In this document: positions 1-64,000 of the stretch, in pieces
How the letters are laid out: each line of letters starts with the position of its first letter
How positions within the stretch are numbered: the stretch's first letter is position 1
Assembly: GCA_023898465.1 (NCBI GenBank)
Contig: CP060223.1
Coordinates: 224,001 to 288,000 of the forward strand
DNA from: Candidatus Nomurabacteria bacterium
Lineage (GTDB): Bacteria > Patescibacteriota > Patescibacteriia > HK-STAS-PATE-3
Length of the DNA stretch: 64,000 nucleotides
Direction: 5' to 3'
The notes under the pieces: generated by a model
Told to the model about the DNA's origin: nothing
The model's database searches: none
Seen by the model: the letters and a program-made list of their open reading frames with translations, nothing else
Position numbers and translations under genes: made by a program

Positions 1-111
1 TGTATGATTATGATGCTAATATTGGAGCGCCACCGCTTTGTATCGATGAAAGTCTGCCTTGTGAAGTAAGCTAATTACAAAATGGAAATGAAAGGGGGTG
101 AGACAGAAAGA

Positions 112-666
112 ATGAAAAAAGGATTCACACTTATTGAGCTCTTGGTCGTGATCGCGATCATCGGTATTTTGTCTGCAATTGGGCTCGTCTCACTAAACGG
201 TGCACGTGAAAAGGCCCGTGACGCCCAAGCCAAGTCTGACCTTGGTCAGATGCGAACTGCTTTGACCTTGTTTGCTGATGATAATGGTGGAGAGTATCCG
301 GGAGAAGGTACAAACGGACAGCCAGATGCTAGCGGCACGGGATCTGGCGGAGGGCTTGGTGTATGGGCTGCCAGTGGGGCAATAATAGGCCCGTATCTTA
401 GTTCTGAACTAGAGTCACCTTCGAGCACTAGCTATAGTTATCTCTCAAACAGCGGAGCTGCACCTGACACTACAGGAACGGATTTCGTTTTGTATTATCA
501 GTTAGAGTCAGGCGCAGGTGATCATATCTACTCACTTTTAGCTGATGGTACTGTTCGAGACTACGATGACGGGGACACTAACTTACCTTGTTGTCAGAAT
601 GATGCGCTTTGCCACTATAATGACCCTGACCCGTTGCCGACAGATGCTTCTTGCGATGGAAGCTAG
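112..666 (+). CDS. type IV pilin / pseudopilin with prepilin-type N-terminal cleavage-methylation motif
   Basis: N-terminus MKKGFTLIELLVVIAIIGIL has the canonical G|FTLIE prepilin motif followed by a hydrophobic helix. The ORF in the track starts at 82, but ATG at 112 gives the canonical short leader. Confidence 0.8.
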   Translation: MKKGFTLIELLVVIAIIGILSAIGLVSLNGAREKARDAQAKSDLGQMRTALTLFADDNGGEYPGEGTNGQPDASGTGSGGGLGVWAASGAIIGPYLSSELESPSSTSYSYLSNSGAAPDTTGTDFVLYYQLESGAGDHIYSLLADGTVRDYDDGDTNLPCCQNDALCHYNDPDPLPTDASCDGS

Positions 667-687
667 TTAGTCAAACACTATGTGTAA

Positions 688-718
688 GAATCAAAAAAGA
701 GCAGAAATGCTCTTTTTT
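688..718 (+). terminator. intrinsic terminator hairpin (aagagca-gaaa-tgctctt) followed by a T-run
   Basis: GC-poor stem-loop immediately 3' of the first pilin gene, followed by TTTTTTG. Confidence 0.5.
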
Positions 719-813
719 GAATTTGGTGTAGCAGGTAGTTCCGGGAGTTTAAGTTATGTAATGCAAGGTGGTTGCCTTGGTGATTTTCGCTATTTCTTGT
801 ATAATAATACTAC

Positions 814-1404
814 ATGTCGAATTCGCTTTATCACGGTTTGCTTAGTCTGATCTTGCTTGCTCCCTACATTGCGACTGTCCAATGGCGGAAAGCGATGAGT
901 CGTAAGATTTTTATTTGGTCAGTCAGCGGTATCATTGTTCTGATGTGTATACAAATGAGTATTCAGAGTGTCCAACTTTGGAATGAATACTCTAACGATC
1001 CGGTTGCCGCCTATTTACTACCACCTCATTCGAATGTCGTTTATTCGCATATTCTGAGATTAGGACAGCCGATACTTGTAGCAGTTATTACCGCACTAGT
1101 TACCTTTTCTGTTCTTTACTTTGCAAAAAAATACTTCCGACTCGGACAGTATGATGCTGAGGATATTCGCTGGTTGAGTTTGTCAGCTCTCTTGAGTTCT
1201 TGGCCAGGCGTCCTTATTACTTTTGTAAGCATATTTCTCATTGCTGTGTTGGCTCAGATAGTACGGGTGCTCATGGCAATGCGTAGTTCAGCTGAGCCAC
1301 CTCGACTTGTCCTCACCCCCTTTGTCGCCCCTGTCACCATTTTTATCCTCTGGTTTCTCCCAGATATTCTCCATGTTACCGGACTTGAAAAAATCCGATT
1401 CTAG
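814..1404 (+). CDS. hypothetical polytopic membrane protein
   Basis: 196-aa ORF with several hydrophobic segments, sited between two pilin genes. No recognisable catalytic motif. Confidence 0.5.
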   Translation: MSNSLYHGLLSLILLAPYIATVQWRKAMSRKIFIWSVSGIIVLMCIQMSIQSVQLWNEYSNDPVAAYLLPPHSNVVYSHILRLGQPILVAVITALVTFSVLYFAKKYFRLGQYDAEDIRWLSLSALLSSWPGVLITFVSIFLIAVLAQIVRVLMAMRSSAEPPRLVLTPFVAPVTIFILWFLPDILHVTGLEKIRF

Positions 1405-1897
1405 AAAAGGATTTACCCTAATCGAATTATTAGTAGTGATTGCAATTATCGGCATACTTTCGGGTATTGGTATTACACAATTTAATAAGTCGCGCGAAAA
1501 AGCACGTGATGCACAACGTAAATCAGACCTGGCGAATATTAGATCCGCACTATTGCTTTATTATGATGATTACGATTTTCTTTATCCAACAACCGTGACT
1601 GTAGGTGCACCGGACGCTTCCTTAGACGGCGTAGGTGTATTTGATGCGGATGAGGGCAATAATCCAATAGTACCCGAATATCTTGCGTCTGTGATATTAC
1701 CAAAAACTGACGACACCAATCATGAGTATTGGTATGACGCGACTGATGATGGGAGTGCGTATCTTCTGTATACTCATTTAGAGGGAGCTGATACAGACTG
1801 GTATTGGCTTGATTCTAACGGCAAAAACGGTGTTGAGTTAAATGCCAATACCCATACGGCAGATAATTGCAATGCAGGAACTAGCTGTACGTGGTAA
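1373..1897 (+). CDS. type IV pilin / pseudopilin (prepilin N-terminal motif)
   Basis: The ORF contains KGFTLIELLVVIAIIGILSGIG. The true start is probably ATG 1373 or the in-frame TTG 1385, which would give MKKSDSRKGFTLIEL. The upstream part of the track ORF overlaps the preceding gene. Confidence 0.75.
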   Translation: MLPDLKKSDSRKGFTLIELLVVIAIIGILSGIGITQFNKSREKARDAQRKSDLANIRSALLLYYDDYDFLYPTTVTVGAPDASLDGVGVFDADEGNNPIVPEYLASVILPKTDDTNHEYWYDATDDGSAYLLYTHLEGADTDWYWLDSNGKNGVELNANTHTADNCNAGTSCTW

Positions 1898-1906
1898 AAT
1901 ACATAT

Positions 1907-2326
1907 ATGGAAAACGCTAAGCAAAAAGGATTAGGACTAATTGAGCTCATTATCATTATCGGCCTTTTTGGCTTATTGATCGTGCTTGGCGTGATAATGT
2001 TAGGGAACGAGCGGGCTCGGACGCGGGATAGCCAGCGTTTGGCTGATATGACACGGGTGCAGGCAGCTTTTCAGCTGCTCTATTACACACAGGCAAGCTA
2101 CGCCGAGGCAGCGGATGGCTGTGATGAGGTGGGGACTGCGGTGGCTGCGTGTGGATTAGATCGCTACCTGAACGGAATTGGTACTTTGCAAGATCCGGGG
2201 TCTTTCTCTTACCGCATTGCCAAAGTGCCGGATGAGCACGGCTACGCGGTTGAGTTTACCTTAGAGCGCGGATATGGCACCCTAGCCCCGGGGTCGCATT
2301 TCTTGACTGAGCAGGGGATTCAATAA
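1907..2326 (+). CDS. pilin-like protein with a degenerate prepilin motif (GLGLIELIIIIGLFG)
   Basis: N-terminus MENAKQKGLGLIELIII retains E at +5 after G, followed by a hydrophobic helix. Confidence 0.6.
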   Translation: MENAKQKGLGLIELIIIIGLFGLLIVLGVIMLGNERARTRDSQRLADMTRVQAAFQLLYYTQASYAEAADGCDEVGTAVAACGLDRYLNGIGTLQDPGSFSYRIAKVPDEHGYAVEFTLERGYGTLAPGSHFLTEQGIQ

Positions 2327-2334
2327 CGATTCAG

Positions 2335-3099
2335 ATGGGGGATATGGACCAAAGCATCGCACTCATTGGCGCTATTGCGGTAGCTGTCTTTGGTTTGATT
2401 ATTGGCAGCTTTTTAAATGCAGCGCTCTGGCGGATGCGGGTACGGCGCTCTTTAGTAAGCGATCGTTCGCGATGTCCACATTGCAAGCACGTGCTTGGTC
2501 CAGCTGAACTCATCCCAGTGTTTAGTTTTTTCTGGCAGCGTGGTCGCTGTCGGCACTGCCGCCGCAAAATTTCCTGGTGGTATCCCGGCATAGAGCTGGC
2601 AACAGCGGCAGTGTTTTGCGTGAACTGGTTTCGTTTTGGTTTATCAACTGAGTTTTTTTACGTCACTGTTATTTCCGCTTTCCTCATTGTCATTTTCGTC
2701 TATGATGCGCGCTACAGTTTAATTCTCGATCGAGTTTCTTTGCCAGGCGCGGCATTGGCCTTCATCGGCAGTTTGTTACTTGGTGTGCCTTTTTGGGACG
2801 TGCTGCTCGGCGCGCTGATTGGTGGAGGATTCTTTTTCCTGCAGTATGTCATTTCCCGTGGTCGCTGGATTGGCGGAGGTGATATGCGTCTCGGGCTGCT
2901 GCTTGGTGCCTTCTTAGCCTGGCCGGAAATTGTCTTTGCACTGTGCCTCGCCTATATATTGGGATCGTTATATGGCATTGGTCTGGTTTTGAGTAAGAAG
3001 AAGTCTTGGCAAAGCGCTATTCCCTTCGGCACCTTTTTGAGTTTAGCAGCATACATTTTTTATTTAATGAGCGATCGTGTCCTTCCATACCTCACCTAA
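2335..3099 (+). CDS. pilD: prepilin leader peptidase / N-methyltransferase (peptidase A24, PilD family)
   Basis: A CxxC...CxxC zinc-binding tetracysteine (CPHCKH...CRHCRR) is followed by polytopic membrane segments and a GGGDMRLG active-site-like motif. Confidence 0.85.
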   Translation: MGDMDQSIALIGAIAVAVFGLIIGSFLNAALWRMRVRRSLVSDRSRCPHCKHVLGPAELIPVFSFFWQRGRCRHCRRKISWWYPGIELATAAVFCVNWFRFGLSTEFFYVTVISAFLIVIFVYDARYSLILDRVSLPGAALAFIGSLLLGVPFWDVLLGALIGGGFFFLQYVISRGRWIGGGDMRLGLLLGAFLAWPEIVFALCLAYILGSLYGIGLVLSKKKSWQSAIPFGTFLSLAAYIFYLMSDRVLPYLT

Positions 3100-3751
3100 A
3101 AAATCGCAGCACGGTTTCACAATGATTGAGCTAGTTGTCTCAATCGCAATTTTTGGCATACTCGCCGGGATTCTTGGTTGGAATTTTAGCCGCTTCCGAG
3201 AAAATGATGATTTACGTCTAGCCGCTGAACAGCTGATGACTGATCTTCGTACTGCGCAAAATACTGCCATGACCGGTCAGGTGATTGATGATCCAGGACC
3301 AGGAGATCCAGCCGTGCCAATTGGCGGCTATGGCATTCATTTTAATCTCAACATAGGCAACAACGAATATTGGATGTTTGCGGATCGAGAGAGTTACAGT
3401 GGGACAACTTGTGTTCCTGTACGCAACGAGCGCTTTGATCAATTAGTAGCCGACCCTCCGAGCACGTGTATGACTGATGGGGTGAATGATGATTTAGATG
3501 CAGCGCCTAATCCGGTACAATTACCCGGCGATGTGATTATTGAAGCCTTGCGAGTAGATGGAACACAAAGCATTACCGACGTGGCCTTTTTGCCTCCTAA
3601 ACCACTCCCTTATGTAGCTTACGGCGATCTGACAAATGCCGCCGTAGCTGGGAAAACTATTGAGATTGACCTCCGTCATACCGTGACAAACCAGCTCCGA
3701 AGGGTTACTGTAGTAGGAGCATCAGGTCAAATAAGTGTCAGCACACCATAA
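3077..3751 (+). CDS. pseudopilin / minor pilin (prepilin N-terminal motif)
   Basis: Contains HGFTMIELVVSIAIFGILAG. The start overlaps the 3' end of pilD. Confidence 0.7.
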   Translation: MSFHTSPKKSQHGFTMIELVVSIAIFGILAGILGWNFSRFRENDDLRLAAEQLMTDLRTAQNTAMTGQVIDDPGPGDPAVPIGGYGIHFNLNIGNNEYWMFADRESYSGTTCVPVRNERFDQLVADPPSTCMTDGVNDDLDAAPNPVQLPGDVIIEALRVDGTQSITDVAFLPPKPLPYVAYGDLTNAAVAGKTIEIDLRHTVTNQLRRVTVVGASGQISVSTP

Positions 3752-3757
3752 TTATCT

Positions 3758-4342
3758 ATGCATCGATTTTCACACAATCAAGAAGGTCAAACCCTGGTCG
3801 AGGTGATTATCGCGGTTTCGATTCTCTTGGCTGGTATTGTTACCTCCTTAACCCTTGGCATTGTGACGGTGCGGGCTGGTCAAGTGTCCCAAAACCGTAC
3901 GATTGCAGATAATCTAGCTCGGGAGGGTTTAGAGTTGGTGCGTACTATGCGCGATACCAATTGGCTGCAGGATAATGTATGGGACCAGGGCTTATGTGCC
4001 TCTGATGACACTACTGCTATTCCAGATTTTTTACCGGATGTAAATGCGTGGAGTCTTGATTTCAGCGTAGATGATTTTGCGGACGCCAATGCACAGGTCT
4101 TATATAGAGAAGATCGAGAAAATTCACTTCGCCCGCTTGATTACTACATGCAAACAGCTGGACCTCGACCGGACGGATCAACGCCGAGTCGCTTCCGTCG
4201 TTTATTAACGATTAGTTCTGATGACGGTAGCTGTGTCGATGCTGATGTCTCGTATACAGTGAAGTCAGAAGTGCAGTGGGATGAGGGTGGAACAACCCAT
4301 TCCTCAATAGTAGAAGAGCGACTCTTTGATTGGAGGACATGA
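3758..4342 (+). CDS. pseudopilin, PilV-like (prepilin motif GQTLVEVIIAVSILLAG)
   Basis: N-terminal G-QTLVE motif plus a hydrophobic helix. Confidence 0.65.
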   Translation: MHRFSHNQEGQTLVEVIIAVSILLAGIVTSLTLGIVTVRAGQVSQNRTIADNLAREGLELVRTMRDTNWLQDNVWDQGLCASDDTTAIPDFLPDVNAWSLDFSVDDFADANAQVLYREDRENSLRPLDYYMQTAGPRPDGSTPSRFRRLLTISSDDGSCVDADVSYTVKSEVQWDEGGTTHSSIVEERLFDWRT

Positions 4343-5175
4343 TGAGGTTGCGACGCTTATTGTATAAGAAAATATTTGCCCGAGAAGAAAAAGGATTCAC
4401 CTTGGTGGAAATTCTCATGGTGCTCGGCATTTTCTCAACCGCACTACTTATGGTGGTGAATATTTTTGTTACCTCGACTCGTTTGCAGCAGCGCACACTG
4501 ACTGCCCAGCGCCTGAGTGCTGATGCGCGATTTACTTTAGAGACCATGGCCCGGGCAATTCGAAGTGGTACGGTTGACTATGATTTTTATCACGCACGAA
4601 CGCCATACGTTTCAACAGAGTACGAGATGAAGATTACCGACCCTAGCTATCCTCTGCATGTGTTGTCAGTTATTGATCCGGATGGAAACCGTACGATTTT
4701 TCGCCGTCAGAGTCTGGATCCGGTAAATGACCCCTGGGGGAATGATAAGAGTGGCGGATTTGAAAAAGTTGGAGACAAGCTAGAAGTATGTTTAGAGAGC
4801 AACCTTTGTATAGATCCAACAGATTATGAGGGTTCCTCAAAAACGCTTTGCAACTCTGACAGTGAGTGCGGAGAGACTGGTGAATCTTGTTTGCTTTCCT
4901 GTAATTACCAAGGTGCTTGGAGCGACATTACTCCAGAGGGCGTCCGTTTAACCGGTGGATCACAACATCCCACCGAGCCCTATGGCTTTAAGGTAACCTT
5001 GACCCCCCCGTATAGTCCTTTCTTAATTCAGAATAATGAAACTGGCGAATATAAAGCTGATGAGCAGCCCCGGGTTTCCATACTCATGATAACCAAGGGC
5101 AATGGCAATGACCAAGATGAGCTGAAAGAAGTGAAATTACAAACAACCGTAAGTACGCGTGTGTATGGACGTTAA
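4330..5175 (+). CDS. minor pilin, PilW-like (prepilin motif KGFTLVEILMVLGIF)
   Basis: N-terminal prepilin motif. The C-terminal part is Cys-rich. Confidence 0.6.
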   Translation: MEDMMRLRRLLYKKIFAREEKGFTLVEILMVLGIFSTALLMVVNIFVTSTRLQQRTLTAQRLSADARFTLETMARAIRSGTVDYDFYHARTPYVSTEYEMKITDPSYPLHVLSVIDPDGNRTIFRRQSLDPVNDPWGNDKSGGFEKVGDKLEVCLESNLCIDPTDYEGSSKTLCNSDSECGETGESCLLSCNYQGAWSDITPEGVRLTGGSQHPTEPYGFKVTLTPPYSPFLIQNNETGEYKADEQPRVSILMITKGNGNDQDELKEVKLQTTVSTRVYGR

Positions 5176-6034
5176 GCAATTTTCACATTCGCAAAAAGAT
5201 GAACGCGGTATCGTGATGCTTTTGTCTTTACTCGTATTAAGCGCCTTAACTGCGGTAGCGATTGGCACCTCGGTGCTGATTATTAAAGAAGTCCAACAGT
5301 CTTCAAACATTGATCGTTCTCTGATGGCCTACTACGCAGCAGAAACGGGAATTGAAAAAGGACTCTACACCGTTAAGATTGGTCGACAGACGAATCAAGA
5401 GCTTGCTGATATTCTCAATGATCTGAATGACGGCGGCGCCATGAGCAATGGAGCAAGCTGGTCAACGGATGAGAGTACCACCAGCGAGGAATATTCCCTC
5501 AGCTCGCTAAAGGAAAATCAATCAACCGTGCTTGATCTCTACGATCCTCTCGATCCAACTGAAGGTGGTTATGAGAGCTTTGGTGTTGAGGCGCTTGATG
5601 CAAAGCCGCTCCAAAATCCAGCTTGGTTGGAAATCAGTTATTTCCCTTGGACTATAAACGGCGGCTTACTTGATTGGGACGATGATAATGTGGAGAAGCG
5701 TCTCCGCTCAGTATATGAAACCCAGCCAAATGTGCCGGCCATCTTTGACCTCTTACCAAATCAAAATTATCGCATCCGCGTGCGGGCGCTCTATGATGAT
5801 CTGCGTAATGTGCGCATTACTGCTTTCACCGAAGATGACCCGACAGATACTGATGTATGTAATCCGGCCTATAGCTGCATAAAGTCGATTCCAAATCGAG
5901 TGTTGATTCGCTCGCTTGGTGCCTCGGGCGGTAACCAGAGTGCCTTATCAGCCTCAGTGCCATATCAAGCGCCAGCCTCTGGTATCTTTGACTTCGTGCT
6001 CTTCAGTGAGCAGACGATTGATAAGAGGACCTAG
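5159..6034 (+). CDS. PilX-like pilus assembly / minor pilin protein
   Basis: The N-terminus ERGIVMLLSLLVLSALTAVAIGTSVL resembles the PilX N-terminal domain. It is the last gene of the pilin cluster. Confidence 0.55.
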   Translation: MCMDVKQFSHSQKDERGIVMLLSLLVLSALTAVAIGTSVLIIKEVQQSSNIDRSLMAYYAAETGIEKGLYTVKIGRQTNQELADILNDLNDGGAMSNGASWSTDESTTSEEYSLSSLKENQSTVLDLYDPLDPTEGGYESFGVEALDAKPLQNPAWLEISYFPWTINGGLLDWDDDNVEKRLRSVYETQPNVPAIFDLLPNQNYRIRVRALYDDLRNVRITAFTEDDPTDTDVCNPAYSCIKSIPNRVLIRSLGASGGNQSALSASVPYQAPASGIFDFVLFSEQTIDKRT

Positions 6035-6113
6035 GTTAAGGAAATCTGAAATAAGAATATCGAAACACTAGACAATTTTGAAATTGGCTATTACTTCGAT
6101 TTTCGGAATACGT

Positions 6114-9035
<2,922 letters not shown>

Positions 9036-9076
9036 GCATAGCGACAGCTGGGACGAACTTTGCTAGACTAGCCTAT

Positions 9077-9376
9077 ATGTCATCGAAATATGCAAAAATC
9101 GACCTCTTAGCTGATATGGCAAAGATTGCCCTGACTGATGAGGAGCAGAAAAAACTAGAAAAAGAACTGCAAAGCATCTTAGCCTATGTGCAGGTCCTTG
9201 ATAAGGTTGATACTTCGAGTACACCGCCTACGCGTCATGTCAGCGGTCTCATCAATCAGACAAGAGAGGATAAGATTGTCCCTTCTGATCATGCGAGTGA
9301 GATTACTCGTCAATCCCCACGACGTTCAGGATTTGAGATTCCTTCGGTACGTAGCTTATGGACTTCAAAGAAATAA
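9077..9376 (+). CDS. gatC: Asp-tRNA(Asn)/Glu-tRNA(Gln) amidotransferase subunit C
   Basis: 99-aa protein immediately upstream of gatA and overlapping it. N-terminal I...LA.M..I.L..EE pattern typical of GatC. Confidence 0.8.
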   Translation: MSSKYAKIDLLADMAKIALTDEEQKKLEKELQSILAYVQVLDKVDTSSTPPTRHVSGLINQTREDKIVPSDHASEITRQSPRRSGFEIPSVRSLWTSKK

Positions 9377-10818
9377 CCCTTAGCCGAGCTCTGGAGGGAT
9401 TACGCTCGGGAGAATATAGCGCGATTGAGTTGACGCAAAGTTTGCTAGAACGCAGTGCTCAACTTAACCCCAAACTCAACGCCTACATTTCCATTCATGC
9501 TGAGCAGGCTATGGCCGCAGCCCAAGAGGCTGATGCCAAACTTTCTCGGGGTGAGGACATTGGACCCTTAACTGGCATCCCAATAGCAGTGAAGGATGGA
9601 ATTGTGACGAAGGGCCCATCAACGGCCGGCTCTCACATGCTTGAGCATTTTAGCGCTACGTATAATGCCAGTGTGGTGGAGCGATTACAGCAGGCCGGCG
9701 CTATTATCTTAGGCAAGACAAACTGCGATGAATTTGCTTTTGGCGTATCAGGTGAGTACTCAGCTTTTGGGCCAAGTCGTAACCCATGGGACACTGAGCG
9801 AGTGCCAGGTGGTTCATCATCCGGCTCAGCTGTTGCGGTTGCCGCAGGCTTAGCGCTTGGGTCACTTGGTAGTGATACCGGCGGATCAGTTCGTCAGCCG
9901 GCGAGCATGACTAATCTTGTCGGTATCCGCCCGAGTTATGGACGAGTAAGTCGATATGGTTTAATCGGCACCGCTTCCTCGCTTGATACGATTGGCGTCT
10001 TTGGTCGTAACGTTGAGGATGCCGTGCGCATCTTCCAGGCAATAGCCGGACATGATACTAAGGACGCAACTTCGTTGCCTGATGCAGTGCCGGACTATTT
10101 AGCGCTTATGCAGGAAAAAAATCGTAAACTGCGTATTGGTATACCAAAGGAATATTTTAGCGACGCCTTACGAGATGATGTGCGTGCAGTGGTAGAGCAG
10201 GCGATTATGACTTTGCGGCAGCTTGGTCACGAGCCAGTGGAGATTTCTTTGCCGCACACCGAGGAGTCGCTGGCAGTCTATTACATTCTCAACCCTTCTG
10301 AATCATCTTCCAACCTCGCACGCTTTGATGGCATTCGTTACGGACACTCAGCGCTGGAGAAAAATGAGAAAGCGCCGCTAGGTGAAGTGTTTGCGAAAAG
10401 TCGTGATGAGGGTTTTGGTCCAGAAGCAAAGCGACGCATTTTACTCGGCACCTTTGCCTTATCCAGCGGCTATGCAGCGAAATATTATGTGAAGGCGCAG
10501 CAAGTTCGCACTTTAGTAAAAGAGGACTTCACAAATGCCTTTCAATCGGTTGACCTGATTGTTACCCCGACTGTACCAGAGCCAGCCTGGAAAATCGGCG
10601 AAGTGCAAGATCCTTTGAAGCTCTATCTGGCTGATATTTTCATGACGGCGACCAGCTTAGCCGGACTGCCAGCCATTTCCGTTCCTGCTGGCTTTGTCGA
10701 CGGATTACCCGTTGGTATGCAGATTATTGGCAAGTCATTAGCCGAAGCAGAAATATTTGCCCTGGCTCAGCAATATGAGAATTCAAGTGAATGGGTAAAG
10801 CAATTTCCCAAACTTTAG
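9358..10818 (+). CDS. gatA: Glu-tRNA(Gln)/Asp-tRNA(Asn) amidotransferase subunit A (amidase signature family)
   Basis: Amidase signature GGSSSGSAVAVAAG...GSDTGGSVRQPAS. Length 486 aa. Confidence 0.95.
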   Translation: MDFKEITLSRALEGLRSGEYSAIELTQSLLERSAQLNPKLNAYISIHAEQAMAAAQEADAKLSRGEDIGPLTGIPIAVKDGIVTKGPSTAGSHMLEHFSATYNASVVERLQQAGAIILGKTNCDEFAFGVSGEYSAFGPSRNPWDTERVPGGSSSGSAVAVAAGLALGSLGSDTGGSVRQPASMTNLVGIRPSYGRVSRYGLIGTASSLDTIGVFGRNVEDAVRIFQAIAGHDTKDATSLPDAVPDYLALMQEKNRKLRIGIPKEYFSDALRDDVRAVVEQAIMTLRQLGHEPVEISLPHTEESLAVYYILNPSESSSNLARFDGIRYGHSALEKNEKAPLGEVFAKSRDEGFGPEAKRRILLGTFALSSGYAAKYYVKAQQVRTLVKEDFTNAFQSVDLIVTPTVPEPAWKIGEVQDPLKLYLADIFMTATSLAGLPAISVPAGFVDGLPVGMQIIGKSLAEAEIFALAQQYENSSEWVKQFPKL

Positions 10819-10882
10819 CACTTGTCAAAAGTCACTTTTTATTGTAGACTTATCGCGTTCCTAATCTGAAATCGCAGTAACT

Positions 10883-11260
10883 ATGGCGGAAAAAAAGACC
10901 AAGGTCCTTATTGTAGAAGACGAGAAAATGCTCGCCGATATGTATGGGACGAAATTCAGTATGGAGGGGTATGAAGTAGAAAAGGCGAATGATGGTGCGG
11001 CTGGTTTAGAAAAAGCAAAAACCATGCAGCCGGATATCATTCTCTTGGATGTTATTATGCCAAAGATGGACGGTTTTACCGTGCTTAAGGCGCTGAAAGA
11101 AGAGTCAAGGTTAAAAGATACCCCAGTCATCTTGTTGACCAATCTAGGTCAGGACGATGATGTAAAAAAAGGGAAAGAGCTCGGAGCAAATGATTATTAT
11201 GTGAAATCAAATCACAGTCCTTCCGAGATCGTCGAAAAAGTAAAACAAGTTATTCAGTAA
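10883..11260 (+). CDS. single-domain response regulator (CheY-like receiver)
   Basis: KVLIVEDE...DIILLDVIMPKMDG...K receiver motifs. No output domain. Confidence 0.85.
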   Translation: MAEKKTKVLIVEDEKMLADMYGTKFSMEGYEVEKANDGAAGLEKAKTMQPDIILLDVIMPKMDGFTVLKALKEESRLKDTPVILLTNLGQDDDVKKGKELGANDYYVKSNHSPSEIVEKVKQVIQ

Positions 11261-11284
11261 GATATTTTAATTTATCAAACGCGC

Positions 11285-11890
11285 ATGTCAGAGACACAGC
11301 CGAATTTTATCGAACGCACCGTTGTCTTGGTGAAACCAGATGGTGTGAAGCGGGGATTAGTCGGGGAAATAATTGGCCGATTTGAAAAGACCGGCTTAAA
11401 AATAGTCGGAATGAAAATGATCTGGGTTGATAAAGAGCTGGTGGCTAAGCACTACCCAGAATCACGCACCGAATTGCTGCGAGGTATCGGTGAAAAAACT
11501 TTGAAGACCTATCAAGAGTACGGCATGGATCCAAACGAGCAATTGGGAACTATGGATCCGCTGGAAATTGGTAAGATGGTGAATAACTGGAATATTGATT
11601 TCCTCACCTCAGGTCCAGTTATGGCTATGGTGCTCGAAGGTCTGCACGCCATTTCTAACGTACGACAAATAGTTGGTAATACTTTACCGGTCTTTGCTGA
11701 TCCAGGTACCATTCGTGGTGATTACTCACTGGATTCTCCGGCTATGGCCAATCAACAGAAGCGAACGGTCCGTAACCTGATTCACGCTTCAGGTAACGCT
11801 GAAGAAGCAAAGTATGAAGTTGAGCTATGGTTCCGTGAGAACGAGCTCTATACCTACAAGCGCAGCGACGAAGCGGTGATGTACGAGTAG
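11285..11890 (+). CDS. ndk: nucleoside-diphosphate kinase-like protein
   Basis: ERT(V/L)VLVKPDGV... and NLIHASG (NxIHxSD-like) motifs. It is longer than the canonical NDK because of inserted segments. Confidence 0.8.
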   Translation: MSETQPNFIERTVVLVKPDGVKRGLVGEIIGRFEKTGLKIVGMKMIWVDKELVAKHYPESRTELLRGIGEKTLKTYQEYGMDPNEQLGTMDPLEIGKMVNNWNIDFLTSGPVMAMVLEGLHAISNVRQIVGNTLPVFADPGTIRGDYSLDSPAMANQQKRTVRNLIHASGNAEEAKYEVELWFRENELYTYKRSDEAVMYE

Positions 11891-11905
11891 TTTATTCTCT
11901 GAAGC

Positions 11906-11940
11906 AAAAAAAAGACCGGGCCACGTGCCCGGTTTTTTAA
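11906..11940. terminator. bidirectional intrinsic terminator (aaaaaaaa-gaccgggc-cacg-tgcccggtc... tttttt)
   Basis: Perfect GC-rich hairpin flanked by an A-run and a T-run. It sits between the convergent ndk and the 11937..12569 gene. Confidence 0.7.
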
Positions 11941-12569
11941 ATGTGTTCTTTCGCTAGCCGTTTAAGTTTTTGGCCCGCAGAGGTTGTTGTAATTTTATTT
12001 GTAATGGCGAGTCCGTGCTTTAATTGGCTCACTGTTTTTTCAGGGGCATATGAATGCGGTGAGTCTGCAAACTTATCTAAAAAGTTTTCTTTTAGTGTTT
12101 TAAATTTTTGCTCATCAAATTTGTTAGAGTTACGATCGTAGCTGAGTTCATAAATTGTCGCTAGTTTGTCTTGATATACTTCAGCTCTATGTTCTGTTGT
12201 TACCCAAAAGAAATCATTATCTTTTTTTGAGGATTCTTGCATTGCTTCACATTGGCTATAAAAAACACTTATTTCTTGTAGTTCATCTTGATCAAAGTCC
12301 GCAGCAAAAAGATACGAGAAGTCTCTCCAGCTATTATTAGGTAAAATATGAGGAAAATCTTTTGCACCTCTCTCCACTAAGCCTCGTATTTCTTCGATCC
12401 TTTGTTCAGCGTTACGAATTTCGGTTAATAATATTCGCGCTACATCAGTTTTTTTATCTTTTCTCTGACGTCGATATAATATTAACGTAGATAGTCCAAG
12501 TAGGCCGACTAGAAATGTAGAGAACGCTTCAACGTGATCGATAAATAAGTAAGAAATAATATGATTCAT
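11937..12569 (-). CDS. hypothetical N-terminally membrane-anchored protein (AT-rich gene)
   Basis: 210-aa ORF with one N-terminal hydrophobic helix followed by a charged soluble region. No recognisable family. Confidence 0.5.
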   Translation of the reverse strand: MNHIISYLFIDHVEAFSTFLVGLLGLSTLILYRRQRKDKKTDVARILLTEIRNAEQRIEEIRGLVERGAKDFPHILPNNSWRDFSYLFAADFDQDELQEISVFYSQCEAMQESSKKDNDFFWVTTEHRAEVYQDKLATIYELSYDRNSNKFDEQKFKTLKENFLDKFADSPHSYAPEKTVSQLKHGLAITNKITTTSAGQKLKRLAKEHI

Positions 12570-12590
12570 ATAGAGTATTAGTTATTTGTA

Positions 12591-12667
12591 TGGTCGGGGT
12601 GGCGGGACTTGAACCCACGACCTCATGCACCCCATGCATGCGCGCTAGCCAACTGCGCCACACCCCG
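12591..12667 (-). tRNA. tRNA-Pro (anticodon GGG)
   Basis: The reverse complement folds as a cloverleaf: acceptor CGGGGTG/CACCCCG, D-stem GCGC/GCGC, anticodon stem CATGC/GCATG with loop ATGGGGT, T-arm GTGGG-TTCAAGT-CCCGC, discriminator A and an encoded CCA. Confidence 0.9.
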
Positions 12668-12742
12668 ACGGCGGCATAACCTTAGCACCTAGGGGAATGT
12701 CTCGTAAAGCGCTATACTGAGCTTGTAATAGGGTATGGGTAT

Positions 12743-13348
12743 ATGCGCATTCGTCAATGGATAATTGGCATTCTCGTGCTCGCCACTGGACTGACAGTGT
12801 CTATTCAAGCTGGTAACTTTGTGTCGAATCATTGGGCTACTCATCCCAGCGTGCATGACATTGTGCTTGAGCATATTCCTTATGTGAATTTATTTTTTAT
12901 AGGCGAGATGTTGTACTGGCTAGTGCTGGCTACATATTTGCTTTTGTATATTCGTTATCAACGCGCACAGATTCCTTACATTCTTTGCTTGGTCGGCATC
13001 TATTATCTCTTGCGTTCTCTCTTCCTTATTCTTTTACCCATTGGTCATCCGTTTAGTGCGCCAGAGTATGGAGAACGCTGGAGTGCCTATCCGCAATTTG
13101 CTTATTTTCCCAGCGGTCACCTTGGCTTCCTCACCATCATCACGCTTGGCTTAGGGCCGATTCGTTTTCACCGTTGGTTTTGGTTGCTCGTACTTTTCTT
13201 TGGTGTAGGCATGATCGTCACGCGGGCACATTACACTGTGGATATACTTGGAGCAGTGGTTATTGCGTATGCCGTGTACGCGTTTGCGGAACAACATTTA
13301 CGTTCGCGTTGGTTTGCAAAAAACACTCAGCCGGCGCTGGGCAAATAA
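12743..13348 (+). CDS. PAP2-superfamily membrane protein (phosphatidic-acid-phosphatase-like)
   Basis: Six hydrophobic segments with PSGH and RAHYTVD motifs, matching PAP2 motifs 2 and 3. Confidence 0.6.
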   Translation: MRIRQWIIGILVLATGLTVSIQAGNFVSNHWATHPSVHDIVLEHIPYVNLFFIGEMLYWLVLATYLLLYIRYQRAQIPYILCLVGIYYLLRSLFLILLPIGHPFSAPEYGERWSAYPQFAYFPSGHLGFLTIITLGLGPIRFHRWFWLLVLFFGVGMIVTRAHYTVDILGAVVIAYAVYAFAEQHLRSRWFAKNTQPALGK

Positions 13349-13361
13349 TTTTTCCTAGTGC

Positions 13362-14024
13362 TTATCTCAACCCTTCACTAAGCACCGCGTCTAAATCCCA
13401 ACGCACTCGGCGACGCTCTGGCTTGGCAAAAATATATTCAAAAACTTTTTGCATAAATCCAAACACTGCAGATCTCAATGAAAAGTCAGTTGGGCCAAGG
13501 AGTTTTTCACGCTCGCTGTTATTCAGTGGTCGGGCGCCAGCACTTTGTCTCAGCTCATCAAAGGCCTCATCGCCAATTTTTTGGTGTAAGGCATCCATAA
13601 AGCGGCGGAGCAATTTTCTTGCCCGCGCATAATCACGCAGATTCCAATCAGGGTTAAAAAAGAGCGAGAGGGTGCGCACGGCATGCTCCTCATTTGTCAT
13701 ACCCTGATGTACTGCCAGGTCTTGAATAAGGTGGATAGCAAAACCCAGCCAGACTAATCGCTCAGAGCTAGGGCTGTGTTGTATTTGCGCTATGTATTCT
13801 TTTAGCTGCGCACTGGTTGCTTGAGAGGCGAGCTTCGGGTCGGTAGGTTCGCCGTACTCAGTAGTACTCGGAGTTGCTGCATTTGGGATGCATTTATTCC
13901 AGCGGTGCCAATCAGTCCACTGGGCACTTTGGCCTAGGATGCCAGCAGTTTCTTTGCTAAAGCCGTATTCACGCGCTACAGCCATTGCTTGTCGTTTATG
14001 GAGGTAGGGGATCATGTTCTCCAT
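13362..14024 (-). CDS. hypothetical protein
   Basis: 220-aa ORF. It contains HLIQDLAVHQGMTNEEH (an H-x3-D...H pattern) but I cannot assign a family. Confidence 0.5.
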   Translation of the reverse strand: MENMIPYLHKRQAMAVAREYGFSKETAGILGQSAQWTDWHRWNKCIPNAATPSTTEYGEPTDPKLASQATSAQLKEYIAQIQHSPSSERLVWLGFAIHLIQDLAVHQGMTNEEHAVRTLSLFFNPDWNLRDYARARKLLRRFMDALHQKIGDEAFDELRQSAGARPLNNSEREKLLGPTDFSLRSAVFGFMQKVFEYIFAKPERRRVRWDLDAVLSEGLR

Positions 14025-14071
14025 AGTAGCCTGAAAAACTGAGTAAAGCGAATGGATATACTTGACAAATT

Positions 14072-14100
14072 ATATAATTAGTAGTATAATACTCAGTTCT
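14072..14100 (+). promoter_or_regulatory. consensus sigma70-type promoter (TTGACA - 17 nt - TATAAT) reading into the GC-rich islet
   Basis: Exact -35 TTGACA and -10 TATAAT with a 17-nt spacer. A second TTGACA lies about 35 nt downstream. Confidence 0.5.
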
Positions 14101-14265
14101 ACGCTAAAAATAGCGAAATTTGTCAAGCGTATGAACCCCCTCCGTATTGGCCTCGGACAAAATCGAGGTCAGTGCGGAGGGGCGCACATTGAGAATTCAT
14201 CTCGTGTATGTTACTCCGGCTTGCTTCGACGGAAGTAGGTCTAGACCAAACGTTTGGGGGAAGAA

Positions 14266-15516
14266 ATGCAAAGCAAGGGTTTCTGGTTCACGTTGATCAT
14301 GACCAGCTTGGTCATGTTGCTTCTCTCCGCGGCTATGGCGCAAGCCACGTCGCAACCGATGATTCCGAGGAGCCTCCTGGCAACCCCTTGGCACACTGCC
14401 GAGGACGCGAGTGGCGATCTCATCGTCACTACCCAGGATTCCGACATCAACGGTATCTGGTCTTCGTCTCACGCAGACTCGTCTGCCGAGGCCGTGGCTA
14501 TGTGGGCGGACATCGTCGCCTACAACAAGCAGCATGGAATGACTGGGAAGGACTTCACCCGGATGATTCCGGGCGAGACCACCTACCGTGTGCCTGTCTG
14601 GCGGGCGGAGCAGTTCAAAGCGTGGTACAAGTCTCGCAACAACGTGCCGACGGCCACGTCTGCAATCGAGTCTGCTCCGGAATCGACCAACCCTGGTCGC
14701 GGATTCCCAGGCTTCCTCGGCGGTCTACTGGCTGCTGGAGCTCTGGTCGGTGCGACTACTCTCGGAACCCGGCAACGGAGGCGCTTGCTTCAACCGTCCA
14801 ACGCAAACCCGATGCGGCAAAGCCCGCTCGAGAATGTCGAGGACGCGGCGACAGAGGTTCGGGAGCAGATCCTGGCCTTCAGTCGTCTCAACCCCACGTC
14901 TCCGGAATCTCTGGTGAATCCGGAGGAATGGACCATCGTCAGCGCTGTCCGTGGCCTCGGTAACGGGGCGGTCGAGTCCCACTTCAGCAACGGTTCCACG
15001 AGGAAGGAGAACTTCCACAACGAGCCGTGCTACGAAGTGACGGCGCGCAACACTTCGGGTGAGGAGCGCAAGTTCTACATCCGGATCAAGTGCGCGAACC
15101 AGCTCACCGGCCTGACGGGTCAGTTCGGGCTCGACGACTTCACCTTCACTCCTGGAGGCGATGCAGTCGAGCTGAACATGCCTTTCGTACCCGCCGCTGA
15201 CCCCACCCCCGCCACCACTGCTACCGCTGACTCGACTCCGGCTGCTACTTCGACCGAAAGCGCTCCTGCGCCGACGGACGAAGCTGCTCCGACCGAGGCT
15301 GCTCAGGTTCCGGCCGAGACCGAGGCAGATCTTGACCTGGTCAAGATCGAGGCTCTGGGCGAGGGTCAGTTCCGGATCACGCGATCTGGACAGCCCCTCG
15401 AAGTGAATGGTGACTACATCACCATTACTAGCTGGAAGGGCTTCAGCTTCTTTCATCGGGGGAATGAGACCCTGGTGATTCCGCCGAAGTCCACCGACAC
15501 CACCCCGCAGGCCTAA
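14266..15516 (+). CDS. secreted protein with Thr/Pro/Ala-rich linker (G+C-rich gene, probably horizontally acquired)
   Basis: Signal peptide MQSKGFWFTLIMTSLVMLLLSAAMAQA|TS. The low-complexity linker PTPATTATADSTPAATSTESAPAPTDEAAPTEAA is typical of high-GC Gram-positive secreted proteins. Codon usage is G/C-rich, unlike the flanking sequence. Confidence 0.6.
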   Translation: MQSKGFWFTLIMTSLVMLLLSAAMAQATSQPMIPRSLLATPWHTAEDASGDLIVTTQDSDINGIWSSSHADSSAEAVAMWADIVAYNKQHGMTGKDFTRMIPGETTYRVPVWRAEQFKAWYKSRNNVPTATSAIESAPESTNPGRGFPGFLGGLLAAGALVGATTLGTRQRRRLLQPSNANPMRQSPLENVEDAATEVREQILAFSRLNPTSPESLVNPEEWTIVSAVRGLGNGAVESHFSNGSTRKENFHNEPCYEVTARNTSGEERKFYIRIKCANQLTGLTGQFGLDDFTFTPGGDAVELNMPFVPAADPTPATTATADSTPAATSTESAPAPTDEAAPTEAAQVPAETEADLDLVKIEALGEGQFRITRSGQPLEVNGDYITITSWKGFSFFHRGNETLVIPPKSTDTTPQA

Positions 15517-15550
15517 GAGCCTAGCGGACACGAGATGAACCCGAGCCCCG

Positions 15551-15592
15551 TTTGCTACATGCAGCGGGGCTCTTTTCTTTGCTATACTGTAC
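15551..15592 (+). terminator. intrinsic terminator (gagccccg-...-cggggctc + TTTTCTTTG)
   Basis: GC-rich hairpin followed by a T-tract directly 3' of the secreted-protein gene. Confidence 0.6.
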
Positions 15593-15619
15593 ATAGACGT
15601 GCTTACACAGGAGGGAGTC

Positions 15620-15904
15620 ATGTCAGACGCTCATTGCAACGGTACTGCACAGGGAGTTCCTGAGATTCGCGAGGTGCAGATTGGACTTCACGAAGGGGTG
15701 GTACGTGCGCATCTGCTGCACGGGACTGGTCCTTTTGATCATGTAGAGCTCAAGGATGCCGGTAACTGCCTCTTGGTGACCGCTGATGGCACCGTGCTAT
15801 CGCTCACGCTTGCTTCGGAGACCATCATGGCTGCTACCTGGCATGGGCGACTTCAATCAGTGCAGGAAGCTGCTGAACGAGGTAGCGATGTGCCGCAGCA
15901 GTGA
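15620..15904 (+). CDS. hypothetical small protein (G+C-rich)
   Basis: ATG at 15620 is preceded by GGAGGGAG. The 94-aa protein begins MSDAHCNG. No family recognised. Confidence 0.4.
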   Translation: MSDAHCNGTAQGVPEIREVQIGLHEGVVRAHLLHGTGPFDHVELKDAGNCLLVTADGTVLSLTLASETIMAATWHGRLQSVQEAAERGSDVPQQ

Positions 15905-16029
15905 GACAAACACAATCAATATCCCACCTGCCTAGGTTTCATTACGAGACATGGGCAGGTTTCACATGTTGACAGCTTTTAGGGGATTCTCTAGAATCGA
16001 ACAGTCTTACTGGCTAAATAGAAAAACAC

Positions 16030-16344
16030 ATGCGCGAAAGCGAAGGATTCTCCCCAGAATTTATGGAAAACGAAAGCGACAGTGCGATGAGCGCTGAAGC
16101 GGCCGAAGCAAATTTCATTGATGAGGGAGCCCAACAGTGCGTGGTGATTGAGCCAGGCAATATTGACGTACAAACTGTCACCCAATTTGCCACAGAGCAG
16201 GGAGCGCTCATCGAGGACGAAGACGGTGGCAATCAGGATCGTTATGTGATTCGTTTCCCCGAGGGTGAACAGCAAGCGCTGACCTACGAGGAATTACGCG
16301 ACCAGATCGAAGTACATGCCCAGGAATGGGCCGAGGCAGCCTAG
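16030..16344 (+). CDS. hypothetical small acidic protein
   Basis: 104-aa, strongly acidic (E/D-rich) ORF preceded by a TTGACA-17-TAGAAT promoter at about 15969-15997. Confidence 0.45.
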   Translation: MRESEGFSPEFMENESDSAMSAEAAEANFIDEGAQQCVVIEPGNIDVQTVTQFATEQGALIEDEDGGNQDRYVIRFPEGEQQALTYEELRDQIEVHAQEWAEAA

Positions 16345-16717
16345 CCTAAAGAACGCAGCTCTTGTGCCCTAATGAGCAAGAGTGCGCTTTTCTATTGGGC
16401 GAAGTTTTAGTACAATGCAAAAACCGGCGACATGTCTTGCCTAGTACCGGTCTTTCCACTTACGCTTTCTGCTTCTGGTTGTGGGTTCGGATGCAAGAAG
16501 TGCAAGCCTTTACGCGCTTGCCATCAACCAGCAAGGTCTGCAAATTCACATGCTGCTTGCGCTTCGTAGCGATATTTGAGTGGCTGCGGCTGACTGCATT
16601 CATAGCTCCTCGACCGCAGATTGTACATGTCCGTGCCATACTGGCCTTTCCTTATTTCCAACAAGTAGTAACGCACCATAGACTAGCAGTCGACCCTAGT
16701 CTGGTCAAGTCCTTCCT

Positions 16718-17344
16718 ATGATTCTCGACCTCCTTTTCACCGATCCAGCCATATTCCTCATCTACCTAGGGGCAATAATCGTGCCAATTGCTTTGCATGA
16801 GTTTGCGCACGCGTTATCAGCCACGATGCAGGGCGATCCAACCCCAAAGGCTATGGGACGCCTGACCTTCAACCCATTGGCGCATATTGACCCCATGGGC
16901 ATCCTGCTCCTCCTTATTGCGGGATTTGGATGGGGGAAGCCAACCCCATTTAACCCAATAAACCTTAAAAATCCGCGTTTGGGTACGGTTTGGGTGGCCT
17001 TAGCCGGTCCTTTGTCAAACCTTATCCAGATCATAGTTTTTGGTATTTTCTTGAAATTTGTAGCGTTTTTAGGGCCAAGCAACTACCTGGTGATTTTCTT
17101 AGCCGCCTTGTTACAAATTAATATTATTCTCATGCTCTTTAACCTTATTCCCATTCCGCCTTTGGATGGATCAAAAGTACTTTTTGGTTTTTTGCCTCCC
17201 TCTACCTTGGAATTTCAAGCAAGATTTGAGCGTATTGGGCCGCTGGTGTTGCTGGGGATTATTATCGTAGATCAGTTTACCGGAATTGGAGTCTTTCACT
17301 GGATATTTAGCGGAATAACCAACGCAATCTTTTCATTTTTTTAA
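16718..17344 (+). CDS. site-2-protease-like zinc metalloprotease (peptidase M50 family), membrane
   Basis: HEFAH (HExxH) lies within the first TM helix of a polytopic membrane protein, the typical M50/SpoIVFB-like architecture. Confidence 0.7.
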   Translation: MILDLLFTDPAIFLIYLGAIIVPIALHEFAHALSATMQGDPTPKAMGRLTFNPLAHIDPMGILLLLIAGFGWGKPTPFNPINLKNPRLGTVWVALAGPLSNLIQIIVFGIFLKFVAFLGPSNYLVIFLAALLQINIILMLFNLIPIPPLDGSKVLFGFLPPSTLEFQARFERIGPLVLLGIIIVDQFTGIGVFHWIFSGITNAIFSFF

Positions 17345-17490
17345 AGAAAAGCACCTGAAGCGCAAAAAAGCCTCGTCGGCTTGACGAAGTGCCATGCTCA
17401 TGGTACCGTGCTCGTCGTTACACCCGATTTTCCGGTTGCAGCAATGTACGCGACTTTGGAAGCCAATCTGGTGCTGAATGAAGAATTTTT

Positions 17491-17907
17491 ATGCCTACAA
17501 CTAGCCAACTTGTCCGCAAAGGACGCAAACGAGAGCAAACGAAGTCAAAGACTCCGGCGCTCGAAACTACCTTAAACGCCTTGAAGCGCAAACGCACCTA
17601 CCTGAAGAAGGGTAGTCCTTTTAAGCGTGGTGTATGCGTGAAGGTAACGACTACTACCCCTAAAAAGCCAAACTCAGCTTTGCGCAAAATTGCTCGTGTA
17701 CGTCTTTCGAACGGCATGGAAGTGACTGCGTACATCCCGGGCATGGGTCATAATCTCCAAGAACACTCTGTGGTATTGATTCGTGGCGGTCGTGTCAAAG
17801 ACCTTCCAGGTGTCCGTTATCACATCGTCCGTGGCGTCTATGACACCCAGGGAGTAGCTGAACGGAAGCAAAGCCGCAGTATTTATGGAGCTAAGAAAGG
17901 AAAATAA
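17491..17907 (+). CDS. rpsL: 30S ribosomal protein S12
   Basis: [12 protein letters not shown]...[10 protein letters not shown]...[28 protein letters not shown]. Confidence 0.95.
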
Positions 17908-18371
17908 TGCGAGGAAAGCGAGCACCAAAGCGTACCATTGCCCCTGACGCACGTTACCAAAACGTCATGTTGGCAAAGTTTATCAATTTGATTATGGAGC
18001 GCGGTAAGAAGAGCGTAGCTACTCGAATCGTCTACGGCGCTTTTGATGTGATTAAGGAAAAGACTGAGCAAGATCCTATCGAGGTATTTGATCTCGCTAT
18101 CCGCAATGTCGCTCCAGTATTAGAAGTGAAATCAAAACGCGTTGGTGGTGCAAACTACCAAGTGCCGATTGAAGTCCGTGGTGATCGCCGCATTGGTTTA
18201 GCTATGCGTTGGATTATCGCTGCCGCCCAAGGCAAAAAAGGACAGCCAATGCACGTGAAATTGGCCGAAGAGCTCATTGCTGGCTCCAAAAAAGAGGGTG
18301 AAGCCATGAAGAAGCGAGAAGATGTGCATCGCATGGCCGAAGCAAACCGCGCCTTCGCTCACTTCGCGTAG
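17907..18371 (+). CDS. rpsG: 30S ribosomal protein S7
   Basis: Conserved S7 sequence. Follows rpsL in the str operon. Confidence 0.95.
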
Positions 18372-18462
18372 GGGAATGTCACATTTAAAAATGCACATTA
18401 CCCACTTGCATCTCTTGTAGATACTAGCCTTTTCAATTTTACCGCCTTAATTTTTTACCACC

Positions 18463-20550
18463 TTGCCACGAGAATATAGCCTAAATAACACCCGAAATAT
18501 TGGAATTATTGCGCACATTGACGCTGGTAAGACCACCGTGAGTGAGCGTATTTTGTATTACACCGGTAAGAAGCATAAAATCGGCGAGGTGCACGAGGGT
18601 GAAGCAGAAATGGACTGGATGGAGCAGGAGCGGGAACGTGGTATTACTATTACCGCTGCGGCTACCACCTGTTTCTGGAAAGACCATCGCATCAACATTA
18701 TCGATACCCCAGGTCACATTGACTTCACCGTAGAAGTACAGCGCTCTTTGCGCGTGCTTGATGGCGGTGTGGTGGTTTTTGATGGCGTGGCCGGTGTGGA
18801 ACCTCAGTCTGAAACTGTATGGAACCAAGCTGAGAAATTTGGCGTGCCTCGCATCTGTTTTGTGAACAAGATGGACCGCATGGGCGCAGATTTTTACAAA
18901 GACCTTGATTCAATTCATGAACGTCTTACCAAGAGCGCTCACCCGGTGCAGCTCCCAATTGGTGCTGCAGAAACCTTCCAAGGCATTATCGACCTCTTTA
19001 CCCGGACTGCTCGTGTATACACCGACGATATGGGTAAGGAATGGACAGATCAAGAAGTTCCGGAAGACATGAAAGAGCAGGTTGAGCAATATCGCAGCCA
19101 ACTCATTGAAGCAATTGTCGAGCACGATGAAGTATTGATGAATGCATACTTAGAAGGTAACGAACCTTCCATCGAAGATTTGCAAAAGACTCTCCGCAAA
19201 GCCTGCATTGCTAACCAATTAGTGCCGGTGCTTTGTGGCTCTGCTTTGAAGAACAAAGGCGTTCAGTTCTTAATGGATGCCGTAAACACGTACCTCCCAT
19301 CACCATTGGATGTGCCACCAGTGACCGGTACTGACCCGAAGACTGAACAGGAAGTGCAGCGAGAAACAGCTGATACTGCACCATTCTCAGCCTTAGCTTT
19401 CAAAATTGCTGCTGACCCATTTGTTGGTAAGCTTGCTTTCTTCCGTGTGTACTCTGGAATGATTAAGTCTGGCTCCTACATATACAATTCTACTACAGGA
19501 AATAAAGAGCGCATCGGTCGTATTGTTCGCTTGCACGCAAATCACCGAGAAGAAGTAGATGAGGTCTACGCCGGTGACATTGCCGCGGCCGTGGGATTAA
19601 AAGAAACAAAGACTGGTGACACGCTTTGCGATGAAGAGCACCCAATCGTGCTTGAATCCATTACCTTCCCAGCACCAGTTATCTCAGTGGCTATTGAGCC
19701 AAAAACCAAGGCTGACCAAGAAAAAATGGGTGTGGCGCTCGGTCGTTTGGCTGAAGAGGACCCAACTTTCCAGGTGAAATCTGACACTGAAACCGGTCAA
19801 ACCATTATTGCTGGTATGGGTGAACTTCACCTTGACATTATTGTCGATCGCATGAAGCGCGAGTTTAAAGTAGAAGCAAATGTTGGTAAGCCGCAGGTTG
19901 CCTACCGCGAAACCGTTACTGCCATGGCCGAGGGTGAAGGTAAATACATCCGTCAGTCAGGTGGACGCGGACAATATGGTCACTGTAAATTACGCGTCGA
20001 GCCTTTGGAACGCGGTACCGGCGTTGAGTTTGTTGACGCAGTAAAGGGCGGTAATATTCCTCGAGAGTACATCCCAGCTATTGAAAAAGGTATTCGCGAA
20101 GCGGCTGATAACGGTGTGTTGGCTGGTTATCCCTATGTTGACTTCCGAGCTACTGTACTTGATGGTAGTTATCACGAAGTCGACTCTTCAGAAGCGGCTT
20201 TCAAAATCGCTGGTTCTATGGGTTTGAAAGATGCCACTAAAAAGGCAAAGCCGGTTATTCTTGAGCCTGTTATGAAGATCGAAGTAGTAACTCCAGAAGA
20301 ATTCATGGGCGATGTGATTGGTGACCTGAACTCCAAGCGGGCAACTATTAAAGAAATGCGTGATCGAGCAAACACCAAAGTGATTGATGCTGATGTACCT
20401 TTGGCGGAAATGTTTGGCTATGCAACCGCACTTCGCTCCATGTCACAGGGCCGCGCTTCTTACTCTATGGAATTCTCACACTATGAGATTGTGCCACAGC
20501 ATGTTGCTGATACCATCATCGGTGAAAAGGCCAAAGCAAAAGCTGAATAG
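18463..20550 (+). CDS. fusA: elongation factor G
   Basis: GTPase motifs AHIDAGKTT and DTPGH, length 695 aa, EF-G domains III-V. Confidence 0.97.
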
Positions 20551-20626
20551 GTAAAGAAATACTTAAGAAAATATGAAGCGTTCGTGATGGACAATCACGG
20601 GCGCTTTTGGTTATAGTGATGACGGT

Positions 20627-21961
20627 ATGAAAAAGCAACTCGGGCCCCTGAGGTCACAAGGCGCAGCCCAGCGCGGTAACATACGGATTTTTGGTACCGT
20701 GCTTTTTGTTGTAGTGACTATCGCAATGAGCGTTCTTTTACTACGGTTGCCAGAAAAAAAGAATGGCAAAATTGCTGACTTGCCCTTTACTCCAGCTGAA
20801 AGAGTTGCCACACAGCCTCAAGAAGTGTTAGGAGCAAGTGATTTACCAGCAGGCAAGATAGTGCTTGCGCAACGAAGCGTTGTGGCAATTGACGGACAGG
20901 GCAATAATGCTTACCAATACGCCTTCTTTCTCAGCGATTTTACTGGGCAGCATCGTTTTACTTTTGCAAAAAGAGACGACCTACTTTACGAGGCAATGCA
21001 AGTTGTCGGCGGCGCATATTTAGCTGTATACGACGACAGCGGAGTGGGCACTAAAGACGTGTTCCGCTTTGATGGACAAGATCCATCATCCACCTTTGTT
21101 CCTCCATATCAGCCTGAAGGCGCTCTTTTTAGCGAGGATGGAAGCCAAATGGCATATGTGGAGAGTGATGAAATAGGTGATATGACGGTTATCGTGCGGA
21201 ATATGTCCACAAATGAGGTAGAGGAGTATGCCTCATCTGCGTTTTCCACAGACCCTGACGCTTCGCTGCTCCTCCAACCTTTAGCCTTTAGTATGGATAA
21301 TCAGGAGCTTTACATTGAGGCGATGCAGGATATTGGGCTCACTACTTCGCCCTATGTGCTTTATCGGGTCCAACTGTCTGATGCGTCAGTCACAACTGTA
21401 TTTCAGCAGGGTGAAGATGAGGTCAATACGCATTTTAAGCAGTTAGTAGGCCTTTTTTCCGATATGAATATGGCACTTTTTGAATCCCTCGATTATGGGG
21501 CTGCCAGTACGGCAATTGATAATGTGAATGTAAAAACCACTTTTACGACGCTCGATTTGACTACATTGGAGCAAAATGAATGGTTTCAGTATGAAAATGT
21601 AGCCTCACCCCTTGCGCACCAATACGCTTCTTTGAGTCCGGATCGGCAGTGGCTAGCCTTGGAATCGCTTGATCAGACAAATCCAGGAGTACTTCTTTGG
21701 AATACCGAGGATAAGTCATTCCGACGCTTAACAGCTACTGGTTCCTTCTTAGCCTGGAGTCCAGATAGTCGCTTTGTACTGACCGAGCAGGTGACTTTTG
21801 ATAATTCCGGGGCCTACACCTTGAGCTCAATTGACTTACAGAGCGGTAAGGAATATGTGATTTTTCAGCAAAGTGACCTAAGTGAAGGCACGGGTTTGAA
21901 TCAAATAGGCGATAGCTTTAGCTTGTTCTTGGGTATTGCCAGTGACTTATCCACAATCTAG
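20627..21961 (+). CDS. membrane-anchored protein with PD40/TolB-like beta-propeller repeats
   Basis: N-terminal TM helix (IRIFGTVLFVVVTIAMSVLLL). Repeated (L/W)SPD(R/S)..(L/V)... blades (LSPDRQWLALES, WSPDSRFVLTE). Confidence 0.55.
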   Translation: MKKQLGPLRSQGAAQRGNIRIFGTVLFVVVTIAMSVLLLRLPEKKNGKIADLPFTPAERVATQPQEVLGASDLPAGKIVLAQRSVVAIDGQGNNAYQYAFFLSDFTGQHRFTFAKRDDLLYEAMQVVGGAYLAVYDDSGVGTKDVFRFDGQDPSSTFVPPYQPEGALFSEDGSQMAYVESDEIGDMTVIVRNMSTNEVEEYASSAFSTDPDASLLLQPLAFSMDNQELYIEAMQDIGLTTSPYVLYRVQLSDASVTTVFQQGEDEVNTHFKQLVGLFSDMNMALFESLDYGAASTAIDNVNVKTTFTTLDLTTLEQNEWFQYENVASPLAHQYASLSPDRQWLALESLDQTNPGVLLWNTEDKSFRRLTATGSFLAWSPDSRFVLTEQVTFDNSGAYTLSSIDLQSGKEYVIFQQSDLSEGTGLNQIGDSFSLFLGIASDLSTI

Positions 21962-22069
21962 GTTTTTGGATAAAAGACTGCTAAAAACTTAATTTGGCTA
22001 ATATTAGCAAAATTTATTTTATCTTGAAAAACTAGGCCTAAACCCTTGCCAGGACAAAACAAGCCTGCT

Positions 22070-22098
22070 ATACTCGCCAGTGCATTCTGTCAAAGAAT
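22070..22098 (+). promoter_or_regulatory. putative sigma70 promoter (TTGCCA-17-TATACT) followed by the palindrome gcattctgtcaaagaatgc upstream of tuf
   Basis: Both hexamers and the spacing are seen in the sequence. A perfect inverted repeat lies 8 nt downstream. Confidence 0.4.
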
Positions 22099-22144
22099 GC
22101 GCCAATAATCATTGAATTTAATTGCAAATTAATCTCTAGAGAAC

Positions 22145-23329
22145 ATGGCAGAAAATTTTGAACGCTCGAAACCTCACAAGAACGTCGGTACTATTGGTCA
22201 CGTAGACCATGGTAAGACGACTTTAACTGCAGCAATCCTGAAGACATTGACTGACGCTGGTATGAAAGCGTCCAATCGTTCTGTCGATGAGATTGATAGC
22301 GCGCCTGAAGAAAAGGCACGCGGTATTACTATTGCTACTGCGCACGTTGAGTATGAGACTGAAAAGTATCACTATGCGCACGTTGACTGTCCTGGTCACG
22401 CTGACTATGTGAAAAACATGATCACCGGTGCCGCACAGATGGACGGTGCTATCTTGGTGGTGTCAGCAACTGACGGTCCTATGCCTCAGACTCGCGAACA
22501 CATTCTCTTGGCCTACCAGGTTGGTGTGCCAAAGATTGTCGTTTTCTTGAACAAAATTGACCAAGTCCAAGACCAAGAGCTTATTGAATTGGTTGAAGTT
22601 GAAATTCGCGATCTCTTGAAGAAGTACGAATATCCTGGCGATGAAGTGCCGATTATTCGCGGTTCAGCTTTGAAGGCCTTAGAAGGCGACGAAGAAGCTA
22701 AGAAATCCATCATGGAGCTTATGAAGGCTGTTGATGAGTATATTCCTGAGCCTGTTCGTGAAACAGAAAAGTCCTTCCTCATGCCTGTAGAAGATATCTT
22801 CTCCATTGAAGGTCGTGGTACCGTGGTTACCGGTCGTATTGAGAGCGGTATCATCAAGGTAAACGAAGAAGTTGAAATCGTCGGTATCCGAGACACCCAG
22901 AAGACTGTGGTGACCGGAGTAGAAATGTTCAACAAGACTTTGGACGAAGGTCGCGCTGGCGATAACGCCGGTCTCTTGATCCGCGGTTTGAAAAAGGAAG
23001 ATGTGGAGCGCGGACAAGTCTTGGCCAAGCCGGGTACTATCACCCCGCACACTGAATTTGAATGTGAAGTCTATATCTTAACCAAGGATGAAGGTGGTCG
23101 ACACACTCCATTCTTCAAGGGATATAAACCACAGTTCTACATTCGTACGACTGATGTGACCGGTGAAGTGATTCTTCCAGAAAACACTGAAATGGTTATG
23201 CCTGGCGACACCGTCAACATCAAGGTTACTCTCCAGAGTCCGATTGCCTTAACCGAGCAGCAGCGCTTCGCCATCCGCGAAGGCGGCCACACGGTCGGCG
23301 CCGGAGTCGTCACTAAGATTCTTAAGTAA
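22145..23329 (+). CDS. tuf: elongation factor Tu
   Basis: [15 protein letters not shown] and NKxD motifs. Length 394 aa. Confidence 0.97.
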
Positions 23330-23336
23330 GTGCTTA

Positions 23337-23385
23337 TCCGCCTCTCCTCACGGGACACCCAAGGACACGAGGCGGATTTGTAAAG
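23337..23385 (+). terminator. terminator/attenuator hairpin between tuf and rpsJ (atccgcctc...gaggcggat + TTTG)
   Basis: A 9-bp GC-rich inverted repeat with a short T-run. It is likely a partial terminator that allows read-through into the S10 operon. Confidence 0.5.
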
Positions 23386-23407
23386 CGATTCGATCATTCA
23401 ATCCACA

Positions 23408-23761
23408 ATGGCTGACAAGGAACACAAGGAAGCACCGAACAACGAAAGCGAAGCGCCATCGCAGCGTATTCGCATCAAGATTCGTGCATACGATCACAAG
23501 ATTGTAGACCAGTCGACTCGGACGATTATTGAAACTGCGCAGAAGTCTGGTGCAGCGGTAAAAGGACCAGTTCCTTTACCAACTGAGAAGACAAAGTACA
23601 CCGTACTGAAATCTTCCTTTGTGCATAAGAATGCTCGAGATCAATATGAAATGCGAGTGCACAAGCGCTTGCTGGACATTGTTGATCCGACACCAAAGAC
23701 TGTTGATGCATTGATGAGTTTGAGTCTACCAGCCGGTGTCGATATCGAAATTAAGATGTAA
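23408..23761 (+). CDS. rpsJ: 30S ribosomal protein S10 (with short N-terminal extension)
   Basis: [12 protein letters not shown]...[12 protein letters not shown]...[10 protein letters not shown] is the S10 core. Confidence 0.9.
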
Positions 23762-23990
23762 GTATGTCGATTGGTCAGTATATCTTACTTAATTTGCTGC
23801 CACTGATCGATTACCTTAAGTCTCTGTTTACTTAACACCTCGGTAATTGCGTTCTCGGGATGACAAGACTCGTAACGGTATAGCGTTAATCCCTAGATAA
23901 CCTTTTGCCAGCAAGCATCTCACCAACCGTGGTCATCAGGCCTCGTTCGGAAGTGATTGTCTGGCCTTCACGGTATTTTTGTGCAAGTGT

Positions 23991-24806
23991 ATGAAATTCA
24001 TTCTCGGTAAAAAACTTGGCATGTCTCAGCGCTTTCGACCTGACGGTACGAGAGTGTCAGTCACCCACGTGCAAGCCACTCCAATGGTTGTCACGCAGGT
24101 AAAGACAGCGGAAAAAGACGGCTATACTGCCGTCCAGCTTGGTATGACTGGCAAGCGTAATCTATCCAAGCCAGTTCAGCAGCACCTGAAGGATTTACCA
24201 CAAGTTGCCGAGCTGCATGAATTTCGCATGGACGACACTGCTAAATTCGAACGCGGTCAAACCTATACTGTACAGACTTTCACGCCAGGCGATGCCGTAA
24301 AGGTAACTGGAATTTCCAAAGGTAAAGGTTTCGCCGGTGTGGTAAAGCGTCATGGATTCGGCGGTAGTCCTAAAACACACGGTCATAAAGATCAACTTCG
24401 CATGCCTGGTTCCATTGGTGCAACAGACGCACAACGCGTTATGAAAGGTAAGCGCATGGCTGGTCGCATGGGCGCCGAACAAGTAACTATTCGCAATCTT
24501 GAAATCGTTGACATTGATGCCGAACATAATGAGCTCCTTATTTCCGGAGCAGTGCCTGGCGCGCGTCATGGATTGTTAATCATCACTGCTGAAGGAGATA
24601 TGCCTGAGCCAGTCCAAGAGCAAAAGCAGGAAGCTCCAGCAGAAGAGGTAAACAAGGTTGAGGAAGTTGCCAAGCCAGAAAATCCTGAAACTGAAGTAAA
24701 GGCAGAAGCGAGTGACGAAAAAACCGAAACCCCAGCAGCTGAAGTAACTCCAGAAAAGGCTGAAGAGAAAACTGAGGAAAATACCGAAGCGAAAAAGGAA
24801 GCCTAG
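23991..24806 (+). CDS. rplC: 50S ribosomal protein L3 with about 70-aa acidic/Lys-rich C-terminal tail
   Basis: MKFILGKKLGMSQ... is the L3 core. The C-terminal EAPAEEVNKVEEVAKPENPETEVKAEASDEKTET... tail is low complexity. I chose ATG 23991; the track ORF starts at 23979. Confidence 0.9.
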   Translation: MKFILGKKLGMSQRFRPDGTRVSVTHVQATPMVVTQVKTAEKDGYTAVQLGMTGKRNLSKPVQQHLKDLPQVAELHEFRMDDTAKFERGQTYTVQTFTPGDAVKVTGISKGKGFAGVVKRHGFGGSPKTHGHKDQLRMPGSIGATDAQRVMKGKRMAGRMGAEQVTIRNLEIVDIDAEHNELLISGAVPGARHGLLIITAEGDMPEPVQEQKQEAPAEEVNKVEEVAKPENPETEVKAEASDEKTETPAAEVTPEKAEEKTEENTEAKKEA

Positions 24807-24808
24807 GT

Positions 24809-25159
24809 ATGAAGAAACGGGGGCAGACCTATAACAAGCTAGTCCGCGATCTCATCCCCGAGATTATCGCCGAAGACGGTTATCACGCTGAGATCAGGGT
24901 GCTCGATGAAGTAGAGTATCTCAAAGCCCTTCGAGAAAAACTTTTCGAAGAAGCTAAAGAACTTGCCGAGGCTCCTGATGTCACCGCGATAACCAATGAA
25001 CTCATTGATCTTTATGAAGTGCTCGCCGCCTTTGAAAAGGCCTATGGACTCCGTCACAGCGAAGTGATCGAGCTCCAGGAAAAGAAGCGAGCTGAGCGCG
25101 GTGGATTCAAGAAACGCCTCTTCCTAGTTCGCACAGAGCTGGATGAGGATGAAGAATAA
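24809..25159 (+). CDS. all-alpha NTP pyrophosphohydrolase (MazG/HisE superfamily, COG4997-like) inserted in the S10 operon
   Basis: YNKLVRDLIPEII...EEAKELAEA...ELIDLYEVLAA...KKRAERGGFKKRLFL matches the small 'house-cleaning' NTP-PPase family (YNKLVRDRIPEII ... KK.ERGGF). Confidence 0.75.
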   Translation: MKKRGQTYNKLVRDLIPEIIAEDGYHAEIRVLDEVEYLKALREKLFEEAKELAEAPDVTAITNELIDLYEVLAAFEKAYGLRHSEVIELQEKKRAERGGFKKRLFLVRTELDEDEE

Positions 25160-25163
25160 TTTC

Positions 25164-25802
25164 ATGGAAAAAGTACAGACAACAATTCATGGTAAAGACG
25201 GCGCAGCTGCCGGAAATCTCGACCTCGACCCTTCAGTTTTCGGGATTGAGTGGAACGACGGATTAATCTATCAGGTCGTTCGCGTGCAGCAGCTTAATCG
25301 TCGACAGCCAGTGGCTCATACCAAAACTCGCGCAGAGGTGAGTGGTGGTGGTAAGAAGCCATGGCGTCAAAAAGGTACCGGTCGAGCCCGTCATGGTTCG
25401 ATTCGCTCGCCAATTTGGGTCGGTGGTGGTGTAGCCTTTGGTCCGCGCAATACTCGCGTGTATGCCTTAAAGGTGAACACCAAGGCCCGTCGTAAAGCGA
25501 TTCGTATGGCCTTGAGCGCCAAGTTACAGCACGATCAGATGTATGTGATTGATGATTTGCAGCTTGATCCAATGAAGACAAAGACCTTAGCTGACCTACT
25601 GAAGACGCATAAGTTAAAGAAGGTAACTCTGGTTCCTCCACAGCATATGCCTGAGCTGCGACGTATCGCAAAGAATATGCCTAATGTAAATGTTATCCGA
25701 GCTGACAGCTTAAATACCGTTGACATTCTGAACTCCAGCGTGTTATTGATGCCGAAGCAATCAGTCGAGGTAATTGAAAAAACTTTTCGTCCAAAAGAGT
25801 AA
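25164..25802 (+). CDS. rplD: 50S ribosomal protein L4
   Basis: GGGKKPWRQKGTGRARHGSIRSPIWVGGGVAFGP is the L4 core. Start chosen at ATG 25164, just after the upstream stop. Confidence 0.9.
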   Translation: MEKVQTTIHGKDGAAAGNLDLDPSVFGIEWNDGLIYQVVRVQQLNRRQPVAHTKTRAEVSGGGKKPWRQKGTGRARHGSIRSPIWVGGGVAFGPRNTRVYALKVNTKARRKAIRMALSAKLQHDQMYVIDDLQLDPMKTKTLADLLKTHKLKKVTLVPPQHMPELRRIAKNMPNVNVIRADSLNTVDILNSSVLLMPKQSVEVIEKTFRPKE

Positions 25803-25808
25803 TCCATC

Positions 25809-26330
25809 ATGGGAATTTTTGACCGCTTCACTCAGAAGCAAGACAAGAAAACACTGCAGGAAAAAGCCTCTCGTTCTGAGCGTCAGAAGGAGACAGTGAA
25901 GGCTGCAGCCAAGCGAGCTGAGGAAGAAAAGAAAAAGTCTTTTCAGTCAGTCCCGGCAGCTGGTAAAAAATCTGAAGTAAAGGAAGAGAAGAAGGAAGTG
26001 GAAAAGACAAGTGCAGCTGCACCGGTCAAAGCTAAGAAGACTGACACTGCGGCAGCTGATACTGTGCTGGTAAGGCCGATTATTACTGAAAAAGCCGGAT
26101 ATCTCAGCGCTAAGCATCAATACATTTTCGAGGTGCATCCTCAAGCAAATAAGATCATGATTCAGAAGGCGATTGAAGCAAATTATGGCGTACGGCCAAT
26201 CCGGGTAAATATTATCACGGTAGCTGGTCGAGAAGTTCGTTACGGACGCACCACTGGCCGCACAAATTTCTGGAAAAAAGCAATTGTGACATTACCAAAA
26301 GATAAGACTATTGACGTGTACGAGGTCTAA
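25809..26330 (+). CDS. rplW: 50S ribosomal protein L23 with about 80-aa Lys/Glu-rich N-terminal extension
   Basis: C-terminal core VLVRPIITEKA...FEVHPQANKIMIQKAIE. The N-terminal KE-rich extension is low complexity. Confidence 0.85.
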   Translation: MGIFDRFTQKQDKKTLQEKASRSERQKETVKAAAKRAEEEKKKSFQSVPAAGKKSEVKEEKKEVEKTSAAAPVKAKKTDTAAADTVLVRPIITEKAGYLSAKHQYIFEVHPQANKIMIQKAIEANYGVRPIRVNIITVAGREVRYGRTTGRTNFWKKAIVTLPKDKTIDVYEV

Positions 26331-26332
26331 GT

Positions 26333-27172
26333 ATGGCATTGAAGAAATACAAGCCAACCACACCTGGACGACGAGCCTCCTCAGTCGTCGATACCTCGTA
26401 TCTGACAAAGAAGCGTCCAGAGAAAAAGTTAATCTTCCGAGTGAAGAAGACGGGCGGACGTAACAGTCAGGGTAAAATTACTGTGCGTCACCGCGGCGGT
26501 GGCGAAAAGCGATTTTATCGCATGGTAGATTTTTTGCAGAATCGCTATGACGATGCAGCAAGCGTCATCGCGCTTGAGTATGATCCAAACCGCAGCGCTC
26601 ACATTGCATTGATCGAATTCCCTGATAAAGAGCGACGTTATATTCTCGCTCCACAAGGTTTGCAAGTTGGCGATACAGTTACTTCAGCTAAAGAGAAGAC
26701 TGCCATCCAAACCGGTAATCGCATGCCGATCGAGTTTATTCCAACTGGACTTTTCCTTCACAATATTGAATTGAAGCCGGGTGCAGGTGGGAAGCTTGTT
26801 CGTTCAGCTGGTATGCAGGCGAGCCTCATGGCCATCGATGGTGACTATGCGCAGATTAAGATGCCATCAGGTGAAGTACGAAAGTTTTCTAAAAAAGTGC
26901 ACGCGTCCATCGGTCAAATTGGAAATGTTGATCACGGTAATGTCCGCATTGGTAAGGCCGGTCGCGTACGCCGCATGGGTTTCCGTCCATCAGTTCGTGG
27001 TAAGGCCATGAACCCAGTTGATCACCCACACGGTGGTGGAGAAGGAAATCAGCCAATTGGTTTGAAGCATCCGAAGACCCCATGGGGCAAACCAGCCCTT
27101 GGCGTCCGTACTCGACGTCGTAAAGCGAGTGATGCATTGATTCTTCAACGTCGTAAAACTAAGAAGAGGTAA
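26333..27172 (+). CDS. rplB: 50S ribosomal protein L2
   Basis: Conserved L2 sequence (GRNSQGKITVRHRGGG...HPHGGGEG). Confidence 0.95.
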   Translation: MALKKYKPTTPGRRASSVVDTSYLTKKRPEKKLIFRVKKTGGRNSQGKITVRHRGGGEKRFYRMVDFLQNRYDDAASVIALEYDPNRSAHIALIEFPDKERRYILAPQGLQVGDTVTSAKEKTAIQTGNRMPIEFIPTGLFLHNIELKPGAGGKLVRSAGMQASLMAIDGDYAQIKMPSGEVRKFSKKVHASIGQIGNVDHGNVRIGKAGRVRRMGFRPSVRGKAMNPVDHPHGGGEGNQPIGLKHPKTPWGKPALGVRTRRRKASDALILQRRKTKKR

Positions 27173-27175
27173 GCT

Positions 27176-27511
27176 ATGTCACGAAGTCTAAAAAAAGGAC
27201 CATGGACTGACCCAAAGCTTCTCAAAAAGCTGGAGAAGTTTAAGAAGGGCGATCGCACGGTTATCAAAACTTGGTCACGCGATTCAGTTATTACGCCTGA
27301 AATGGTTGGATTCACCTTCGGTGTGCACAATGGCAAAGATCATATTTCAGTATTCGTGGTAGAAAATATGGTAGGACATCGCTTAGGTGAATTCTCCCCA
27401 TCACGTAAATTTGTTCGACACGGTGGACGTATGCAAAAAGAGGCTGAGCAAGCCGCTGCTGCAGCTCAGAAAAAGCAGACTGAGGCAGCTCAAACACCCG
27501 CCAAAAAATAA
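27176..27511 (+). CDS. rpsS: 30S ribosomal protein S19 (C-terminal Ala/Gln-rich tail)
   Basis: [10 protein letters not shown]...[11 protein letters not shown]. Confidence 0.9.
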
Positions 27512-27516
27512 TAACT

Positions 27517-28020
27517 ATGGAATTTCGAGCTCACATTTCTTATTTGCGCATTGCCCCTCGTAAGGTTCGCTTAGTAGCCGGACTCTTGCGTGGTAAGCGT
27601 GTCGATCAAGCGCTGCACCAGCTGCAGATTCTTCGTAAGGGTTCTACTAGCCCCTTACGCAAACTCTTGCTCTCGGCAGTAGCAAATGCAGCAAAGCAAG
27701 ATAAAAAGGCTGAAGATTTGTATGTTGCCACATTAGTGGTAAACGAAGGACCTCGCTTAAAGCGTTACCGCCCACGAGCCTTTGGTCGAGCTGCAGTTAT
27801 TCTGAAACGATCTTCTCACATCACCCTTACCTTGACAGATCAGCAAAAGGGTGGCAAAAAGAGCAAGTTATCTGCAAAAGAAGAAGCAAAGTCTGCTGAA
27901 GCGACTGAAGTGAAGAAAGAAGAGAAAAAGGCAGAGACAAGTAAAGCTGCGGCCCCTAAAAAGACTGCAACAAAGAAAGCTACTACTTCAACGGTAAAAA
28001 AGCCTCGCGCTAAGAAATAG
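27517..28020 (+). CDS. rplV: 50S ribosomal protein L22 (C-terminal Lys/Ala-rich tail)
   Basis: L22 core plus a KKSKLSAKEEAKSAEATEVKKEEKKAETSKAAAPKK tail. Confidence 0.9.
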   Translation: MEFRAHISYLRIAPRKVRLVAGLLRGKRVDQALHQLQILRKGSTSPLRKLLLSAVANAAKQDKKAEDLYVATLVVNEGPRLKRYRPRAFGRAAVILKRSSHITLTLTDQQKGGKKSKLSAKEEAKSAEATEVKKEEKKAETSKAAAPKKTATKKATTSTVKKPRAKK

Positions 28021-28021
28021 T

Positions 28022-28705
28022 ATGGGACAAAAAGTTCATCCAATTGGTTTTCGACTGGGTATTAATCGGAATTGGAATTCCCGATGGTTCTCAGCTCGTG
28101 CATATCGCGAATATCTGAAGCAGGATGTAAACATTCGTAAGCACATTACGAATAAGCTGAAAAATTCAGGTATTTCTCGCATCGACATCGAGCGTTCATC
28201 CGGCAGTATGACTGTCACCATTCATACCTCTAAGCCTGGCTTAGTGATCGGTCGTGGTGGCGCTGCTAGCGAAGAGTTGCGCGTTGAGATCCGCCGAAAA
28301 TTCATCCGAGACCCAAAGCTCCAACTGAAGTTGAGCATTCAAGAAATTACCCGCCCGGAAGTTGATGCAAATATCGTTGTCCAAAACGTTATTGAGCAAT
28401 TAGAAAAGCGTATGCCTTTCCGCCGCGTATTAAAGACCACGATTGAGTCAGTCAAGCGCGCAGGTGCTGAAGGTGTTAAAGTCATGGTAGCAGGTCGCCT
28501 CAACGGCGCAGAAATTGCTCGAACAGAATACTTAACCTGGGGCAAACTTCCTCTGCAAACCATTCGCGCGAACATTGATTACAGTCGCGGTGTGGCTCGA
28601 ACTATTTACGGCGCAATTGGCGTAAAGGTCTGGATTTATAAGGGTGAAGTCTTTGCTAAAGAGCAGGGCAATACTGAAGAAGAGCCTCTTGGAACGGTTC
28701 TCTAA
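28022..28705 (+). CDS. rpsC: 30S ribosomal protein S3
   Basis: MGQKVHPIGFRLG... KH domain. Confidence 0.95.
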   Translation: MGQKVHPIGFRLGINRNWNSRWFSARAYREYLKQDVNIRKHITNKLKNSGISRIDIERSSGSMTVTIHTSKPGLVIGRGGAASEELRVEIRRKFIRDPKLQLKLSIQEITRPEVDANIVVQNVIEQLEKRMPFRRVLKTTIESVKRAGAEGVKVMVAGRLNGAEIARTEYLTWGKLPLQTIRANIDYSRGVARTIYGAIGVKVWIYKGEVFAKEQGNTEEEPLGTVL

Positions 28706-28720
28706 GCCAACAATTTTTCT

Positions 28721-29137
28721 ATGTTAACTCCACGTAAAGTAAAGCATCGTAAATGGCATCGCGGCCGAGTCCGCGGTAAAGCGCAGCGCAAAATCGCGTT
28801 GAGCTTCGGCCAATACGGCATCAAGGCGCAGAGCTCGGCTTGGATGACAGCTCGTCAAATTGAAGCAGCCCGCCGTGCCATCACTCGTTTTATGCAAAAA
28901 GGTGGTAAAGTCTGGATTCGCATTTTCCCTGATAAGCCAGTGACGATTAAAGGTAATGAAATCCGCATGGGTGGAGGTAAAGGTTCAGTTGATCACTATG
29001 TTGCCGTAGTGAAGCCAGGTACAGTACTCTTTGAGATCAGCGGTGTTGATCGCGATACGGCAAAAGAAGCACTTCGGCTCGCTTCCTACAAGCTGCCGGT
29101 GCAAACACGATTTATTGAAAAAGTACACGTCGCATGA
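28721..29137 (+). CDS. rplP: 50S ribosomal protein L16
   Basis: [11 protein letters not shown]...[16 protein letters not shown]. Confidence 0.95.
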
Positions 29138-29340
29138 AACAGCAGGAATTACAAAATAAGACTGCGGCTGAGCTACAAAAAATTCTGGCTGAGAAGCGAG
29201 CTGAGTTGCGTGAATTACGTTTCAAGGTTGCGAATGGTCAGCTCAAAGACGTGCGTGATGTACGAACAGTCCGTAAGACTATTGCCCGTGTGCTGACTAT
29301 GTTGCACACTATGAAGTCAAAAGCAACGTCAAACTCCTAA
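29134..29340 (+). CDS. rpmC: 50S ribosomal protein L29
   Basis: 68 aa, KTAAELQKILAEKRAELRELRFK. Position in operon. Confidence 0.85.
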   Translation: MKQQELQNKTAAELQKILAEKRAELRELRFKVANGQLKDVRDVRTVRKTIARVLTMLHTMKSKATSNS

Positions 29341-29344
29341 TTTT

Positions 29345-29608
29345 ATGAACGAAGCATCATCAAAAAAAGTGCAGCAACGAACCCTGGAAGGTACTGTCGT
29401 ATCAACCAGCATGGATAAAACGCTTGTGGTTCGAGTAGAGCGCACAAAGCTCCATCCTAAATACGACAAGCGCTATATCACCACAAAGAAATTCTTGGTG
29501 CATGATCCAAAAAATAGCCATAAAGTCGGTGATAAAGTGCGCTTTGTTGCTTCACGTCCGATTTCCAAGCGGAAGCGATGGCTGGTTGTTGAGGAGAAAA
29601 GCTCATGA
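29345..29608 (+). CDS. rpsQ: 30S ribosomal protein S17
   Basis: [18 protein letters not shown]...HPKYDKRY. Confidence 0.9.
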
Positions 29609-29976
29609 TTCAACCTCGCACACTTCTCGTATTAGCTGATAACTCCGGCGCCCGCCGACTCCGCTGCATTAAAGTGCTTGGTGGTTACAAGAAGCGTTAT
29701 GCTCGCTTAGGCGATATCATCACTGCTTCAGTCATTGAAGCAACTCCGCACTCAGCAGTGAAGAAGGGTGAAGTCGTCCACGCGGTTATCGTACGCACTC
29801 GTAAAGAAACATTGCGCAAGGACGGATCCACTATTCGATTTGACGATAATGCCGCGGTATTAGTTGATCAAAAGAGTAAAGAACCTCGTGCCACTCGTAT
29901 TTTCGGACCAATTGGCCGTGAAATTAAGCAGCTGGGATTTGCAAAGATCGCATCTCTCGCTCCTGAAGTTTTGTAA
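29605..29976 (+). CDS. rplN: 50S ribosomal protein L14
   Basis: [17 protein letters not shown]... conserved. Confidence 0.95.
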
Positions 29977-29981
29977 AACGT

Positions 29982-30290
29982 ATGTATATCAAGAAAGGCG
30001 ACAACGTGCAGATGACCACCGGTAAAGACCGGGGAAAAAAGGGTAAAGTCACCCAAGTTTTTCCTAGTGACCAGCGGGTTGTGGTGGAAGGCTTGAATAA
30101 GATGAGTAAGAATGTCCGTGCACGAAACGCAAATGAAAAAGGCCAAGTCGTTGCCTTTGACGCGCCAGTACATATTTCTAATGTTATGTTGCTTTGCCCA
30201 AAGTGTGGTAAGACCACTCGGGTAGCCTATCATGTGGCTGATGACAAAAAGTCTCGCCAGTGCCGTAAATGTAAAGAAGCTTTTGCTTAA
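29982..30290 (+). CDS. rplX: 50S ribosomal protein L24 with C-terminal C4 zinc-ribbon
   Basis: KOW motif IKKGDNVQMTTGKDRGKKGKV, then CPKCG...CRKC at the C-terminus. Confidence 0.85.
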   Translation: MYIKKGDNVQMTTGKDRGKKGKVTQVFPSDQRVVVEGLNKMSKNVRARNANEKGQVVAFDAPVHISNVMLLCPKCGKTTRVAYHVADDKKSRQCRKCKEAFA

Positions 30291-30296
30291 ATCTCT

Positions 30297-30842
30297 ATGA
30301 CTCGGATTCGTGAACGATATGTAAAGGAAGTTGTTCCAGAGCTCAAAAAAGAGTTTGGATACACCAATGACCTTTCAGTGCCTCGATTGGAAAAAATCGT
30401 GGTAAACGTGGGCGTTGGTCGATCGCTCAAGGATCCGAAGCATATCGAGTTTGTCACGAAGGCACTTGAGCGGATCACTGGTCAGAAGCCATCTCCACGC
30501 AAGGCTCGTCTCTCCATTTCTGGATTCAAGATTCGCAAAGGCATGGTGGTTGGTCTGACTGTTACACTGCGCGGCACACGTATGGATGAATTCTTTGACC
30601 GCTTAGTAAATATCAGCCTGCCACGTGTACGTGACTTCCAAGGCTTAGACGAAAAATCTTTTGGTCAATCTGGCAATTATTCACTTGGATTAAAAGAGCA
30701 CACTGTTTTCCCAGAAACGCAATCAGATGACATTGATCAAACCTTTGGACTCGAAATTACTATTGTAACGACCGCCAAGAATGCGGCCGAAGGGAAAGCA
30801 CTCTTAACTCACTTGGGTTTCCCATTCAAGAAAGACGAGTAG
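30297..30842 (+). CDS. rplE: 50S ribosomal protein L5
   Basis: Conserved L5 sequence. Confidence 0.95.
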
Positions 30843-30843
30843 T

Positions 30844-31038
30844 ATGGCTAAAGAATCTCAAATCGCAAAGAGTCGTAAGAACAGCAAAAAGGCGAAGTAT
30901 TCAACCCGAATTGTTCGCCGATGCTGGCGCTGTGGTCGCAAACGCGGATACATGCGTAAGTTTGATCTCTGTCGTATTTGTTTCCGTGAGTTAGCCACCC
31001 GAGGTGAGATTCCGGGTGTGAAAAAGTCTTCCTGGTAA
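30844..31038 (+). CDS. rpsZ: 30S ribosomal protein S14, zinc-binding type Z
   Basis: 64 aa with [20 protein letters not shown] (C4 zinc site). Confidence 0.9.
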
Positions 31039-31049
31039 TACCATTTCCT

Positions 31050-31442
31050 ATGAGCATGTCTGACCCAATTTCCGACTTCCTTACTCGACTGCGCAATGCC
31101 GTTTTGGCAGGCCAGTGGCAGCTTGAATCACCATATTCAAAGTTGAAGCTTGCGATACTCGATATCCTCAAGCAGGAAGGTTATGTGGAATCATATAGCA
31201 CCGATGAAGGTCGTGGCGTGGTGACTATCATGCTGCAAAAGGCTGAGAACGGTCATCCAGTACTTCGTTCAATTCGTCGGGTCAGTCGACCTGGACACCG
31301 TATCTATGTGAAGCGTCAAAGTTTGCCACGCGTGGTCAATGATTATGGTATCGCAATTGTCTCTACTTCACAGGGAGTGATGACAAATCGAGAAGCGCGT
31401 AAGCGTTCCCTAGGCGGCGAAGTTATTTGTGAGGTTTCCTAA
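31050..31442 (+). CDS. rpsH: 30S ribosomal protein S8
   Basis: MSMSDPISDFLTRLRNA... conserved. Confidence 0.95.
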   Translation: MSMSDPISDFLTRLRNAVLAGQWQLESPYSKLKLAILDILKQEGYVESYSTDEGRGVVTIMLQKAENGHPVLRSIRRVSRPGHRIYVKRQSLPRVVNDYGIAIVSTSQGVMTNREARKRSLGGEVICEVS

Positions 31443-31450
31443 TATTTCCT

Positions 31451-31996
31451 ATGTCACGTATTGGTAAATTACCCATTGCAATCCCTGACGGCGTAACCGT
31501 AACACTCACTCCTGAGCTGATCACGGTGAAGGGTCCGAAAGGTGAATTACAGCAAGCCCTGCTTGCCAAGGTGCAGGTTACCCAAGAAAACGGTGCAGTG
31601 CAGGTTTCAGTGAAAGATCCTAATGAAAAGCAGCAACGTTCACTTTGGGGCTTATATCAGCGTCTAATTTCCAATATGATTATTGGAGTGACCAAGGGCT
31701 TTACGAAGCAATTGGAAATCAACGGTGTGGGATATCAAGCTGTCATGAAGGGTAAGAATTTGGTGCTGTCAGTTGGATTTTCTCACCCGGTAGAATTTCC
31801 TATTCCAGATGATTTAATTGCCACTGCCGAAAAGAACCAAATTACTATTAGCGGATCTGATAAACAGCGAGTGGGCGAGATAGCCGCGCAGATTCGTCGC
31901 ATCCGTAAGCCAGAACCATATAAAGGTAAGGGTATTAAATACTCTGATGAAATTATCCGCCGTAAGGCCGGTAAACAAGCCAAGGCTGGCGCATAA
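31451..31996 (+). CDS. rplF: 50S ribosomal protein L6
   Basis: MSRIGKLPIAIPDGVTV... Confidence 0.95.
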   Translation: MSRIGKLPIAIPDGVTVTLTPELITVKGPKGELQQALLAKVQVTQENGAVQVSVKDPNEKQQRSLWGLYQRLISNMIIGVTKGFTKQLEINGVGYQAVMKGKNLVLSVGFSHPVEFPIPDDLIATAEKNQITISGSDKQRVGEIAAQIRRIRKPEPYKGKGIKYSDEIIRRKAGKQAKAGA

Positions 31997-32005
31997 GGTA
32001 TAGTT

Positions 32006-32365
32006 ATGAGCACACATTTAATGCACAAACAAGCAAAATTACAGCGACGAAAGCGCCGAGTTCGCGCGCGAGTTTCTGGCACTGCTGAACGACCTCGTTT
32101 AAGCGTCAGCCGCAGCGTGAAACACGTGCTTGTTCAGTTAATTGATGACACTACGCATCGCACACTTTTAACTATGACTGATCGTGGAGCAAAAGATATC
32201 ACCGGTACGAAGACCGAACGAGCTCGCGAATTAGGAAAGCGTTTTGCCAAGGCCGCCCAAGAAAAGGGTCTTACCCAAGCAGTTTTTGATCGAGGCGGAC
32301 GACTTTATCACGGCCGTGTCCAAGCAATCGCTGAAGGCGCCCGAGAAGCCGGACTTAAATTATAA
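32006..32365 (+). CDS. rplR: 50S ribosomal protein L18
   Basis: RLSVSRS.KH...QLIDD... L18 core. Confidence 0.9.
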   Translation: MSTHLMHKQAKLQRRKRRVRARVSGTAERPRLSVSRSVKHVLVQLIDDTTHRTLLTMTDRGAKDITGTKTERARELGKRFAKAAQEKGLTQAVFDRGGRLYHGRVQAIAEGAREAGLKL

Positions 32366-32369
32366 GACT

Positions 32370-32885
32370 ATGAGCAATCAGCAACGACGATCTCGACGAG
32401 ATGTAGAACAAAAAGACCGCGAATTTGAGCAGCGGGTTGTAGAAATTAGTCGTGTTACCCGTGTGGTAGCCGGCGGTAAGCGCATGCGATTTCGTGCTAC
32501 GGTTGTGTTGGGTGATGCCAAGGGTCGGGTTGGTTACGGTACTCGGAAAGGTCTCGATGTCAGTGGTGCAGTCAGTAAGGCTTCTGCGGCAGCGCGTAAA
32601 ACCATGATGCGAGTTCCGATGCAAGAGACTACCATTCCTCATGAAGTAAATACGCATTACGGTGCCGCTCATGTGCTTTTGAAGCCAGCTCCAGCCGGTC
32701 GTGGTGTTATTGCTGGTGGTGCGGTCCGCATTGTCATGGAATTAGCAGGCGTTAAGGATGTGGTGGCAAAAATGTTTGGCTCACGTAATAAATTGAACAA
32801 CATTAAGGCTACGTTCCGTGCCTTAGAGCAACTCCGTCCACCAAAGCCAAAGAAGACGGAAGAGAAGGAGAAGTCACATGACTAA
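32370..32885 (+). CDS. rpsE: 30S ribosomal protein S5
   Basis: The internal ATG at 32370 (MSNQQRR...) gives a 171-aa S5 (RVVEISRVTRVVAGGKRMRFRA...). The longer track ORF starts at 32244 and overlaps L18. rplO follows directly, with no rpmD (L30). Confidence 0.9.
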   Translation: MSNQQRRSRRDVEQKDREFEQRVVEISRVTRVVAGGKRMRFRATVVLGDAKGRVGYGTRKGLDVSGAVSKASAAARKTMMRVPMQETTIPHEVNTHYGAAHVLLKPAPAGRGVIAGGAVRIVMELAGVKDVVAKMFGSRNKLNNIKATFRALEQLRPPKPKKTEEKEKSHD

Positions 32886-33357
32886 AGGTTTGCACACACT
32901 TCGCCAACCAAAAGGTGCTAAGTCTGGCAAGCGACGAGGTCGCGGTCATGGCAGCGGTTTAGGTACCTATTCCGGACGCGGTATGAAGGGTCAGCGAGCT
33001 CGTACTGGTGGACGCCAAGGAACCCTGCGACGTACCATGAAGCAGTTGATTGCTCGCATACCAAAGACGCGAGGTTTTTCCAGCGGCAAAAAAGCAGCAA
33101 CTGAAGTATACCTCAGTCAGCTCAATGTTTTTCCTGAGGGCAGTGAAGTATATCCTGGCTTATTGAAGAAACAGGGGATTATTCAGAGTGATCGACTCGT
33201 GAAGGTGATCGGCAACGCTGGATTGGAAAAAAGGCTTGATGTGAAGGCACATCGCTTTTCTGAAGGTGCTCGACGTGCTATAACTGAAAAAGGTGGCAAA
33301 GTTGTTCTCCTTCCTTTACCAATCGGTCCGCAACCAAAGCGACATCAAAGCTCATAG
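32878..33357 (+). CDS. rplO: 50S ribosomal protein L15
   Basis: Gly/Arg-rich N-terminus GKRRGRGHGSG...GRGMKGQ. Confidence 0.9.
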   Translation: MTKGLHTLRQPKGAKSGKRRGRGHGSGLGTYSGRGMKGQRARTGGRQGTLRRTMKQLIARIPKTRGFSSGKKAATEVYLSQLNVFPEGSEVYPGLLKKQGIIQSDRLVKVIGNAGLEKRLDVKAHRFSEGARRAITEKGGKVVLLPLPIGPQPKRHQSS

Positions 33358-33360
33358 CCC

Positions 33361-34638
33361 ATGTGGGAAAAAATCTCACTCATCTGGCGAATTCCTGAAA
33401 TACGAAAAAAGATTCTGATTGTACTCGGACTCTTAGTTGTTTTTCGTGTCGCCGCACACATTCCAATTCCTGGCGTGAACACCTCTGAGTTGCAGAGTTT
33501 TTTTAATTCAAACCAATTCCTCGGACTCCTCAATATTTTTTCTGGAGGAGCCTTAGAGAATTTCTCCATTGTCATGTTGGGCGTAGGTCCATACATTACA
33601 GCTTCAATTATTTTCCAATTGTTGGTGATGATTATCCCTCGCTTAGAAGAGTTGCAAAAAGAAGGCGAGCGTGGACAGCAAAAAATCAACCAATGGACGC
33701 GTCTGCTTACTGTGCCGCTGGCCGTGTTGCAGGGCTATGCCACTATTACTTTTTTGAAACAGCAGCAGGGTGCCCAACTCATTGGCACACTCAGTAGCTT
33801 TGATCTCGTTGTTGCGCTTGTTACCGTTACTGCTGGTACTATTTTCTTAATGTGGATTGGTGAATTGATTTCTGAGCAGAAAGTAGGCAACGGTATTTCC
33901 TTACTTATTTTTGCCGGTATTGTTGCGCAAATTCCATTACAAATTCAACAACTCGCTGCCACCTTTGATGCAACCCAGATACTCAATGTTGGTGTCTTTG
34001 TCCTCATTGGACTTATCACCATCGCTGGGGTGGTCTATGTGACTGAAGCGCAACGAAACATTCCGGTGTCCTACGCTCGCCGCATTCGTGGTAATCGTAT
34101 GTTTGGTGGCGTCAATACCCATTTGCCTTTGCGCGTGAACCAGGCTGGTGTGATTCCAATCATCTTCGCAGTTTCGCTTGTGCTTTTTCCATCCTTGATT
34201 GCGCAGTTTTTTGTGAATTCAACTAATGCTACGGTGGCGGGTATTGCGCAATGGGTGACAACCGCTTTTCAAGGTGGATGGCTCTATGGCACTCTTTATT
34301 TCATCCTCGTGTTTGCCTTTACCTACTTCTACACCTCAGTAGTTTTCCATCCCAATCAGGTTGCAGAGAATTTGCAGAAGCAAGGCGGCTTTATTCCCGG
34401 CATCCGGCCTGGTCGACATACCGAAGAGTACCTAGGCTATGTTTCTAATCGCATCATTTTAGCCGGTGCGCTTTTCCTAGGTATCGTGGCAGTATTACCA
34501 ATTGCCCTCCAATCAGCCGCTCCATCTCAATCCCTCGTGATTGGTGGCACTAGCTTGCTGATTGTGGTAAGCGTGGTCATCGAAACCGTGCGACAAATTG
34601 AGTCCCAGTTGATTGTCCGGGACTACGAAGGATTTTAA
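33361..34638 (+). CDS. secY: preprotein translocase subunit SecY
   Basis: 10-TM protein of 425 aa with conserved SecY segments (GxxPYITASII, QxxxGxxP). Confidence 0.95.
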   Translation: MWEKISLIWRIPEIRKKILIVLGLLVVFRVAAHIPIPGVNTSELQSFFNSNQFLGLLNIFSGGALENFSIVMLGVGPYITASIIFQLLVMIIPRLEELQKEGERGQQKINQWTRLLTVPLAVLQGYATITFLKQQQGAQLIGTLSSFDLVVALVTVTAGTIFLMWIGELISEQKVGNGISLLIFAGIVAQIPLQIQQLAATFDATQILNVGVFVLIGLITIAGVVYVTEAQRNIPVSYARRIRGNRMFGGVNTHLPLRVNQAGVIPIIFAVSLVLFPSLIAQFFVNSTNATVAGIAQWVTTAFQGGWLYGTLYFILVFAFTYFYTSVVFHPNQVAENLQKQGGFIPGIRPGRHTEEYLGYVSNRIILAGALFLGIVAVLPIALQSAAPSQSLVIGGTSLLIVVSVVIETVRQIESQLIVRDYEGF

Positions 34639-34646
34639 CTACGCCT

Positions 34647-35246
34647 ATGGACACTACTTCAACGAGTGCGTCGTCTGAGCAGTCGAGTGCTTTGCATATT
34701 ATCATTTTAGGGCCGCAAGGTTCTGGCAAGGGCACCCAGGCTGAGGTGTTGGCGCAAAAGTATAACCTTTTTCACTTAGAAACAGGTAAATTAATGCGAG
34801 CAGCTGCTCAGGAAGAGAGCGACTTAGGTCGTCAGGTGAATGAATACATCAACGTGAAGGGAGAACTTGTGCCCTTCGATATTGTGATGGAAATTTTCCG
34901 GCGAGAAGTTGAACGTGTACCGCTCACTCAAGGAATTGTTTTTGATGGTACACCACGGCGAATGCCAGAAGTGGCATATTGGGATAAAGAGCTGCCCAAG
35001 TTGGGCCGGCGATTTACGCACATCTTTTCGCTGAGTTTATCCGAAGAGAAAACCATGGAGCGACTCATGCTGCGGAAACGAGAAGACGATACTGAGGAAA
35101 CTATTCGCAAGCGCTTGGATGAATACTATCGACAAACTGCTCCAGTATTAGCGCACTATAAAGAGGCAGGGGAGTTGATTGAAATTAACGGCGATCAAAG
35201 TATTGAAGAGGTATTTCGCGACCTTGAAAAGCATTTTCAAGTATGA
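34647..35246 (+). CDS. adk: adenylate kinase (short form without zinc lid)
   Basis: P-loop GPQGSGKGTQ. Follows secY. Confidence 0.9.
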   Translation: MDTTSTSASSEQSSALHIIILGPQGSGKGTQAEVLAQKYNLFHLETGKLMRAAAQEESDLGRQVNEYINVKGELVPFDIVMEIFRREVERVPLTQGIVFDGTPRRMPEVAYWDKELPKLGRRFTHIFSLSLSEEKTMERLMLRKREDDTEETIRKRLDEYYRQTAPVLAHYKEAGELIEINGDQSIEEVFRDLEKHFQV

Positions 35247-36016
35247 GTCAATTGAAGCAGCCAAATGAAATAAAGAAAATGGCTGCGTCTGGTCGTCAGC
35301 TGGCTGAGATATTAGACGAAGTCAAAAAGCATGTGCGGGTTGGGATAAGCACAGGCGAGCTTGATCGGATTGCCGCAAAACTGATGCAAGATGCCGGCGT
35401 GAAGCCAGCCTTCTTGGGATATCGCGGTTACCCCGGCGTATTGTGTACCTCACGCAATGAACAGGTGGTGCATGGAATTCCTTCAAACGATGAAATATTA
35501 CAGAACGGTGACTTACTGAGTATCGATATCGGCATAGTGAAAGAAGGTTGGTATGCTGACATGGCTGAAACGGTCGCAGTTGGGAACATAAGCTATGCGG
35601 CAGAGCGTTTAATGAGTACCACTCGCGAAGCGCTGCAACGTGGTATTGCCGCTTTAAAAATCGGTGAGCCATTAGGCAGGGTTGGTGCTGCGGTACAGAG
35701 CTTTAGCGAATCGCGTGGTTACGGAGTTGTGCGAGATCTTTGCGGACACGGCATTGGCCGAGCTATGCACGAGGATCCCATGGTGCCGAACTACGGTAGT
35801 GCGGAGAGTGGTCCTATTGTGCAGCCGGGTCTAGTTATTGCGATTGAGCCAATGATCACGGCAGGAAAATGGCAGGTAAAAACTTTAGCCGATGGATGGA
35901 CAGTGGTCACTGCCGATGGAGGCTTAAGCGCCCATTTTGAAAAAACAGTAGCGGTGACCGAACACGGTGTGGAGATATTAACCGGACTCAGCCATGGCAA
36001 GAATTCTCGCGCTTGA
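35243..36016 (+). CDS. map: methionine aminopeptidase type I
   Basis: MetAP fold motifs (HGIP...D...D...H...E...E). Follows adk. Confidence 0.95.
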   Translation: MSQLKQPNEIKKMAASGRQLAEILDEVKKHVRVGISTGELDRIAAKLMQDAGVKPAFLGYRGYPGVLCTSRNEQVVHGIPSNDEILQNGDLLSIDIGIVKEGWYADMAETVAVGNISYAAERLMSTTREALQRGIAALKIGEPLGRVGAAVQSFSESRGYGVVRDLCGHGIGRAMHEDPMVPNYGSAESGPIVQPGLVIAIEPMITAGKWQVKTLADGWTVVTADGGLSAHFEKTVAVTEHGVEILTGLSHGKNSRA

Positions 36017-36398
36017 TCTAGGTAAACAAAAGACCGGTCTTGCTTTATCAGACCCTGATCAGCGCTGGGCCTTTGGACGTGGTATCGTCAAGGGCAGTAT
36101 TGAAGATGTAGTAAAGGCGATTACTGACATTCGGACTACTGATGAGATTGAGCGCGTGGTAATTGGCTTACCGCTTTCTCTGCAAGGTACGGGTATAGGG
36201 GAGCAAGAGCAGTGGGTCCGCGAACAGGCTGAAAAGATTCGCCAAGGTGTGCAATTGCCCGTAGAGTTTATGGAAGAACGTTTTAGCAGCGAGATGGGGA
36301 GGCGTTTGCAGCAAGAGGCGGGCAAAAAAGGGGACGATGATGAGGCGGCAGCGAAAATTATTTTGCAGTCTTATTTAGATCAGCGTTTTCGCACATGA
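35994..36398 (+). CDS. ruvX: Holliday-junction-resolvase-like / pre-16S rRNA nuclease YqgF (RuvX)
   Basis: MARILALDLGKQKTGLALSD is the YqgF/RNase H-like fold N-terminus. Confidence 0.85.
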   Translation: MARILALDLGKQKTGLALSDPDQRWAFGRGIVKGSIEDVVKAITDIRTTDEIERVVIGLPLSLQGTGIGEQEQWVREQAEKIRQGVQLPVEFMEERFSSEMGRRLQQEAGKKGDDDEAAAKIILQSYLDQRFRT

Positions 36399-37495
36399 GT
36401 TTTTGGCTTGTCAACGGTATTTTTTTCCTAAGCAGTTTTGTGCTGGCTGCCTTGAGCACGCCGCTTTTTCGCCGGATCGCATATCGATTTCATTTACTTG
36501 ACACCCCGGCCAGCGCACCAGAACGAAAACTGCAGACTCAGCCAATTCCTTTACTTGGAGGTTGGGCGATTTTCTTTTCCTTTACCATGGTTATTCTTTT
36601 GGGTGCGTGGCTCGGCTGGTTTCAGGATGGAGTCATAAGCGCAAAAGCCTTGTATGGTGTGCTCCTCGGTGGTGGACTCATTATGGTTGGCGGTACAATA
36701 GATGATAAGTGGGGAGTAGGCCCGGCTAAGCAACTTATTTGGTCCTTCCTCGCTTGTGCTATTGTTGTGGTTTCAGGAATTGGCATCAGCTTCATTACCA
36801 ATCCATTTGGGGGTGAGTTACGCTTAGACACGCTTTCCTGGTCCGTGTTCACCATGAATGATATTTCTTATCAATTTGTGGTGTGGGCTGATCTGCTCAC
36901 TTTAGCTTGGCTCATGGGCATGATGTATACGACCAAGCTGCTTGATGGTTTAGATGGACTAGTGTCCGGAGTTGGTGCAATTGCCAGCCTTATTCTTTTT
37001 GGCGTCACCCAACTGCAAGATGTGCAGCAAGCGACCACGGGATATATTGCGCTCGCGCTGGCCGGGGCTTGTCTGGGTTTCCTTATATATAATTTTTCGC
37101 CAGCGAAGATATATTTGGGACAAGGTGGAAGTTTGCTTATCGGATTTTTCTTAGGTGTGCTTTCCATCGTGAGTGGAGGAAAAATTGCTACCGCACTTCT
37201 GGTGATGGGGATTCCGATACTGGATGTGGCGTGGGTGATTCTTCGTCGAGTGATTATCGAAAAGCGTTCGCCGCTCTCGGCAGATCGTAAGCATTTGCAT
37301 TTTCGTTTACTCGATGTTGGCTTTAGTCATCGCGGCGCCGTTCTTTTTCTCTATCTGCTCACAGCATTATTCGGTAGTGCGACATTATTCTTCCGAGGAG
37401 TGGCCAAGCTATACGCGCTCGGAGCGCTTCTCTTGGTTATGTGTGCCTTGGGTATCTGGCTCGTACGTCGATATCAAGGTTTCAATAAATCGTAG
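36395..37495 (+). CDS. glycosyltransferase family 4 polyprenyl-phosphate sugar-1-phosphate transferase (MraY/WecA family)
   Basis: 10-11 TM protein with LLDGLDGL and the conserved MraY/WecA cytoplasmic loops. It is not in a dcw context, so WecA/TagO-like is more likely than MraY. Confidence 0.75.
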   Translation: MSFWLVNGIFFLSSFVLAALSTPLFRRIAYRFHLLDTPASAPERKLQTQPIPLLGGWAIFFSFTMVILLGAWLGWFQDGVISAKALYGVLLGGGLIMVGGTIDDKWGVGPAKQLIWSFLACAIVVVSGIGISFITNPFGGELRLDTLSWSVFTMNDISYQFVVWADLLTLAWLMGMMYTTKLLDGLDGLVSGVGAIASLILFGVTQLQDVQQATTGYIALALAGACLGFLIYNFSPAKIYLGQGGSLLIGFFLGVLSIVSGGKIATALLVMGIPILDVAWVILRRVIIEKRSPLSADRKHLHFRLLDVGFSHRGAVLFLYLLTALFGSATLFFRGVAKLYALGALLLVMCALGIWLVRRYQGFNKS

Positions 37496-37498
37496 TCT

Positions 37499-37993
37499 AT
37501 GCAGCGACGTTTTTTCATTGGCCTCATTGTCGTGCTGCTAGGGCTGGCGGCCGGCATAGTTTGGTGGCTTTGGTTCGCGCCAGTGAGCACAAGCGGTACG
37601 CCGACGAGTGGCGATGGTCAGGCAAAGCTGACTATTCATGAACATGAGTTCCTTGTTGATCTAGCTATTCGATCAGAAACGCAAGCTACTGGCTTAGCCT
37701 ATCGTGATGATTTGGCGAGTGACAGGGGAATGTTGTTCCTTTTTACCGAGCCGCAGAGATTGAGTTTTTGGATGAAAGGTATGCGTTTTCCTCTTGATAT
37801 TATTTGGATACGAGATCAGCGGGTCATCGCTATTAGCCCTGAGGTCCCGCTAGCGCCTCGACGGGGCATTTTGCCAACCTATGCACCAAAAAGCCCAGCC
37901 GATGCCGTGCTTGAGGTCAGAGCGGGATTAGCAAAAAACCTAGGAATTTCGGTCGGTGACACAGTTTCTTGGGAGATATTGACGTCAGAGTGA
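37499..37993 (+). CDS. DUF192 (COG1430) family protein with N-terminal membrane anchor
   Basis: FWMKGMRFPLDIIWIRDQRVIAI matches the DUF192 core. Confidence 0.65.
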   Translation: MQRRFFIGLIVVLLGLAAGIVWWLWFAPVSTSGTPTSGDGQAKLTIHEHEFLVDLAIRSETQATGLAYRDDLASDRGMLFLFTEPQRLSFWMKGMRFPLDIIWIRDQRVIAISPEVPLAPRRGILPTYAPKSPADAVLEVRAGLAKNLGISVGDTVSWEILTSE

Positions 37994-38016
37994 GTGCGTG
38001 CTAGCATACTGCCGTT

Positions 38017-38346
38017 ATGCCTAAAGAAGAAAACAAGCAACTCGCGGTTATTGCCCAGGGCGGACGTCAATATGTAGTTCGGCCAAACGCAAAAATTACG
38101 GTCAATTCTTTCACCCATGAAGGCGACACTGTCACGCTCGATAATGTGCTTTTAGTGCATGATGGAAAAACCACCAAGGTTGGTAAGCCTCAAGTGGAGG
38201 GTGCCACGGTTACCGCAAAAGTGCTGAAAGTAGGCAAAGGTAAAAAAGTAGTTATTCAAAAGTACAAGCCAAAGGTACGATACCGTCGCAAGACCGGTCA
38301 TCGCCAAGGTATTGTTGAATTGCAGATACAGGATATTCATTCCTAA
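38017..38346 (+). CDS. rplU: 50S ribosomal protein L21
   Basis: AVIAQGGRQYVVRPN... with a basic C-terminus. No rpmA (L27) downstream. Confidence 0.9.
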   Translation: MPKEENKQLAVIAQGGRQYVVRPNAKITVNSFTHEGDTVTLDNVLLVHDGKTTKVGKPQVEGATVTAKVLKVGKGKKVVIQKYKPKVRYRRKTGHRQGIVELQIQDIHS

Positions 38347-38375
38347 GCACGAAGTTCGAATTTCGAAACAATATT

Positions 38376-38408
38376 AAAACACGAATGTTTCAAACATTCT
38401 GTTTTTTG
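38376..38408. terminator. intrinsic terminator (gaatgtttcaaacattc + TGTTTTTT), probably bidirectional
   Basis: Hairpin plus T-run between rplU (+) and recR (-). Confidence 0.55.
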
Positions 38409-38434
38409 TAATAAAGCTTGTTAGTATTTCGAGA

Positions 38435-39058
38435 TTAGGAATTTTGAGTTTGGTCAGCCTGCATGGCACTTCTCCCTTTTATCGCATTGGAGAGCGTTAC
38501 CTCGTCAGTGTATTCCAAATCGCTTCCCATTGGTAAGCCACGGGCCAGGCGGGTGACTTTTACATGCAGGGGTTTTAACTGCTGATGAAGATATAAGCCG
38601 GTTGCCTCACCCTCCATATCGGGGTTTGTAGCGATAATAAGTTCCTCGATAGATTCTTTCTGCACTCGATCAAGGAGTTGAGTCACGCGCAGTTGCTCAG
38701 GACCGATGCCGTCAATTGGATTGAGTACGCCGCCTAAAACATGATAGCGTCCCTGATACTCACCAGTACTCTCAATAGCCAGCATGTCAGCGCTGGTTGC
38801 TACTACACAGAGGGTATGCAAATCGCGTTGCGTGTCACGGCAAATGCGACAGGGAGAGGATTCAGTATAGGTTCCACAGATCTCGCAGCTGCGCACCTGC
38901 TCTTTAAGCACGCGCAAACTATCCACCAGATGTTCAATCTGTTCCGGGGGCCGAGTGAGGAGATAGAGCACATAGCGCTCGGCGGTTTTACGACCAACAC
39001 CGGGCAGACGAGCAAAATCCTCGATCAAATCATGAATCGGGGCGGGGAATTGCGTCAT
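38435..39058 (-). CDS. recR: recombination protein RecR
   Basis: C4 zinc finger CEICGTYTESSPCRIC and Toprim domain. Length 207 aa. Confidence 0.95.
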   Translation of the reverse strand: MTQFPAPIHDLIEDFARLPGVGRKTAERYVLYLLTRPPEQIEHLVDSLRVLKEQVRSCEICGTYTESSPCRICRDTQRDLHTLCVVATSADMLAIESTGEYQGRYHVLGGVLNPIDGIGPEQLRVTQLLDRVQKESIEELIIATNPDMEGEATGLYLHQQLKPLHVKVTRLARGLPMGSDLEYTDEVTLSNAIKGRSAMQADQTQNS

Positions 39059-39067
39059 ACACGTACG

Positions 39068-39364
39068 CTAGCCTAAGCCAGGGATCTGCATGCCTGAGGA
39101 ACGCATTTTCATTGCTACAGCTTTTTGTACTTTTTTTGTAGCCTCAGAAAAAAGTTCCTTGAGAGCCTTTTCCAGTTCATCCTTTTTCTCAGGATTGAGA
39201 AATTCCGGATCAATGGATAGGGAGAGCACTTCTTGATTTCCATCCATGACCAGGGAGATTTTTCCACCCTTTACGTCGTGGTGGATAGTTTCTTGTGCCA
39301 GCATATTTTGCAGCACTTTTGCTTGGTCTCGGAGGTCTTTGATTTGCTTGAGTTTGTTGAACAT
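39068..39364 (-). CDS. ybaB: nucleoid-associated protein YbaB/EbfC
   Basis: 98 aa, lies between dnaB-side genes and recR as in the canonical dnaX-ybaB-recR arrangement. Conserved GG.ISL...G fold. Confidence 0.85.
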   Translation of the reverse strand: MFNKLKQIKDLRDQAKVLQNMLAQETIHHDVKGGKISLVMDGNQEVLSLSIDPEFLNPEKKDELEKALKELFSEATKKVQKAVAMKMRSSGMQIPGLG

Positions 39365-39436
39365 AGTATGGGAAGTTTAGCAAAAATACCCAATTCTGTC
39401 ACTCTGAAACAAGTTCAGGGTGACAACTGCTTGTGT

Positions 39437-40786
39437 TTAAAATGGTTCCTGAACTCGGGTTTCGAGGTTTTTGAAACTCACCGTGTTCTCATCGAAGAAC
39501 ATTTGCACGATGCCGGTAGGGCCATTACGGTGCTTGGCAATGTGAATTTCAGCCACATTGCGTCGGTCGGTCTCGGGCTTATAGAGTGCTTCACGATAGA
39601 TAAACATCACCACGTCGGCATCTTGCTCAATAGAACCGGATTCGCGCAGGTCGGCCAGCTTTGGTATCGGAGGAGTGCGGGATTCCACTGCACGAGAAAG
39701 CTGAGAAAGTGCTAAGACCGGCACATCGAGCTCTTTTGCAATACCCTTGAGTCCACGCGTGATTTCCGCAACCTGCTGCACACGGCTCTCTGAATCAACA
39801 CGTCCTTCCATTAACTGGAGGTAGTCGACAACAAGTAAGCCGAGGCCGTGTTCAGTTTTGAGGCGACGGGCCTTGGTGCGCATTTCCATGACCGAGGTCA
39901 CTGCTGAGTCATCGATGAAAATTTGTGCTTCGGATAGCGTACCAATCGCGTGGCCAATGCGAGGGAAGTCATCATCCTGTTCATCAGATGAGAGTTTACC
40001 AGTACGCATTTTCCAAAGGCTAACACCAGCTTCAGCACAGATCATACGATCGACCAATTGCTCCTTGGACATTTCTAAGCTGAAAATGCCAACCGGTTGC
40101 TTGCTCTTAATCGCCACATTACGGGCCAGGTCCATTGCCAGCGAAGTTTTACCAACTGATGGACGGGCAGCTAAAATAATGAGGTCAGAACGTTGTAAGC
40201 CCGCCAGGATATTATCAAGATCAGTGTAGCCAGTTGGTAAACCGCGCAGAGTACCACTTTGCTTATGCAGCTCGTCGATGCGTTCAAAAGCATCTGATAG
40301 GGCGCTTTGCAGACTGATAAACTGCTGGCGCATGTATTTTTGCGAGACCTCGAAGAGTCGCTGTTCAGCTTGGTCCAGCAGAATATCAACCTCGTCGGTT
40401 TCTTTATAGCCCAGCGCATTAATTTCCTGAGAAGCACCAATCAAGCGACGCAGCGTAGCCTTGCGTTGCACAATATTGGAATGATGCACGATATTTGAGG
40501 CAGTTGCTACGGCGTTAGAAAGTTCCGCCAAATAACTACGTCCGCCAATCATCTCGAGCTGTTTTCGCTCATTCAGGCGATTGGTGAGCGAGAGGATGTC
40601 GATAGGCTCCTGCTTGGCATAGAGCTCCAACATAGCCTCAAAAATCATTCGATGCGTGTCCTTATAAAAGTCCTCTGGCCGCAGCTGGTCCGCAATCTTA
40701 ATAATGGCGTCTTTATCTATAAGTAGACTGCCAAGAGTGGCCTGCTCTGCTTCGATATTCTGGGGTGGGATGATTTCCTGTGGCAT
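39437..40786 (-). CDS. dnaB: replicative DNA helicase DnaB
   Basis: EAEQATLGSLL N-terminal domain, Walker A ARPSVGKTS and RecA-like core. Length 449 aa. Confidence 0.95.
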   Translation of the reverse strand: MPQEIIPPQNIEAEQATLGSLLIDKDAIIKIADQLRPEDFYKDTHRMIFEAMLELYAKQEPIDILSLTNRLNERKQLEMIGGRSYLAELSNAVATASNIVHHSNIVQRKATLRRLIGASQEINALGYKETDEVDILLDQAEQRLFEVSQKYMRQQFISLQSALSDAFERIDELHKQSGTLRGLPTGYTDLDNILAGLQRSDLIILAARPSVGKTSLAMDLARNVAIKSKQPVGIFSLEMSKEQLVDRMICAEAGVSLWKMRTGKLSSDEQDDDFPRIGHAIGTLSEAQIFIDDSAVTSVMEMRTKARRLKTEHGLGLLVVDYLQLMEGRVDSESRVQQVAEITRGLKGIAKELDVPVLALSQLSRAVESRTPPIPKLADLRESGSIEQDADVVMFIYREALYKPETDRRNVAEIHIAKHRNGPTGIVQMFFDENTVSFKNLETRVQEPF

Positions 40787-40914
40787 AGGCGTGGGTTGAT
40801 TGTAGGCTGAGCCGGCGGCAAAGGCAAGTCAGCGCTCCACAGCTTTTTCCCCATAATTTTCCCCTGTTTCTCCTGCTTGAAAAGGTGGGAGCTCTTCAGT
40901 ATAATGATCCGGTT

Positions 40915-41442
40915 ATGGGGCAAAATAATCTTGAACTCGTCGTCCTGGATGTAGAAACATCAGGCATGCGGCCAGAAGATGGTCATTGCGTGATTGAATT
41001 GGGCGCCCAACGCTTACGGGGCACCGAAATATTGGCGTCTTTTGATTATCTTATCAAGCCCTCACGTCCATTAGACCCTGAGTCGCAGGCCGTGCACGGT
41101 ATTACCGAAGCGGAATTGCTAGAAAAGGGGAGAGAGCCGGCCGAGGTCTTTGCAGAGTTTCGGGAATTTAGCAAGGATGCAGTTTTAGTGGGACACAATG
41201 TAGGTTTTGATCTTGCCTTCATAAATGCTGAATATCGCCGTTTAGGGCAGGAAGCCTTAACAAACGAAATTCTCGATACTATTGCCTTAGCACGACGTTA
41301 TCTTATTTTACCAAGCTACAGCTTAAAAAACGTCGCAGCATATTTGAAAGTGCCTCAACCAAGCGCCCACCGAGCCTTAGCCGACGTGCAAACAACAACC
41401 GAAGTGCTACTCAAATTGATTGAGCGGGCGAAGCAGCGTTGA
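40915..41442 (+). CDS. DnaQ-like 3'-5' exonuclease (DNA polymerase III epsilon family)
   Basis: Exo I VVLDVETSG, Exo II LVGHNVGFDLAF and Exo III H...ALADV motifs. Confidence 0.8.
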   Translation: MGQNNLELVVLDVETSGMRPEDGHCVIELGAQRLRGTEILASFDYLIKPSRPLDPESQAVHGITEAELLEKGREPAEVFAEFREFSKDAVLVGHNVGFDLAFINAEYRRLGQEALTNEILDTIALARRYLILPSYSLKNVAAYLKVPQPSAHRALADVQTTTEVLLKLIERAKQR

Positions 41443-41523
41443 GAGAGGTTTCCCTTGCTAGGACTTGAAAAAATATCAGCATTTTGCTATGTTCCCTACG
41501 ATTTAAGGGAAACATAAGAATCT

Positions 41524-41598
41524 GGGTCCATAGCTCAATGGTAGAGCAACTGCCTTTTAAGCAGTGGGTTGGTGGTTCGAGCCCACCTGGACCCACCA
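41524..41598 (+). tRNA. tRNA-Lys (anticodon TTT)
   Basis: Cloverleaf: acceptor GGGTCCA/TGGACCC, D-arm GCTC-AATGGTA-GAGC, anticodon stem ACTGC/GCAGT with loop CTTTTAA, T-arm GGTGG-TTCGAGC-CCACC, encoded CCA. Confidence 0.9.
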
Positions 41599-42100
41599 GT
41601 CATATCGCGCTTTTTGCATACCCAAGAAGCGAGACCCAGCATAGCGTGGGTCTCGTGTGAGTTCAGACGCCTTTGCGGGCGTGGGGATTGTGGCGATAGA
41701 TCGCCATTCCCGGCTTTGCGGTACTGGGAACCTCGATCAGGATATCTCCGCTAGCACCGAAGACGTTTCGCGTCGTTGCCCCGAGGTCAACACGCAGGGT
41801 TGTCAGAGGCGCTGCTCCGAGCGGATCCCCGAGACAAATAATGTCTCGATCATGCAGCGTCACTCCTTGTTTGAGGCTGGCCGTATGCGTTCGTTGGAAC
41901 TGCACACTGCCGAGTACGCCAATCTTGATCCAGTCGGTCTGCGTAGCCGCTTGCGTCGACATAGTACCCCCATTCTTCCAGTGAAAGGCACGCACGGATC
42001 TCATCCTGAGAATGTGCAAATCTTGCCACGGAGTGTAGCGCTGTGGATTTTCTTTGTCAAGCAAAACGGACACACTCAAGTGAGGTGTCCGTAGTTGGGG

Positions 42101-42898
42101 TTAGTTGACGGAGGCGATCTCTTCATCAGGGATTGCGGCTATCAAGCGTCCGAGCGCCTTTTGCAGCGAAAGATTAGAGCGGGCTAAGCGTTCATCATAT
42201 CGGAAGAAGTGAAAGGGGATAGCAGAGGGGTCGGTCAACGCCATTTGTCCAAGCGCTCCAAGCTGCTGGAATACTGCCCCAAGATCGAGTTCGAGGTCGA
42301 ACAGGAGCTCCCAATCAATGCAAGATCGAAGCGCTTCCCAGGGTAGTGGCTCTTCCATGCAGCATGAGCGCCCGGCCAGCATTCTGACAAAGTGGCAGAG
42401 CCCAGGGTTGAAGAAGCTTTTTCTCCTTTGATCAGTCAGCAAGGTGCTTCTTGGGTCAAAGGGGTACACGGTGTCGTCCTCTCCCTGCATGAGCCATCCC
42501 TTGAGCAGCTCAAGATCAACCACGCTGGTGACCAAATCTTGGGTGGCGAGGGCCTTGCGATCAAAGCTCACGATGTCGCCCCAGGGGATCGGCAGACAGA
42601 TTGAGGCAACAAGTTCCACCCAAGCACCTAGTGTGTCTTGGCGATCCTCTGGGACAACCAAGAGAAAAGAATCAAGAGTTCTGGGAAGTGCCATAGCACC
42701 AAGGGCGGAGAGAAAGTTCCCGGCTTTTTTTCCTACAGCGTCGATGATGAGGCTTCGTATAGGCTCACCATCAGTATCTTCCAAGATGCTTTGAGAATCC
42801 TCAAGACTTGAGCAGACGGTGATGGTGTGGCAGTTGATCCGAGCTGCCAAATGGCGGGCTCGTTTCTGACTACCAGAAAAAACCAAGAGGTGTGCCAT
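42101..42898 (-). CDS. hypothetical protein (G+C-rich island gene)
   Basis: 265-aa ORF whose G+C-rich codon usage matches the island. No family recognised. Confidence 0.45.
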   Translation of the reverse strand: MAHLLVFSGSQKRARHLAARINCHTITVCSSLEDSQSILEDTDGEPIRSLIIDAVGKKAGNFLSALGAMALPRTLDSFLLVVPEDRQDTLGAWVELVASICLPIPWGDIVSFDRKALATQDLVTSVVDLELLKGWLMQGEDDTVYPFDPRSTLLTDQRRKSFFNPGLCHFVRMLAGRSCCMEEPLPWEALRSCIDWELLFDLELDLGAVFQQLGALGQMALTDPSAIPFHFFRYDERLARSNLSLQKALGRLIAAIPDEEIASVN

Positions 42899-42972
42899 AC
42901 TCAGACCTCCGTTGAGTTATGAAGGTGCTTCCTCCTATAGAGAAGTGTAGACGCATTGCGCATCTTCGACAA

Positions 42973-43391
42973 TACTTGACAACCCACTTCACAGGAGTAC
43001 ACTAAATGCACAATTGGTGGCGATCTCTGCCTGGCACTGACCAGGTTGTCCGGAGACGCCATGTTTTTGTATGCGCGTGTTCTTCCTCCTTGCCGCAGGG
43101 TGTAGCTCGGCTCCGCTCGCTACCCATTTCTCGGCATCGGTCTCTTTGCGATGATCGAAACGAAGAGCGTCTTTTTCTACTCTCCTGCAGGGGCGGTGCG
43201 GGAGCGCGGAATAGTTCCGGGCTTCATTTCCTCACATGAGGAAAGCGGCTTTGTTGCCGTTTTGCACCTTGAAATGCATGGAGGTTCGCCATGACTTGGC
43301 GTTTCCGACTCTTCCTGCTCATGGCCATCGCGTTGACCATGACACCCCTCGCTTTCATGACCGGCTGCCAGGAGCTGCCGACGGAGGGGGA
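42973..43391 (+). repeat. direct repeat copy A: promoter + 5' leader + signal-peptide cassette (partner at 46570..46894)
   Basis: Near-identical to copy B apart from one insertion of about 94 nt and scattered substitutions. It spans TTGACA through the first about 34 codons of the lipoprotein gene. Confidence 0.85.
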
Positions 43392-44028
43392 TTCACAGGA
43401 TCAAGTGGTTGAGAGTCCGGAAGCTCAACCCGGTCCAGCGATTCAGTCTACTGGGCCCGAATGGTATAATCAGGTCGTAAGTGAAGCAAAGTACACATTG
43501 TGCCAGCTTCGAAACGGCACATCGCATGAGGTCTATCAGGGTAAGGCTATGGGTGATTGGCCCTACCCACATCAAGGGGATTGTTGTAACGCCCTTGGTG
43601 TAGTCCGTCAATATATGTACGGTGGTGGCTCTCCAGGACCGCTTGGCGAATGGAATGGCTTCCAGCAAGGCGGTTGGTGCAAGTTCTTTGTCAACTTGGT
43701 GCTCTACCGCTCTAGCTATGGCTACCCGGGCGGACATTTGCTCTTGCCCACTTCTACGTATCGTTACAATAATCCACGCCCGGTTTCCGAAGCACAACCT
43801 GGATGGATCTTGCAGTCAGAAACACTACCTCATACTGCGATCGTAGTAGAACGACTAGGCGGTGGCTTGGATGTAATCGATTCAAACTGGATCGGAACTT
43901 ACAAGCGTCCGGACGGAAGTTATTACTACTCATATGCCATCGCAAGGCATGAAATCACAAATACGGAGTTGGATCGCTACGATTTCATGGCATATCGTCC
44001 GCATGAGGCGTGCGTGCTGCATAACTAG
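43291..44028 (+). CDS. lipoprotein with CHAP-like (cysteine, histidine-dependent amidohydrolase/peptidase) domain
   Basis: Signal peptide plus lipobox LAFMTG|C. QGDCCNALGVVRQY (Cys motif) and LPHTAIVVERLGGGLDVIDSNW (His motif) resemble the CHAP catalytic dyad. Confidence 0.55.
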   Translation: MTWRFRLFLLMAIALTMTPLAFMTGCQELPTEGDSQDQVVESPEAQPGPAIQSTGPEWYNQVVSEAKYTLCQLRNGTSHEVYQGKAMGDWPYPHQGDCCNALGVVRQYMYGGGSPGPLGEWNGFQQGGWCKFFVNLVLYRSSYGYPGGHLLLPTSTYRYNNPRPVSEAQPGWILQSETLPHTAIVVERLGGGLDVIDSNWIGTYKRPDGSYYYSYAIARHEITNTELDRYDFMAYRPHEACVLHN

Positions 44029-44101
44029 ATAGTGGGGGGTGCTGGAAAGTTTTTCAGTTCCCCCCACCTCCCACAAAGTCAATTATTTACTTCATAAGTA
44101 T

Positions 44102-44617
44102 ATGAAAAAAATCCAAATAGTCTTTCTCTTATTTTCAAGCATTGTTCTTGCGTCGGTGATTTTTTATTCCGGACATGCTATTTCATATAAAAATACAACC
44201 TACGGATATTCTTTTAGTACAATAAAAAAGTCTAATATTAAAGTTCTTGATCCAGCGCTTGTTCAAGTTTCAATTATAGGAGAAGAGGTTATTGAGGAGA
44301 GTCCAATAATAAACATATATGCTATTAAGTTGGAGCAAGATTCTTTGTCTGCAACCCAAGAACTTGAAACGTGGGTAGGGGAAGATCTTAATGGTTTCTC
44401 TGATATTAATATTCAGAGTACAACGACCGAAACAGAAAAAATAATTAACGTTACTTATACGGGAGGGGGGATGTCTGGAAGTATTAAATACGTCGGATTT
44501 TATGTTTTCAATCAGGAAGAAAAAACAATAATTAAGGTAGTAGCTTCTCAGTATAATGATAATATGGAATTGTTTGAGGCCTACAAAAAAATTCTTTCTT
44601 CCTTTCAGTTAATATAA
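44102..44617 (+). CDS. hypothetical membrane-anchored protein (AT-rich insert within the island)
   Basis: MKKIQIVFLLFSSIVLASVIFYSGH N-terminal anchor. 171 aa. Confidence 0.45.
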   Translation: MKKIQIVFLLFSSIVLASVIFYSGHAISYKNTTYGYSFSTIKKSNIKVLDPALVQVSIIGEEVIEESPIINIYAIKLEQDSLSATQELETWVGEDLNGFSDINIQSTTTETEKIINVTYTGGGMSGSIKYVGFYVFNQEEKTIIKVVASQYNDNMELFEAYKKILSSFQLI

Positions 44618-45255
44618 TGACCACCACTCATCGTCTCCTCATATTACTCATTGTCGTAGTTGCCGCAGGCTTTCTCTATCTTGGATTAAGATCAGATTCC
44701 TCCGATGTAACAACGACGAACAAAACAGTCAACAAAGATTTCCGTGAACTTGAAATGCTCAGTTCAGCTGGTCACAAGGTGTTTCAATCAGAGAATTATG
44801 ATTTCACCTATACGATTGATCATGGTGTTGACTGGAGCGTTAGCGAGGCTGCAGAGCCGACTTTGCTCACCACTTGGTTTTCTTTACCAAATCCAAATAG
44901 TGAAGAGGAAGAAAGAGATGATATTCCGAATGGGTTTAATACCTTTGAAAAAAATAGTTTTCGACTTGATGTATATCCTAACTCAGGTTCAGTAAGTCCA
45001 AATGGAGAAGCGGAGCTAAAAGATTGGTTAAAAAATGATCTTAATAGTGAGTATATTCCTGGAAGCTTTTTAACCTTATCCATTGCAAGAAACCGTTTAT
45101 TCAAAGTAGTTGATTTTCAGGGGATTGATGTGCGAGAGGCGCATTATTATCTATTTGGCTCTGCATTTGTATATGTCTTTTCAAGCGGTGATTTCACTGA
45201 GCAAGAAATGCGCGAGTTTATTAGCGGTTTTACCTACGAAAGAGCGCCTTTATAA
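44617..45255 (+). CDS. hypothetical membrane-anchored protein (AT-rich)
   Basis: Start overlaps the upstream stop (TAATG). N-terminal TM anchor. 212 aa. Confidence 0.45.
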   Translation: MTTTHRLLILLIVVVAAGFLYLGLRSDSSDVTTTNKTVNKDFRELEMLSSAGHKVFQSENYDFTYTIDHGVDWSVSEAAEPTLLTTWFSLPNPNSEEEERDDIPNGFNTFEKNSFRLDVYPNSGSVSPNGEAELKDWLKNDLNSEYIPGSFLTLSIARNRLFKVVDFQGIDVREAHYYLFGSAFVYVFSSGDFTEQEMREFISGFTYERAPL

Positions 45256-45462
45256 GCGCTTCATCTCATCTTTATTTCTTTACTTGACGCATCTCAGTAG
45301 TCCGAGCATAATCATTTTTGGGTAGTAACCCACGTTTTGATAAGCAGGAGAAGTACGGTAGATTCGATGGATGCGCCATGCGCACCCCATCTGCGTTGGA
45401 TTGTCACACTGAACCTCGGGTCAGGATAGCACCCTGACAAATCTGGAAAGAAAGGAGGCGTC

Positions 45463-46470
45463 ATGAACCGCCTGTTTGTCGTACTCGCGCTGATCACCAT
45501 CGGGGCTCTGGGTTTTGTTGGCTGCGGCGGTAAGGACGCCGCTACGAAGCCGGAAGAAATCCGCAGTCCAGATCAGATCGTGCAGTCTGAGATTGTCTAT
45601 ACCGTGAACCCAGACTACTCAGGGGTGAATGTTTCGTGGAAAACAAACATCCCGACAGTTGGAAGGGTGTACTATGGTAGGACTCCTCAACCAACTGACT
45701 ACGTCATCGAGGAGGTGAGCACTACTCAACATTTGTTGTGTGCACCTCGACTCAGGGGAGATGCGCTCTTCTACTTCCAAGTGCAATCATCCTTTTCCGA
45801 GGAAGTGATTAGCGCTCGGGAACCGAGCGAAGGCGATACACTTCGCACCCCACGATGGGTTGATTGGTCTCCACCTACCGTAAGATGGGTCGATCCTCGA
45901 GAAGGCGCAATAAAGGGCGGGACGATTGATCTCACTGTTTCGGCAAACGAATACGTTGTCAACGGGGTGGTAGAGGTGAAATTCTTTATCGATGGCAGGG
46001 TCATCGCTGTAGTGACTGAACCCGATGACGGTGATAAGATCTTCGTCGTGCATGACTTCAATACTACCCAGCTCACCGATGGCTTGCATAGCTTTCACGC
46101 GTTGGCAACAGATGTAAACGGTAACAGAGAGTCAAGGGGAATTACGGTCGACATCGACAACTCGAAGCCGGTCATCTATCGATGGGATGCTCCGAGAAAT
46201 CAGCGGGAGATCGGGAATTCTATCAATTTGCGAGTGGTGGCTCAGGACTTTCGTGGTGAACACGTCGATGATGTGTACATCACCCTCGATGGTCAACCAT
46301 TTGCGAGGCTTGAGGTGTGTGAACTGCGAGCTAGCGGCGTAGGAGATGTGTGGTGTAGAGACGTTGATACGTCGACGCTGTCACCCGGTCAGCACTACTT
46401 CGGTGCCGTTTCAGTAGATCATGCTGGCAACGAGTCAGATCCGGTCTACATCGGCGTCATCAAGCAGTAG
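45463..46470 (+). CDS. lipoprotein with Ig-like/FN3-like beta-sandwich repeats (G+C-rich)
   Basis: Lipobox LGFVG|C. Repeated beta-strand-rich segments (VNVSWKTN...VYYGRTPQ, IDLTVSANE..., FHALATDVNGN..., FGAVSVDHAGNES) typical of Big/FN3 folds. Confidence 0.5.
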   Translation: MNRLFVVLALITIGALGFVGCGGKDAATKPEEIRSPDQIVQSEIVYTVNPDYSGVNVSWKTNIPTVGRVYYGRTPQPTDYVIEEVSTTQHLLCAPRLRGDALFYFQVQSSFSEEVISAREPSEGDTLRTPRWVDWSPPTVRWVDPREGAIKGGTIDLTVSANEYVVNGVVEVKFFIDGRVIAVVTEPDDGDKIFVVHDFNTTQLTDGLHSFHALATDVNGNRESRGITVDIDNSKPVIYRWDAPRNQREIGNSINLRVVAQDFRGEHVDDVYITLDGQPFARLEVCELRASGVGDVWCRDVDTSTLSPGQHYFGAVSVDHAGNESDPVYIGVIKQ

Positions 46471-46569
46471 CCTTTCCAGTCCGTCAGGAATCCAACAGAG
46501 CCTGGGATCATCGATCTCGGGCTCTTCTCTTTTTGATACGCTCCAGAATGAAAAAGTGAAGTTTACTAT

Positions 46570-46894
46570 TACTTGACAACCCACTTCACAGGAGTACACT
46601 AAATGCACAATTGGTGGCGATCTCTGCCTGGCACTGACCAGGATGTCTGGAGACGCCATGTTTTTGTATAGGCGTATTCCACCCTCCCTTGCCGTGGCGT
46701 TGGGGAGCGCGGAATAGTTCCGGGCTTCATTTCCTCACATGAGGAAAGCGGCTTTGTTGCCGTTTTGCACTTTGAAATGCATGGAGGTTCGCCATGACTT
46801 GGCGTTTCCGACTCTTCCTGCTCATGGCCATCGCGTTGACCATGACACCCCTCGCTTTCATGACCGGCTGTCAGGAGCTGCCGACGGAGGGGGA
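46570..46894 (+). repeat. direct repeat copy B of the promoter/leader/signal-peptide cassette
   Basis: See copy A. This copy lacks the segment of about 94 nt. Confidence 0.85.
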
Positions 46895-47492
46895 GACTTC
46901 GGTGATCTCTGATGAGTTGCCGGATGCTTCACCCTCAGCTCAGTCAAGCCCGATGACTTGGCCCTCTTCGATCCAGGATTTCAAACTCCCTTATGATGGG
47001 ATCCGGGATGCATGCGGGGGTCAGATTTGGAAGGTTGTTTGCGGGTACGGATGTGGTTATCATCACAACACAAACTACATGGCCGCCGCGTACCATTCGA
47101 TTGATCTTGTACGGCAGGATGCGCCGACCACTCATAGCGCAGTACTCGCTCCGGCGCGTGGCATCGTTTCGTTTGTCGGATGGAGGAATGGGTACGGTTG
47201 GTGCGTGGAGATGGATCATCGAAACGGCTGGAAGTCGCTTGTGGCCCATCTCGAAACGGATCCTTGGGAATTCGTCCATACCTATGACGACCTGCGGCAG
47301 GGGACTTTCCTGGGCTATGCAGGGAACAGCGGAGCGAGTACGACACCCCACATTCACTTCTCGGTGTGGCGGAACAACGTCACTCATACGCTCGATGGCG
47401 TATCGTTGATCAACCCGCGTCTAAATGGGCGATACAATTCCGGCAATGATTATGTTGCGCCACCGACGGGAAATCCGAACCCGATTCCTTAA
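46794..47492 (+). CDS. lipoprotein peptidase M23 family (LytM/lysostaphin-like peptidoglycan endopeptidase)
   Basis: Identical signal peptide and lipobox to the 43291 gene. HSIDLV (HxxxD) and TPHIHFSVW (HxH) are M23 zinc ligand motifs. Confidence 0.7.
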   Translation: MTWRFRLFLLMAIALTMTPLAFMTGCQELPTEGETSVISDELPDASPSAQSSPMTWPSSIQDFKLPYDGIRDACGGQIWKVVCGYGCGYHHNTNYMAAAYHSIDLVRQDAPTTHSAVLAPARGIVSFVGWRNGYGWCVEMDHRNGWKSLVAHLETDPWEFVHTYDDLRQGTFLGYAGNSGASTTPHIHFSVWRNNVTHTLDGVSLINPRLNGRYNSGNDYVAPPTGNPNPIP

Positions 47493-47498
47493 CACGAT

Positions 47499-47535
47499 AG
47501 CGGAGAAGGTTTTTCATTAGAAAGCCTTCTCCGCT
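47499..47535. terminator. long perfect hairpin (agcggagaagg-...-ccttctccgct) at the 3' boundary of the GC-rich island
   Basis: 11-bp perfect inverted repeat with no strong T-run. It is a terminator-like or boundary element. Confidence 0.45.
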
Positions 47536-47668
47536 GTCTCTCCTCTCTATGAATAGTCATGTTGCTATTCTTTCTGTTAGCGATCACCATCCTTTTAGTT
47601 GATTTAGGATTAAAACTATAATTACGTTATTCTGGAGCATTTTCTCATAATATCGTAATCTTACTACT

Positions 47669-48682
47669 ATGAATCGTTTTTCTATCTTCATCGCAGTGTT
47701 CGTTCTTATCAGCGCAGTGGTTTATGCTTTCTTTTTTGCTACATTATTTGGGGAAAAGAAAGCTATTGAAGGAGTGCAGGGACCTGCTTTTATGTTTGCA
47801 ACCCTGCCTGACTCAGATGCATCTGCCGCGATAAGCATTTTTGAGATTCCTACAATGTCGAAGCGAAAGGCTGAAGACACATCTTTGCCAATGCATTTTC
47901 TTAAAAAACTAGGAGATCCGAGAGAGTATTTTGATCCCATACTTTCTTCAAGTGGTGCATATTTGGCTTTTAATCGTAATATTGGGGAGCCGAAACAGGA
48001 TAAGACAAATTTAGTAATACTTGCAGCTGACGGAAAAGAAAGGAGCGTGGAGAGCGGCTCTGCTGGAGATATAGGAATAGGAATGCTCACGCCCTTGCAG
48101 TGGAGTGCTGATGAAAAAACGCTCTACGCTTTTTATACACACGCAACTGAAGGTAATATCGTAGGCCTGGTGGCAATTGATGTGGCAACTTTAAGCCAAC
48201 AACGAATTGAAAAAATTGATGATCTACGTGTAAGTAACTACGTCTTTGATGAAGTCGGAAATACCTACGGTTTTGAACCGCACTATCGATTCCGCCCTGA
48301 AGACGAGGCTCAAACAACCTTTTATCGAATTTCTTTGACTAGTGGCGAAACAAAAAGCTTTACACTCCAGCAATCGAGTTTGGACGATCTCTTGACCGTA
48401 GATCCAAGCGGGAGATACCTCGTGTACGCAAACGGAGATGATTTTAATTCTCGTAACATTTGGATGTATGACATGGAAACCGGTGAGGAGCGCGCGTTGA
48501 CTGAAAATGCTGTTGTTAATGAAATTTTGCCCTGGAAAGATGGATATTTGGTATTTCTGGAGGAAAGTGTAAACACCCCCGCAGAAAAAACACTTGTATC
48601 ATACGATGTAAATTCTGGCATTCGCAAAGTTCTTTTAGAAAATGTTACAGGGACGTTCCGGCTTCTTGGTTGGTATCCCTAA
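47669..48682 (+). CDS. membrane-anchored PD40/TolB-like beta-propeller protein (paralog-type of 20627..21961)
   Basis: N-terminal TM helix. WSADEKTLYAF and DPSGRYLVYANGDD blades. Confidence 0.5.
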   Translation: MNRFSIFIAVFVLISAVVYAFFFATLFGEKKAIEGVQGPAFMFATLPDSDASAAISIFEIPTMSKRKAEDTSLPMHFLKKLGDPREYFDPILSSSGAYLAFNRNIGEPKQDKTNLVILAADGKERSVESGSAGDIGIGMLTPLQWSADEKTLYAFYTHATEGNIVGLVAIDVATLSQQRIEKIDDLRVSNYVFDEVGNTYGFEPHYRFRPEDEAQTTFYRISLTSGETKSFTLQQSSLDDLLTVDPSGRYLVYANGDDFNSRNIWMYDMETGEERALTENAVVNEILPWKDGYLVFLEESVNTPAEKTLVSYDVNSGIRKVLLENVTGTFRLLGWYP

Positions 48683-48715
48683 TTTCATATATCAGTTGGG
48701 AGGTTTTTATTAAAC

Positions 48716-48746
48716 CTTGCCCCTCCCCTTAAAAAGTGGTATAGTC
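48716..48746 (+). promoter_or_regulatory. putative promoter with extended -10 (TTGCCC-17-TGgTATAGT) for the sensor-module array operon
   Basis: Hexamers and spacing seen directly in the sequence. It is followed by an untranslated leader of about 190 nt before the first paralog. Confidence 0.4.
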
Positions 48747-48940
48747 ATTGAGCTATTCTGAATATCTCAATATTCTAGCAACCGCGTGAAAATGTCAGCA
48801 AAAACAGACATCGCGGAGGGGGAAATCACTCAAGAGCAGCACATACTCTTGTATACTCAAGCGTCCCTAGTAAAAAGGGATGTTTTTTGTGTGCAAAGTA
48901 GCCTCGTAGCTGCCACAAGTTCTGAAAGGAGCGAAGGCGC

Positions 48941-49600
48941 ATGTTAGGTTATCTTTTGCTCATTATATCGGTTGTAGAGTTTTTTATTGGCCTGTACCTT
49001 ATTTTTCGCTATGAAAAAAGCCAGGCAACAACATATTACGGTCTCTTTGCAATAAGTGTTGCGATCTATGTTGCCGCGAACGGTTTCGGATTTACCCGAG
49101 CTTCTGATAACGAGTTTATTTTTGAGCAACTTGCTTGGTTTGGCGGCTTACTTAGCGCCCCATTTATCCTTGGCTTCAGTTATAGCTTTCCTAGCCCTAA
49201 AAAATATCCCACTGAGCTATTTCCGTGGGTAATTTGGCCAGTAGTGTTATTTGGCGCAGGAATTTTTACTTCAAATATTTTCCTGGAGAAAACGTATATT
49301 TATTCCTTTGCCGAAGGCTACACTGCGCCAATCGGTGTCTTTTTCTGGTTCGCCATTGCAGTATTTGCGATGTATTGGATATGGGCAATACGAAACCTGC
49401 TGTATACGAGATTGCACACAAGCGGTTTTTATAGGAATTTTCTTACCATTGTGCTCATAGGGCTTTTTTCATCACTGCTTATTTCAGCAATTTTTGATAT
49501 TTACATTCCCTTAGTTTCAGTCACGCGCTACGGATATATTGGAGCATTATTCTCGTCTATTTGGCTGTTTACTACCGCGTATTTAATGGTGAGGAAGTAA
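48941..49600 (+). CDS. standalone 7TM membrane protein, paralog 1 (homologous to the HisKA_7TM-type N-terminal sensor module of the downstream histidine kinase)
   Basis: 219 aa, about 7 hydrophobic helices. Conserved blocks (N/R)xFLxIxLIGLxxSLL(I/V)S and GY(I/M)G(A/P)L(F/A)SSIWLF...YL(M/I)(V/L)RK are shared with the other paralogs and with HK residues about 190-230. Confidence 0.7.
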   Translation: MLGYLLLIISVVEFFIGLYLIFRYEKSQATTYYGLFAISVAIYVAANGFGFTRASDNEFIFEQLAWFGGLLSAPFILGFSYSFPSPKKYPTELFPWVIWPVVLFGAGIFTSNIFLEKTYIYSFAEGYTAPIGVFFWFAIAVFAMYWIWAIRNLLYTRLHTSGFYRNFLTIVLIGLFSSLLISAIFDIYIPLVSVTRYGYIGALFSSIWLFTTAYLMVRK

Positions 49601-49601
49601 G

Positions 49602-50261
49602 ATGATTGGATATATATTACTCATTATCTCAGTTGTTGAAGTAATACTCGGTTTTTATTTGATTTTTCGATATGTAAAAAGTCCAGCAACTATATATTAC
49701 GGCCTATTCGCGCTAAGTGTAGCACTCTATGTAGGTGCAAACGGGTATGGTTTTAGTCCGTTTTCAGAAAATGATATATGGCTGGAAATAATTGCCTGGA
49801 TTGGCGGGACCTTTACCGCTCCTTTTATTCTTGGCTTCAGTTACTCATTCCCTTATCCACGTAAGTCCAATAAGGAAATACTGTCTTTAGTTCTTAGTCC
49901 ACTCGTTTTTTTCTTCGTCGTAATACTTTTTTCTAATACTTTTGTAGATCATAATAGTGTTATCAGCTTTGATGAAGGATTTCAAAGACCTGTCGGGGAG
50001 TTACACTGGTTTGTATTATCAGTATTCTTTTTCTATTGGGTTTGGTCTTTTATTGAACTAGTAAAGAGTCGAAAAAAATCCGACGGCTTTAATAAGAATT
50101 TTCTTCTTATTTTAATTATAGGCTTAGTTTTTTCTTTGTTGGTTTCGGTATTTACTAACATCATTCATCCACTTGTCGATGTTTCAAAGTTAGGTTATAT
50201 GGGCCCCTTAGCCTCTTCAATCTGGCTATTTATTACTGGGTACTTGATATTGAGGAAGTAA
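49602..50261 (+). CDS. standalone 7TM sensor-module paralog 2
   Basis: 219 aa. Starts 1 nt after the paralog 1 stop, with an RBS aggaag. About 60% identical to paralog 1 by eye. Confidence 0.7.
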   Translation: MIGYILLIISVVEVILGFYLIFRYVKSPATIYYGLFALSVALYVGANGYGFSPFSENDIWLEIIAWIGGTFTAPFILGFSYSFPYPRKSNKEILSLVLSPLVFFFVVILFSNTFVDHNSVISFDEGFQRPVGELHWFVLSVFFFYWVWSFIELVKSRKKSDGFNKNFLLILIIGLVFSLLVSVFTNIIHPLVDVSKLGYMGPLASSIWLFITGYLILRK

Positions 50262-50932
50262 TGAACACCTTTCATTTAGTTTTACTTTTTACACTTTTCT
50301 TTATTCACGCGACTCTCGCAATATGGATGTTGCGTAGATATGTGCAGACGCTATCCATTCGTTATTACTCAGGCTTTTTATTTGGACTAGCACTTATTGC
50401 ACTATTAAATGGTTTATTGCTGTTATTTGGCGGTCAGGAGAGTCAAACAGTCCTTCATAAGATCGGCTTTATCTCAGGCACCTTCACTTTTGTGATGTTC
50501 TTTATGTTTAGTAAGTACTTTCCAATTTCTACTGCAAGACCAAACTCCCGCGACATTCTTTTTTGGGTAATTCCGATTACATTTTTTATTCCATTCATAC
50601 TTTTTAATCAGCAGTTTATCCAGTCTGTGATTATAGAAAATGGAATAAGTAAGCCTACATTTGGAGTCTGGTATACACCATTTATGTTAGTTTTGGCCAC
50701 CTTTGTTCTGGGGGCTATCTATAATCTCATACAGAAATATAAAATAACCACTGAACTTGAAATTAGGAAGAACATTAGAGACATTACGGCAGTATTTTTC
50801 GTATCAGGACTCCTTGGCTTTTTGTTGGACGTTGTGTTGCCAAGGTTTAATGTTTATACGGCACATTACTTTGCCATTGAATCTTCACTTTTTGTTGCGC
50901 TAACTACTGCAATTATTATTGCAAAGAAGTAA
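50261..50932 (+). CDS. standalone 7TM sensor-module paralog 3 (divergent)
   Basis: 223 aa. TAATG stop/start overlap with paralog 2. Confidence 0.65.
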   Translation: MNTFHLVLLFTLFFIHATLAIWMLRRYVQTLSIRYYSGFLFGLALIALLNGLLLLFGGQESQTVLHKIGFISGTFTFVMFFMFSKYFPISTARPNSRDILFWVIPITFFIPFILFNQQFIQSVIIENGISKPTFGVWYTPFMLVLATFVLGAIYNLIQKYKITTELEIRKNIRDITAVFFVSGLLGFLLDVVLPRFNVYTAHYFAIESSLFVALTTAIIIAKK

Positions 50933-50933
50933 G

Positions 50934-51605
50934 ATGAAAGAGTTTCTCATCATTGCAAATTATCTGGTTGGAATAGGGGAGTTGATGCTCGCTGGATATT
51001 TTTGGAAAACAAACAGCGGCAGCGCAATTCGGAAGGTGATGGTGTTGTTGGCGTTTTCGACTGGTATGTGGGTCATTTTTACCGGAACCTTTACCTACCG
51101 CTGGATTTTGCTTGATTACTTTGATCTCGGCATATCATTTGTATATTTCTTTGGAATTTTGTTCCTTACCGCCTTACTTCATTTAGTAATTCTCTTTCCT
51201 CACAAGATTTTCCCGTTTGATAGGCTACATACAGTTTTGTTGTATATTCCAACACTCATATTAGGTTTTGCCGCTTTTACTCCAGCGATAATTAAAGAAA
51301 ATATCACTCCGTCGAGCGGGTATACCACAAGTTATCCCGGACCAGCACATTGGATGTTTAATAGCTATCTTTTTCTCATGTATGCAATGGTGATAATCCT
51401 ACTCATTGTTAAGATCAAGCGTTTTGATGGATTTAGCAGAGATAACGCAAAAACTTTGCTTTGGGGTATTATTTTAGGCGGCCTACCCATCGTTTTCTTA
51501 GATTTGGTTTTGACAACTTTGGGCATCTACCCAAATGCTGCCGTTGCCAGCCTTTTCACAGTTGTCTGGCTTGGGTTTACTACTTACATAATTGTACGGA
51601 AATGA
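50934..51605 (+). CDS. standalone 7TM sensor-module paralog 4 (divergent)
   Basis: ATG 50934 lies 1 nt after the paralog 3 stop. The track ORF at 50919 uses an upstream TTG. C-terminus ...YIIVRK. Confidence 0.65.
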   Translation: MKEFLIIANYLVGIGELMLAGYFWKTNSGSAIRKVMVLLAFSTGMWVIFTGTFTYRWILLDYFDLGISFVYFFGILFLTALLHLVILFPHKIFPFDRLHTVLLYIPTLILGFAAFTPAIIKENITPSSGYTTSYPGPAHWMFNSYLFLMYAMVIILLIVKIKRFDGFSRDNAKTLLWGIILGGLPIVFLDLVLTTLGIYPNAAVASLFTVVWLGFTTYIIVRK

Positions 51606-52288
51606 ACGGAGAAATAGTATTTTTTGATTTAATTTTACTTAGCGTTGTTGGATTATTAGAATTAGCCTTTGGGATTTATTTAATAGTCCGTTATGTGAGG
51701 ACAAGTTCGATAGTATTTTTTGCACTTTTCGTTTTCTTTCTTTCTTTGTGGGTGCTTACAAATGCGGCTGCTTTCGTAATACCAATACATAATGTCTTCT
51801 TTGATATTGATTCAAAGTTGAGTTTTGTTTTTGCAATATTACTTTTTCCAGCGCTATACTTATATGTAATTAATTTTCCCATCCCTACAATATTAATAAA
51901 TTGGCGTTTAATACTTTTTGTGTTTACTGCGCCAATACTTCTTAGTACAATGATTTTAGGGTCGGGAACGGTTGTATTTGGATTTGATAAATTGATAGAG
52001 AATCAGCCAACTATATTTGGAGAAGCTTTTTGGGCCTATTCTTTTTATATGTTGTTCATGTATGCAATTATTTTATTTGAATTAATAAGGCAGATTAATA
52101 AGTCCAAGGGTTCTCACAGATGGTATGCACAAATTTTATTTTTTGCTGTTTTCATTTCTGGCGCAATAGGGCTATTATTTAATCTTGTTCTGCCTTCGAT
52201 GTTCGATATTAGAATTGCTTATTGGATAGCCCCATCTAGTTCAATTATTTGGCTTGCTCTTGTTTGGTGGGCGACGCAGAGGAAATAA
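51602..52288 (+). CDS. standalone 7TM sensor-module paralog 5
   Basis: ATGA start/stop overlap with paralog 4. Conserved YLIVRYVRTS and C-terminal ...WWATQRK. Confidence 0.65.
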   Translation: MNGEIVFFDLILLSVVGLLELAFGIYLIVRYVRTSSIVFFALFVFFLSLWVLTNAAAFVIPIHNVFFDIDSKLSFVFAILLFPALYLYVINFPIPTILINWRLILFVFTAPILLSTMILGSGTVVFGFDKLIENQPTIFGEAFWAYSFYMLFMYAIILFELIRQINKSKGSHRWYAQILFFAVFISGAIGLLFNLVLPSMFDIRIAYWIAPSSSIIWLALVWWATQRK

Positions 52289-52290
52289 TT

Positions 52291-52959
52291 ATGGATTATG
52301 GTGTATACTTATTATTAGTTATTGCGGGCCTAGAACTTTGGTTGACAATATACATATTTACTCGCTACCAAAGAACAAAAGCTATTTTTTTCTTTGGACT
52401 CTTTACTGCTTGTGTGACTGGATGGGTGCTAACTAATTCTATTCCGCTTCTTTTTTCCTATTCAAGTTGGCAATCTGATTTTTTGCAACGCCTCTCGTTT
52501 TCTTTTGCTGCATTTATTTTTCCTTTTCTTTATTATTATATTCTTTTACATCCATTTCCAAGCATTGATATCAACAAGCGATTCATATTATTCACATCCC
52601 TCCCGGCCTTCTTTGTTTCTATTGCCACTCTCTTTGATAAAAACTTTGTTATAGGATTCTATGATACCTCAGTAAGGGCAACAATATACGGCGACTCTTT
52701 TTGGATGTATGCGGTAGTTATGTTGCTATTTGCAATTCTTATTCCTGTGGAAATAATTTTAAAAAGAAGAAGACTGGATGGATATTATCGCTACCAATTC
52801 AAATTATTATTCAGCGCCTATTTGTTTTCAGCGGCAGTAGGATTACTAATTAATTTAATATTGCCATATTTTTTCGACTTAAAAATTAACTATTGGCTTG
52901 GGCCCGCGTCATCGATTATTTGGGTGAGTATGGTTTGGTGGGTTATTAATAGAAGGTAA
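52291..52959 (+). CDS. standalone 7TM sensor-module paralog 6
   Basis: Starts 2 nt after the paralog 5 stop. C-terminal WLGPASSIIWVSMVWWVINRR matches the HK GFGPLSTLFLLFFISYAIIRHR block. Confidence 0.65.
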   Translation: MDYGVYLLLVIAGLELWLTIYIFTRYQRTKAIFFFGLFTACVTGWVLTNSIPLLFSYSSWQSDFLQRLSFSFAAFIFPFLYYYILLHPFPSIDINKRFILFTSLPAFFVSIATLFDKNFVIGFYDTSVRATIYGDSFWMYAVVMLLFAILIPVEIILKRRRLDGYYRYQFKLLFSAYLFSAAVGLLINLILPYFFDLKINYWLGPASSIIWVSMVWWVINRR

Positions 52960-52981
52960 TGTTTAATTGCGATTTTCAAAA

Positions 52982-53641
52982 ATGACAATAGGACATGTAG
53001 TTGAAGAATTTAAAAGTCGGTATATTAAAAGACAACTAGATCATAATTTTATTGTTTTAGAGACTCAAAATAACAACCAACTAAATTTATCATATAGATT
53101 AAGATACGAAGTATATTGTCTAGAATGTAAATATTTAGACGTGAATAATTATCCCAATAGGTCTGAAAAGGATGAGTATGATGATTGTTCAATACATTTC
53201 ATCGCAATAAATAAAAAGACAAAAAATGTTGTTGGCACAATTCGACTTATTAAACGCACTAATAGGAATTTGCCAATAGAGCATGATTTTGGAATTTCTC
53301 TGAATGGATCAATTAGTTCTAAAAAAGTTGTGGAGATTTCTAGACTAGCGGTTGATAAAAAATTTAGGAAGTCGAGTTTAAAGCATCCAAGTATTATGTT
53401 AGGTTTATTAAAAGCATGCTATAGATACGCCGAAGAAAATGGAATTGCAATGTTTGTAGCGGCAATAGATCAAAATGTATATAATATGTTAAAAAAGTTT
53501 CGTTTTTCATTTAATTTATTAGGGGAACCAAAACATTATATGGGTTCAATCTCAGTACCCGTGTTAATTGATATCGAAAAAGAATCGCAGTGGTTAAAAA
53601 TAGTAAATCCTGGACTATGGACATTTCTTTCAAGCAATTAG
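52982..53641 (+). CDS. GNAT-fold N-acyltransferase resembling LuxI/FeeM-type autoinducer / N-acyl amino acid synthases
   Basis: LRYEVYCLECKYL...EKDEYDDCSIHFIAINKKTKNVVGTIRLI...LPIEHDFGISL...VVEISRLAVDKKFRK follows the R.EVF...E.D.YD...(Y/H)(L/F).A......G..RL.P......E..F...E.SR.AV pattern of the Autoind_synth/Acetyltransf_5 families. Confidence 0.5.
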   Translation: MTIGHVVEEFKSRYIKRQLDHNFIVLETQNNNQLNLSYRLRYEVYCLECKYLDVNNYPNRSEKDEYDDCSIHFIAINKKTKNVVGTIRLIKRTNRNLPIEHDFGISLNGSISSKKVVEISRLAVDKKFRKSSLKHPSIMLGLLKACYRYAEENGIAMFVAAIDQNVYNMLKKFRFSFNLLGEPKHYMGSISVPVLIDIEKESQWLKIVNPGLWTFLSSN

Positions 53642-54276
53642 CTCATAAAATTGTATTATTCTATTTAAGACGGGCTAGCCACAAAAAATACCTAACATTT
53701 AGCTTTAGCGATCTTATTATACTCTGTCCCCCAAACGTGTTCCCGCCTAATTCGTTTACCACTGACCTAATGGCTAAGTGGCTAGTAAACGAAGAGATGG
53801 AAGGTAAACAGGTTTTAGAGATGGGTTGTGGAAGTGGATACATTTCGATTATTGCCGCACGAAAAGGGGCAAAAGTAATTGCAAGCGACATCAGCCCTAT
53901 CGCGGTTGATGCCGCAAAAATCAATACCATAATAAATAAGATAAAAAATGTCGAATGTTATTGCTCGGACTTATTTTCTAACTTAGAAGGAAAGTTTGAT
54001 TTAATTCTCTTCAACGCACCTTTTTTTCATGGAGAACCCACTTCTTTATTAGATAACAATTGGATGAGTAAGGATGGGGAGGTGGTCAGTAAATTTTTTA
54101 AAGACGCAAGAGAATATATTAATCCAATGGGGAAGGTAGTTATTACTAGTTCGACTCTAGTTAATCAAGATGCTCTGAAAATATTAATTAAAGAAAGCGG
54201 ATTTAATATTGAAAACGTGAAAACAAAAAATATTATTATTGAAAAATTTTTCTTGTATGAATGTAGAGCTTTTTAA
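53617..54276 (+). CDS. class I SAM-dependent methyltransferase, small-domain (HemK/Mtq2-like)
   Basis: The VFPPNSFTTDL entry motif resembles the Mtq2/HemK N-terminal motif. GxGxG is VLEMGCGSGYISI, followed by an acidic loop ASDIS and DLILFNAPFF (NPP(Y/F)-like). The start overlaps the GNAT gene by 25 nt. Confidence 0.7.
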   Translation: MDISFKQLAHKIVLFYLRRASHKKYLTFSFSDLIILCPPNVFPPNSFTTDLMAKWLVNEEMEGKQVLEMGCGSGYISIIAARKGAKVIASDISPIAVDAAKINTIINKIKNVECYCSDLFSNLEGKFDLILFNAPFFHGEPTSLLDNNWMSKDGEVVSKFFKDAREYINPMGKVVITSSTLVNQDALKILIKESGFNIENVKTKNIIIEKFFLYECRAF

Positions 54277-55021
54277 TAGAAATCAACCATTTATAACTAA
54301 AAAAGAACAAAAAATTCTCACAAAACAGAAAGTTTGTTTTATTGGATGTGGTCTTGCAAGTCAAGCCGCACTCCTTATTGCCAGGACAGGTATTGGAAAA
54401 ATAGTACTTTGTGATGGAGACAAGGTCGAGTTGAGTAATCTTAACAGGCAAGCATTTGACATTGGTGATATTGGAGAAAACAAAGCAGAAAGCTTAATGA
54501 GAAAGATATTAAGCATCAATTCAAATATTGAAGTGGAGCAGTATCCGGTTTTTTTAAAAAAATCGATTATTTCAAATGTAATAAAAGATTCAGATATTGT
54601 AGTGAGCACAGTTGATGCGGGTCCTTTATATTTTGAAATTCAGGAATATATTAATAAAAAAGGCATTATGGGAATATTCCCCATGAATATTGCCTTTGGA
54701 TCACTCGTATTCGTATCAAAAAATGGAAAGGGTGATTTTAAATCGTTATTTGGGGAGAAATTACCTGAAAATAATTCTGAATTTTTTTATCAACTTTACA
54801 ATAAACTTAAACAAAATGTACCAAGCTATTTATCTCCTCATATTGAAATCTTATTAAGTGGATTTAAAACAAACAGTCCAATTCCACAGCTAGGATTAAC
54901 GACTTTACTTACCGCATCTTTGATTACTGAGATAATACTGGCTGGGAACAGGGCTGAGCAATTATTGTTAACTCCAAGATTCTATTATTTTGATATTCGT
55001 GAATTCGTTCGAAATGGATAA
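54257..55021 (+). CDS. ThiF/MoeB/E1-like adenylyltransferase
   Basis: Rossmann VCFIGCGLASQ followed by DGDKVELSNLNRQ, the ThiF signature. The core is 254 aa with no rhodanese or peptide-clamp extension. Confidence 0.75.
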   Translation: MNVELFNRNQPFITKKEQKILTKQKVCFIGCGLASQAALLIARTGIGKIVLCDGDKVELSNLNRQAFDIGDIGENKAESLMRKILSINSNIEVEQYPVFLKKSIISNVIKDSDIVVSTVDAGPLYFEIQEYINKKGIMGIFPMNIAFGSLVFVSKNGKGDFKSLFGEKLPENNSEFFYQLYNKLKQNVPSYLSPHIEILLSGFKTNSPIPQLGLTTLLTASLITEIILAGNRAEQLLLTPRFYYFDIREFVRNG

Positions 55022-57785
55022 ATTGCTAATCCCACAAAATTTAGCACTTATTATATTGCTCTTCGGATATTTAAGTCTGATAATTCTTCTTTTGAGACGC
55101 GAGAACACAAGTAGTAGATTATTTGGTGCTACCGTTATTACTCTCTCTCTTTGGATATTATCAATTTTACTTTTAAATATCAGCTCCTCAAAAGAAGAAA
55201 TTTTATTCTTTTCGCGATCGTCATTTATCGGGCCAATTATTCTCATACCAACATTCCTTCTTTTTTCTTGGTATTTTCCGAAAAAAACTATACATCTAAG
55301 GAAAAGTATTATTATTGTCGTTTCTTTAACGGCATGCTTCTTTTTAATTGCGACGTTTACGCCGTATGTAATTCAAGATGTCACAATAAAAGTAGGTGAA
55401 GGAGTCAGTCTAACCTATCAACTTGGAACACTATATTTTTTCCAATTTATTTTTTTAGCATTCTCATTACTTTATTCTTTTTTTATTCTTTATAAAAAAT
55501 ATAAAAAATCAAAAGGCCTAGAAAAATTACAAATTAGATATCTTTTTCTTGGCACCGTTATTACTGCAGTATTGACCTTGAGTACTAACGTAATTTTACC
55601 AATTTTTAATTTTTCATCTCTTGCTGGATTTGGCCCTCTTAGTACTCTATTTCTCTTATTTTTTATTTCATATGCCATCATCCGCCACCGCCTCCTCGAC
55701 ATCCGTCTTGTTATCACGCGTTCCTTAATTTATTTTTTCCTTATCCTGTTCGTCGCAGGATCATTTACTGGAATTACCTTACTCGCAAAGTTATTATTTG
55801 AAGAATTTGTTGGTGAAATAACCGCTACAATACTTGTTTCTCTCATCATCGTTATTGGTTTCGAGCCATTGAAGCGATGGGTCTCTCGTTCTACTGACTC
55901 GGTTTTTTATAAGGCAAAAATTGACTACGCTGATGTGTTGCGGGAAATCAGCGAAATTATTAACCGTGAAATTGTCCTGGATCCGCTCGTCACCTCCATC
56001 AGCGCCACGCTTGAGAGTAGGCTCAAGCTCAAGCACGCGGGCATTGCATTGAAAAGCGCCAAGGGGGATTTTGTTGAATACATAAACCACGATCACTTTG
56101 ATCCCAAAACCTTTTCCAGCCGATCCGGTATGATCGGATTCTTACGTTTCACATCTCGTATCACCATTTTAGAATCGCTCGAGCGCAAAATTCAGGACAC
56201 GAGCGAAGGGGACGAATTAAAAGAGTTGAAGCGATCGCGCGAGGAAATGGAAACGAACCACATTGCCTTAGCTGCTCCGATTGTGGCGCAAGGCAAATTC
56301 AACGCAGTCCTCATCCTGGGGCCGAAACTTTCCGGTGATAGCTTCTCGACCGAAGAGTTGAAGATGATTGAAACGTTGACTCCGCAGATCGGATCAGCGA
56401 TTGAGAAATCCATGCTCTTCGAAGAGGTGAAGAACTTCTCCAGTCAATTAAAGGTGAAAGTTGATGAGGCGACAAAGGAGTTGAAAGAGCGCAATCGTTT
56501 CCTTGGCGCTTTGCAGGATATCACGAGCACCATTACGCACTCTCTTGATTACAAAAAAGTAGGACAGGACATTGTGGACGGAGTAGCCAAGAAGCTCGGT
56601 TACATCGGTGCCGTGCTCCTGCTCTATGATCCAAAGACTGGCCAGTCATGGGCTGAGGCAATTACGCAAACGCCGGTTACTCGCGCGGCAATGAAATTAC
56701 TGCCCAAGCCGGTGAACGAATACCATGGGCACGTGGATGAGAATTCCATGACCGACCAAGTTATTTTGACTGGTGAAATGCGCGAAAGTGATTCACTAGC
56801 TGAATTCTTAGCACCGGCCGTGCCTAAAGCTTTTTGTTTCGCCATGCAGAAGTTGATTCGCGCAAAGTATATTGTGGCAGTGCCAATCTATGCCGAGGGT
56901 GAAATTCTCGGTGCCTTGGTTTTTGTGCTCGGGAAGAAGAAAGAGGAGATCAGTAGTCAGGAGCGGGCTATGATGATCGCTTTAGGTGACCAGGCCGGAA
57001 TCGTGCTGCACAATATTAAACTCTTTGATCGCATCCAGGATACGAATAAGCAGTTGGAGCAGGCGAATGAACACTTGAAGCAGCTTGATCAAGCTAAGTC
57101 GGAATTCGTCTCCATTGCCTCGCACCAATTACGCACGCCGATGACTGGCATTATGGGCTATCTTTCCATGATGGTGCAGGGGGATTTCGGTAAAATGGAG
57201 CCGGAGCACACCAAACTGCTGACTGAATTGTTGAGTGAGAGTCAGCGCATGATTCGTCTCATCAACCTCTTCTTGAACGTCTCAAAGATTGAGTCAGGTA
57301 AGATGACGATTAACAAGCAGCCGACGCAGATTAAGGATCTCATTGACCAACAGATTAAGGATCAGAAAAAGCCAGCCGAGGATAAAGGATTGGTGCTGAA
57401 AGTGGAAGTTGATAAAGAGCTGCCGATAATTGAAGCTGACGGTGATAAGCTCATGAACGTGGTGCAGAACCTGATTGATAACGCTATCAAATATACAGAG
57501 CGGGGAAGCGTGACTGTTCGCGCCTTTCAGACCGATGGCCATATCCAGGTAGAAATTCAAGACACTGGCGTTGGTATTAAGCGCGAAGATGTGCATGAAC
57601 TCTTTGGTAAGTTTGTGCGCGGGTCTGGCATTGCGCAGATCAATCCTGATGGCTCCGGTCTCGGACTCTTTATTGCCAAGTCAATTGTGGAAATGCACGG
57701 CGGTAAGATTTGGGTAGAATCAGAAGGTGAAGGGAAAGGTACTAAATTCGCATTCACGATACCAATTACACAGCCGAAAAAATGA
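54990..57785 (+). CDS. sensor histidine kinase: N-terminal 7TM (HisKA_7TM-like) sensor, GAF domains, HisKA, HATPase_c
   Basis: N-terminal about 230 aa are hydrophobic and homologous to the six upstream paralogs. H-box SIASHQLRTPMTGIMGY. N/G1/G2 boxes NLIDNAIKYT, DTGVGI and GSGLGL. ATG 55014 would give an ATGGATAA start/stop overlap with the E1-like gene. Confidence 0.85.
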   Translation: MIFVNSFEMDKLLIPQNLALIILLFGYLSLIILLLRRENTSSRLFGATVITLSLWILSILLLNISSSKEEILFFSRSSFIGPIILIPTFLLFSWYFPKKTIHLRKSIIIVVSLTACFFLIATFTPYVIQDVTIKVGEGVSLTYQLGTLYFFQFIFLAFSLLYSFFILYKKYKKSKGLEKLQIRYLFLGTVITAVLTLSTNVILPIFNFSSLAGFGPLSTLFLLFFISYAIIRHRLLDIRLVITRSLIYFFLILFVAGSFTGITLLAKLLFEEFVGEITATILVSLIIVIGFEPLKRWVSRSTDSVFYKAKIDYADVLREISEIINREIVLDPLVTSISATLESRLKLKHAGIALKSAKGDFVEYINHDHFDPKTFSSRSGMIGFLRFTSRITILESLERKIQDTSEGDELKELKRSREEMETNHIALAAPIVAQGKFNAVLILGPKLSGDSFSTEELKMIETLTPQIGSAIEKSMLFEEVKNFSSQLKVKVDEATKELKERNRFLGALQDITSTITHSLDYKKVGQDIVDGVAKKLGYIGAVLLLYDPKTGQSWAEAITQTPVTRAAMKLLPKPVNEYHGHVDENSMTDQVILTGEMRESDSLAEFLAPAVPKAFCFAMQKLIRAKYIVAVPIYAEGEILGALVFVLGKKKEEISSQERAMMIALGDQAGIVLHNIKLFDRIQDTNKQLEQANEHLKQLDQAKSEFVSIASHQLRTPMTGIMGYLSMMVQGDFGKMEPEHTKLLTELLSESQRMIRLINLFLNVSKIESGKMTINKQPTQIKDLIDQQIKDQKKPAEDKGLVLKVEVDKELPIIEADGDKLMNVVQNLIDNAIKYTERGSVTVRAFQTDGHIQVEIQDTGVGIKREDVHELFGKFVRGSGIAQINPDGSGLGLFIAKSIVEMHGGKIWVESEGEGKGTKFAFTIPITQPKK

Positions 57786-58216
57786 AACAGGTAAGGGGGA
57801 AACAACCAAAACGCATCCTACTTGTCGAGGACGAGCCGCTCTTAGCAACGATGTATATGTTGGCGTTGCAGCAACGAGTAAAGGCTGAGGTGTACGGGGC
57901 TAAGACACGCGAAGAAGCGGAGCGCATTATTGAGCGTGTGAAGCCGGATTTAGTGCTGCTTGATCTCATGATTCCCTCGATTACCATCCAAGACACGGAG
58001 CAGGATTTTCATCATCCAGTAGGGCTGCAATTCTTAGCCCAAATTCGGAAGAGTCCAAAGACGCGTTCAATCAAGGTAATGATTCTCTCCAACCTTGATG
58101 CGGATGAGCAACGCAAGCGGGCCATTGATTTAGGTGCCGAGGATTACCTATTAAAAGCCAGTCTGCAGCCGCACGCGATTGTGGAAAAGGTAAAGCATAG
58201 TTTAGGGATAAAATAA
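57782..58216 (+). CDS. single-domain response regulator (receiver only)
   Basis: RILLVEDEPLL...DLVLLDLMIP...K receiver motifs. ATGA overlap with the HK stop. No output domain. Confidence 0.85.
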   Translation: MKQVRGKQPKRILLVEDEPLLATMYMLALQQRVKAEVYGAKTREEAERIIERVKPDLVLLDLMIPSITIQDTEQDFHHPVGLQFLAQIRKSPKTRSIKVMILSNLDADEQRKRAIDLGAEDYLLKASLQPHAIVEKVKHSLGIK

Positions 58217-58333
58217 GCCAGTCAATAATCTCATCCTTGACAGAGCCGGTGGTTTTTGTATACTTTCTGGCCCTGTTCTTTCCCATCGCGAATATCGGCA
58301 ACGGCCTCATTCTTAACATGTTTGGGAGGCCGT

Positions 58334-58531
58334 ATGTCGATTGCGTTTACTCCCACTGAGCTTATTCTCCTCGGAGGATTTCTCGTCTGGATCATGGCCC
58401 AAATCTATGCTCCAATGAAAGGTCGCCGCAAAGCTGTCAGCTTCGGCGCCATCGAGATTGTCTTCCTGCTCGTGGGTCTCGCGGTATTGCTCCTCGGAGC
58501 AATCACCCTTGCACAGAATCCTGCCTTCTAG
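58334..58531 (+). CDS. putative small two-TM membrane protein
   Basis: A 65-aa ORF from ATG 58334 with two hydrophobic helices. A TTGACA-16-TATACT promoter lies at about 58231-58262 and a terminator overlaps the 3' end. Confidence 0.3.
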   Translation: MSIAFTPTELILLGGFLVWIMAQIYAPMKGRRKAVSFGAIEIVFLLVGLAVLLLGAITLAQNPAF

Positions 58532-58548
58532 GCGGGATTCTTTTTTTA
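58510..58548 (+). terminator. intrinsic terminator (gaatcctgcc...ggcgggattc + TTTTTTT)
   Basis: GC-rich inverted repeat followed by a 7-T run. Confidence 0.5.
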
Positions 58549-58568
58549 AAAGATGCTAGAGTATAGCT

Positions 58569-59003
58569 ATGAAAAATATTTTTCCAAAAGGGGTCGAGGT
58601 AGTAGCGGGGGTAATAATATTCCATAAAGGGAAGATTCTGATTGCACGCTCACCGAAGTGGTCAGATAAATGGACATTGCCGGGCGGCCATATTGATCCC
58701 GGAGAAACAATTGCAGAGGCGGCTATGCGAGAAGCGGAAGAAGAGACGGGCTTAAAGGTTCATCCACTTGGTTTTGTGAAAGCAGGTGAACTTATTTATT
58801 CAAAGGATTTTCACCGGCCTGCGCATTTTCTCTATTTTGATTATGCTGTTGAAGCAGATGATGGTAATGCAACACTTGATAAGCGCGAATTAACGGAAAT
58901 GCAATGGTGTTCTCCAAAAGAAGCGCTCCAGATGGACTTAGCAGAAAGTTTTTCTGAATCAATCCAAGCTTTTTTAGAAAAGTTTCCGCAATACGCCGGG
59001 TAG
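58569..59003 (+). CDS. NUDIX hydrolase
   Basis: Nudix box GGHIDPGETIAEAAMREAEEETGL (GX5EX7REUXEEXGU). Confidence 0.85.
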   Translation: MKNIFPKGVEVVAGVIIFHKGKILIARSPKWSDKWTLPGGHIDPGETIAEAAMREAEEETGLKVHPLGFVKAGELIYSKDFHRPAHFLYFDYAVEADDGNATLDKRELTEMQWCSPKEALQMDLAESFSESIQAFLEKFPQYAG

Positions 59004-59045
59004 TGCTGCTTTTCTGAAGCGCGAAAAAATGGTATAGTAGGGCGC

Positions 59046-61721
59046 ATGACAGGGGGGCAAACCTGGCACAAATACAGCACAAAAGACACAATACAAAAAC
59101 TGCGGGGGAGCCGACAGGGTCTTCGTTCTAAGCAAGCGCAGCAACGGCTCAAGCAGTACGGACCAAATGTGTTACCCGCGGCAGCTGGACGTACCGCGCT
59201 GCAAATTTGGGGTAGGCAATTTGCCAGTCCATTGATGTTGTTATTGATCGCGGCAGCTGGAGTGAGCTTTGCCCTGCGCGATACCATCGATGCACAAGTA
59301 ATTCTCGCCGCAGTTGTTTTAAATGTGGTGGTAGGATTTATCCAGGAGTATCGAGCCGAACGTACTTTGGAATCTTTGCGCAAGGTGGTTACTTTTGATG
59401 CGCTGGTGTTGCGCGATGGAGTAGAGCGGAGCGTGGCGGCGCAGGATATTGTGCCCGGTGATGTTTTGGTAGTGCGGGCCGGGATGCGAGTGGTGGCTGA
59501 TGCGCGTCTTCTCGAAGTAAATGATTTGCAGGTAAATGAAGCAAGTCTCACCGGTGAAAGCACGCCAGTAGAGAAAATACATAGTGCCCTCGACGGACAT
59601 TTGGGTTTAGGCGACCAGCACAACATGCTTTTTAACGGAACAACGGTTATTGCCGGTTCAGGTCAGGCAATAGTCGTAGCGACCGGCACCTCGACCGAGT
59701 TCGGTCAAATTGCTCAAACCGTGCAGAATGTAAAAGAGGATGCGACACCCTGGCAGCAGCGTTTGCAACGATTTAGCCGTTTTATTACCCTGGTCGTCCT
59801 GGGCGTTGCGGCAGCAATTTTCATATTAGGTGCTTTTACTGGCCGTTCCTTGCCTGAAATGTTTGCTGTGTCGGTAGCCATCGCTGTTGCCGCAATTCCG
59901 GAGGGTTTGGCTATTGGGGTAACTGTGGTGCTGGTGATTGGCATGCGACGTATTTTGCAGCAGCAAGCGCTGACTCGACAGCTGGTCGCCGTGGAAACGC
60001 TCGGTGCAATCAGTGTGCTGTGCTTTGATAAGACAGGCACGGTGACTGAAGGCAACATGGCTGTAGTGCGCGTGGTAACCGAAAACCATGATCTGCACGC
60101 CTCCTCCGACGAGCTGCACGCGCATAGTAAAGATGTGGCTTCAACCAAGAGCACTGTCCGACTTTTCAAAATCGCTCTGCTCTGCAATGACGCGCATATT
60201 GAAAATGAAGATAAAGCGCTGGAGCATCGCCTGGTCACGGGTAATCCCACTGAGCGCGCGCTCGTAAATGCAGCCCACGCTCTAGGATTGACTCGACATG
60301 CCCTCGAATCTGACGCGCCTCGAGTCGCCAGCATACCCTTTAGCTCAAATCGTAAATTCATGCTAACCGTGCATCATGATGCGCAAGGCGATGTGGCCTA
60401 TGCAAAAGGCGCGCCAGAGGTAATTTTACAGGCCACGCATGCTATAGATTTGGATGGGAAGGAAGTAAAGATACACAATGATCGTCGTCGTGAGCTTCTC
60501 CAACGCGCTGAGACTTTGAGTCGCGAAGGCCTCCGCGTCCTCGCTTTTGCCTATGCACGCTTGCCTGATCATAAGAATGACGAGCCAAGTGCGCTGCCGC
60601 AACTCACCTTTGTCGGATTTGCCGGCTTAAAAGATCCACTCCGCGCTGAGGCAAAAACAGCTGTGCAGGCGCTCCAACACGCTGGCATTCACGCTGCCAT
60701 GATTACCGGTGATCACAAATTTACTGCTCAGGCAATTGCGAAAGAGTTAGGCTTACCCATTGCGGCAAAACACATCCTAACTGGCCAGGACCTAGAGCGA
60801 CTCAGCGATGCGGACCTGCAAAAGAAAATTCGCGGCATCCATGTGTACGCTCGCGTGTCGGCAAAAGACAAGATACGCATTGTAAAAGCCTGGAAAGCCT
60901 TAGGCGAGGTGGTGGCTATGACCGGCGATGGTATCAACGACGCCGCAGCCTTGAAAGCAGCTGACGTTGGCATTGGTTTAGGGTCAGGTACTGAGGTAGC
61001 CAAAGAAGCTGCTAAGGTAATTCTGCTCAACGATAATATTCAAACGATTGAGTCAGCAGTGGAGCAGGGGAGGATAATTTTTGAAAATATTAAAAAGGTG
61101 ACGCTGTATTTACTTTCCGATGCCTTTTCCGCAGTTATTTTAGTCGCACTCAGTTTACTTGGCGGTTTACCACTGGCGCTTTCAGCTGCGCAGATACTCT
61201 GGATAAACCTTGTTACCGACGGCCTGCCAAACATGGCCCTGACTATTGAGCCAAAGGAGCGTAATGTGATGGCAGAAAAACCGCGTCCACGCAGCGAGCC
61301 ACTGCTTGATCAGACCGGTAAAATCTTTGTCGCCAGTATCAGTGCAGTTACGGGCGTGTTGTCTTTCATACTCTTCTTCATTGTGTTGCGGGAAAGTGGC
61401 AATGAAATTCTGGCTCGCTCGGTTGCCTATGCCGCCTTAGGCACTACGACTTTGCTATACGCCTTTAGCCTGCGTCATATCCGACAAGGCTTATTTAGTG
61501 GTAATCCATTTCAGAATCGTTGGCTCAATCTCGCGGTCGGTGTTGGACTCATTCTCCAAATCGGCGTGTTGTATTGGGCTCCTTTGCAGCATTTCCTTGG
61601 CACAACTGCGATTGACTGGACGCATTGGAAGTTAATTTTTGTTATGAATATCACGGTCTTGCTCTTTATTGAAGCGTTGAAGCTTTTTGTCCACAGTGGA
61701 AAGAAAAAGGCAGCTGCGTAG
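59046..61721 (+). CDS. cation-transporting P-type ATPase (type IIA-like, Ca2+/Mg2+ family)
   Basis: Phosphorylation motif CFDKTGTVT, TM4 PEGL, ITGDHKFTA and hinge MTGDGINDAAALKAADVGIGLG. Length 891 aa. Confidence 0.9.
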   Translation: MTGGQTWHKYSTKDTIQKLRGSRQGLRSKQAQQRLKQYGPNVLPAAAGRTALQIWGRQFASPLMLLLIAAAGVSFALRDTIDAQVILAAVVLNVVVGFIQEYRAERTLESLRKVVTFDALVLRDGVERSVAAQDIVPGDVLVVRAGMRVVADARLLEVNDLQVNEASLTGESTPVEKIHSALDGHLGLGDQHNMLFNGTTVIAGSGQAIVVATGTSTEFGQIAQTVQNVKEDATPWQQRLQRFSRFITLVVLGVAAAIFILGAFTGRSLPEMFAVSVAIAVAAIPEGLAIGVTVVLVIGMRRILQQQALTRQLVAVETLGAISVLCFDKTGTVTEGNMAVVRVVTENHDLHASSDELHAHSKDVASTKSTVRLFKIALLCNDAHIENEDKALEHRLVTGNPTERALVNAAHALGLTRHALESDAPRVASIPFSSNRKFMLTVHHDAQGDVAYAKGAPEVILQATHAIDLDGKEVKIHNDRRRELLQRAETLSREGLRVLAFAYARLPDHKNDEPSALPQLTFVGFAGLKDPLRAEAKTAVQALQHAGIHAAMITGDHKFTAQAIAKELGLPIAAKHILTGQDLERLSDADLQKKIRGIHVYARVSAKDKIRIVKAWKALGEVVAMTGDGINDAAALKAADVGIGLGSGTEVAKEAAKVILLNDNIQTIESAVEQGRIIFENIKKVTLYLLSDAFSAVILVALSLLGGLPLALSAAQILWINLVTDGLPNMALTIEPKERNVMAEKPRPRSEPLLDQTGKIFVASISAVTGVLSFILFFIVLRESGNEILARSVAYAALGTTTLLYAFSLRHIRQGLFSGNPFQNRWLNLAVGVGLILQIGVLYWAPLQHFLGTTAIDWTHWKLIFVMNITVLLFIEALKLFVHSGKKKAAA

Positions 61722-61784
61722 TCATTAGGGTAAAGTTGACGTTTCGCTTCAGAATAAGTACAATTTTAAGGTATTTACTGAACT

Positions 61785-63077
61785 ATGCCGACACTTCGGA
61801 TATCGGATATTGCTGAGCGTACCGGAGAGGAAATCACGCTCAAGGGTTGGGTAGCGAACCTGCGTTCCTCAGGTTCCATACTTTTTGTGCAGTTTCGTGA
61901 CGGAAGCGGCTTATTGCAGGCAATAGTGAGCAAAGACGCAGTTGGCGAGGAGCTTTTTCAGCAGGCAAAAACACTTACCATAGAGTCGTCCCTTAGCTTA
62001 ACCGGCGTCGTGCAGCAGGATGATCGCGCTCCGGGCGGCTATGAAATGCAGGTAAGTGCCTTGCACATCGTGCAGGTAGGTCAGGAATACCCCATAGGTA
62101 AAAAGGAGCACGGCGTTGATTTCCTCATGGATCATCGCCATTTGTGGCTGCGTTCACCGCGTCAGACTGCGATTTTGCGTATTCGCGACGAGATTATTTG
62201 GCAGTTGCGCAAATGGATGAAGGAAAACGGTTTTGTGTTAACTGATACGCCGATTCTCACTCCAACCTCTTGCGAAGGAACTACTACGCTTTTTGAAACT
62301 GATTACTTTGGCGAACCAGCGTATCTCGCACAGTCAGGTCAACTCTATTTAGAGGCAACCACTGCGGCCTTTGGGCGCGCCTATGACTTTGGACCGACCT
62401 TCCGGGCAGAAAAATCCAAAACCCGTCGCCATTTAACCGAATTCTGGATGCTCGATGCTGAAGCGGCTTTTGTGGACTTTGCCGGCAACATGGAAATTCA
62501 AGAGCAAATGATTTCGGCGGTCGTGCAAAATGTGTTACGGGAGCGTCAAAGTGATTTTGCCTTACTTGAACGCGATACCAGCTTCCTCGAAAAAGTAAAA
62601 GCGCCATTTCCACGACTCCGTTACGACGATGCCGTGAAAAAACTTCAGGAATTAGGAAATCCCATTAAAGTTGGTGACGATATTGGGGCTGACGAGGAAA
62701 TGCTTTTAACTAAGGAGTACGACACACCTTTCTTCCTCACGCATTTCCCCGCAGCGATTAAGGGATTTTATTTCCAGCCTGAGGAGGGGAACCCAGAGCG
62801 CGTCTTGGGCAGTGATTTACTCGCTCCTGAGGGTTATGGAGAGATTATTGGCGGCGCCCAGCGTATTCATGATCTCGCTTTACTCGAACAAAAAATGAAG
62901 GAATATAAGTTGCCGGTCAAAGACTACCAATGGTATCTCGACCTGCGTCGCTATGGTTCTTTCCCACATTCCGGTTTTGGACTCGGCTTGGAGCGAGTTG
63001 TGGCCTGGATGTGTGGATTGGATCACGTGCGAGAGAGTATTCCTTTTCCTCGACTCTTAACCAGACTACGCCCATGA
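61785..63077 (+). CDS. asnS: asparagine--tRNA ligase
   Basis: Class IIb aa[23 protein letters not shown] (motif 2) and GEIIGGAQR...[27 protein letters not shown]...IPFPR closely follow the AsnRS pattern. Confidence 0.8.
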
Positions 63078-63487
63078 ACAAACAATGGATCATCTCCATC
63101 GTGAGTATTGCAGTTCTTTCTTTTGCTGCTGGCGTTTTCTTACTTGCTCGCGAGCAAAATAACTCTATCGATGCAGAAGTGCGCGGAGCAACCGATACGC
63201 GCGGTGTGTACAGTGTCTTAGTGCAAGCACATAGCCAAACAAGCGCTGATTTAAGCGGAATTCAGATTGAGGCGAGTCAATTAGGGACTGTGCAAGGTGA
63301 AAATCCTTTTTCTCAAATCTTAGCGATTGATACACAAAACGAGATTGTTTTTTCTCTTCCTGAAGGCAAATATTTACTGCATCCGGTGGATCAGGAATCC
63401 TATGCCGGTAGCACAGTTGTCGAGTTAAAGGGAAATACTACGGTTGATTTACGACTTGTTATGAAAACCCAAGAGGAAGCGCAATGA
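63074..63487 (+). CDS. hypothetical membrane-anchored protein
   Basis: ATG 63074 ([25 protein letters not shown]) has an ATGA overlap with the asnS stop and ends 4 nt into aspS. 137 aa. Confidence 0.4.
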
Positions 63488-64000
63488 ATCGACGATTAAC
63501 TCGGGAAACGCCGGAACTTGTTGGCGAGGAAATAGTCTTAAAAGGATGGGTACATGCTCGCCGAAACATGGGTAAGCTTGTGTTTGTAGATTTGCGCGAC
63601 CGCTCTGGACTTGTACAGCTGGTTTTTTCGCAGGAAAACGCTGAGGTATACGCGATTGGTAAAAGTTTCCGCTCTGAGTTTGTGGTGAGCGTGCAAGGCA
63701 AGGTAGTGGAAAGAGAGGCAAATCGCGTTTCTGATGCGCCAAATGGTAAAGTTGAGGTGCTAGTGGAAAAAGCCGAGATTATCAGCCAATCTGAAACGCC
63801 TCCCTTTGAAATCGTGAATGAGGATCGCCAGGCAAATGACGAGCTGCGCTTGCAATATCGCTATCTAGATTTGCGACATGAACGCATGCAGCGAAATATC
63901 AAGAAGCGACATCAGATGGCACAGTTTGTTCGCCGCTATTTAAGCGAGCAGGATTTCACTGAAATTCACACGCCGATTTTATCGAAATCGACTCCAGAAG
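63484..64000 (+). CDS. aspS: aspartate--tRNA ligase, bacterial type (5' part; continues beyond window)
   Basis: N-terminal OB fold followed by the LRLQYRYLDLR signature of bacterial AspRS. Truncated at the window end. Confidence 0.85.
   Translation, partial: MNRRLTRETPELVGEEIVLKGWVHARRNMGKLVFVDLRDRSGLVQLVFSQENAEVYAIGKSFRSEFVVSVQGKVVEREANRVSDAPNGKVEVLVEKAEIISQSETPPFEIVNEDRQANDELRLQYRYLDLRHERMQRNIKKRHQMAQFVRRYLSEQDFTEIHTPILSKSTPE

What the first reader, a model, noticed from the sequence alone, without database searches (positions are those of the whole stretch)
82..6034. Compact type IV pilin/pseudopilin cluster (seven pilin-like genes + pilD + PilX-like) without assembly ATPase or platform genes
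Seven ORFs carry prepilin N-termini (G|FTLIE variants), interleaved with the A24 prepilin peptidase whose 3' end overlaps the next pseudopilin. The last gene has a PilX-like N-terminus. No pilB/pilT/pilC/pilM-Q are present here. In CPR episymbionts type IV pili are implicated in host attachment and DNA uptake. The diversity of the pilin globular domains (Cys-rich, Trp/Asp-rich C-termini) may reflect host-contact specificity.
Basis: partly seen in the sequence, partly recalled or inferred. Interest (0 to 1): 0.5.

Follow-up and report, generated by a model that had tools for sequence, protein, structure and literature searches.

The report
Window-cut end of a pilus operon
This is the pilin-and-peptidase half of an ordinary, complete type IV pilus operon of an ultra-small (CPR/Patescibacteria) bacterium; its motor and platform genes sit just beyond the left edge of the window, so the cluster is not a machinery-less oddity.

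Summary
The pilin observation is real. Six ORFs between 82 and 5175 (+ strand) carry a class III (prepilin) signal peptide: G, then four residues, then E5, then a hydrophobic helix. None occurs elsewhere in the 64 kb, and shuffles give 0.04. A bifunctional-type PilD (2335-3099) sits among them, and a GspK/PilX-type protein without E5 ends the row (5165-6034). The count is six plus the PilX-like protein, not seven plus one. ORF 814-1404 is not a pilin.

The interpretation "without ATPase or platform genes" is a window-edge artefact. The source is a 1.08 Mb Candidatus Nomurabacteria MAG whose NCBI protein accessions run in gene order. PilT is USN53717 and PilC is USN53718. USN53719 is the gene cut by window position 1, and ORF1 is USN53720. 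Three syntenic relatives show pilM-N-O-pilB-response regulator-pilT-pilC-pilins-pilD-four minor pilins, followed by the same housekeeping genes.

The one mildly new element is ORF 814-1404. It belongs to a small family with a confident A24 (FlaK/PilD) fold, but only one of the two catalytic aspartates is conserved.

Verdict: a new member of a known kind, of low interest.

The parts
3..74 (+). 3' end of the gene cut by the window edge (NCBI USN53719 by accession order). Probably another ORF1-type pilin.
   Evidence: The translation ...YDYDANIGAPPLCIDESLPCEVS* ends with an acidic stretch plus C-x6-C-x3, like the C-termini of ORF1/ORF3 and their orthologues. It lies between PilC (USN53718) and ORF1 (USN53720). 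L010 has two pilin genes at this position. The identity is inferred; the gene could not be fetched.
112..666 (+). ORF1, candidate major type IVa pilin (NCBI start 112, leader MKKG|FTLIE; the ORF is open from ATG 82).
   Evidence: N_methyl 35.6 bits; weak N-terminal GspG and PilA hits. USN53720. Highest Gly/Ala/Ser/Thr content (41%) and 4 Cys near the C-terminus. Helix 88-93% identical and head 37-39% identical to orthologues. A terminator-like hairpin follows.
691..720 (+). Terminator-like hairpin plus T-run after ORF1 (possible attenuator after the major pilin gene).
   Evidence: 13-pair stem followed by a T-run. This is a consensus match only; function is inferred.
814..1404 (+). ORF2, a five-helix membrane protein with an A24 (prepilin peptidase/FlaK) fold that lacks the catalytic dyad. 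Conserved inside the operon.
1373..1897 (+). ORF3, second ORF1-type pilin (leader MLPDLKKSDSRKG|FTLIE). Overlaps the ORF2 end by 32 nt.
   Evidence: N_methyl 36.5 bits. Start and overlap read from the sequence. C-terminal C-x5-C and a Trp/Asp-rich tail. Orthologues 50-53% identical.
1907..2326 (+). ORF4, small pilin-like protein (G|LGLIE; mature 131 aa).
   Evidence: N_methyl 14.9 bits, below the cut-off, but found by the motif scan. Orthologues are 59-71% identical and carry G|L(T/S)LIE. USN53723 = H6760_00955.
2335..3099 (+). PilD, bifunctional-type prepilin peptidase.
   Evidence: A24_N_bact 103 bits and Peptidase_A24 52 bits. D124, the GGGD183 motif and C47/C50/C72/C75 are invariant in the alignment. 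NCBI USN53724 'prepilin peptidase'.
3077..3751 (+). ORF6, first minor pilin (GspH/FimU-position; G|FTMIE). The GTG start overlaps PilD by 23 nt.
   Evidence: N_methyl 36.5 bits; GspH N-terminal hit E 9e-8. The profile matches solved structures only in the pilin N-helix. The public gene call at 3122 removes the cleavage site.
3758..4342 (+). ORF7, second minor pilin (PilV/GspI-position; G|QTLVE).
   Evidence: TIGR02523 PilV E 7.9e-7, below its cut-off; N_methyl 20.9 against a cut-off of 21.2. G|Q(T/S)(L/M)(I/L/V)E is conserved in the orthologues. USN53726.
4339..5175 (+). ORF8, third minor pilin (PilW/GspJ-position; G|FTLVE), with a six-Cys insert.
   Evidence: N_methyl 23.1 bits; weak ComGD and GspI/H N-terminal hits. 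Six Cys at mature positions 132-169. USN53727, 278 aa. The start overlaps the ORF7 stop.
5165..6034 (+). ORF9, GspK/PilX-type last minor pilin without E5, with a beta-sandwich (jelly-roll-like) head.

Best explanation
Window 1-6034 is the distal part of one long, conserved type IVa pilus operon of a Patescibacteria (Candidatus Nomurabacteria) genome.

The part inside the window encodes the filament subunits and their processing enzyme:
- two to three ORF1-type pilins (ORF1, ORF3 and probably the edge-cut gene), with ORF1 the likely major subunit;
- a small pilin-like protein (ORF4);
- the bifunctional-type prepilin peptidase PilD;
- a four-gene minor-pilin set in the canonical H-I-J-K / FimU-PilV-PilW-PilX order. 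Its last member lacks Glu5 and carries a beta-sandwich head, as expected for the subunit that caps the tip complex.

The motor and platform genes lie immediately upstream, outside the window: pilT and pilC are shown, and pilB plus pilM-N-O are inferred from synteny.

Inferred mechanism, taken from established type IV pilus biology:
1. Prepilins insert in the membrane.
2. PilD cleaves after the conserved Gly and probably methylates the new N-terminus.
3. The four minor pilins prime assembly on PilC and end up at the tip.
4. PilB polymerises ORF1-type pilin and PilT retracts the filament.

The operon also encodes ORF2. This is an A24-fold membrane protein without the catalytic aspartate pair, most likely a non-proteolytic accessory that handles pilins or PilD in the membrane.

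Which of adhesion to a host cell, twitching or DNA uptake the pilus serves cannot be decided from sequence.
For: Signal peptides: six, clustered and far above chance.

PilD: both domains, both Asp and the Cys4 site are present.

Operon structure: genes from ORF2 to ORF9 abut or overlap, by 32, 23, 4 and 11 nt.

Source genome: P0001 is 100% identical to ORF9 and is H6760_00980 on a 1,082,586-bp contig.

Accession order on that contig:
- USN53717 PilT/PilU ATPase
- USN53718 T2SS-F/PilC
- USN53720 ORF1
- 53721 ORF2
- 53723 ORF4
- 53724 PilD
- 53725 ORF6
- 53726 ORF7
- 53727 ORF8
- 53728 ORF9
- 53729 metallophosphoesterase
- 53730 LigA
- 53732 GatA

Synteny:
- L007: PilB-RR-PilT-PilC-pilin-ORF2like-pilin-ORF4like-PilD-3 minor pilins-PilXlike-Metallophos(-)-LigA.
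- L009: the same from PilC onward.
- L010: PilM, two PilN/O-position genes and a 96-aa gene, then PilB-RR-PilT-PilC and the same row.
- All window proteins have their best hits at the matching positions.

Literature:
- PilB/T/C/M/N/O/D and pilins co-localise in numerous CPR genomes, and PilQ is absent (PMC6744442).

ORF2.
Against: - The DNA left of window position 1 could not be fetched. The NCBI contig is not in the position index, and the GTDB and JGI scans found only 41%-identical relatives. Adjacency of pilT/pilC therefore rests on accession order plus synteny, not on reading the sequence.
- PilB and PilM-N-O of the source genome were not identified directly.
- Assignment of ORF6-8 to individual H/I/J roles rests on order, size and N-terminal similarity only. 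Profiles hit solved structures only in the N-helix, or not at all.
- The ORF9 fold match to GspK is not the top hit, and the model is of moderate confidence.
- No expression or filament data exist.
Confidence: 0.9

Rival explanations
1. A stand-alone, machinery-less pilin/pseudopilin island. The pilins would be serviced in trans by ATPase and platform genes encoded far away, as with the fimU-pilVWXY1E operon of Pseudomonas.
For: No T2SSE, T2SSF or PilM family protein is encoded in window 6-64 kb. In more distant relatives (Magasanikbacteria L002, and L003) only pilin-PilD is seen next to LigA. In L002 it is preceded by a large 413-aa ORF that I judged PilM-like by eye (no family search was run on it) and a response regulator, with no ATPase in the 10 kb fetched.
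Against: PilT and PilC carry the accession numbers three and two places before ORF1 in a numbering that follows gene order for 11 calibrated window proteins. Three relatives with identical downstream synteny have pilB-RR-pilT-pilC directly upstream. The cluster starts 81 nt from the window edge, and another gene is cut there.
Confidence: 0.04
2. A type II secretion pseudopilus (GspG-H-I-J-K with GspO), as the NCBI product names 'type II secretion system protein' suggest.
For: NCBI names ORF1, ORF6 and ORF8 'type II secretion system protein'. There are weak N-terminal hits to GspG/H/I/J models. The gene order resembles gspG-K.
Against: All Gsp hits lie far below the curated cut-offs and cover only the shared N-terminal helix. 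A PilT/PilU retraction ATPase sits in the operon. PilM_2 is upstream in relatives. No secretin appears in any fetched locus, and PilQ is reported absent from CPR, which appear to lack an outer membrane (PMC6744442).
Confidence: 0.03
3. A dedicated competence (Com-type) pseudopilus used only for DNA uptake, like the comG operon of Firmicutes.
For: There are weak hits to ComGC/D/E/F models. The envelope is monoderm-like. DNA uptake via PilB/C/M/T plus ComEC is the role usually drawn for Patescibacteria (PMC11809585; PMC6744442).
Against: The hits are below cut-off and N-terminal only. The pilins are 160-180 aa with C-terminal disulfide loops, much larger than ComGC, whose NCBIfam model is only 84 positions long. 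PilT and PilM-N-O-type genes accompany the operon. In Saccharibacteria the analogous locus makes true pili used for twitching and host binding (PMC11623550). DNA uptake remains a possible function of the same T4aP, so this is a rival about function rather than about kind.
Confidence: 0.03

Closest known systems
Type IV pilus locus T4P-1 of Saccharibacteria Nanosynbacter lyticus TM7x (PMC11623550 / PMC12206443)
   Different: It belongs to a different class of Patescibacteria, and no sequence comparison with the TM7x proteins was possible here. The operon here has two to three ORF1-type paralogues plus ORF4, a response regulator between pilB and pilT in the relatives, and the ORF2 A24-fold protein, which the paper does not mention. 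No experimental data exist for this lineage.
Co-localised CPR type IV pilus gene sets described by Meheust et al. 2019 (PMC6744442)
   Same: PilB, PilT, PilC, PilM, PilN, PilO, PilD and pilins co-localise, and PilQ is absent. L010 and L011 show exactly this.
   Different: That work defines families, not this operon's order. The minor-pilin tetrad and the ORF2 family are not singled out in the passages read.
fimU-pilVWXY1E minor-pilin operon (Pseudomonas T4aP) and gspHIJK (T2SS)
   Same: Four consecutive minor (pseudo)pilin genes of increasing size. The last lacks Glu5 and has a GspK/PilX-type N-terminus.
   Different: There is no PilY1-like adhesin gene. Similarity is limited to the N-terminal helix. 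The genes lie in the same operon as the major pilin, PilD and the motors rather than in a separate locus.
Peptidase family A24 (PilD/FlaK GxGD aspartyl proteases), as comparator for ORF2
   Different: ORF2 has no N-terminal methyltransferase domain and no GxG before the Asp. The first catalytic Asp is not conserved, and the protein falls below the Pfam threshold.

Membership tests
Type IV pilins (class III signal peptide proteins) | Leader ending in Gly(-1), Glu at +5, then about 20 hydrophobic residues | tested here: met
   Met by six ORFs. Pfam N_methyl is above its cut-off for ORF1, 3, 6 and 8, and just below for ORF4 (14.9 bits) and ORF7 (20.9 against a cut-off of 21.2). ORF9 has Gly(-1) and the helix but Leu at +5, as in GspK/PilX.
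Type IV pilins (class III signal peptide proteins) | A cognate A24 prepilin peptidase with two catalytic Asp (and a Cys4 methyltransferase domain) encoded in the genome | tested here: met
   PilD 2335-3099: A24_N_bact plus Peptidase_A24. D124, GGGD183 and C47/C50/C72/C75 are invariant.
Type IV pilins (class III signal peptide proteins) | Actual cleavage, N-methylation and assembly into a filament | not testable with these tools
   Needs biochemistry or cryo-ET.
Type IVa pilus system (retractile; PilB/PilT/PilC/PilM-N-O) | Platform protein PilC and retraction ATPase PilT encoded with the pilins | tested here: met
   USN53718 (T2SS-F family, 80% identical to L009 PilC) and USN53717 (PilT/PilU) are on the same 1,082,586-bp contig, numbered directly before the window's genes.
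Type IVa pilus system (retractile; PilB/PilT/PilC/PilM-N-O) | Assembly ATPase PilB and alignment proteins PilM-N-O | tested here: inconclusive
   Present directly upstream in L007 (PilB) and in L010 and L011 (PilM_2, two further genes, PilB).
Core minor pilin tetrad (GspH-I-J-K / FimU-PilV-PilW-PilX) | Four consecutive minor pilin genes, the last lacking Glu5 | tested here: met
   ORF6-ORF9 are tightly packed and ORF9 has Leu at +5. The same four genes occur in L007, L009 and L010.
Core minor pilin tetrad (GspH-I-J-K / FimU-PilV-PilW-PilX) | Globular domains homologous to GspH, GspI, GspJ and GspK | tested here: inconclusive
Type II secretion system | Outer-membrane secretin GspD and GspC/L/M with the pseudopilins | tested here: not met
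   No such gene in the window or in L007, L009, L010 and L011. PilQ is reported absent from CPR (PMC6744442).
Peptidase A24 (for ORF2, 814-1404) | A24 membrane fold | tested here: met
Peptidase A24 (for ORF2, 814-1404) | Two catalytic aspartates, the second in a GxGD motif | tested here: not met
   Only position 117 is always acidic (49 D, 5 E of 54) and it aligns with the GGGD Asp, but its context is LDxxD without glycines. No acidic column reaches 45% in residues 1-113. ORF2 is therefore not filed as an A24 peptidase, only as A24-like.
Peptidase A24 (for ORF2, 814-1404) | Score above the Pfam Peptidase_A24 gathering threshold | tested here: not met
   The window protein has no hit. 4 of 54 family members have weak hits, best E 3.9e-5.

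The most novel reading that the evidence does not exclude
ORF2 (814-1404) may represent a small, Patescibacteria-restricted family of A24-fold pseudo-peptidases embedded between pilin genes of the T4P operon. Having lost the catalytic dyad, it would act as a non-proteolytic membrane partner. It might hold prepilins or PilD, or hand the non-canonical, E5-less PilX-like subunit to the machine. Alternatively it could be an unusual one-Asp peptidase for that subunit. Either would be an accessory component not described for type IV pili.
Probability: 0.3. Interest if true: 0.45.

Novelty: new member of a known kind. Interest (0 to 1): 0.2.

Why it matters
Mostly as a caution. A feature that starts 81 nt from a window edge cannot be called 'lacking' its partner genes. 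Here the motors and platform are the very next genes.

Biologically, the operon is one more complete type IV pilus system of an uncultured CPR bacterium, with a clear division into major-type pilins, PilD and a four-gene tip set. Pili in this group matter for host attachment, twitching and DNA uptake.

Two small practical points follow:
- The public annotation mis-starts one minor pilin (USN53725), deleting its cleavage site, and labels the pilins 'type II secretion system protein'.
- The operon contains a conserved A24-fold protein without the catalytic pair, which could be tested cheaply for a role in pilin processing.

Tried and rejected
Attempts to fetch the upstream DNA, none of which reached the left flank:
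- Exact-protein look-ups with ORF1 (two starts), PilD, LigA, P0001 and P0022 returned only short Logan contigs (1.8-8.5 kb) or nothing.
- Scans of GTDB genomes and JGI metagenomes with PilD found only 41-42%-identical Magasanikbacteria-type loci.

Other dead ends:
Rejected: no signal motif and five predicted helices.
- I considered that ORF2 is a second active prepilin peptidase. Rejected as unlikely because only one acidic position is conserved.
- I tried to assign ORF6-9 to GspH/I/J/K by profile search of solved structures. Only N-helix matches or none came back.
- The afdb50 fold library was unavailable.
- Hypervariability of the pilin heads was tested against three relatives and found only for ORF1/ORF3-type pilins, to the usual degree.
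- The promoter scan was uninformative: 10 found against 10.7 expected.


Full report
**What is in the sequence.**

Between 82 and 6034 the + strand carries nine closely packed ORFs. Six have a class III (prepilin) signal peptide: a basic leader ending in Gly, Glu at +5, then a hydrophobic helix.

| ORF | Coordinates | Cleavage motif |
|---|---|---|
| ORF1 | 82/112-666 | G\|FTLIE |
| ORF3 | 1373-1897 | G\|FTLIE |
| ORF4 | 1907-2326 | G\|LGLIE |
| ORF6 | 3077-3751 | G\|FTMIE |
| ORF7 | 3758-4342 | G\|QTLVE |
| ORF8 | 4339-5175 | G\|FTLVE |

- A regular-expression scan of all six frames of the 64 kb finds exactly these six and no other. 100 codon shuffles average 0.04.
- Pfam N_methyl passes its cut-off for four of them and narrowly misses for ORF4 and ORF7. 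In those two the motif is conserved in the orthologues.
- ORF 2335-3099 is a bifunctional-type PilD. It has A24_N_bact and Peptidase_A24, with both catalytic Asp and the four Zn-site Cys invariant among relatives.
- ORF9 (5165-6034) starts RG|IVMLLSLL, with Leu instead of Glu at +5, followed by AYYAAETGIE. That is the GspK/PilX style.
- ORF 814-1404 is not a pilin.

The count is therefore six canonical prepilins plus one PilX-like protein, not seven plus one. PilD does overlap the next gene by 23 nt, but only with the GTG 3077 start, the sole start that keeps the cleavage site. Public gene calls use ATG 3122 and lose it.

**The left edge.**

The cluster begins 81 nt into the window. Positions 3-74 are the end of another gene...YDYDANIGAPPLCIDESLPCEVS*. 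Its acidic stretch and C-x6-C-x3 end resemble the C-termini of ORF1, ORF3 and their orthologues. The cluster therefore continues to the left, and the window cannot speak to what lies there. Downstream, 6-64 kb holds housekeeping genes and no T2SSE, T2SSF or PilM protein. These include LigA, GatCA, EF-G, EF-Tu, the ribosomal protein/SecY block and DnaB.

**Where the window comes from, and what is upstream.**

- ORF9 is 100% identical to H6760_00980 of a Candidatus Nomurabacteria MAG, on a contig of 1,082,586 bp. That contig could not be fetched (scans found only distant relatives).
- Its NCBI protein accessions run in gene order. Eleven window proteins give USN53720 (ORF1), 53721, 53723, 53724 (PilD), 53725, 53726, 53727, 53728 (ORF9), 53729, 53730 (LigA) and 53732 (GatA), with the missing numbers fitting ORF3 and GatC.
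- Searching with the PilC and PilT of relatives returned the source genome's own copies, on the same 1,082,586-bp contig. PilC is USN53718 and PilT/PilU is USN53717.
- So pilT, pilC and one more gene (USN53719, the edge-cut one) directly precede ORF1.

**Synteny.**

Homologues of ORF9 and PilC led to three loci with the same downstream genes: metallophosphoesterase on the minus strand, LigA, GatC, GatA, a response regulator and NDK.
- L007: PilB, response regulator, PilT, PilC, pilin, ORF2-like, pilin, ORF4-like, PilD, three minor pilins, PilX-like.
- L009: starts at PilC and continues identically.
- L010 (a 1.03 Mb genome): adds PilM, two PilN/O-position genes and a 96-aa gene before PilB. 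It has two pilin genes after PilC, as inferred here.
- L011: has pilM to pilC and one pilin, then a Y1 transposase breaks the row.

Every window protein finds its best match at the corresponding position. This agrees with the published statement that PilB/T/C/M/N/O/D and pilins co-localise in numerous CPR genomes and that PilQ is missing (PMC6744442). It also matches the T4P-1 locus of Saccharibacteria TM7x (PMC11623550). The headline 'without assembly ATPase or platform genes' is thus an artefact of where the window was cut.

**Roles of the parts (inferred).**

- ORF1 is the best candidate for the major subunit. It is the first complete pilin after pilC and has the highest Gly/Ala/Ser/Thr content (41%, a criterion used in PMC11623550). 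It has a C-terminal Cys cluster, and a 13-pair hairpin with a T-run follows at 691-720. It shows the usual pattern of a conserved helix (88-93%) and a diverged head (37-39%).
- ORF3 and probably the edge-cut gene are paralogues. ORF4 is a short, well-conserved pilin-like protein.
- ORF6-ORF9 form a tightly coupled tetrad in the order and size progression of GspH-I-J-K / FimU-PilV-PilW-PilX.
  - The N-terminal similarities point the same way: GspH for ORF6, PilV for ORF7, and ComGD/GspI/H for ORF8, all below cut-off.
  - The globular parts have no detectable sequence relatives among solved structures.
- There is no PilY1-like gene.

**Diversity claim.**

Against L007 and L009 (LigA 62-64%, GatA 55-59%, PilD 60%), the minor-pilin and PilX-like heads are 41-62% identical. 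Against L010 (LigA 57%, PilD 45%) they fall to 28-30%. The heads evolve somewhat faster than housekeeping proteins, as pilins generally do, but nothing here indicates unusual hypervariability. All mature proteins have an even number of Cys, consistent with disulfide bonds. Host specificity cannot be judged from sequence.

**The one non-routine element: ORF2 (814-1404).**

- It has no Pfam or NCBIfam hit.
- It belongs to a small family: 59 representatives at E<=1e-3 among 1.84 billion cluster representatives.
- Orthologues sit between the pilin genes in L007, L009 and L010.
- A profile of 54 members matches the C-terminal half of the PilD alignment (hhalign 95.9%, E 5.7e-9). It places the family's always-acidic position 117 on the Asp of GGGD and its GWP on PilD's GWP.
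- However, the GxG is missing, and no acidic residue is conserved in the N-terminal half, where the first catalytic Asp should be.
- I therefore read it as an A24-derived, probably non-catalytic membrane protein that works with pilins or PilD. This is inference and untested.

**Rivals.**

- A stand-alone island served in trans is contradicted by the accession order and synteny.
- A type II secretion pseudopilus, suggested by the NCBI product names, is contradicted by PilT, by PilM, by the lack of any secretin, and by hits that are N-terminal only.
- A Com-type competence pseudopilus is a question of function rather than kind. DNA uptake by this T4aP remains possible.

**Verdict.**

The locus is an ordinary, already annotated member of the known CPR type IV pilus operons. 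Interest is low (0.2). The residual novelty lies in the ORF2 family.

Noticed in passing
window 48941-58216: A low-GC island (33-36% at 50-56 kb against about 47% elsewhere) holds a run of ~220-aa ORFs. Three are stand-alone 7TM HisKA_7TM-type membrane proteins (48941-49600, 49602-50261, 50919-51605). They are followed by a FeeM/autoinducer-synthase-like N-acyl amino acid synthase (52967-53641), a SAM methyltransferase (53590-54276) and a ThiF-family protein (54239-55021). Then come a 931-aa 7TM-GAF-HisKA-HATPase kinase (54990-57785) and a response regulator (57782-58216). This may be an acyl-amino-acid signalling cassette in a reduced genome.
   Followed up: partly
window 14254-15516: The 14-16 kb stretch has 57% GC and carries a 420-aa ORF. 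It has a Sec-type signal peptide and a Pro/Thr/Ala-rich tail, with no Pfam hit. Long overlapping ORFs on both strands are typical of a GC-rich insert, so it may be foreign DNA.
   Followed up: no
window 3077-3122: The public gene call for USN53725 starts at ATG 3122 (MIELVV...), which removes the leader and the G|FT cleavage site. GTG 3077 restores a canonical prepilin N-terminus conserved in the orthologues.
   Followed up: yes
L007 8916-10004: In this relative the PilW-position minor pilin is called as a 362-aa protein whose first ~94 residues are a GIY-YIG nuclease-like domain. It may be a small separate gene or homing-endonuclease remnant fused by the gene caller, or a real fusion.
   Followed up: no
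L011 12089-12544: In this relative the operon is interrupted right after the first pilin by a Y1_Tnp (IS200/IS605-type) transposase. PilD and the minor pilins are not nearby, which shows how a split pilus locus can arise.
   Followed up: no
L009 1347-1727: A 126-aa protein with 23S_rRNA_IVP/bAvd hits (a four-helix-bundle protein known from rRNA intervening sequences and diversity-generating retroelements) lies between pilC and the first pilin in this relative. The source genome has the edge-cut pilin-like gene at that position.
   Followed up: no
window 3785 (ORF7 N-terminus): Position +1 after the predicted cleavage site is Gln (G|QTLVE), not Phe/Met/Leu. It is conserved as Gln in all three orthologues. 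This is an unusual residue for N-methylation by PilD.
   Followed up: partly
window 45463-47492: A Big_7 Ig-domain surface protein (45463-46470) and an M23 peptidase (46794-47492) lie next to several ORFs with no family. They are candidate cell-surface or lytic factors of an episymbiont.
   Followed up: no

Follow-up and report, generated by a model that had tools for sequence, protein, structure and literature searches.

The gene H6760_01035 of a Candidatus Nomurabacteria bacterium is compositionally alien to its genome and probably belongs to an autonomous recombining unit for a CPR envelope protein, with a G+C content that would stem from exchange or conversion; we assign this reading as a whole a probability of about 0.55. 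The window, that is the whole stretch of DNA analyzed, comprises 64,000 nt of contig CP060223.1 (GCA_023898465.1; positions 224,001-288,000, forward strand). The islet would be one monocistronic unit made up of a consensus promoter, a structured conserved leader, an ORF and an intrinsic terminator. Its product would be a bitopic envelope protein. The part outside the membrane would be a cell-wall-binding module, LysM-type or LysM-like, that varies; one transmembrane helix would lead from it to the part predicted to be cytoplasmic, which has a conserved alpha/beta domain, then a spacer rich in P, A and T, and finally a small beta domain. Under this scenario, the locus evolves via frequent homologous recombination between diverged alleles, the ectodomain is swapped as a module, and the high G+C likely arises from recombination, either by GC-biased gene conversion or by allele sharing among lineages, rather than from a one-off actinobacterial import. 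In the lineage of the window, the unit appears to occupy an accessory slot of variable content, with a conserved 220-aa gene on one side and rpmB on the other. The features of the locus are as follows.

13362-14024, minus strand: left-flank gene of 220 aa, divergently oriented and host-like in composition (GC 0.49, GC3 0.46); left edge of the slot
14062-14090, plus strand: sigma-70-type promoter TTGACA-17-TATAAT, agreeing with 12 of 12 consensus positions
14091-14265, plus strand: structured 5' leader of about 175 nt with hairpins, one of them at 14137-14182
14246-14257, plus strand: 12-nt palindrome CCAAACGTTTGG in the leader, directly 5' of the Shine-Dalgarno sequence GGGGGAAG
14266-15516, plus strand: main coding sequence H6760_01035, 416 aa plus stop codon; member of a Patescibacteria-type family without a Pfam or NCBIfam model
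14266-14346, plus strand: predicted signal peptide, aa 1-27, ending AMA-QA (hydropathy peak at aa 3-30)
14410-14637, plus strand: ectodomain, aa 49-124, a putative divergent LysM-like module (hhalign, AF2 model, similarity to P0003)
14704-14790, plus strand: predicted transmembrane helix, aa 147-167 (second hydropathy peak), then basic TRQRRRLL
14827-15186, plus strand: central alpha/beta domain, aa 188-307, predicted cytoplasmic, with the motif ..EP.Y...V.......E..Y....C.N.L
15187-15330, plus strand: P/T/A/E-rich low-complexity linker, aa 308-355, of sequence PTPATTATAD...AETEAD
15331-15486, plus strand: small C-terminal domain of predicted beta strands, aa 356-407, corresponding to the homolog module ..DG.V.FEF......P..VR..G....EF.......T.RYR..
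15543-15581, plus strand: intrinsic terminator predicted by folding, with stem 15543-15572 and T-tract 15573-15581
15620-15904, plus strand: orphan 94-aa ORF with a strong Shine-Dalgarno sequence AGGAGGGAG, within the variable slot
15969-16344, plus strand: second autonomous unit, with promoter TTGACA-17-TAGAAT (15969-15997) and an acidic 104-aa orphan ORF (16030-16344)
16460-16639, minus strand: rpmB (L28), right edge of the slot, followed by genes for an M50 peptidase, rpsL, rpsG and fusA

The main ORF has a GC content of 0.609 and a GC3 of 0.731, the highest GC3 of all 77 ORFs in the window (mean 0.447, sd 0.085, runner-up 0.62), as a GC3 check proposed in an earlier note on this DNA bore out. 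The window as a whole is 46.3% GC, and 100-nt windows across 14301-15400 lie at 58-69%. When the main protein is re-encoded with the codon usage of the window, 51.1% GC and a GC3 of 0.453 +/- 0.023 are expected, placing the observed GC3 12 sd above expectation. The high GC is even along the entire ORF, and G-ending and C-ending codons are both enriched. Amino-acid composition was considered as a cause and set aside, explaining only about 5 of the 15 GC points. Translational selection was likewise rejected as the cause of the high GC3, because the host ribosomal-protein and elongation-factor genes are patterned differently, with a GC3 of 0.44 and four-fold sites that are T-rich and G-poor. The two ORFs that follow, at 15620-15904 (GC 0.565, GC3 0.52) and 16030-16344 (GC 0.533, GC3 0.55), exceed the mean GC3 of the window by only about 1 sd; therefore, the strong islet is one gene. 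The earlier note had extended a G+C-rich islet over 14.15-15.95 kb, which holds for the main ORF but not for the small ORF, as the latter is only mildly GC-rich.

The promoter at 14062-14090 sits within AT-rich DNA and is the sole perfect TTGACA-17-TATAAT in the 64 kb, where sites with one mismatch or fewer are expected by chance 0.36 times. Such a promoter had been described before, but at 14072-14100. Similarly, the hairpin with a T-tract read as a strong terminator exists, at 15543-15581 and not at 15551-15592. With its promoter, a leader in the range of 80-200 nt and an intrinsic terminator, the window unit has every component by which we define an autonomous unit. This arrangement is typical of the family: TTGACA-17/18-TAnnnT followed by an 80-200 nt leader is found at all 12 family loci that have upstream DNA, and a hairpin with a T-run lies within about 90 nt of the stop codon in 16 of 16 homologous loci (judged by eye). 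As a consensus-type promoter is present at every family locus with upstream DNA, the promoter belongs to the unit, and the idea that the gene had been placed under a native promoter is not sustained. From the sequence of the unit we infer that the main gene is highly expressed. Two 12-nt segments that form a perfect inverted repeat (14196-14207 and 15528-15539) also flank the main ORF; since an estimated 0.8 such pairs are expected by chance per 5 kb, the repeat was set aside as evidence.

The leader of the window folds with a minimum free energy of -73.8 kcal/mol, as compared to -47.7 +/- 3.9 for shuffled sequences (z = -6.7). Rfam 15 covariance models gave no match to it, the only match in 11000-18000 at E <= 1 being a tRNA, and gave none to the leaders of homologous loci either. 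Leaders of the core subfamily share a GAAYGTTYGA box and, ahead of it, a long hairpin that has a GG bulge on its 5' side; 8 of 12 pairs of this hairpin show compensatory change. A covariance model, R1, built from seven of these leaders matched its training loci alone; it found no match at E <= 10 to the leader of the window and also failed on the leaders of L002, L005 and L096. What the window leader has in common with the core leaders is only the AACGTTTG box and hairpins upstream of the box, and with R1 giving no match it is not claimed to carry the core-subfamily motif.

The main protein, reported earlier as 417 aa, has 416 aa plus a stop codon, and its signal peptide and topology were called from hydropathy and the positive-inside rule. 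An N-terminal hydrophobic segment ending in ..A(A)Q is also seen in the alignment of most full-length homologs, and a hydrophobic segment trailed by R/K aligns with aa 147-167 in all homologs that span the region. Given this predicted transmembrane segment, overlooked in the earlier note, and the TRQRRR behind it, kept across the family, the product is unlikely to be the secreted factor it had been taken for. The Thr/Pro/Ala linker that the earlier note had pointed out is present at aa 308-355; as the transmembrane helix carries a positive-inside signal, the linker and everything else C-terminal of the helix are predicted to lie on the cytoplasmic side. P/A-rich linkers are found at the equivalent place in most family members, and in the AF2 model the linker has a pLDDT below 50. 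The C-terminal beta domain is likewise modeled with low confidence, and for the central domain no recognizable homolog was found. The main protein had no match when searched against Pfam, NCBIfam, PHROGs, PADLOC and PDB sequences, and the PADLOC anti-phage defence HMMs placed neither the main ORF nor its neighbours in a family at E <= 0.1.

The ectodomain may be a divergent, LysM-like module. With the LysM-type N-domains of the family it aligns in register (hhalign probability 41%, E = 2.8e-4). Its identity to P0003, a stand-alone protein, is 38%, and AF2 models it as beta-alpha-alpha-beta with a pLDDT of 80-93, a secondary structure compatible with LysM. Pfam LysM (PF01476) did not match the ectodomain at E <= 0.1, and a profile of the window, P0002 and P0003 ectodomains did not find LysM chains in PDB. 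In the core subfamily the N-domain profile does match PDB LysM chains (TsaP 6ve2 at E = 9e-9, then Kbp and LytE), and Pfam LysM is found at E <= 1 in 7 of 10 members, with a best value of 4.8e-4 and the gathering score not applied. The domain-architecture check suggested in the earlier note thus yields a LysM-like ectodomain, a transmembrane helix, an alpha/beta domain, a linker and a beta domain, in part as predictions.

Among known systems, the exported N-terminal module of the core family resembles the LysM of TsaP and Kbp by profile (PDB 6ve2, 3jc8, 7pvc). The FimV/HubP-like scaffolds, with a LysM, a transmembrane and a cytoplasmic part, have what we take to be a layout resembling that of the main protein: a peptidoglycan-binding domain lies outside, a single transmembrane helix follows, and the inner part combines a domain with an acidic low-complexity region. 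However, similarity of sequence or fold to TsaP, Kbp, FimV and HubP ends at the LysM module, and FimV or TPR motifs are absent. The PepSY, cystatin and NTF2-like alpha+beta roll domains (YpeB 5boi, YpmB 2gu3) were also counted among the closest known systems. The protein may act as a transmembrane scaffold or sensor that is tethered to peptidoglycan and highly expressed, and its exposed part would be under diversifying pressure.

The family has so far been found only in genomes of the CPR/Patescibacteria type, judging from sequence searches and gene content. Searching 1.84 billion representative proteins with phmmer (HMMER) returned 10 distant relatives, at E = 2.6e-9 (P0002) to 5e-4, and no actinobacterial homolog at E <= 1e-3. 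A word-indexed search with the single sequence matched only the main protein itself, as did one with the full alignment, probably swamped by linker words, while the central-domain alignment gained only fragments. With a 5-sequence alignment, 6 loci were found in metagenomes and none in IMG/VR (2.9 million contigs); GenBank phages and PLSDB plasmids (tblastn), PHROGs and BFVD held no family match. Similarity of the central domain to the family holds, including conserved G..G, C.N and F.F, with G, C and N invariant. In a full-length alignment of 22 sequences, the order of signal peptide, ectodomain, transmembrane helix and central domain, then P/A-rich linker and small beta domain, is shared. 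CPR-type housekeeping genes surround seven of the eight relatives on readable contigs with flanking genes, the eighth, P0003 (L095), being on a short contig. Two relatives only carry organism names ('Parcubacteria group bacterium' and 'bacterium'), and the taxonomy of most homolog contigs was inferred from gene content.

High GC is common in the family but not universal. In 11 of 15 loci the family gene is GC-richer than host codon usage predicts; GC3 is at least 5 sd above the prediction in nine and about 2 sd above it in two more. The most extreme is L092, with a gene of 55.7% GC in a host of 35.7%. Five of 9 family genes exceed the median GC of their locus by at least 0.08, as compared to 11 of 1022 other ORFs (p = 5.5e-8). 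No excess, or a deficit, was found in L005, L006, L091, L094 and L097, and in L097 the gene (40.7% GC) is AT-richer than its only neighbour, gyrB (51%); apart from L097, three or four members are level with the host or slightly under it. The GC of the family gene correlates little with that of its host (r = 0.19). Since most of the family has a raised GC that bears no relation to the host, no donor can be named, and the high G+C of the main gene is no evidence of actinobacterial import. An excess that is frequent without being general fits plain lateral transfer among lineages too. Although most family loci are at non-syntenic positions, two positions are shared: the gene adjoins nusA in both L002 and L004 (NusA 60% identical, both copies GC3-rich), and it lies upstream of grpE in both L005 and L096. 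Three of these four loci, all except L005, show the GC3 excess.

In the window, the slot is bounded by conserved genes and its content varies. The left-flank gene has an ortholog of 40% aa identity in L010, the nearest species-level relative, with PAP2 and tRNA-Pro neighbours conserved, and the order rpmB-M50-rpsL-rpsG-fusA is kept in L009-L021 and other loci. In L010, a lipoprotein-like ORF and a gene for an Mrr/ATP-cone nuclease fill the slot, and the family gene is absent from there and from all 80 loci with the M50/rpsL context. The 94-aa ORF had no match in Pfam, NCBIfam, PHROG or PADLOC, and a homolog was absent from all fetched loci but the same-strain contig L098. For the ORF at 16030-16344, all family matches were below threshold, including a weak match (E = 0.022) to a PHROG with no assigned function, and variants at least 90% identical occur in Logan/ENA contigs. 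Of the main gene and four neighbours, four had no match in PHROG, and there was no significant match overall. Between tRNA-Pro (12591-12667) and the islet lie two genes that are syntenic in L010. No integrase or recombinase was found among the scanned genes of the window, and direct repeats are short and at chance level. Type IV pilus genes occur in the window at 82-6034, and also near the family gene in L004.

A contig of a related strain, L099, spans the left-flank gene, the leader and the main gene, and carries a diverged allele of the latter at the syntenic position. The left-flank gene is 92% identical between the two at the nucleotide level. The promoter region is 62% identical, with the hexamers kept (TTGACT/TATAAT in L099) and a different spacer, and the leader is 97.7% identical, more than the neighbouring gene (Fisher p = 0.006). 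The signal peptide and ectodomain are unalignable at the DNA level; 14680-14952 then follows at 67% identity, and 14953-15216 at 98.5% (p = 6e-5 against the flank). The L099 ectodomain is LysM-type, with a 78% probability to the family N-domain profile and no Pfam LysM match. Read from this single allele pair, the alignment indicates that the locus is a recombination mosaic in which the ectodomain was exchanged as a module. Constraint at the nucleotide level, and not recent exchange, could instead explain the 98.5% block and the conservation of the leader.

Mosaic surface-protein genes diversified by recombination exist in other bacteria. The main locus is like them in having adjoining blocks of contrasting divergence and an exposed module replaced between conserved flanks, but it is known from one allele pair. 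GC-biased gene conversion has reportedly been proposed as a hypothesis for bacteria, and an elevated GC3 at a recombining locus is in keeping with it; the shift in the main gene (GC3 +0.28 over the host) is, however, larger than those said to be found in recombining core genes. A wider version of the recombination reading, which we put forward only tentatively, is that the family is a widespread recombination hot spot of Patescibacteria, a hypervariable GC-rich envelope locus at which promoter, structured leader, ORF and terminator stay together as a unit, and that its leaders are cis-regulatory RNAs of at least one class not yet described. The composition would then be the footprint of GC-biased gene conversion or of an allele pool shared among CPR, kept irrespective of the GC of the host (down to 36%) with a GC3 that exceeds it by up to 0.28, and the leaders would control an abundant, cell-wall-tethered transmembrane protein.

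It is less likely that the unit is a moron-like mobile cassette, inserted fairly recently from GC-richer Patescibacteria or from unsampled phages or plasmids, with the GC of the donor pool. A phage moron is a single accessory gene with its own promoter and terminator and a deviant base composition (PMC4378225), and the main gene corresponds to that description, being one ORF with a sigma-70-type promoter, a factor-independent terminator and a deviant composition, between genes that are adjacent or differently separated in relatives. The mostly non-syntenic loci, such as that of L092 between dprA and topA, the absence from the L010 slot and the 80 related contexts, a deviation that goes in both directions (L097), and a tyrosine recombinase and tRNA adjoining the gene in L002 are also consistent with mobility. 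However, the main gene is outside any prophage, among PAP2, rpmB, M50 and rpsL genes with no phage genes nearby, and the window lacks an integrase or convincing flanking direct repeats. None of the viral and plasmid collections searched holds the family, and the unit has a long conserved leader. At some loci it appears old and vertically kept; recent arrival is disfavoured because three of the four loci at shared positions in long-diverged hosts still show the GC3 excess. An association of the family with tRNAs or integrases was rejected, as tRNA proximity (4 of 15 loci) is near the chance level for compact genomes.

Selection on the transcript seems improbable. Under that explanation, the gene is native and vertically inherited, and GC-rich codons, stem-loops and the terminator give a stable, highly expressed mRNA, for example one that resists ribonucleases preferring AU-rich sites. 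The sole perfect promoter in 64 kb, the very stable leader, the compensatory pairs of the core-leader hairpin, the uniformly high GC of the ORF and the persistence of the excess at shared positions in divergent hosts would all suit it. Nevertheless, the host ribosomal-protein and elongation-factor genes show no such shift, five family loci have no excess or a deficit, and the mosaic divergence and ectodomain swap are left unexplained.

The earlier note had favoured a secreted protein from an actinobacterial, high-GC Gram-positive donor that was captured by a strong native promoter, which is now very improbable. A GC3 of 0.73 and a Thr/Pro/Ala-rich linker do resemble actinobacterial secreted proteins, as resemblance only, and the promoter is in AT-rich DNA. 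Yet no actinobacterial homolog was returned at E <= 1e-3 from the 1.84 billion representatives, all relatives are alike in architecture, their readable neighbourhoods are mostly CPR-type, promoter, leader and terminator recur at homologous loci, and a transmembrane helix precedes the linker. The note itself had held that homologs of similar composition at syntenic positions throughout related CPR genomes would speak against its view; they are present in many CPR genomes and syntenic in one close relative. The alien composition, the accessory slot and the gene's own promoter and terminator support the horizontal acquisition it proposed, in part, while the actinobacterial donor and promoter capture are not supported. 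That foreign reads were chimerically inserted into the MAG contig during assembly or binning, as the abrupt composition step at the borders of the main gene might suggest, is hardly credible, as two independent Logan assemblies from other runs reproduce the junctions (L099, and L098, which is 99.9% identical over the 3' half of the main gene, the small ORF, M50 and rpsL).

Few CPR/Patescibacteria have been cultivated, and for most of their envelope proteins no function has been assigned. The family newly defined here, for which Pfam and NCBIfam have no model, has a clear architecture and an unusually strong, conserved expression unit. Together with an ectodomain that differs between two alleles of one locus, these are properties to be expected of a protein that faces host cells or phages. 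For the detection of genomic islands the locus is a caution, as a GC-rich single-gene islet is here typical of the family and does not signal recent import from a GC-rich phylum. The leaders of the family are candidate new regulatory RNAs, and if GC-biased conversion at a recombination hot spot accounts for the composition, the family would provide a compact natural test of it in small, AT-leaning genomes.

The ORF at 14266-15516, with its flanking signals, comprises the following elements.

Elements of the unit (window coordinates; residues of the product)
14062-14090: perfect TTGACA-17-TATAAT promoter, the sole perfect site in the 64 kb
14266-15516 (+): main gene, 416 aa (417 in the earlier note)
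aa 1-27: signal-peptide-like N-terminus ending AMA-QA, from hydropathy
aa 28-146: ectodomain, confident beta-alpha-alpha-beta core in the AF2 model
aa 147-167: second hydrophobic segment, then TRQRRR
aa 188-307: domain after the membrane segment, AF2 pLDDT about 90
aa 308-355: P/T/A/E-rich linker, as quoted in the earlier note
3' of the linker: small, beta-rich C-terminal module
15543-15572: terminator stem, T-tract at 15573-15581, from folding

Strongly G/C-rich codon usage had been claimed for about 14.15 to 15.95 kb; this holds for the main gene, whereas the small ORF at 15620-15904 is only mildly GC-rich, as is the next ORF at 16030-16344. All 100-nt steps from about 14300 to 15400 have a GC of 58-69%, compared with 46.3% for the 64 kb overall. 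The main gene has a GC of 0.609 and a GC3 of 0.731, the top GC3 among the 77 ORFs of the window (mean 0.447, sd 0.085; runner-up 0.62). Re-encoding the protein with window codon usage gave 51.1% GC and a GC3 of 0.453 +/- 0.023 (observed GC3 at z = 12), so about 5 of the 15 extra GC points come from amino-acid composition and the remainder from synonymous codon choice. Both C- and G-ending codons are enriched (C/(C+T) 0.84 vs 0.37; G/(G+A) 0.75 vs 0.47). As the host ribosomal-protein and elongation factor genes have a GC3 of 0.44 with T-rich, G-poor four-fold sites, the bias is not the host's translational optimum. Elsewhere, a long AT-rich block at 47500-55500 (28-40% GC vs 46% overall) with paralogous membrane ORFs in tandem, each about 220 aa long (48941-49600, 49602-50261, 50261-50932), is an anomaly opposite in direction to the islet. 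Two lipoprotein-like ORFs (43291-44028, 46794-47492) share the same 33-aa N-terminus (MTWRFRLFLLMAIALTMTPLAFMTGCQELPTEG), are moderately GC-rich (52-56%) and bracket AT-rich ORFs at 44039-45255 (33-39% GC); the 43291-47492 region may be the other islet of the earlier note or a further variable region.

The domain layout that had been left to determine consists of the ectodomain on the N-terminal side and the small beta-rich module at the C-terminus, and the P/T/A-type linker is present. The proposal of a secreted signal-peptide protein stands as to the signal-peptide-like N-terminus, but the predicted transmembrane segment and the TRQRRR after it would, by the positive-inside rule, leave all residues past aa 167, linker included, in the cytoplasm. 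We infer a type-I membrane protein rather than a soluble secreted factor.

The main protein had no match in Pfam, NCBIfam, PHROGs, PADLOC or PDB sequences, and a word-indexed search returned only itself, a hypothetical protein of a Candidatus Nomurabacteria MAG (1.08-Mb contig). A full HMMER scan of 1.84 billion representatives recovered 10 distant relatives (E = 2.6e-9 to 5e-4; identity 27-38%), two of them labeled 'Parcubacteria group bacterium' and 'bacterium', and a metagenome scan added six family loci. By sequence alignment, every full-length relative has the same architecture, and the central domain carries the motif ..EP.Y.ARVRFPDG.EE.Y.LQ.CGNDL....RY.PG..FRF with invariant G, C and N positions. 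The core-subfamily N-domains are LysM: among PDB entries, their profile hits LysM chains of the TsaP and Kbp types (6ve2 at E = 9e-9), with weak Pfam LysM matches in 7 of 10 (E <= 1, best 4.8e-4). The window ectodomain, without a match in the Pfam LysM search, aligns in register with these domains (hhalign probability 41%) and may be a divergent version of them. A 106-aa protein, P0003 (L095 1297-1617), is 38% identical to the window ectodomain and lacks a transmembrane helix or cytoplasmic part; its gene, on a contig of 56% GC, follows a lipoprotein gene. Thus, this ectodomain type also circulates as an independent module.

Homologs neighbor CPR-type housekeeping genes (nusA, ppa, clpP, rny, uvrA/C, grpE-dnaK, pilB/C, dprA-topA, gyrB). 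In L004, pilB/pilC lie directly downstream of the family gene; the window has a type IV pilin-like cluster (82-6034, N-terminal GFTLIELLVV-type motifs) about 8 kb upstream of the islet, including a prepilin-peptidase-like ORF (2335-3099). In L002, from a Parcubacteria MAG, the family gene and a tyrosine recombinase (8868-9830) adjoin an ARAGORN-predicted tRNA at 8485-8561 (-); its anticodon, UUA ('Stop'), may point to a suppressor tRNA or have been assigned wrongly.

The promoter and terminator reported earlier both exist, at shifted positions (14072-14100 and 15551-15592 had been given). At 12 of 12 family loci with upstream DNA, TTGACA and TAnnnT stand 17-18 nt apart and precede a leader of 80-200 nt, and a hairpin plus T-run lies within about 90 nt past the stop codon at all 16. 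The promoter is therefore part of the unit and not, as had been proposed, a strong native promoter captured by an import. The window leader folds at -73.8 kcal/mol (shuffles -47.7 +/- 3.9; z = -6.7), its closing stem pairing 14119-14130 with the region immediately upstream of the Shine-Dalgarno. Common to seven core-subfamily leaders is a long hairpin that has a 5' GG bulge; after it come a GAAYGTTYGA box and the Shine-Dalgarno. In this hairpin 93.9% of cells are paired, 8 of 12 pairs show compensatory change, and the covariation score is 0.69 (0.27 in shuffles, 0/500 as high; <= 0.10 in slid controls).

Core-subfamily leader hairpins (contig, coordinates)
L092 9485-9571
L093 2440-2522
L094 4596-4675
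L091 9418-9508
L007 9909-10003
L006 9877-9976
L004 10013-10118

This hairpin is a candidate new cis-regulatory RNA; its covariance model gave no detection in the window leader, and no Rfam family matches the window or homologous leaders. A perfect 12-nt inverted repeat, 14196-14207 (TTCATCTCGTGT) in the 5' leader and 15528-15539 (ACACGAGATGAA) in the 3' UTR, could allow 5'-3' mRNA pairing. By our estimate, about 0.8 such perfect pairs occur per 5 kb by chance. On L099 the 5' arm, the arm compared, differs by one T-to-C change.

GC-richness is the usual state of the family, so it cannot point to a GC-rich donor phylum. Family gene GC3 is at least 5 sd over the host-codon-usage prediction in 9 of 15 loci, about 2 sd over in 2 more, and equal to the host or slightly lower in three or four; the L097 copy is far more AT-rich than the neighboring gyrB. 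At the extreme, the L092 gene, between dprA and topA, has 55.7% GC (GC3 0.56) vs 35.7% (GC3 0.28 +/- 0.03) for the other ORFs. Family gene GC (57.5 +/- 6%) does not correlate with host GC (r = 0.19), and 5 of 9 family genes vs 11 of 1022 other ORFs of the fetched loci lie at least 0.08 over the locus median (p = 5.5e-8). In both L002 and L004 the gene is divergent beside nusA (NusA, PPase and ClpP 60-67% identical) with a GC3 excess of z = 6 and 8; in L005 and L096 it lies upstream of grpE. Such long residence without amelioration in L002/L004 argues that the bias is maintained, not just inherited from a recent donor.

The gene occupies a variable slot between the 220-aa gene (13362-14024, -) and rpmB (16460-16639, -). 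L010, the nearest species-level relative in GTDB (aa identity M50 71%, S12 90%, EF-G 81%), retains the gene order gatA, response regulator, ndk, tRNA-Pro, PAP2, 220-aa gene, slot, rpmB, M50, rpsL, rpsG, fusA. The slot in L010 is filled by a lipoprotein-like ORF and a gene for an Mrr/ATP-cone nuclease, with no family member. Across the 80 loci with the common M50/rpsL context, no family member lies within 10 kb. Of the three best promoter matches in the 64 kb, two fall inside this 2.4-kb slot of the window, an orphan acidic ORF (16030-16344) having its own near-consensus TTGACA-17-TAGAAT (unit 15969-16344). Two independent Logan assemblies cover the locus: L098, 99.9% identical to 15017-18359, and L099, a diverged allele.

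Nucleotide identity of the window to L099 (one diverged allele)
Flanking 220-aa gene: 92.0%
Promoter: 62%, hexamers kept, spacer different
Leader: 97.7% (p = 0.006 vs flank)
Signal peptide and ectodomain: not alignable
14680-14952: 67%, 23 synonymous and 37 non-synonymous codon differences in about 91 codons
14953-15216: 98.5%, 4 differences in 264 nt (p = 6e-5 vs flank)

The comparison shows a recombination mosaic, the exposed domain having been replaced as a module. The L099 ectodomain, unmatched by Pfam LysM, resembles the family LysM-type N-domain profile (hhalign probability 78%), and the allele has a GC3 of 0.74 vs 0.44 for its neighbor. Past the 220-aa gene, L099, which comes from a related strain, has an unrelated ORF (>= 339 aa; 1908-2927, -; no match in a Pfam search) in place of PAP2; as synteny breaks exactly at the end of that gene, the flank side is variable too. 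A 210-aa ORF at 11937-12569 (-; 35% GC, GC3 0.26), abutting tRNA-Pro(GGG) at 12591-12667, is replaced in L010 by an unrelated 448-aa ORF and marks another slot of variable content, 1.5 kb from the islet.

Given the above, we favor, at a probability of roughly 0.55, an autonomous and probably strongly expressed transcription unit for a CPR-specific bitopic envelope protein that would be tethered to peptidoglycan. This variable-slot gene would evolve by frequent homologous exchange between diverged alleles, and its raised GC may be a by-product of that exchange, via GC-biased gene conversion or a shared allele pool. GC-biased gene conversion in bacteria is reportedly the hypothesis of PMC4450053. 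That the unit is instead a moron-like mobile cassette (as defined in PMC4378225) is possible, at about half that weight: its anatomy and the scattered family positions fit, but it has no phage link and the old shared positions (L002/L004, L005/L096) oppose it. Searches of IMG/VR, GenBank phages and PLSDB plasmids turned up no family relative. Selection for a stable GC-rich mRNA, with which the promoter and leader agree, is doubtful, as neither the host's highly expressed genes nor the mosaic fit. The actinobacterial import of the earlier note is very improbable; relatives with readable neighborhoods sit among CPR-type genes, and homology searches, including the 1.84 billion representatives, found no actinobacterial one. 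An assembly artefact is refuted by the two Logan assemblies, and the L099 mosaic rules it out together with a very recent genome-specific insertion.

Known kinds can be recognized among the elements, namely a LysM-anchored membrane protein, a moron-like unit and a mosaic surface gene, while the family is undescribed and its conserved leaders are uncatalogued. The main protein may serve as a scaffold or sensor, and GC-richness independent of the host is an unusual trait of its family.

Follow-up and report, generated by a model that had tools for sequence, protein, structure and literature searches.

The described systems closest to the protein considered here, the product of a gene lodged between rplC and rplD in the S10 operon of a Patescibacterial genome, are MazG, HisE and a family of small stand-alone NTP pyrophosphatases. 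MazG proper (PF03819; 3crc from E. coli, 7yh5 from M. tuberculosis, 1vmg from S. solfataricus, 5ie9 for Bacillus MazG and 2gta for YpjD) shares with it the superfamily fold and the four-residue Mg2+ site E-x2-E...E-x2-D, and by analogy the expected chemistry would be the conversion of NTP to NMP and PPi. In M. tuberculosis MazG the residues that bind Mg2+ are arranged in this pattern, and the enzyme becomes less active when they are mutated (PMC10014863). Unlike MazG proper, the present protein is a single short domain with other motifs at its termini, and PF03819 does not match it even at E ≤ 10. HisE, or PRA-PH (PF01503; PDB 2a7w, 1yvw, 1y6x, 1yxb), provides the nearest solved structures and the nearest Pfam model; it is likewise small and all-alpha, and its EExxE and ExxD motifs align, whereas the present protein scores below the Pfam threshold, carries extra conserved motifs at both ends and is found without a histidine-biosynthesis context. 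The small stand-alone family has the same length class, motifs and invariant residues. Its other members, however, are free-standing, while the S10-embedded clade described below differs in having tails at both termini, a metal tetrad that is degenerating and a set of clade-specific invariant residues.

Precedents for the genomic location are also available. Among the non-ribosomal genes in ribosomal clusters given by Brandis (2021; PMC8046335) are secY-adk-map in the spc operon, nrdHEF between rplL and rsmC, and tusDCB and bfd-bfr between operons, and in these cases, as here, a metabolic or housekeeping gene is fixed in a cluster of translation genes and, in the present case probably, co-expressed with it. 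The insertions considered from that source lie between operons, with the exception of nrdHEF inside the rpoBC operon, whereas here the S10 operon itself is split, with spacers of 2-4 nt. A physical link between the MazG superfamily and ribosome assembly has its precedent in E. coli, where MazG binds the ribosome-assembly GTPase Era (Zhang and Inouye, 2002, as cited in PMC10582724), although the E. coli protein is a different, two-domain MazG. The S10 operon is among the most rigid of bacterial gene arrangements, so a non-ribosomal gene kept at the rplC-rplD junction throughout a deep lineage offers an experiment by nature, of a rare kind, on the capture of a gene by an operon. Our literature search returned no earlier description of a ribosomal operon that includes a MazG-type gene, or of any insertion between rplC and rplD.

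A gene between rplC and rplD

The features of the locus are collected in Table 1; the window is the whole 64-kb stretch of DNA analysed. An earlier note on this DNA had described a single extra gene of the MazG superfamily in the S10 operon, 2 nt after rplC and 4 nt before rplD. Direct reading of the sequence bears out the position and both spacings, and the gene order is otherwise canonical; the superfamily assignment is also supported, as the Pfam search gave no unrelated family a claim on the ORF, and the Foldseek matches and the metal motif agree with it, as does, weakly, the family profile. The stop codon of rplC (TAG, 24804-24806) is followed by GT and then by the ATG of the ORF, and the stop codon of the ORF (TAA, 25157-25159) is followed by TTTC and then by the ATG of rplD. 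The ORF is read in a frame different from those of rplC and rplD, and is thus not an extension of either. For rplD, the start at 25164 was preferred over an upstream in-frame ATG at 25143, in agreement with the N-terminus of the L4 orthologue in L093, and the rplC start is backed by the N-termini of its orthologues; the rplC product ends in a C-terminal tail of ~65 aa that is rich in E, K, A and P. Further along the operon, secY, adk and map follow rplO, as assigned by position and length.

Table 1. Features of the tuf-S10 region, in window coordinates.
Feature	Coordinates	Strand	Remarks
Sigma-70-like promoter match	22046..22074	+	Upstream of tuf; 10/12 matches in consensus scan, with TG extension; consensus match only
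tuf (EF-Tu)	22145..23329	+	First gene of apparent transcription unit; GTP_EFTU domains at orthologous positions in relatives
rpsJ (S10)	23408..23761	+	85-88% identity to S10 of clade relatives
Conserved RNA-like element	23831..23992	+	rpsJ-rplC spacer; alignments A4 and A5
rplC (L3)	23991..24806	+	Pfam Ribosomal_L3, E=1.3e-16
Shine-Dalgarno-like AAGGAAG	24795..24801	+	7 nt before the ORF ATG, within the 3' end of rplC; putative role, from sequence
MazG/HisE-like small all-alpha NTP pyrophosphohydrolase homologue	24809..25159	+	116 aa, ATG start
N-terminal family motif YNKLVRDLIPEII	24830..24868	+	Residues 8-20
EEAKE (E47, E48, E51)	24947..24961	+	First half of Mg2+ motif, intact; aligns with EEAAE of HisE 2a7w
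ELIDLYE (E64, D67, E70)	24998..25018	+	Second half of Mg2+ motif, intact
C-terminal family motif ERGGF	25094..25108	+	Residues 96-100
rplD (L4)	25164..25802	+	Start from orthologue N-terminus
S10 operon continuation	25809..29137	+	Runs on into rpmC, rpsQ and spc genes

Chance does not account for the ORF: its product has 456 homologues at E ≤ 1e-3 and an identical protein in GenBank (USN53750.1), its dN/dS against orthologues is ~0.09-0.35, and its AlphaFold model has a mean pLDDT of 92.8. The family HMM found no second copy of the gene within the window. Opposite the gene lies an antisense ORF of 72 aa (24839..25057), which was taken to arise merely from the coding sequence on the other strand.

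Family and fold

For many of the homologues the name given by JGI or NCBI is either NTP pyrophosphohydrolase or house-cleaning NTP pyrophosphatase (MazG superfamily), and we presume the JGI product name, 'predicted house-cleaning noncanonical NTP pyrophosphatase, MazG superfamily', to be the description of COG4997. The family is large, comprising 7,658 clusters at 50% identity (E ≤ 1e-10) of stand-alone proteins of ~107 aa, and it occurs also in Streptomyces and cyanobacteria. Its free-standing members match the window protein at E=1e-16 to 1e-24, and the family HMM gives it 157 bits. The hallmarks of the family are an N-terminal YxKLVRDxIPEII, a central EExxE-x12-ExxDxxE and a C-terminal ERGGF, within a length of ~100-120 aa. 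The two motifs quoted in the earlier note, the N-terminal one of Table 1 and ERGGFKKRLFL, are both in the translation, and the window copy has every family-invariant residue (R13, D14, I16, P17, I19, I20, K44, E47, E48, E64, D67, E70, R97, G98, G99, F100 and L106); of these, R13, D14, P17, I19 and I20 belong to the N-terminal motif and vary hardly or not at all among family members. The complete E-x2-E...E-x2-D tetrad (E48, E51, E64, D67) is present together with E47 and E70.

Searched alone, the window protein has PRA-PH (HisE) as its sole Pfam match, at 15.6 bits against a gathering score of 21.3. Across 31 family members, PRA-PH matches 26 (best E=3e-6) and MazG matches 10 weakly; PRA-PH is itself a member of the MazG clan. 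When the family profile was compared with the PDB, HisE 2a7w was matched at E=0.0039 with its EExxE and ExxD motifs in register. The AlphaFold model is all-helical and resembles HisE and MazG in its all-alpha helical-bundle fold, and every one of its top Foldseek matches, at probabilities of up to 0.99-1.0, is a HisE, HisIE or MazG protein. These Pfam, PDB-profile and fold links, weak but consistent, support the placement of the protein in the MazG/HisE superfamily. Neither the NCBIfam models nor the PADLOC defence models match the window protein, and PHROGs gave no convincing match (best E=0.007, to a family of unknown function). A phmmer search of the PDB with the single protein returned only designer pentatricopeptide proteins, which were rejected as spurious: sub-threshold repeat matches to residues 44-67 had been summed, with no domain passing.

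With HisE as the best match in Pfam, the PDB and Foldseek alike, the question arises whether the protein is simply the phosphoribosyl-ATP pyrophosphatase of histidine biosynthesis, the more so as a MazG-family protein acts as HisE in Desulfovibrio (PMC5764234). We consider this very improbable, given a Pfam score that stays under its gathering threshold and family motifs at both termini that fall outside the HisE-aligned regions, and with his genes absent beside the gene in the window, in the clade loci and in the other family loci whose gene tables were read. The distribution of the family also speaks against it, as Streptomyces and cyanobacteria normally carry a canonical hisIE. In Patescibacteria, histidine biosynthesis is generally lacking. 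What neighbours the family does have outside the S10-embedded clade are of another kind: in ~10% of the sampled loci the neighbour is a Type IV restriction-like helicase-nuclease, in a further ~10% an HNH nuclease. In view of this nuclease company, the original role may have had to do with modified (d)NTPs and not with sanitation in general. We found no biochemical characterisation or assay of any member of the small stand-alone family in the literature.

Placement in relatives and a single capture

A GTDB scan with L4 gave 49% identity at best and no close relative, so presence or absence of the gene in close relatives was taken from metagenome contigs. The L3-X-L4 position is common to 10 distinct sequences of uncultured Patescibacteria, namely the window copy and nine others. 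The earlier note had suggested that the insertion could be lineage-specific, to be checked by a survey of S10 operons, and had taken absence or relocation of the gene in all close relatives as the mark of a recent passenger. The survey agrees with a lineage-specific placement, with all nine other clade members carrying the gene at the same junction and none of 80 other S10 operons containing it; the single other L3/L4 interruption among those 80 is L023. Likewise, none of 84 sampled loci from the rest of the family adjoins an S10, L3, L4 or L23 gene. In search scores the clade stands at 174-217 bits, against at most 116 bits for the rest of the family. In the protein tree the 10 S10-embedded sequences come out as monophyletic (198/200), with a sister group that includes free-standing Patescibacterial copies, and their hosts are monophyletic in the L3+L4 tree (166/200). 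A placement confined to this clade, together with congruent gene and host trees, indicates that the gene was captured between rplC and rplD once, long ago, by the ancestor of a single lineage of uncultured Patescibacteria, and was passed on vertically from then on.

A recent passenger insertion, a mobile element or an assembly artefact, without lasting significance, would fit an arrangement seen in just 10 sequence clusters among the billions of proteins searched. Nevertheless, we give this explanation next to no weight: the same junction recurs on independent JGI, ENA, NCBI and Logan contigs, the most distant clade members share 50-57% protein identity with synonymous sites saturated, and the trees, as noted, are congruent. 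The base composition of the gene resembles that of its neighbours. A repeat search around the ORF found short chance repeats only, and a mobile-element origin was rejected, as repeats bracketing the gene are absent.

A metal site intact in the window and altered in relatives

Whereas the Mg2+ tetrad is altered in three of 337 other family members, it is altered in seven of the 10 clade sequences (Fisher p ~1e-10). The substitutions are E51G/D/A, E64K and E48G, never more than one per sequence, and E47, D67, E70, K44, R13, D14 and RGGF are unchanged throughout the clade. The three sequences with an intact tetrad are the window copy, P0002 and P0268. In a distance tree the window copy branches first in the clade, and this position, together with its intact site, makes continued NTP pyrophosphohydrolase activity probable. 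For the clade as a whole, it is likely that the activity under selection became weaker or different after the capture, and the degenerating metal site of most members complicates a simple reading of the protein as a sanitising enzyme.

Selection may have moved away from catalysis altogether, towards nucleotide binding or sensing, or towards a role as a ribosome or assembly factor together with L3 and L4, with the hydrolase site left to decay. Three of the four canonical ligand positions, all invariant or nearly so in the 337 other members, have been replaced independently. At the same time the clade has acquired invariant residues of its own (K39, N63, E76, K77, H83 and I87, and nearly so F75, Y79 and R108), most of them around the turn between helices 3 and 4 of the AlphaFold model. 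The tetrad-altered members are neutral to basic (pI 6.3-9.4) and the three intact ones acidic (pI 4.9-5.3), though this trend comes from 10 sequences and the free-standing outgroup P0116 is basic with an intact site. The dN/dS values indicate that purifying selection on the gene is still strong in the clade, and, compared with L3 and L4, the gene shows less non-synonymous divergence from the window copy in the nearer genomes of the clade and a similar amount in L093. The E. coli MazG-Era interaction provides a parallel for a ribosome-linked function. The repeated loss of residues that do not vary elsewhere could mean that selection no longer acts on catalysis in this clade, and the E48G of P0267 is the counterpart of E119A, the most damaging mutant of M. 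tuberculosis MazG (PMC10014863). On the other hand, a limit of one ligand change per sequence and the retention of E47, D67, E70, K44 and the other family motifs point to a site still under constraint, the single alanine mutants of M. tuberculosis MazG at equivalent positions keep 20-40% activity (PMC10014863), and three copies, including the one in the window, are fully intact. We therefore hold such a shift of role to be rather unlikely. By the same token, it is a doubtful proposition that a pyrophosphohydrolase has turned, within this clade, into a ribosome-linked protein whose role no longer involves catalysis, with the window copy as the least-derived and still enzyme-like member and its relatives progressively losing Mg2+ ligands, gaining a conserved surface of their own and turning basic.

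Our own preference, held by a modest margin over doubt, is for an enzyme of the MazG/HisE type that was captured once, became coupled to tuf-S10 expression, is active in the window genome and has been attenuated in its relatives. Such an enzyme would form a helical-bundle oligomer whose acidic residues hold Mg2+ and, by analogy with MazG and HisE, would cleave NTP between the alpha and beta phosphates to yield NMP and PPi. A free-standing Patescibacterial copy entered the rplC-rplD junction and was then inherited vertically, and a nucleotide-sanitising role would suit organisms that depend on nucleotide salvage. In the derived members, the replacement of one Mg2+ ligand per lineage would represent attenuation of an over-expressed enzyme, or relaxed selection on its efficiency, and not gene decay. 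The series of orthologues, three intact and seven with single-ligand variants, suits tests of the fate of an enzyme locked to ribosomal-protein expression, which may be attenuated, come under relaxed selection or acquire a new role. The gene further draws attention to an abundant branch of the MazG superfamily, numbering thousands of clusters; the substrate of this branch may be of consequence for the salvage of nucleotides by ultra-small bacteria that depend on a host. Should the protein be a hitch-hiking house-cleaning enzyme only, the arrangement is a modest, lineage-specific curiosity.

Probable expression from the tuf-S10 transcript

The promoter-like site upstream of tuf is the sole one that the consensus scan found on the + strand between 21500 and 30000, and between 22074 and 27613 the scan found no + strand promoter-like or terminator-like site. 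The gene thus shares an apparent transcription unit with tuf, downstream of fusA. While the window copy is set off by small gaps, most clade relatives have start/stop overlaps, and in subclade 2 there are 4-nt overlaps on both sides of the gene. The lack of a promoter or terminator of its own and the tight spacing or overlaps suggest that the gene is co-transcribed with its neighbours on the tuf-S10 transcript and translationally coupled to them, in line with the co-translation proposed in the earlier note, in which case the enzyme would be made at levels like those of ribosomal proteins.

The company of tuf and fusA also bears on the suggestion, made in the same note, of a (p)ppGpp/NTP-hydrolysing activity coupled to ribosome biogenesis. 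In this reading the protein would regulate guanine-nucleotide pools for translation by hydrolysing (p)ppGpp, GTP or damaged GTP, and would lie in the tuf-S10 unit because its task is linked to translation factors. Overexpression of E. coli MazG lowers (p)ppGpp, according to the review PMC10582724, which also reports the binding of Era. Yet pppGpp is not a substrate of E. coli MazG (PMC10582724), and a cyanophage MazG cannot hydrolyse magic-spot nucleotides, according to PMC6850273. There is no translation-related context among the sampled family loci elsewhere, and an essential regulatory hydrolase sits uneasily with a catalytic site that is being eroded. A dedicated regulator of this kind is improbable in our estimation, and the coupled NTP pyrophosphohydrolase outlined above is preferred.

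An additional layer of control may lie upstream, in the spacer between rpsJ and rplC. The conserved element found there combines a conserved stem with a long-range GCCAG/CUGGC pairing and, just before rplC, a hairpin followed by a U-run. RNAalifold places 14 pairs in it, three of them with compensatory changes. No Rfam match occurs in the interval 20000-31000, and the covariance model built for the element (R1) scores 124 bits in the window and 42 bits in the sister locus L013. As a candidate leader or attenuator, the element would act on rplC and the genes that follow it, the MazG-like gene and rplD among them.

Position and junctions of the MazG-like gene

The MazG-like gene between rplC (L3) and rplD (L4) of the S10 operon in the window belongs to a lineage-specific subfamily that is embedded in this operon and whose catalytic tetrad is degenerating. 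The ORF listing bears out the 116-aa gene described in an earlier note, with both quoted motifs (YNKLVRDLIPEII and ERGGFKKRLFL) in its translation, and the raw sequence gives the same tight packing, with 2 nt separating it from the rplC stop and 4 nt from the rplD start. The rplD start was preferred over an in-frame upstream ATG at 25143 because the orthologous L4 N-terminus agrees (MEKVQT.. versus MTKLET..), and the rplC start was chosen by the same reasoning. In the subclade of L093 (a metagenome contig), P0266 and P0267, the gene shares a 4-nt overlap with the neighbour on either side. A consensus scan returned one promoter-like site upstream of tuf and, on the + strand from 22074 to 27613, no promoter-like or terminator-like sites. 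Judged from its sequence setting, the gene is probably co-transcribed and translationally coupled with its neighbours.

Features in the window
Feature	Position	Strand	Remark
ORF between fusA and tuf	20627-21961	+	444 aa; N-terminal hydrophobic anchor, membrane-anchored
Promoter-like site upstream of tuf	22046-22074	+	consensus scan
rpsJ-rplC spacer	23762-23990		229 nt
RNA-like element	23831-23992		conserved; within the spacer, upstream of rplC
rplC start	23991		ATG; most likely start
L3 C-terminus	24603-24803		K/E/A/P-rich, low complexity, ~65 aa
AAGGAAG, Shine-Dalgarno-like	7 nt upstream of MazG-like ATG	+	within rplC 3' end; raw sequence
rplC stop	24804-24806		TAG
MazG-like ORF	24809-25159	+	ATG start, TAA stop, 116 aa
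rplD start	25164		ATG
L23 N-terminus	25809-26063		K/E/A/P-rich, ~85 aa ahead of Pfam domain
L22 C-terminus	27844-28017		K/E/A/P-rich, ~55 aa
L15 ORF	32878-33357		Pfam Ribosomal_L27A; starts within rpsE end

Its family assignment is not novel, since GenBank already carries a generic annotation for the gene. Insertions into this conserved cluster of translation genes have precedents, the events considered here lying mostly between operons (Brandis, 2021; PMC8046335), and our literature searches turned up neither a MazG-type gene in an S10 operon nor a conserved gene of any kind at the rplC-rplD junction. The gene's position is both unusual and clean, and the pattern at its active site offers an evolutionary story that can be tested.

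Family identity

Searched alone, the window protein (P0001, identical to GenBank USN53750.1 from a 1.08-Mb contig) gave a sub-threshold match to PRA-PH/HisE in Pfam (E=0.022; 15.6 bits, gathering score 21.3) and no match in NCBIfam or PADLOC; its PDB matches, to repeat proteins, were dismissed as spurious. At E<=1e-3 it has 456 homologues, many carrying the JGI product name of a house-cleaning NTP pyrophosphatase (MazG superfamily), and a 31-member profile retrieved 7,658 clusters (50% identity) at E<=1e-10 among 1.84 billion representatives, nearly all of them stand-alone proteins of ~105-115 aa. Scanned singly against Pfam, 26 of the 31 members match PRA-PH and 10 match MazG, while the family profile matches HisE structures (best 2a7w, E=0.0039), the EExxE and ExxD motifs lining up, and an AlphaFold model built from the alignment is all-helical and confident (pLDDT 92.8). 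The window protein keeps all family-invariant residues (R13, D14, I16, P17, I19, I20, K44, E47, E48, E64, D67, E70, R97, G98, G99, F100 and L106) as well as the nearly invariant E51. Its E48/E51/E64/D67 follow the same E-x2-E...E-x2-D pattern as the Mg2+ tetrad of Mycobacterium tuberculosis MazG (Glu119, Glu122, Glu138, Asp141), where alanine substitutions reduce activity (PMC10014863). Homologues, profiles, predicted fold and motif therefore identify the protein as a genuine all-alpha NTP pyrophosphohydrolase superfamily member, as the earlier note had proposed, and its chemistry is presumably NTP to NMP and PPi. HisE identity was rejected on score, motifs and context. The family is large and distinct, separate from both HisE and MazG proper and without a solved structure of its own, and we found no biochemical work on it in the literature. 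Support for a role directed at (p)ppGpp is weak: according to a review, pppGpp is no substrate for E. coli MazG (PMC10582724), and a cyanophage MazG is reported not to hydrolyse magic-spot nucleotides (PMC6850273).

Conservation and origin of the placement

The idea that the insertion is lineage-specific held up on survey: every close relative whose context was looked up carries the gene at the same L3-L4 junction. The resulting clade comprises ten distinct Patescibacterial sequences, one of which, P0142, is known by sequence alone and is 95% identical to the L093 ORF, within whose sub-lineage it falls. A clade profile scores 174-217 bits for the clade versus at most 116 bits for the rest of the family, and more distant homologues, among them P0006 (57% identical), P0007 (55%) and P0116 (49%; source label Patescibacteria), are located elsewhere. 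No S10, L3, L4 or L23 gene lies near the family member in any of the other 79 metagenome loci.

Clade sequences, their genomic context and their Mg2+-ligand tetrad (window-protein numbering)
Sequence	Loci with the gene between L3 and L4 by context look-up	Tetrad
P0001 (window)		intact
P0002	L001-L003	intact
P0003	L005-L007	E51G
P0004	L004	E51G
P0005	L173	E51D
60%-identical ORF	L093	E51A
P0142		E51A
P0266	L177	E64K
P0267	L174-L176	E48G
P0268	L178/L179	intact

Among 80 S10 operons of GTDB species representatives fetched with the window L4 (~35 from Patescibacteria; best L4 just 49% identical), none carries a MazG-like homologue between L3 and L4, and the L3-L4 distance is too short for any gene except in L023, an uncultured bacterium with an unrelated 3.5-kb insertion (476-3991). 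Located at the rplC-rplD junction too, that insertion codes for two proteins, one secreted (903 aa, its C-terminal part NlpC/P60-like by eye) and one in the membrane (234 aa); the ORF after rplD is thioredoxin-like rather than rplW, and the locus could reflect either a genuine rearrangement or a chimeric contig.

In a neighbour-joining tree of 119 family members, which covered the six clade sequences then known, these six are monophyletic (198/200 bootstraps), and the adjoining group holds the free-standing P0007 and P0116. The clade is again separate in the ten-sequence analysis, with the window protein as the earliest and shortest branch. The concatenated L3+L4 tree (80 loci) likewise gathers the six insertion-bearing genomes that it covered in one clade (166/200), adjoined by L013, L015, L019 and L033, all without the gene. 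Because gene and host trees are congruent, synonymous sites are saturated between subclades, no repeats flank the gene, and its composition is like that of its neighbours (GC 0.49, GC3 0.52), it descends vertically from a single old capture. It is also under purifying selection: dN/dS is 0.09-0.35 wherever dS is measurable (Nei-Gojobori; estimates slightly affected by some orthologue ORFs extended upstream to the previous stop), and versus closer clade genomes its dN lies below that of L3 and L4 (window versus L001, 0.18 versus 0.31 and 0.31). Explanations by artefact or by recent insertion of a passenger gene are refuted. Three GTDB records with S10, L3 and L4 among the closest to those of the window (L015, within the sister group of the L3+L4 tree, L029 and L041) are titled 'uncultured Gammaproteobacteria bacterium' and are probably mislabelled.

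Erosion of the metal site

The clade was compared column by column with the rest of the family, and then with 337 distinct non-clade sequences on the family HMM. Of the non-clade sequences, 336/337 keep E48 and 336/337 keep E51; the figures are 335/337 for E64 and 337/337 for D67, and three sequences in all lack the full tetrad, versus an altered tetrad in seven of the ten clade members (Fisher p ~1e-10, without phylogenetic correction). The clade changes represent at least five independent events, with at most one change per sequence; sequencing error is unlikely because several altered proteins recur on multiple independent contigs. R13, D14, P17, K44, E47, D67, E70 and RGGF are kept in all ten. 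Invariant residues specific to the clade have appeared (K39, N63, E76, K77, H83, I87; F75, Y79 and R108 nearly so), most of the clade-specific conserved residues clustering at the helix 3/helix 4 turn. The three tetrad-intact proteins are acidic (pI 4.9-5.3), as is most of the family, and the altered ones are near-neutral to basic (6.3-9.4). The comparison demonstrates site-specific relaxation at three Mg2+-ligand positions, the reason for which we infer as follows.

We lean towards the window gene encoding a still-active pyrophosphohydrolase, made at ribosomal-protein-like levels, whose efficiency was later unselected or lowered in the clade. Synthesis would proceed from an apparent transcription unit running from tuf through the S10 operon; once the gene was locked to such expression, selection on per-molecule efficiency would be lost, or alternatively lower activity would be favoured, sparing canonical NTPs. 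This reading agrees with the loss of a single ligand per lineage and retention of the rest of the site, and also with the 20-40% activity that M. tuberculosis MazG keeps when the equivalent residues are mutated (E122A, E138A, D141A; PMC10014863). The main rival, that the clade is becoming a catalysis-independent, ribosome-linked protein, seems unlikely to us; it draws on E48G in P0267, equivalent to E119A, the most damaging M. tuberculosis mutant, on the newly conserved patch, on the charge shift, and on the E. coli MazG-Era interaction reported in the review (PMC10582724). An ordinary house-cleaning role is the likeliest outcome.

RNA-like element upstream of rplC

The conserved RNA-like element in the rpsJ-rplC spacer combines a stem (UCUCGGGAU/AUCCCGAGA), a long-range GCCAG/CUGGC pairing, and a hairpin with a U-run directly before rplC, with compensatory changes in 3 of 14 predicted pairs. 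It recurs at L001 3116-3164, L174 4240-4288, L179 1421-1474 and L013 3142-3299, and its strict motif occurs in 14/14 clade loci covering the spacer and 0/80 GTDB loci. Rfam returned nothing for it, and its z-score when folded as a single sequence (-0.74) is not significant. A covariance model scores 124 bits in the window and 42 bits (E ~2e-7) in L013, a sister lineage without the MazG-like insertion yet with the element; the element is older than the capture. It may be a ribosomal-protein leader or attenuator that would put rplC and rplD, together with the MazG-like gene between them, under shared control.

Neighbouring genes

In the non-clade neighbourhoods (L094-L172 and L008-L012), an 812-aa PLDc_2+ResIII+Helicase_C protein, matching PADLOC mREase_IV (Type IV methyl-directed restriction enzyme, E=6e-88), lies directly downstream of the family member in eight loci (e.g. 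L149 786-3224), a ~317-aa HNH endonuclease adjoins it in nine (e.g. L115 3312-4265) and Nudix genes in four; P0116 neighbours a canonical MazG, two Nudix genes and a glyoxalase. Such recurrent restriction-like, HNH and Nudix neighbours point to an activity towards modified (d)NTPs in some non-clade lineages, and hint that the ancestral family may have acted on modified nucleotides.

In the window, the ORF between fusA and tuf, without a Pfam match, represents another insertion specific to the lineage, this one in the str/tuf cluster: directly upstream of tuf, L001, L004, L005, L174 and L178 carry a gene of 410-447 aa without a convincing Pfam domain, with fusA just ahead of it in the last two. 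No rpmD (L30) was found between rpsE and rplO (32244-33357), in agreement with the known gene content of CPR/Patescibacteria. L3, L23 and L22 carry long, low-complexity K/E/A/P-rich extensions, and in the L093 lineage the L3 tail is missing, L3 being 204 aa.
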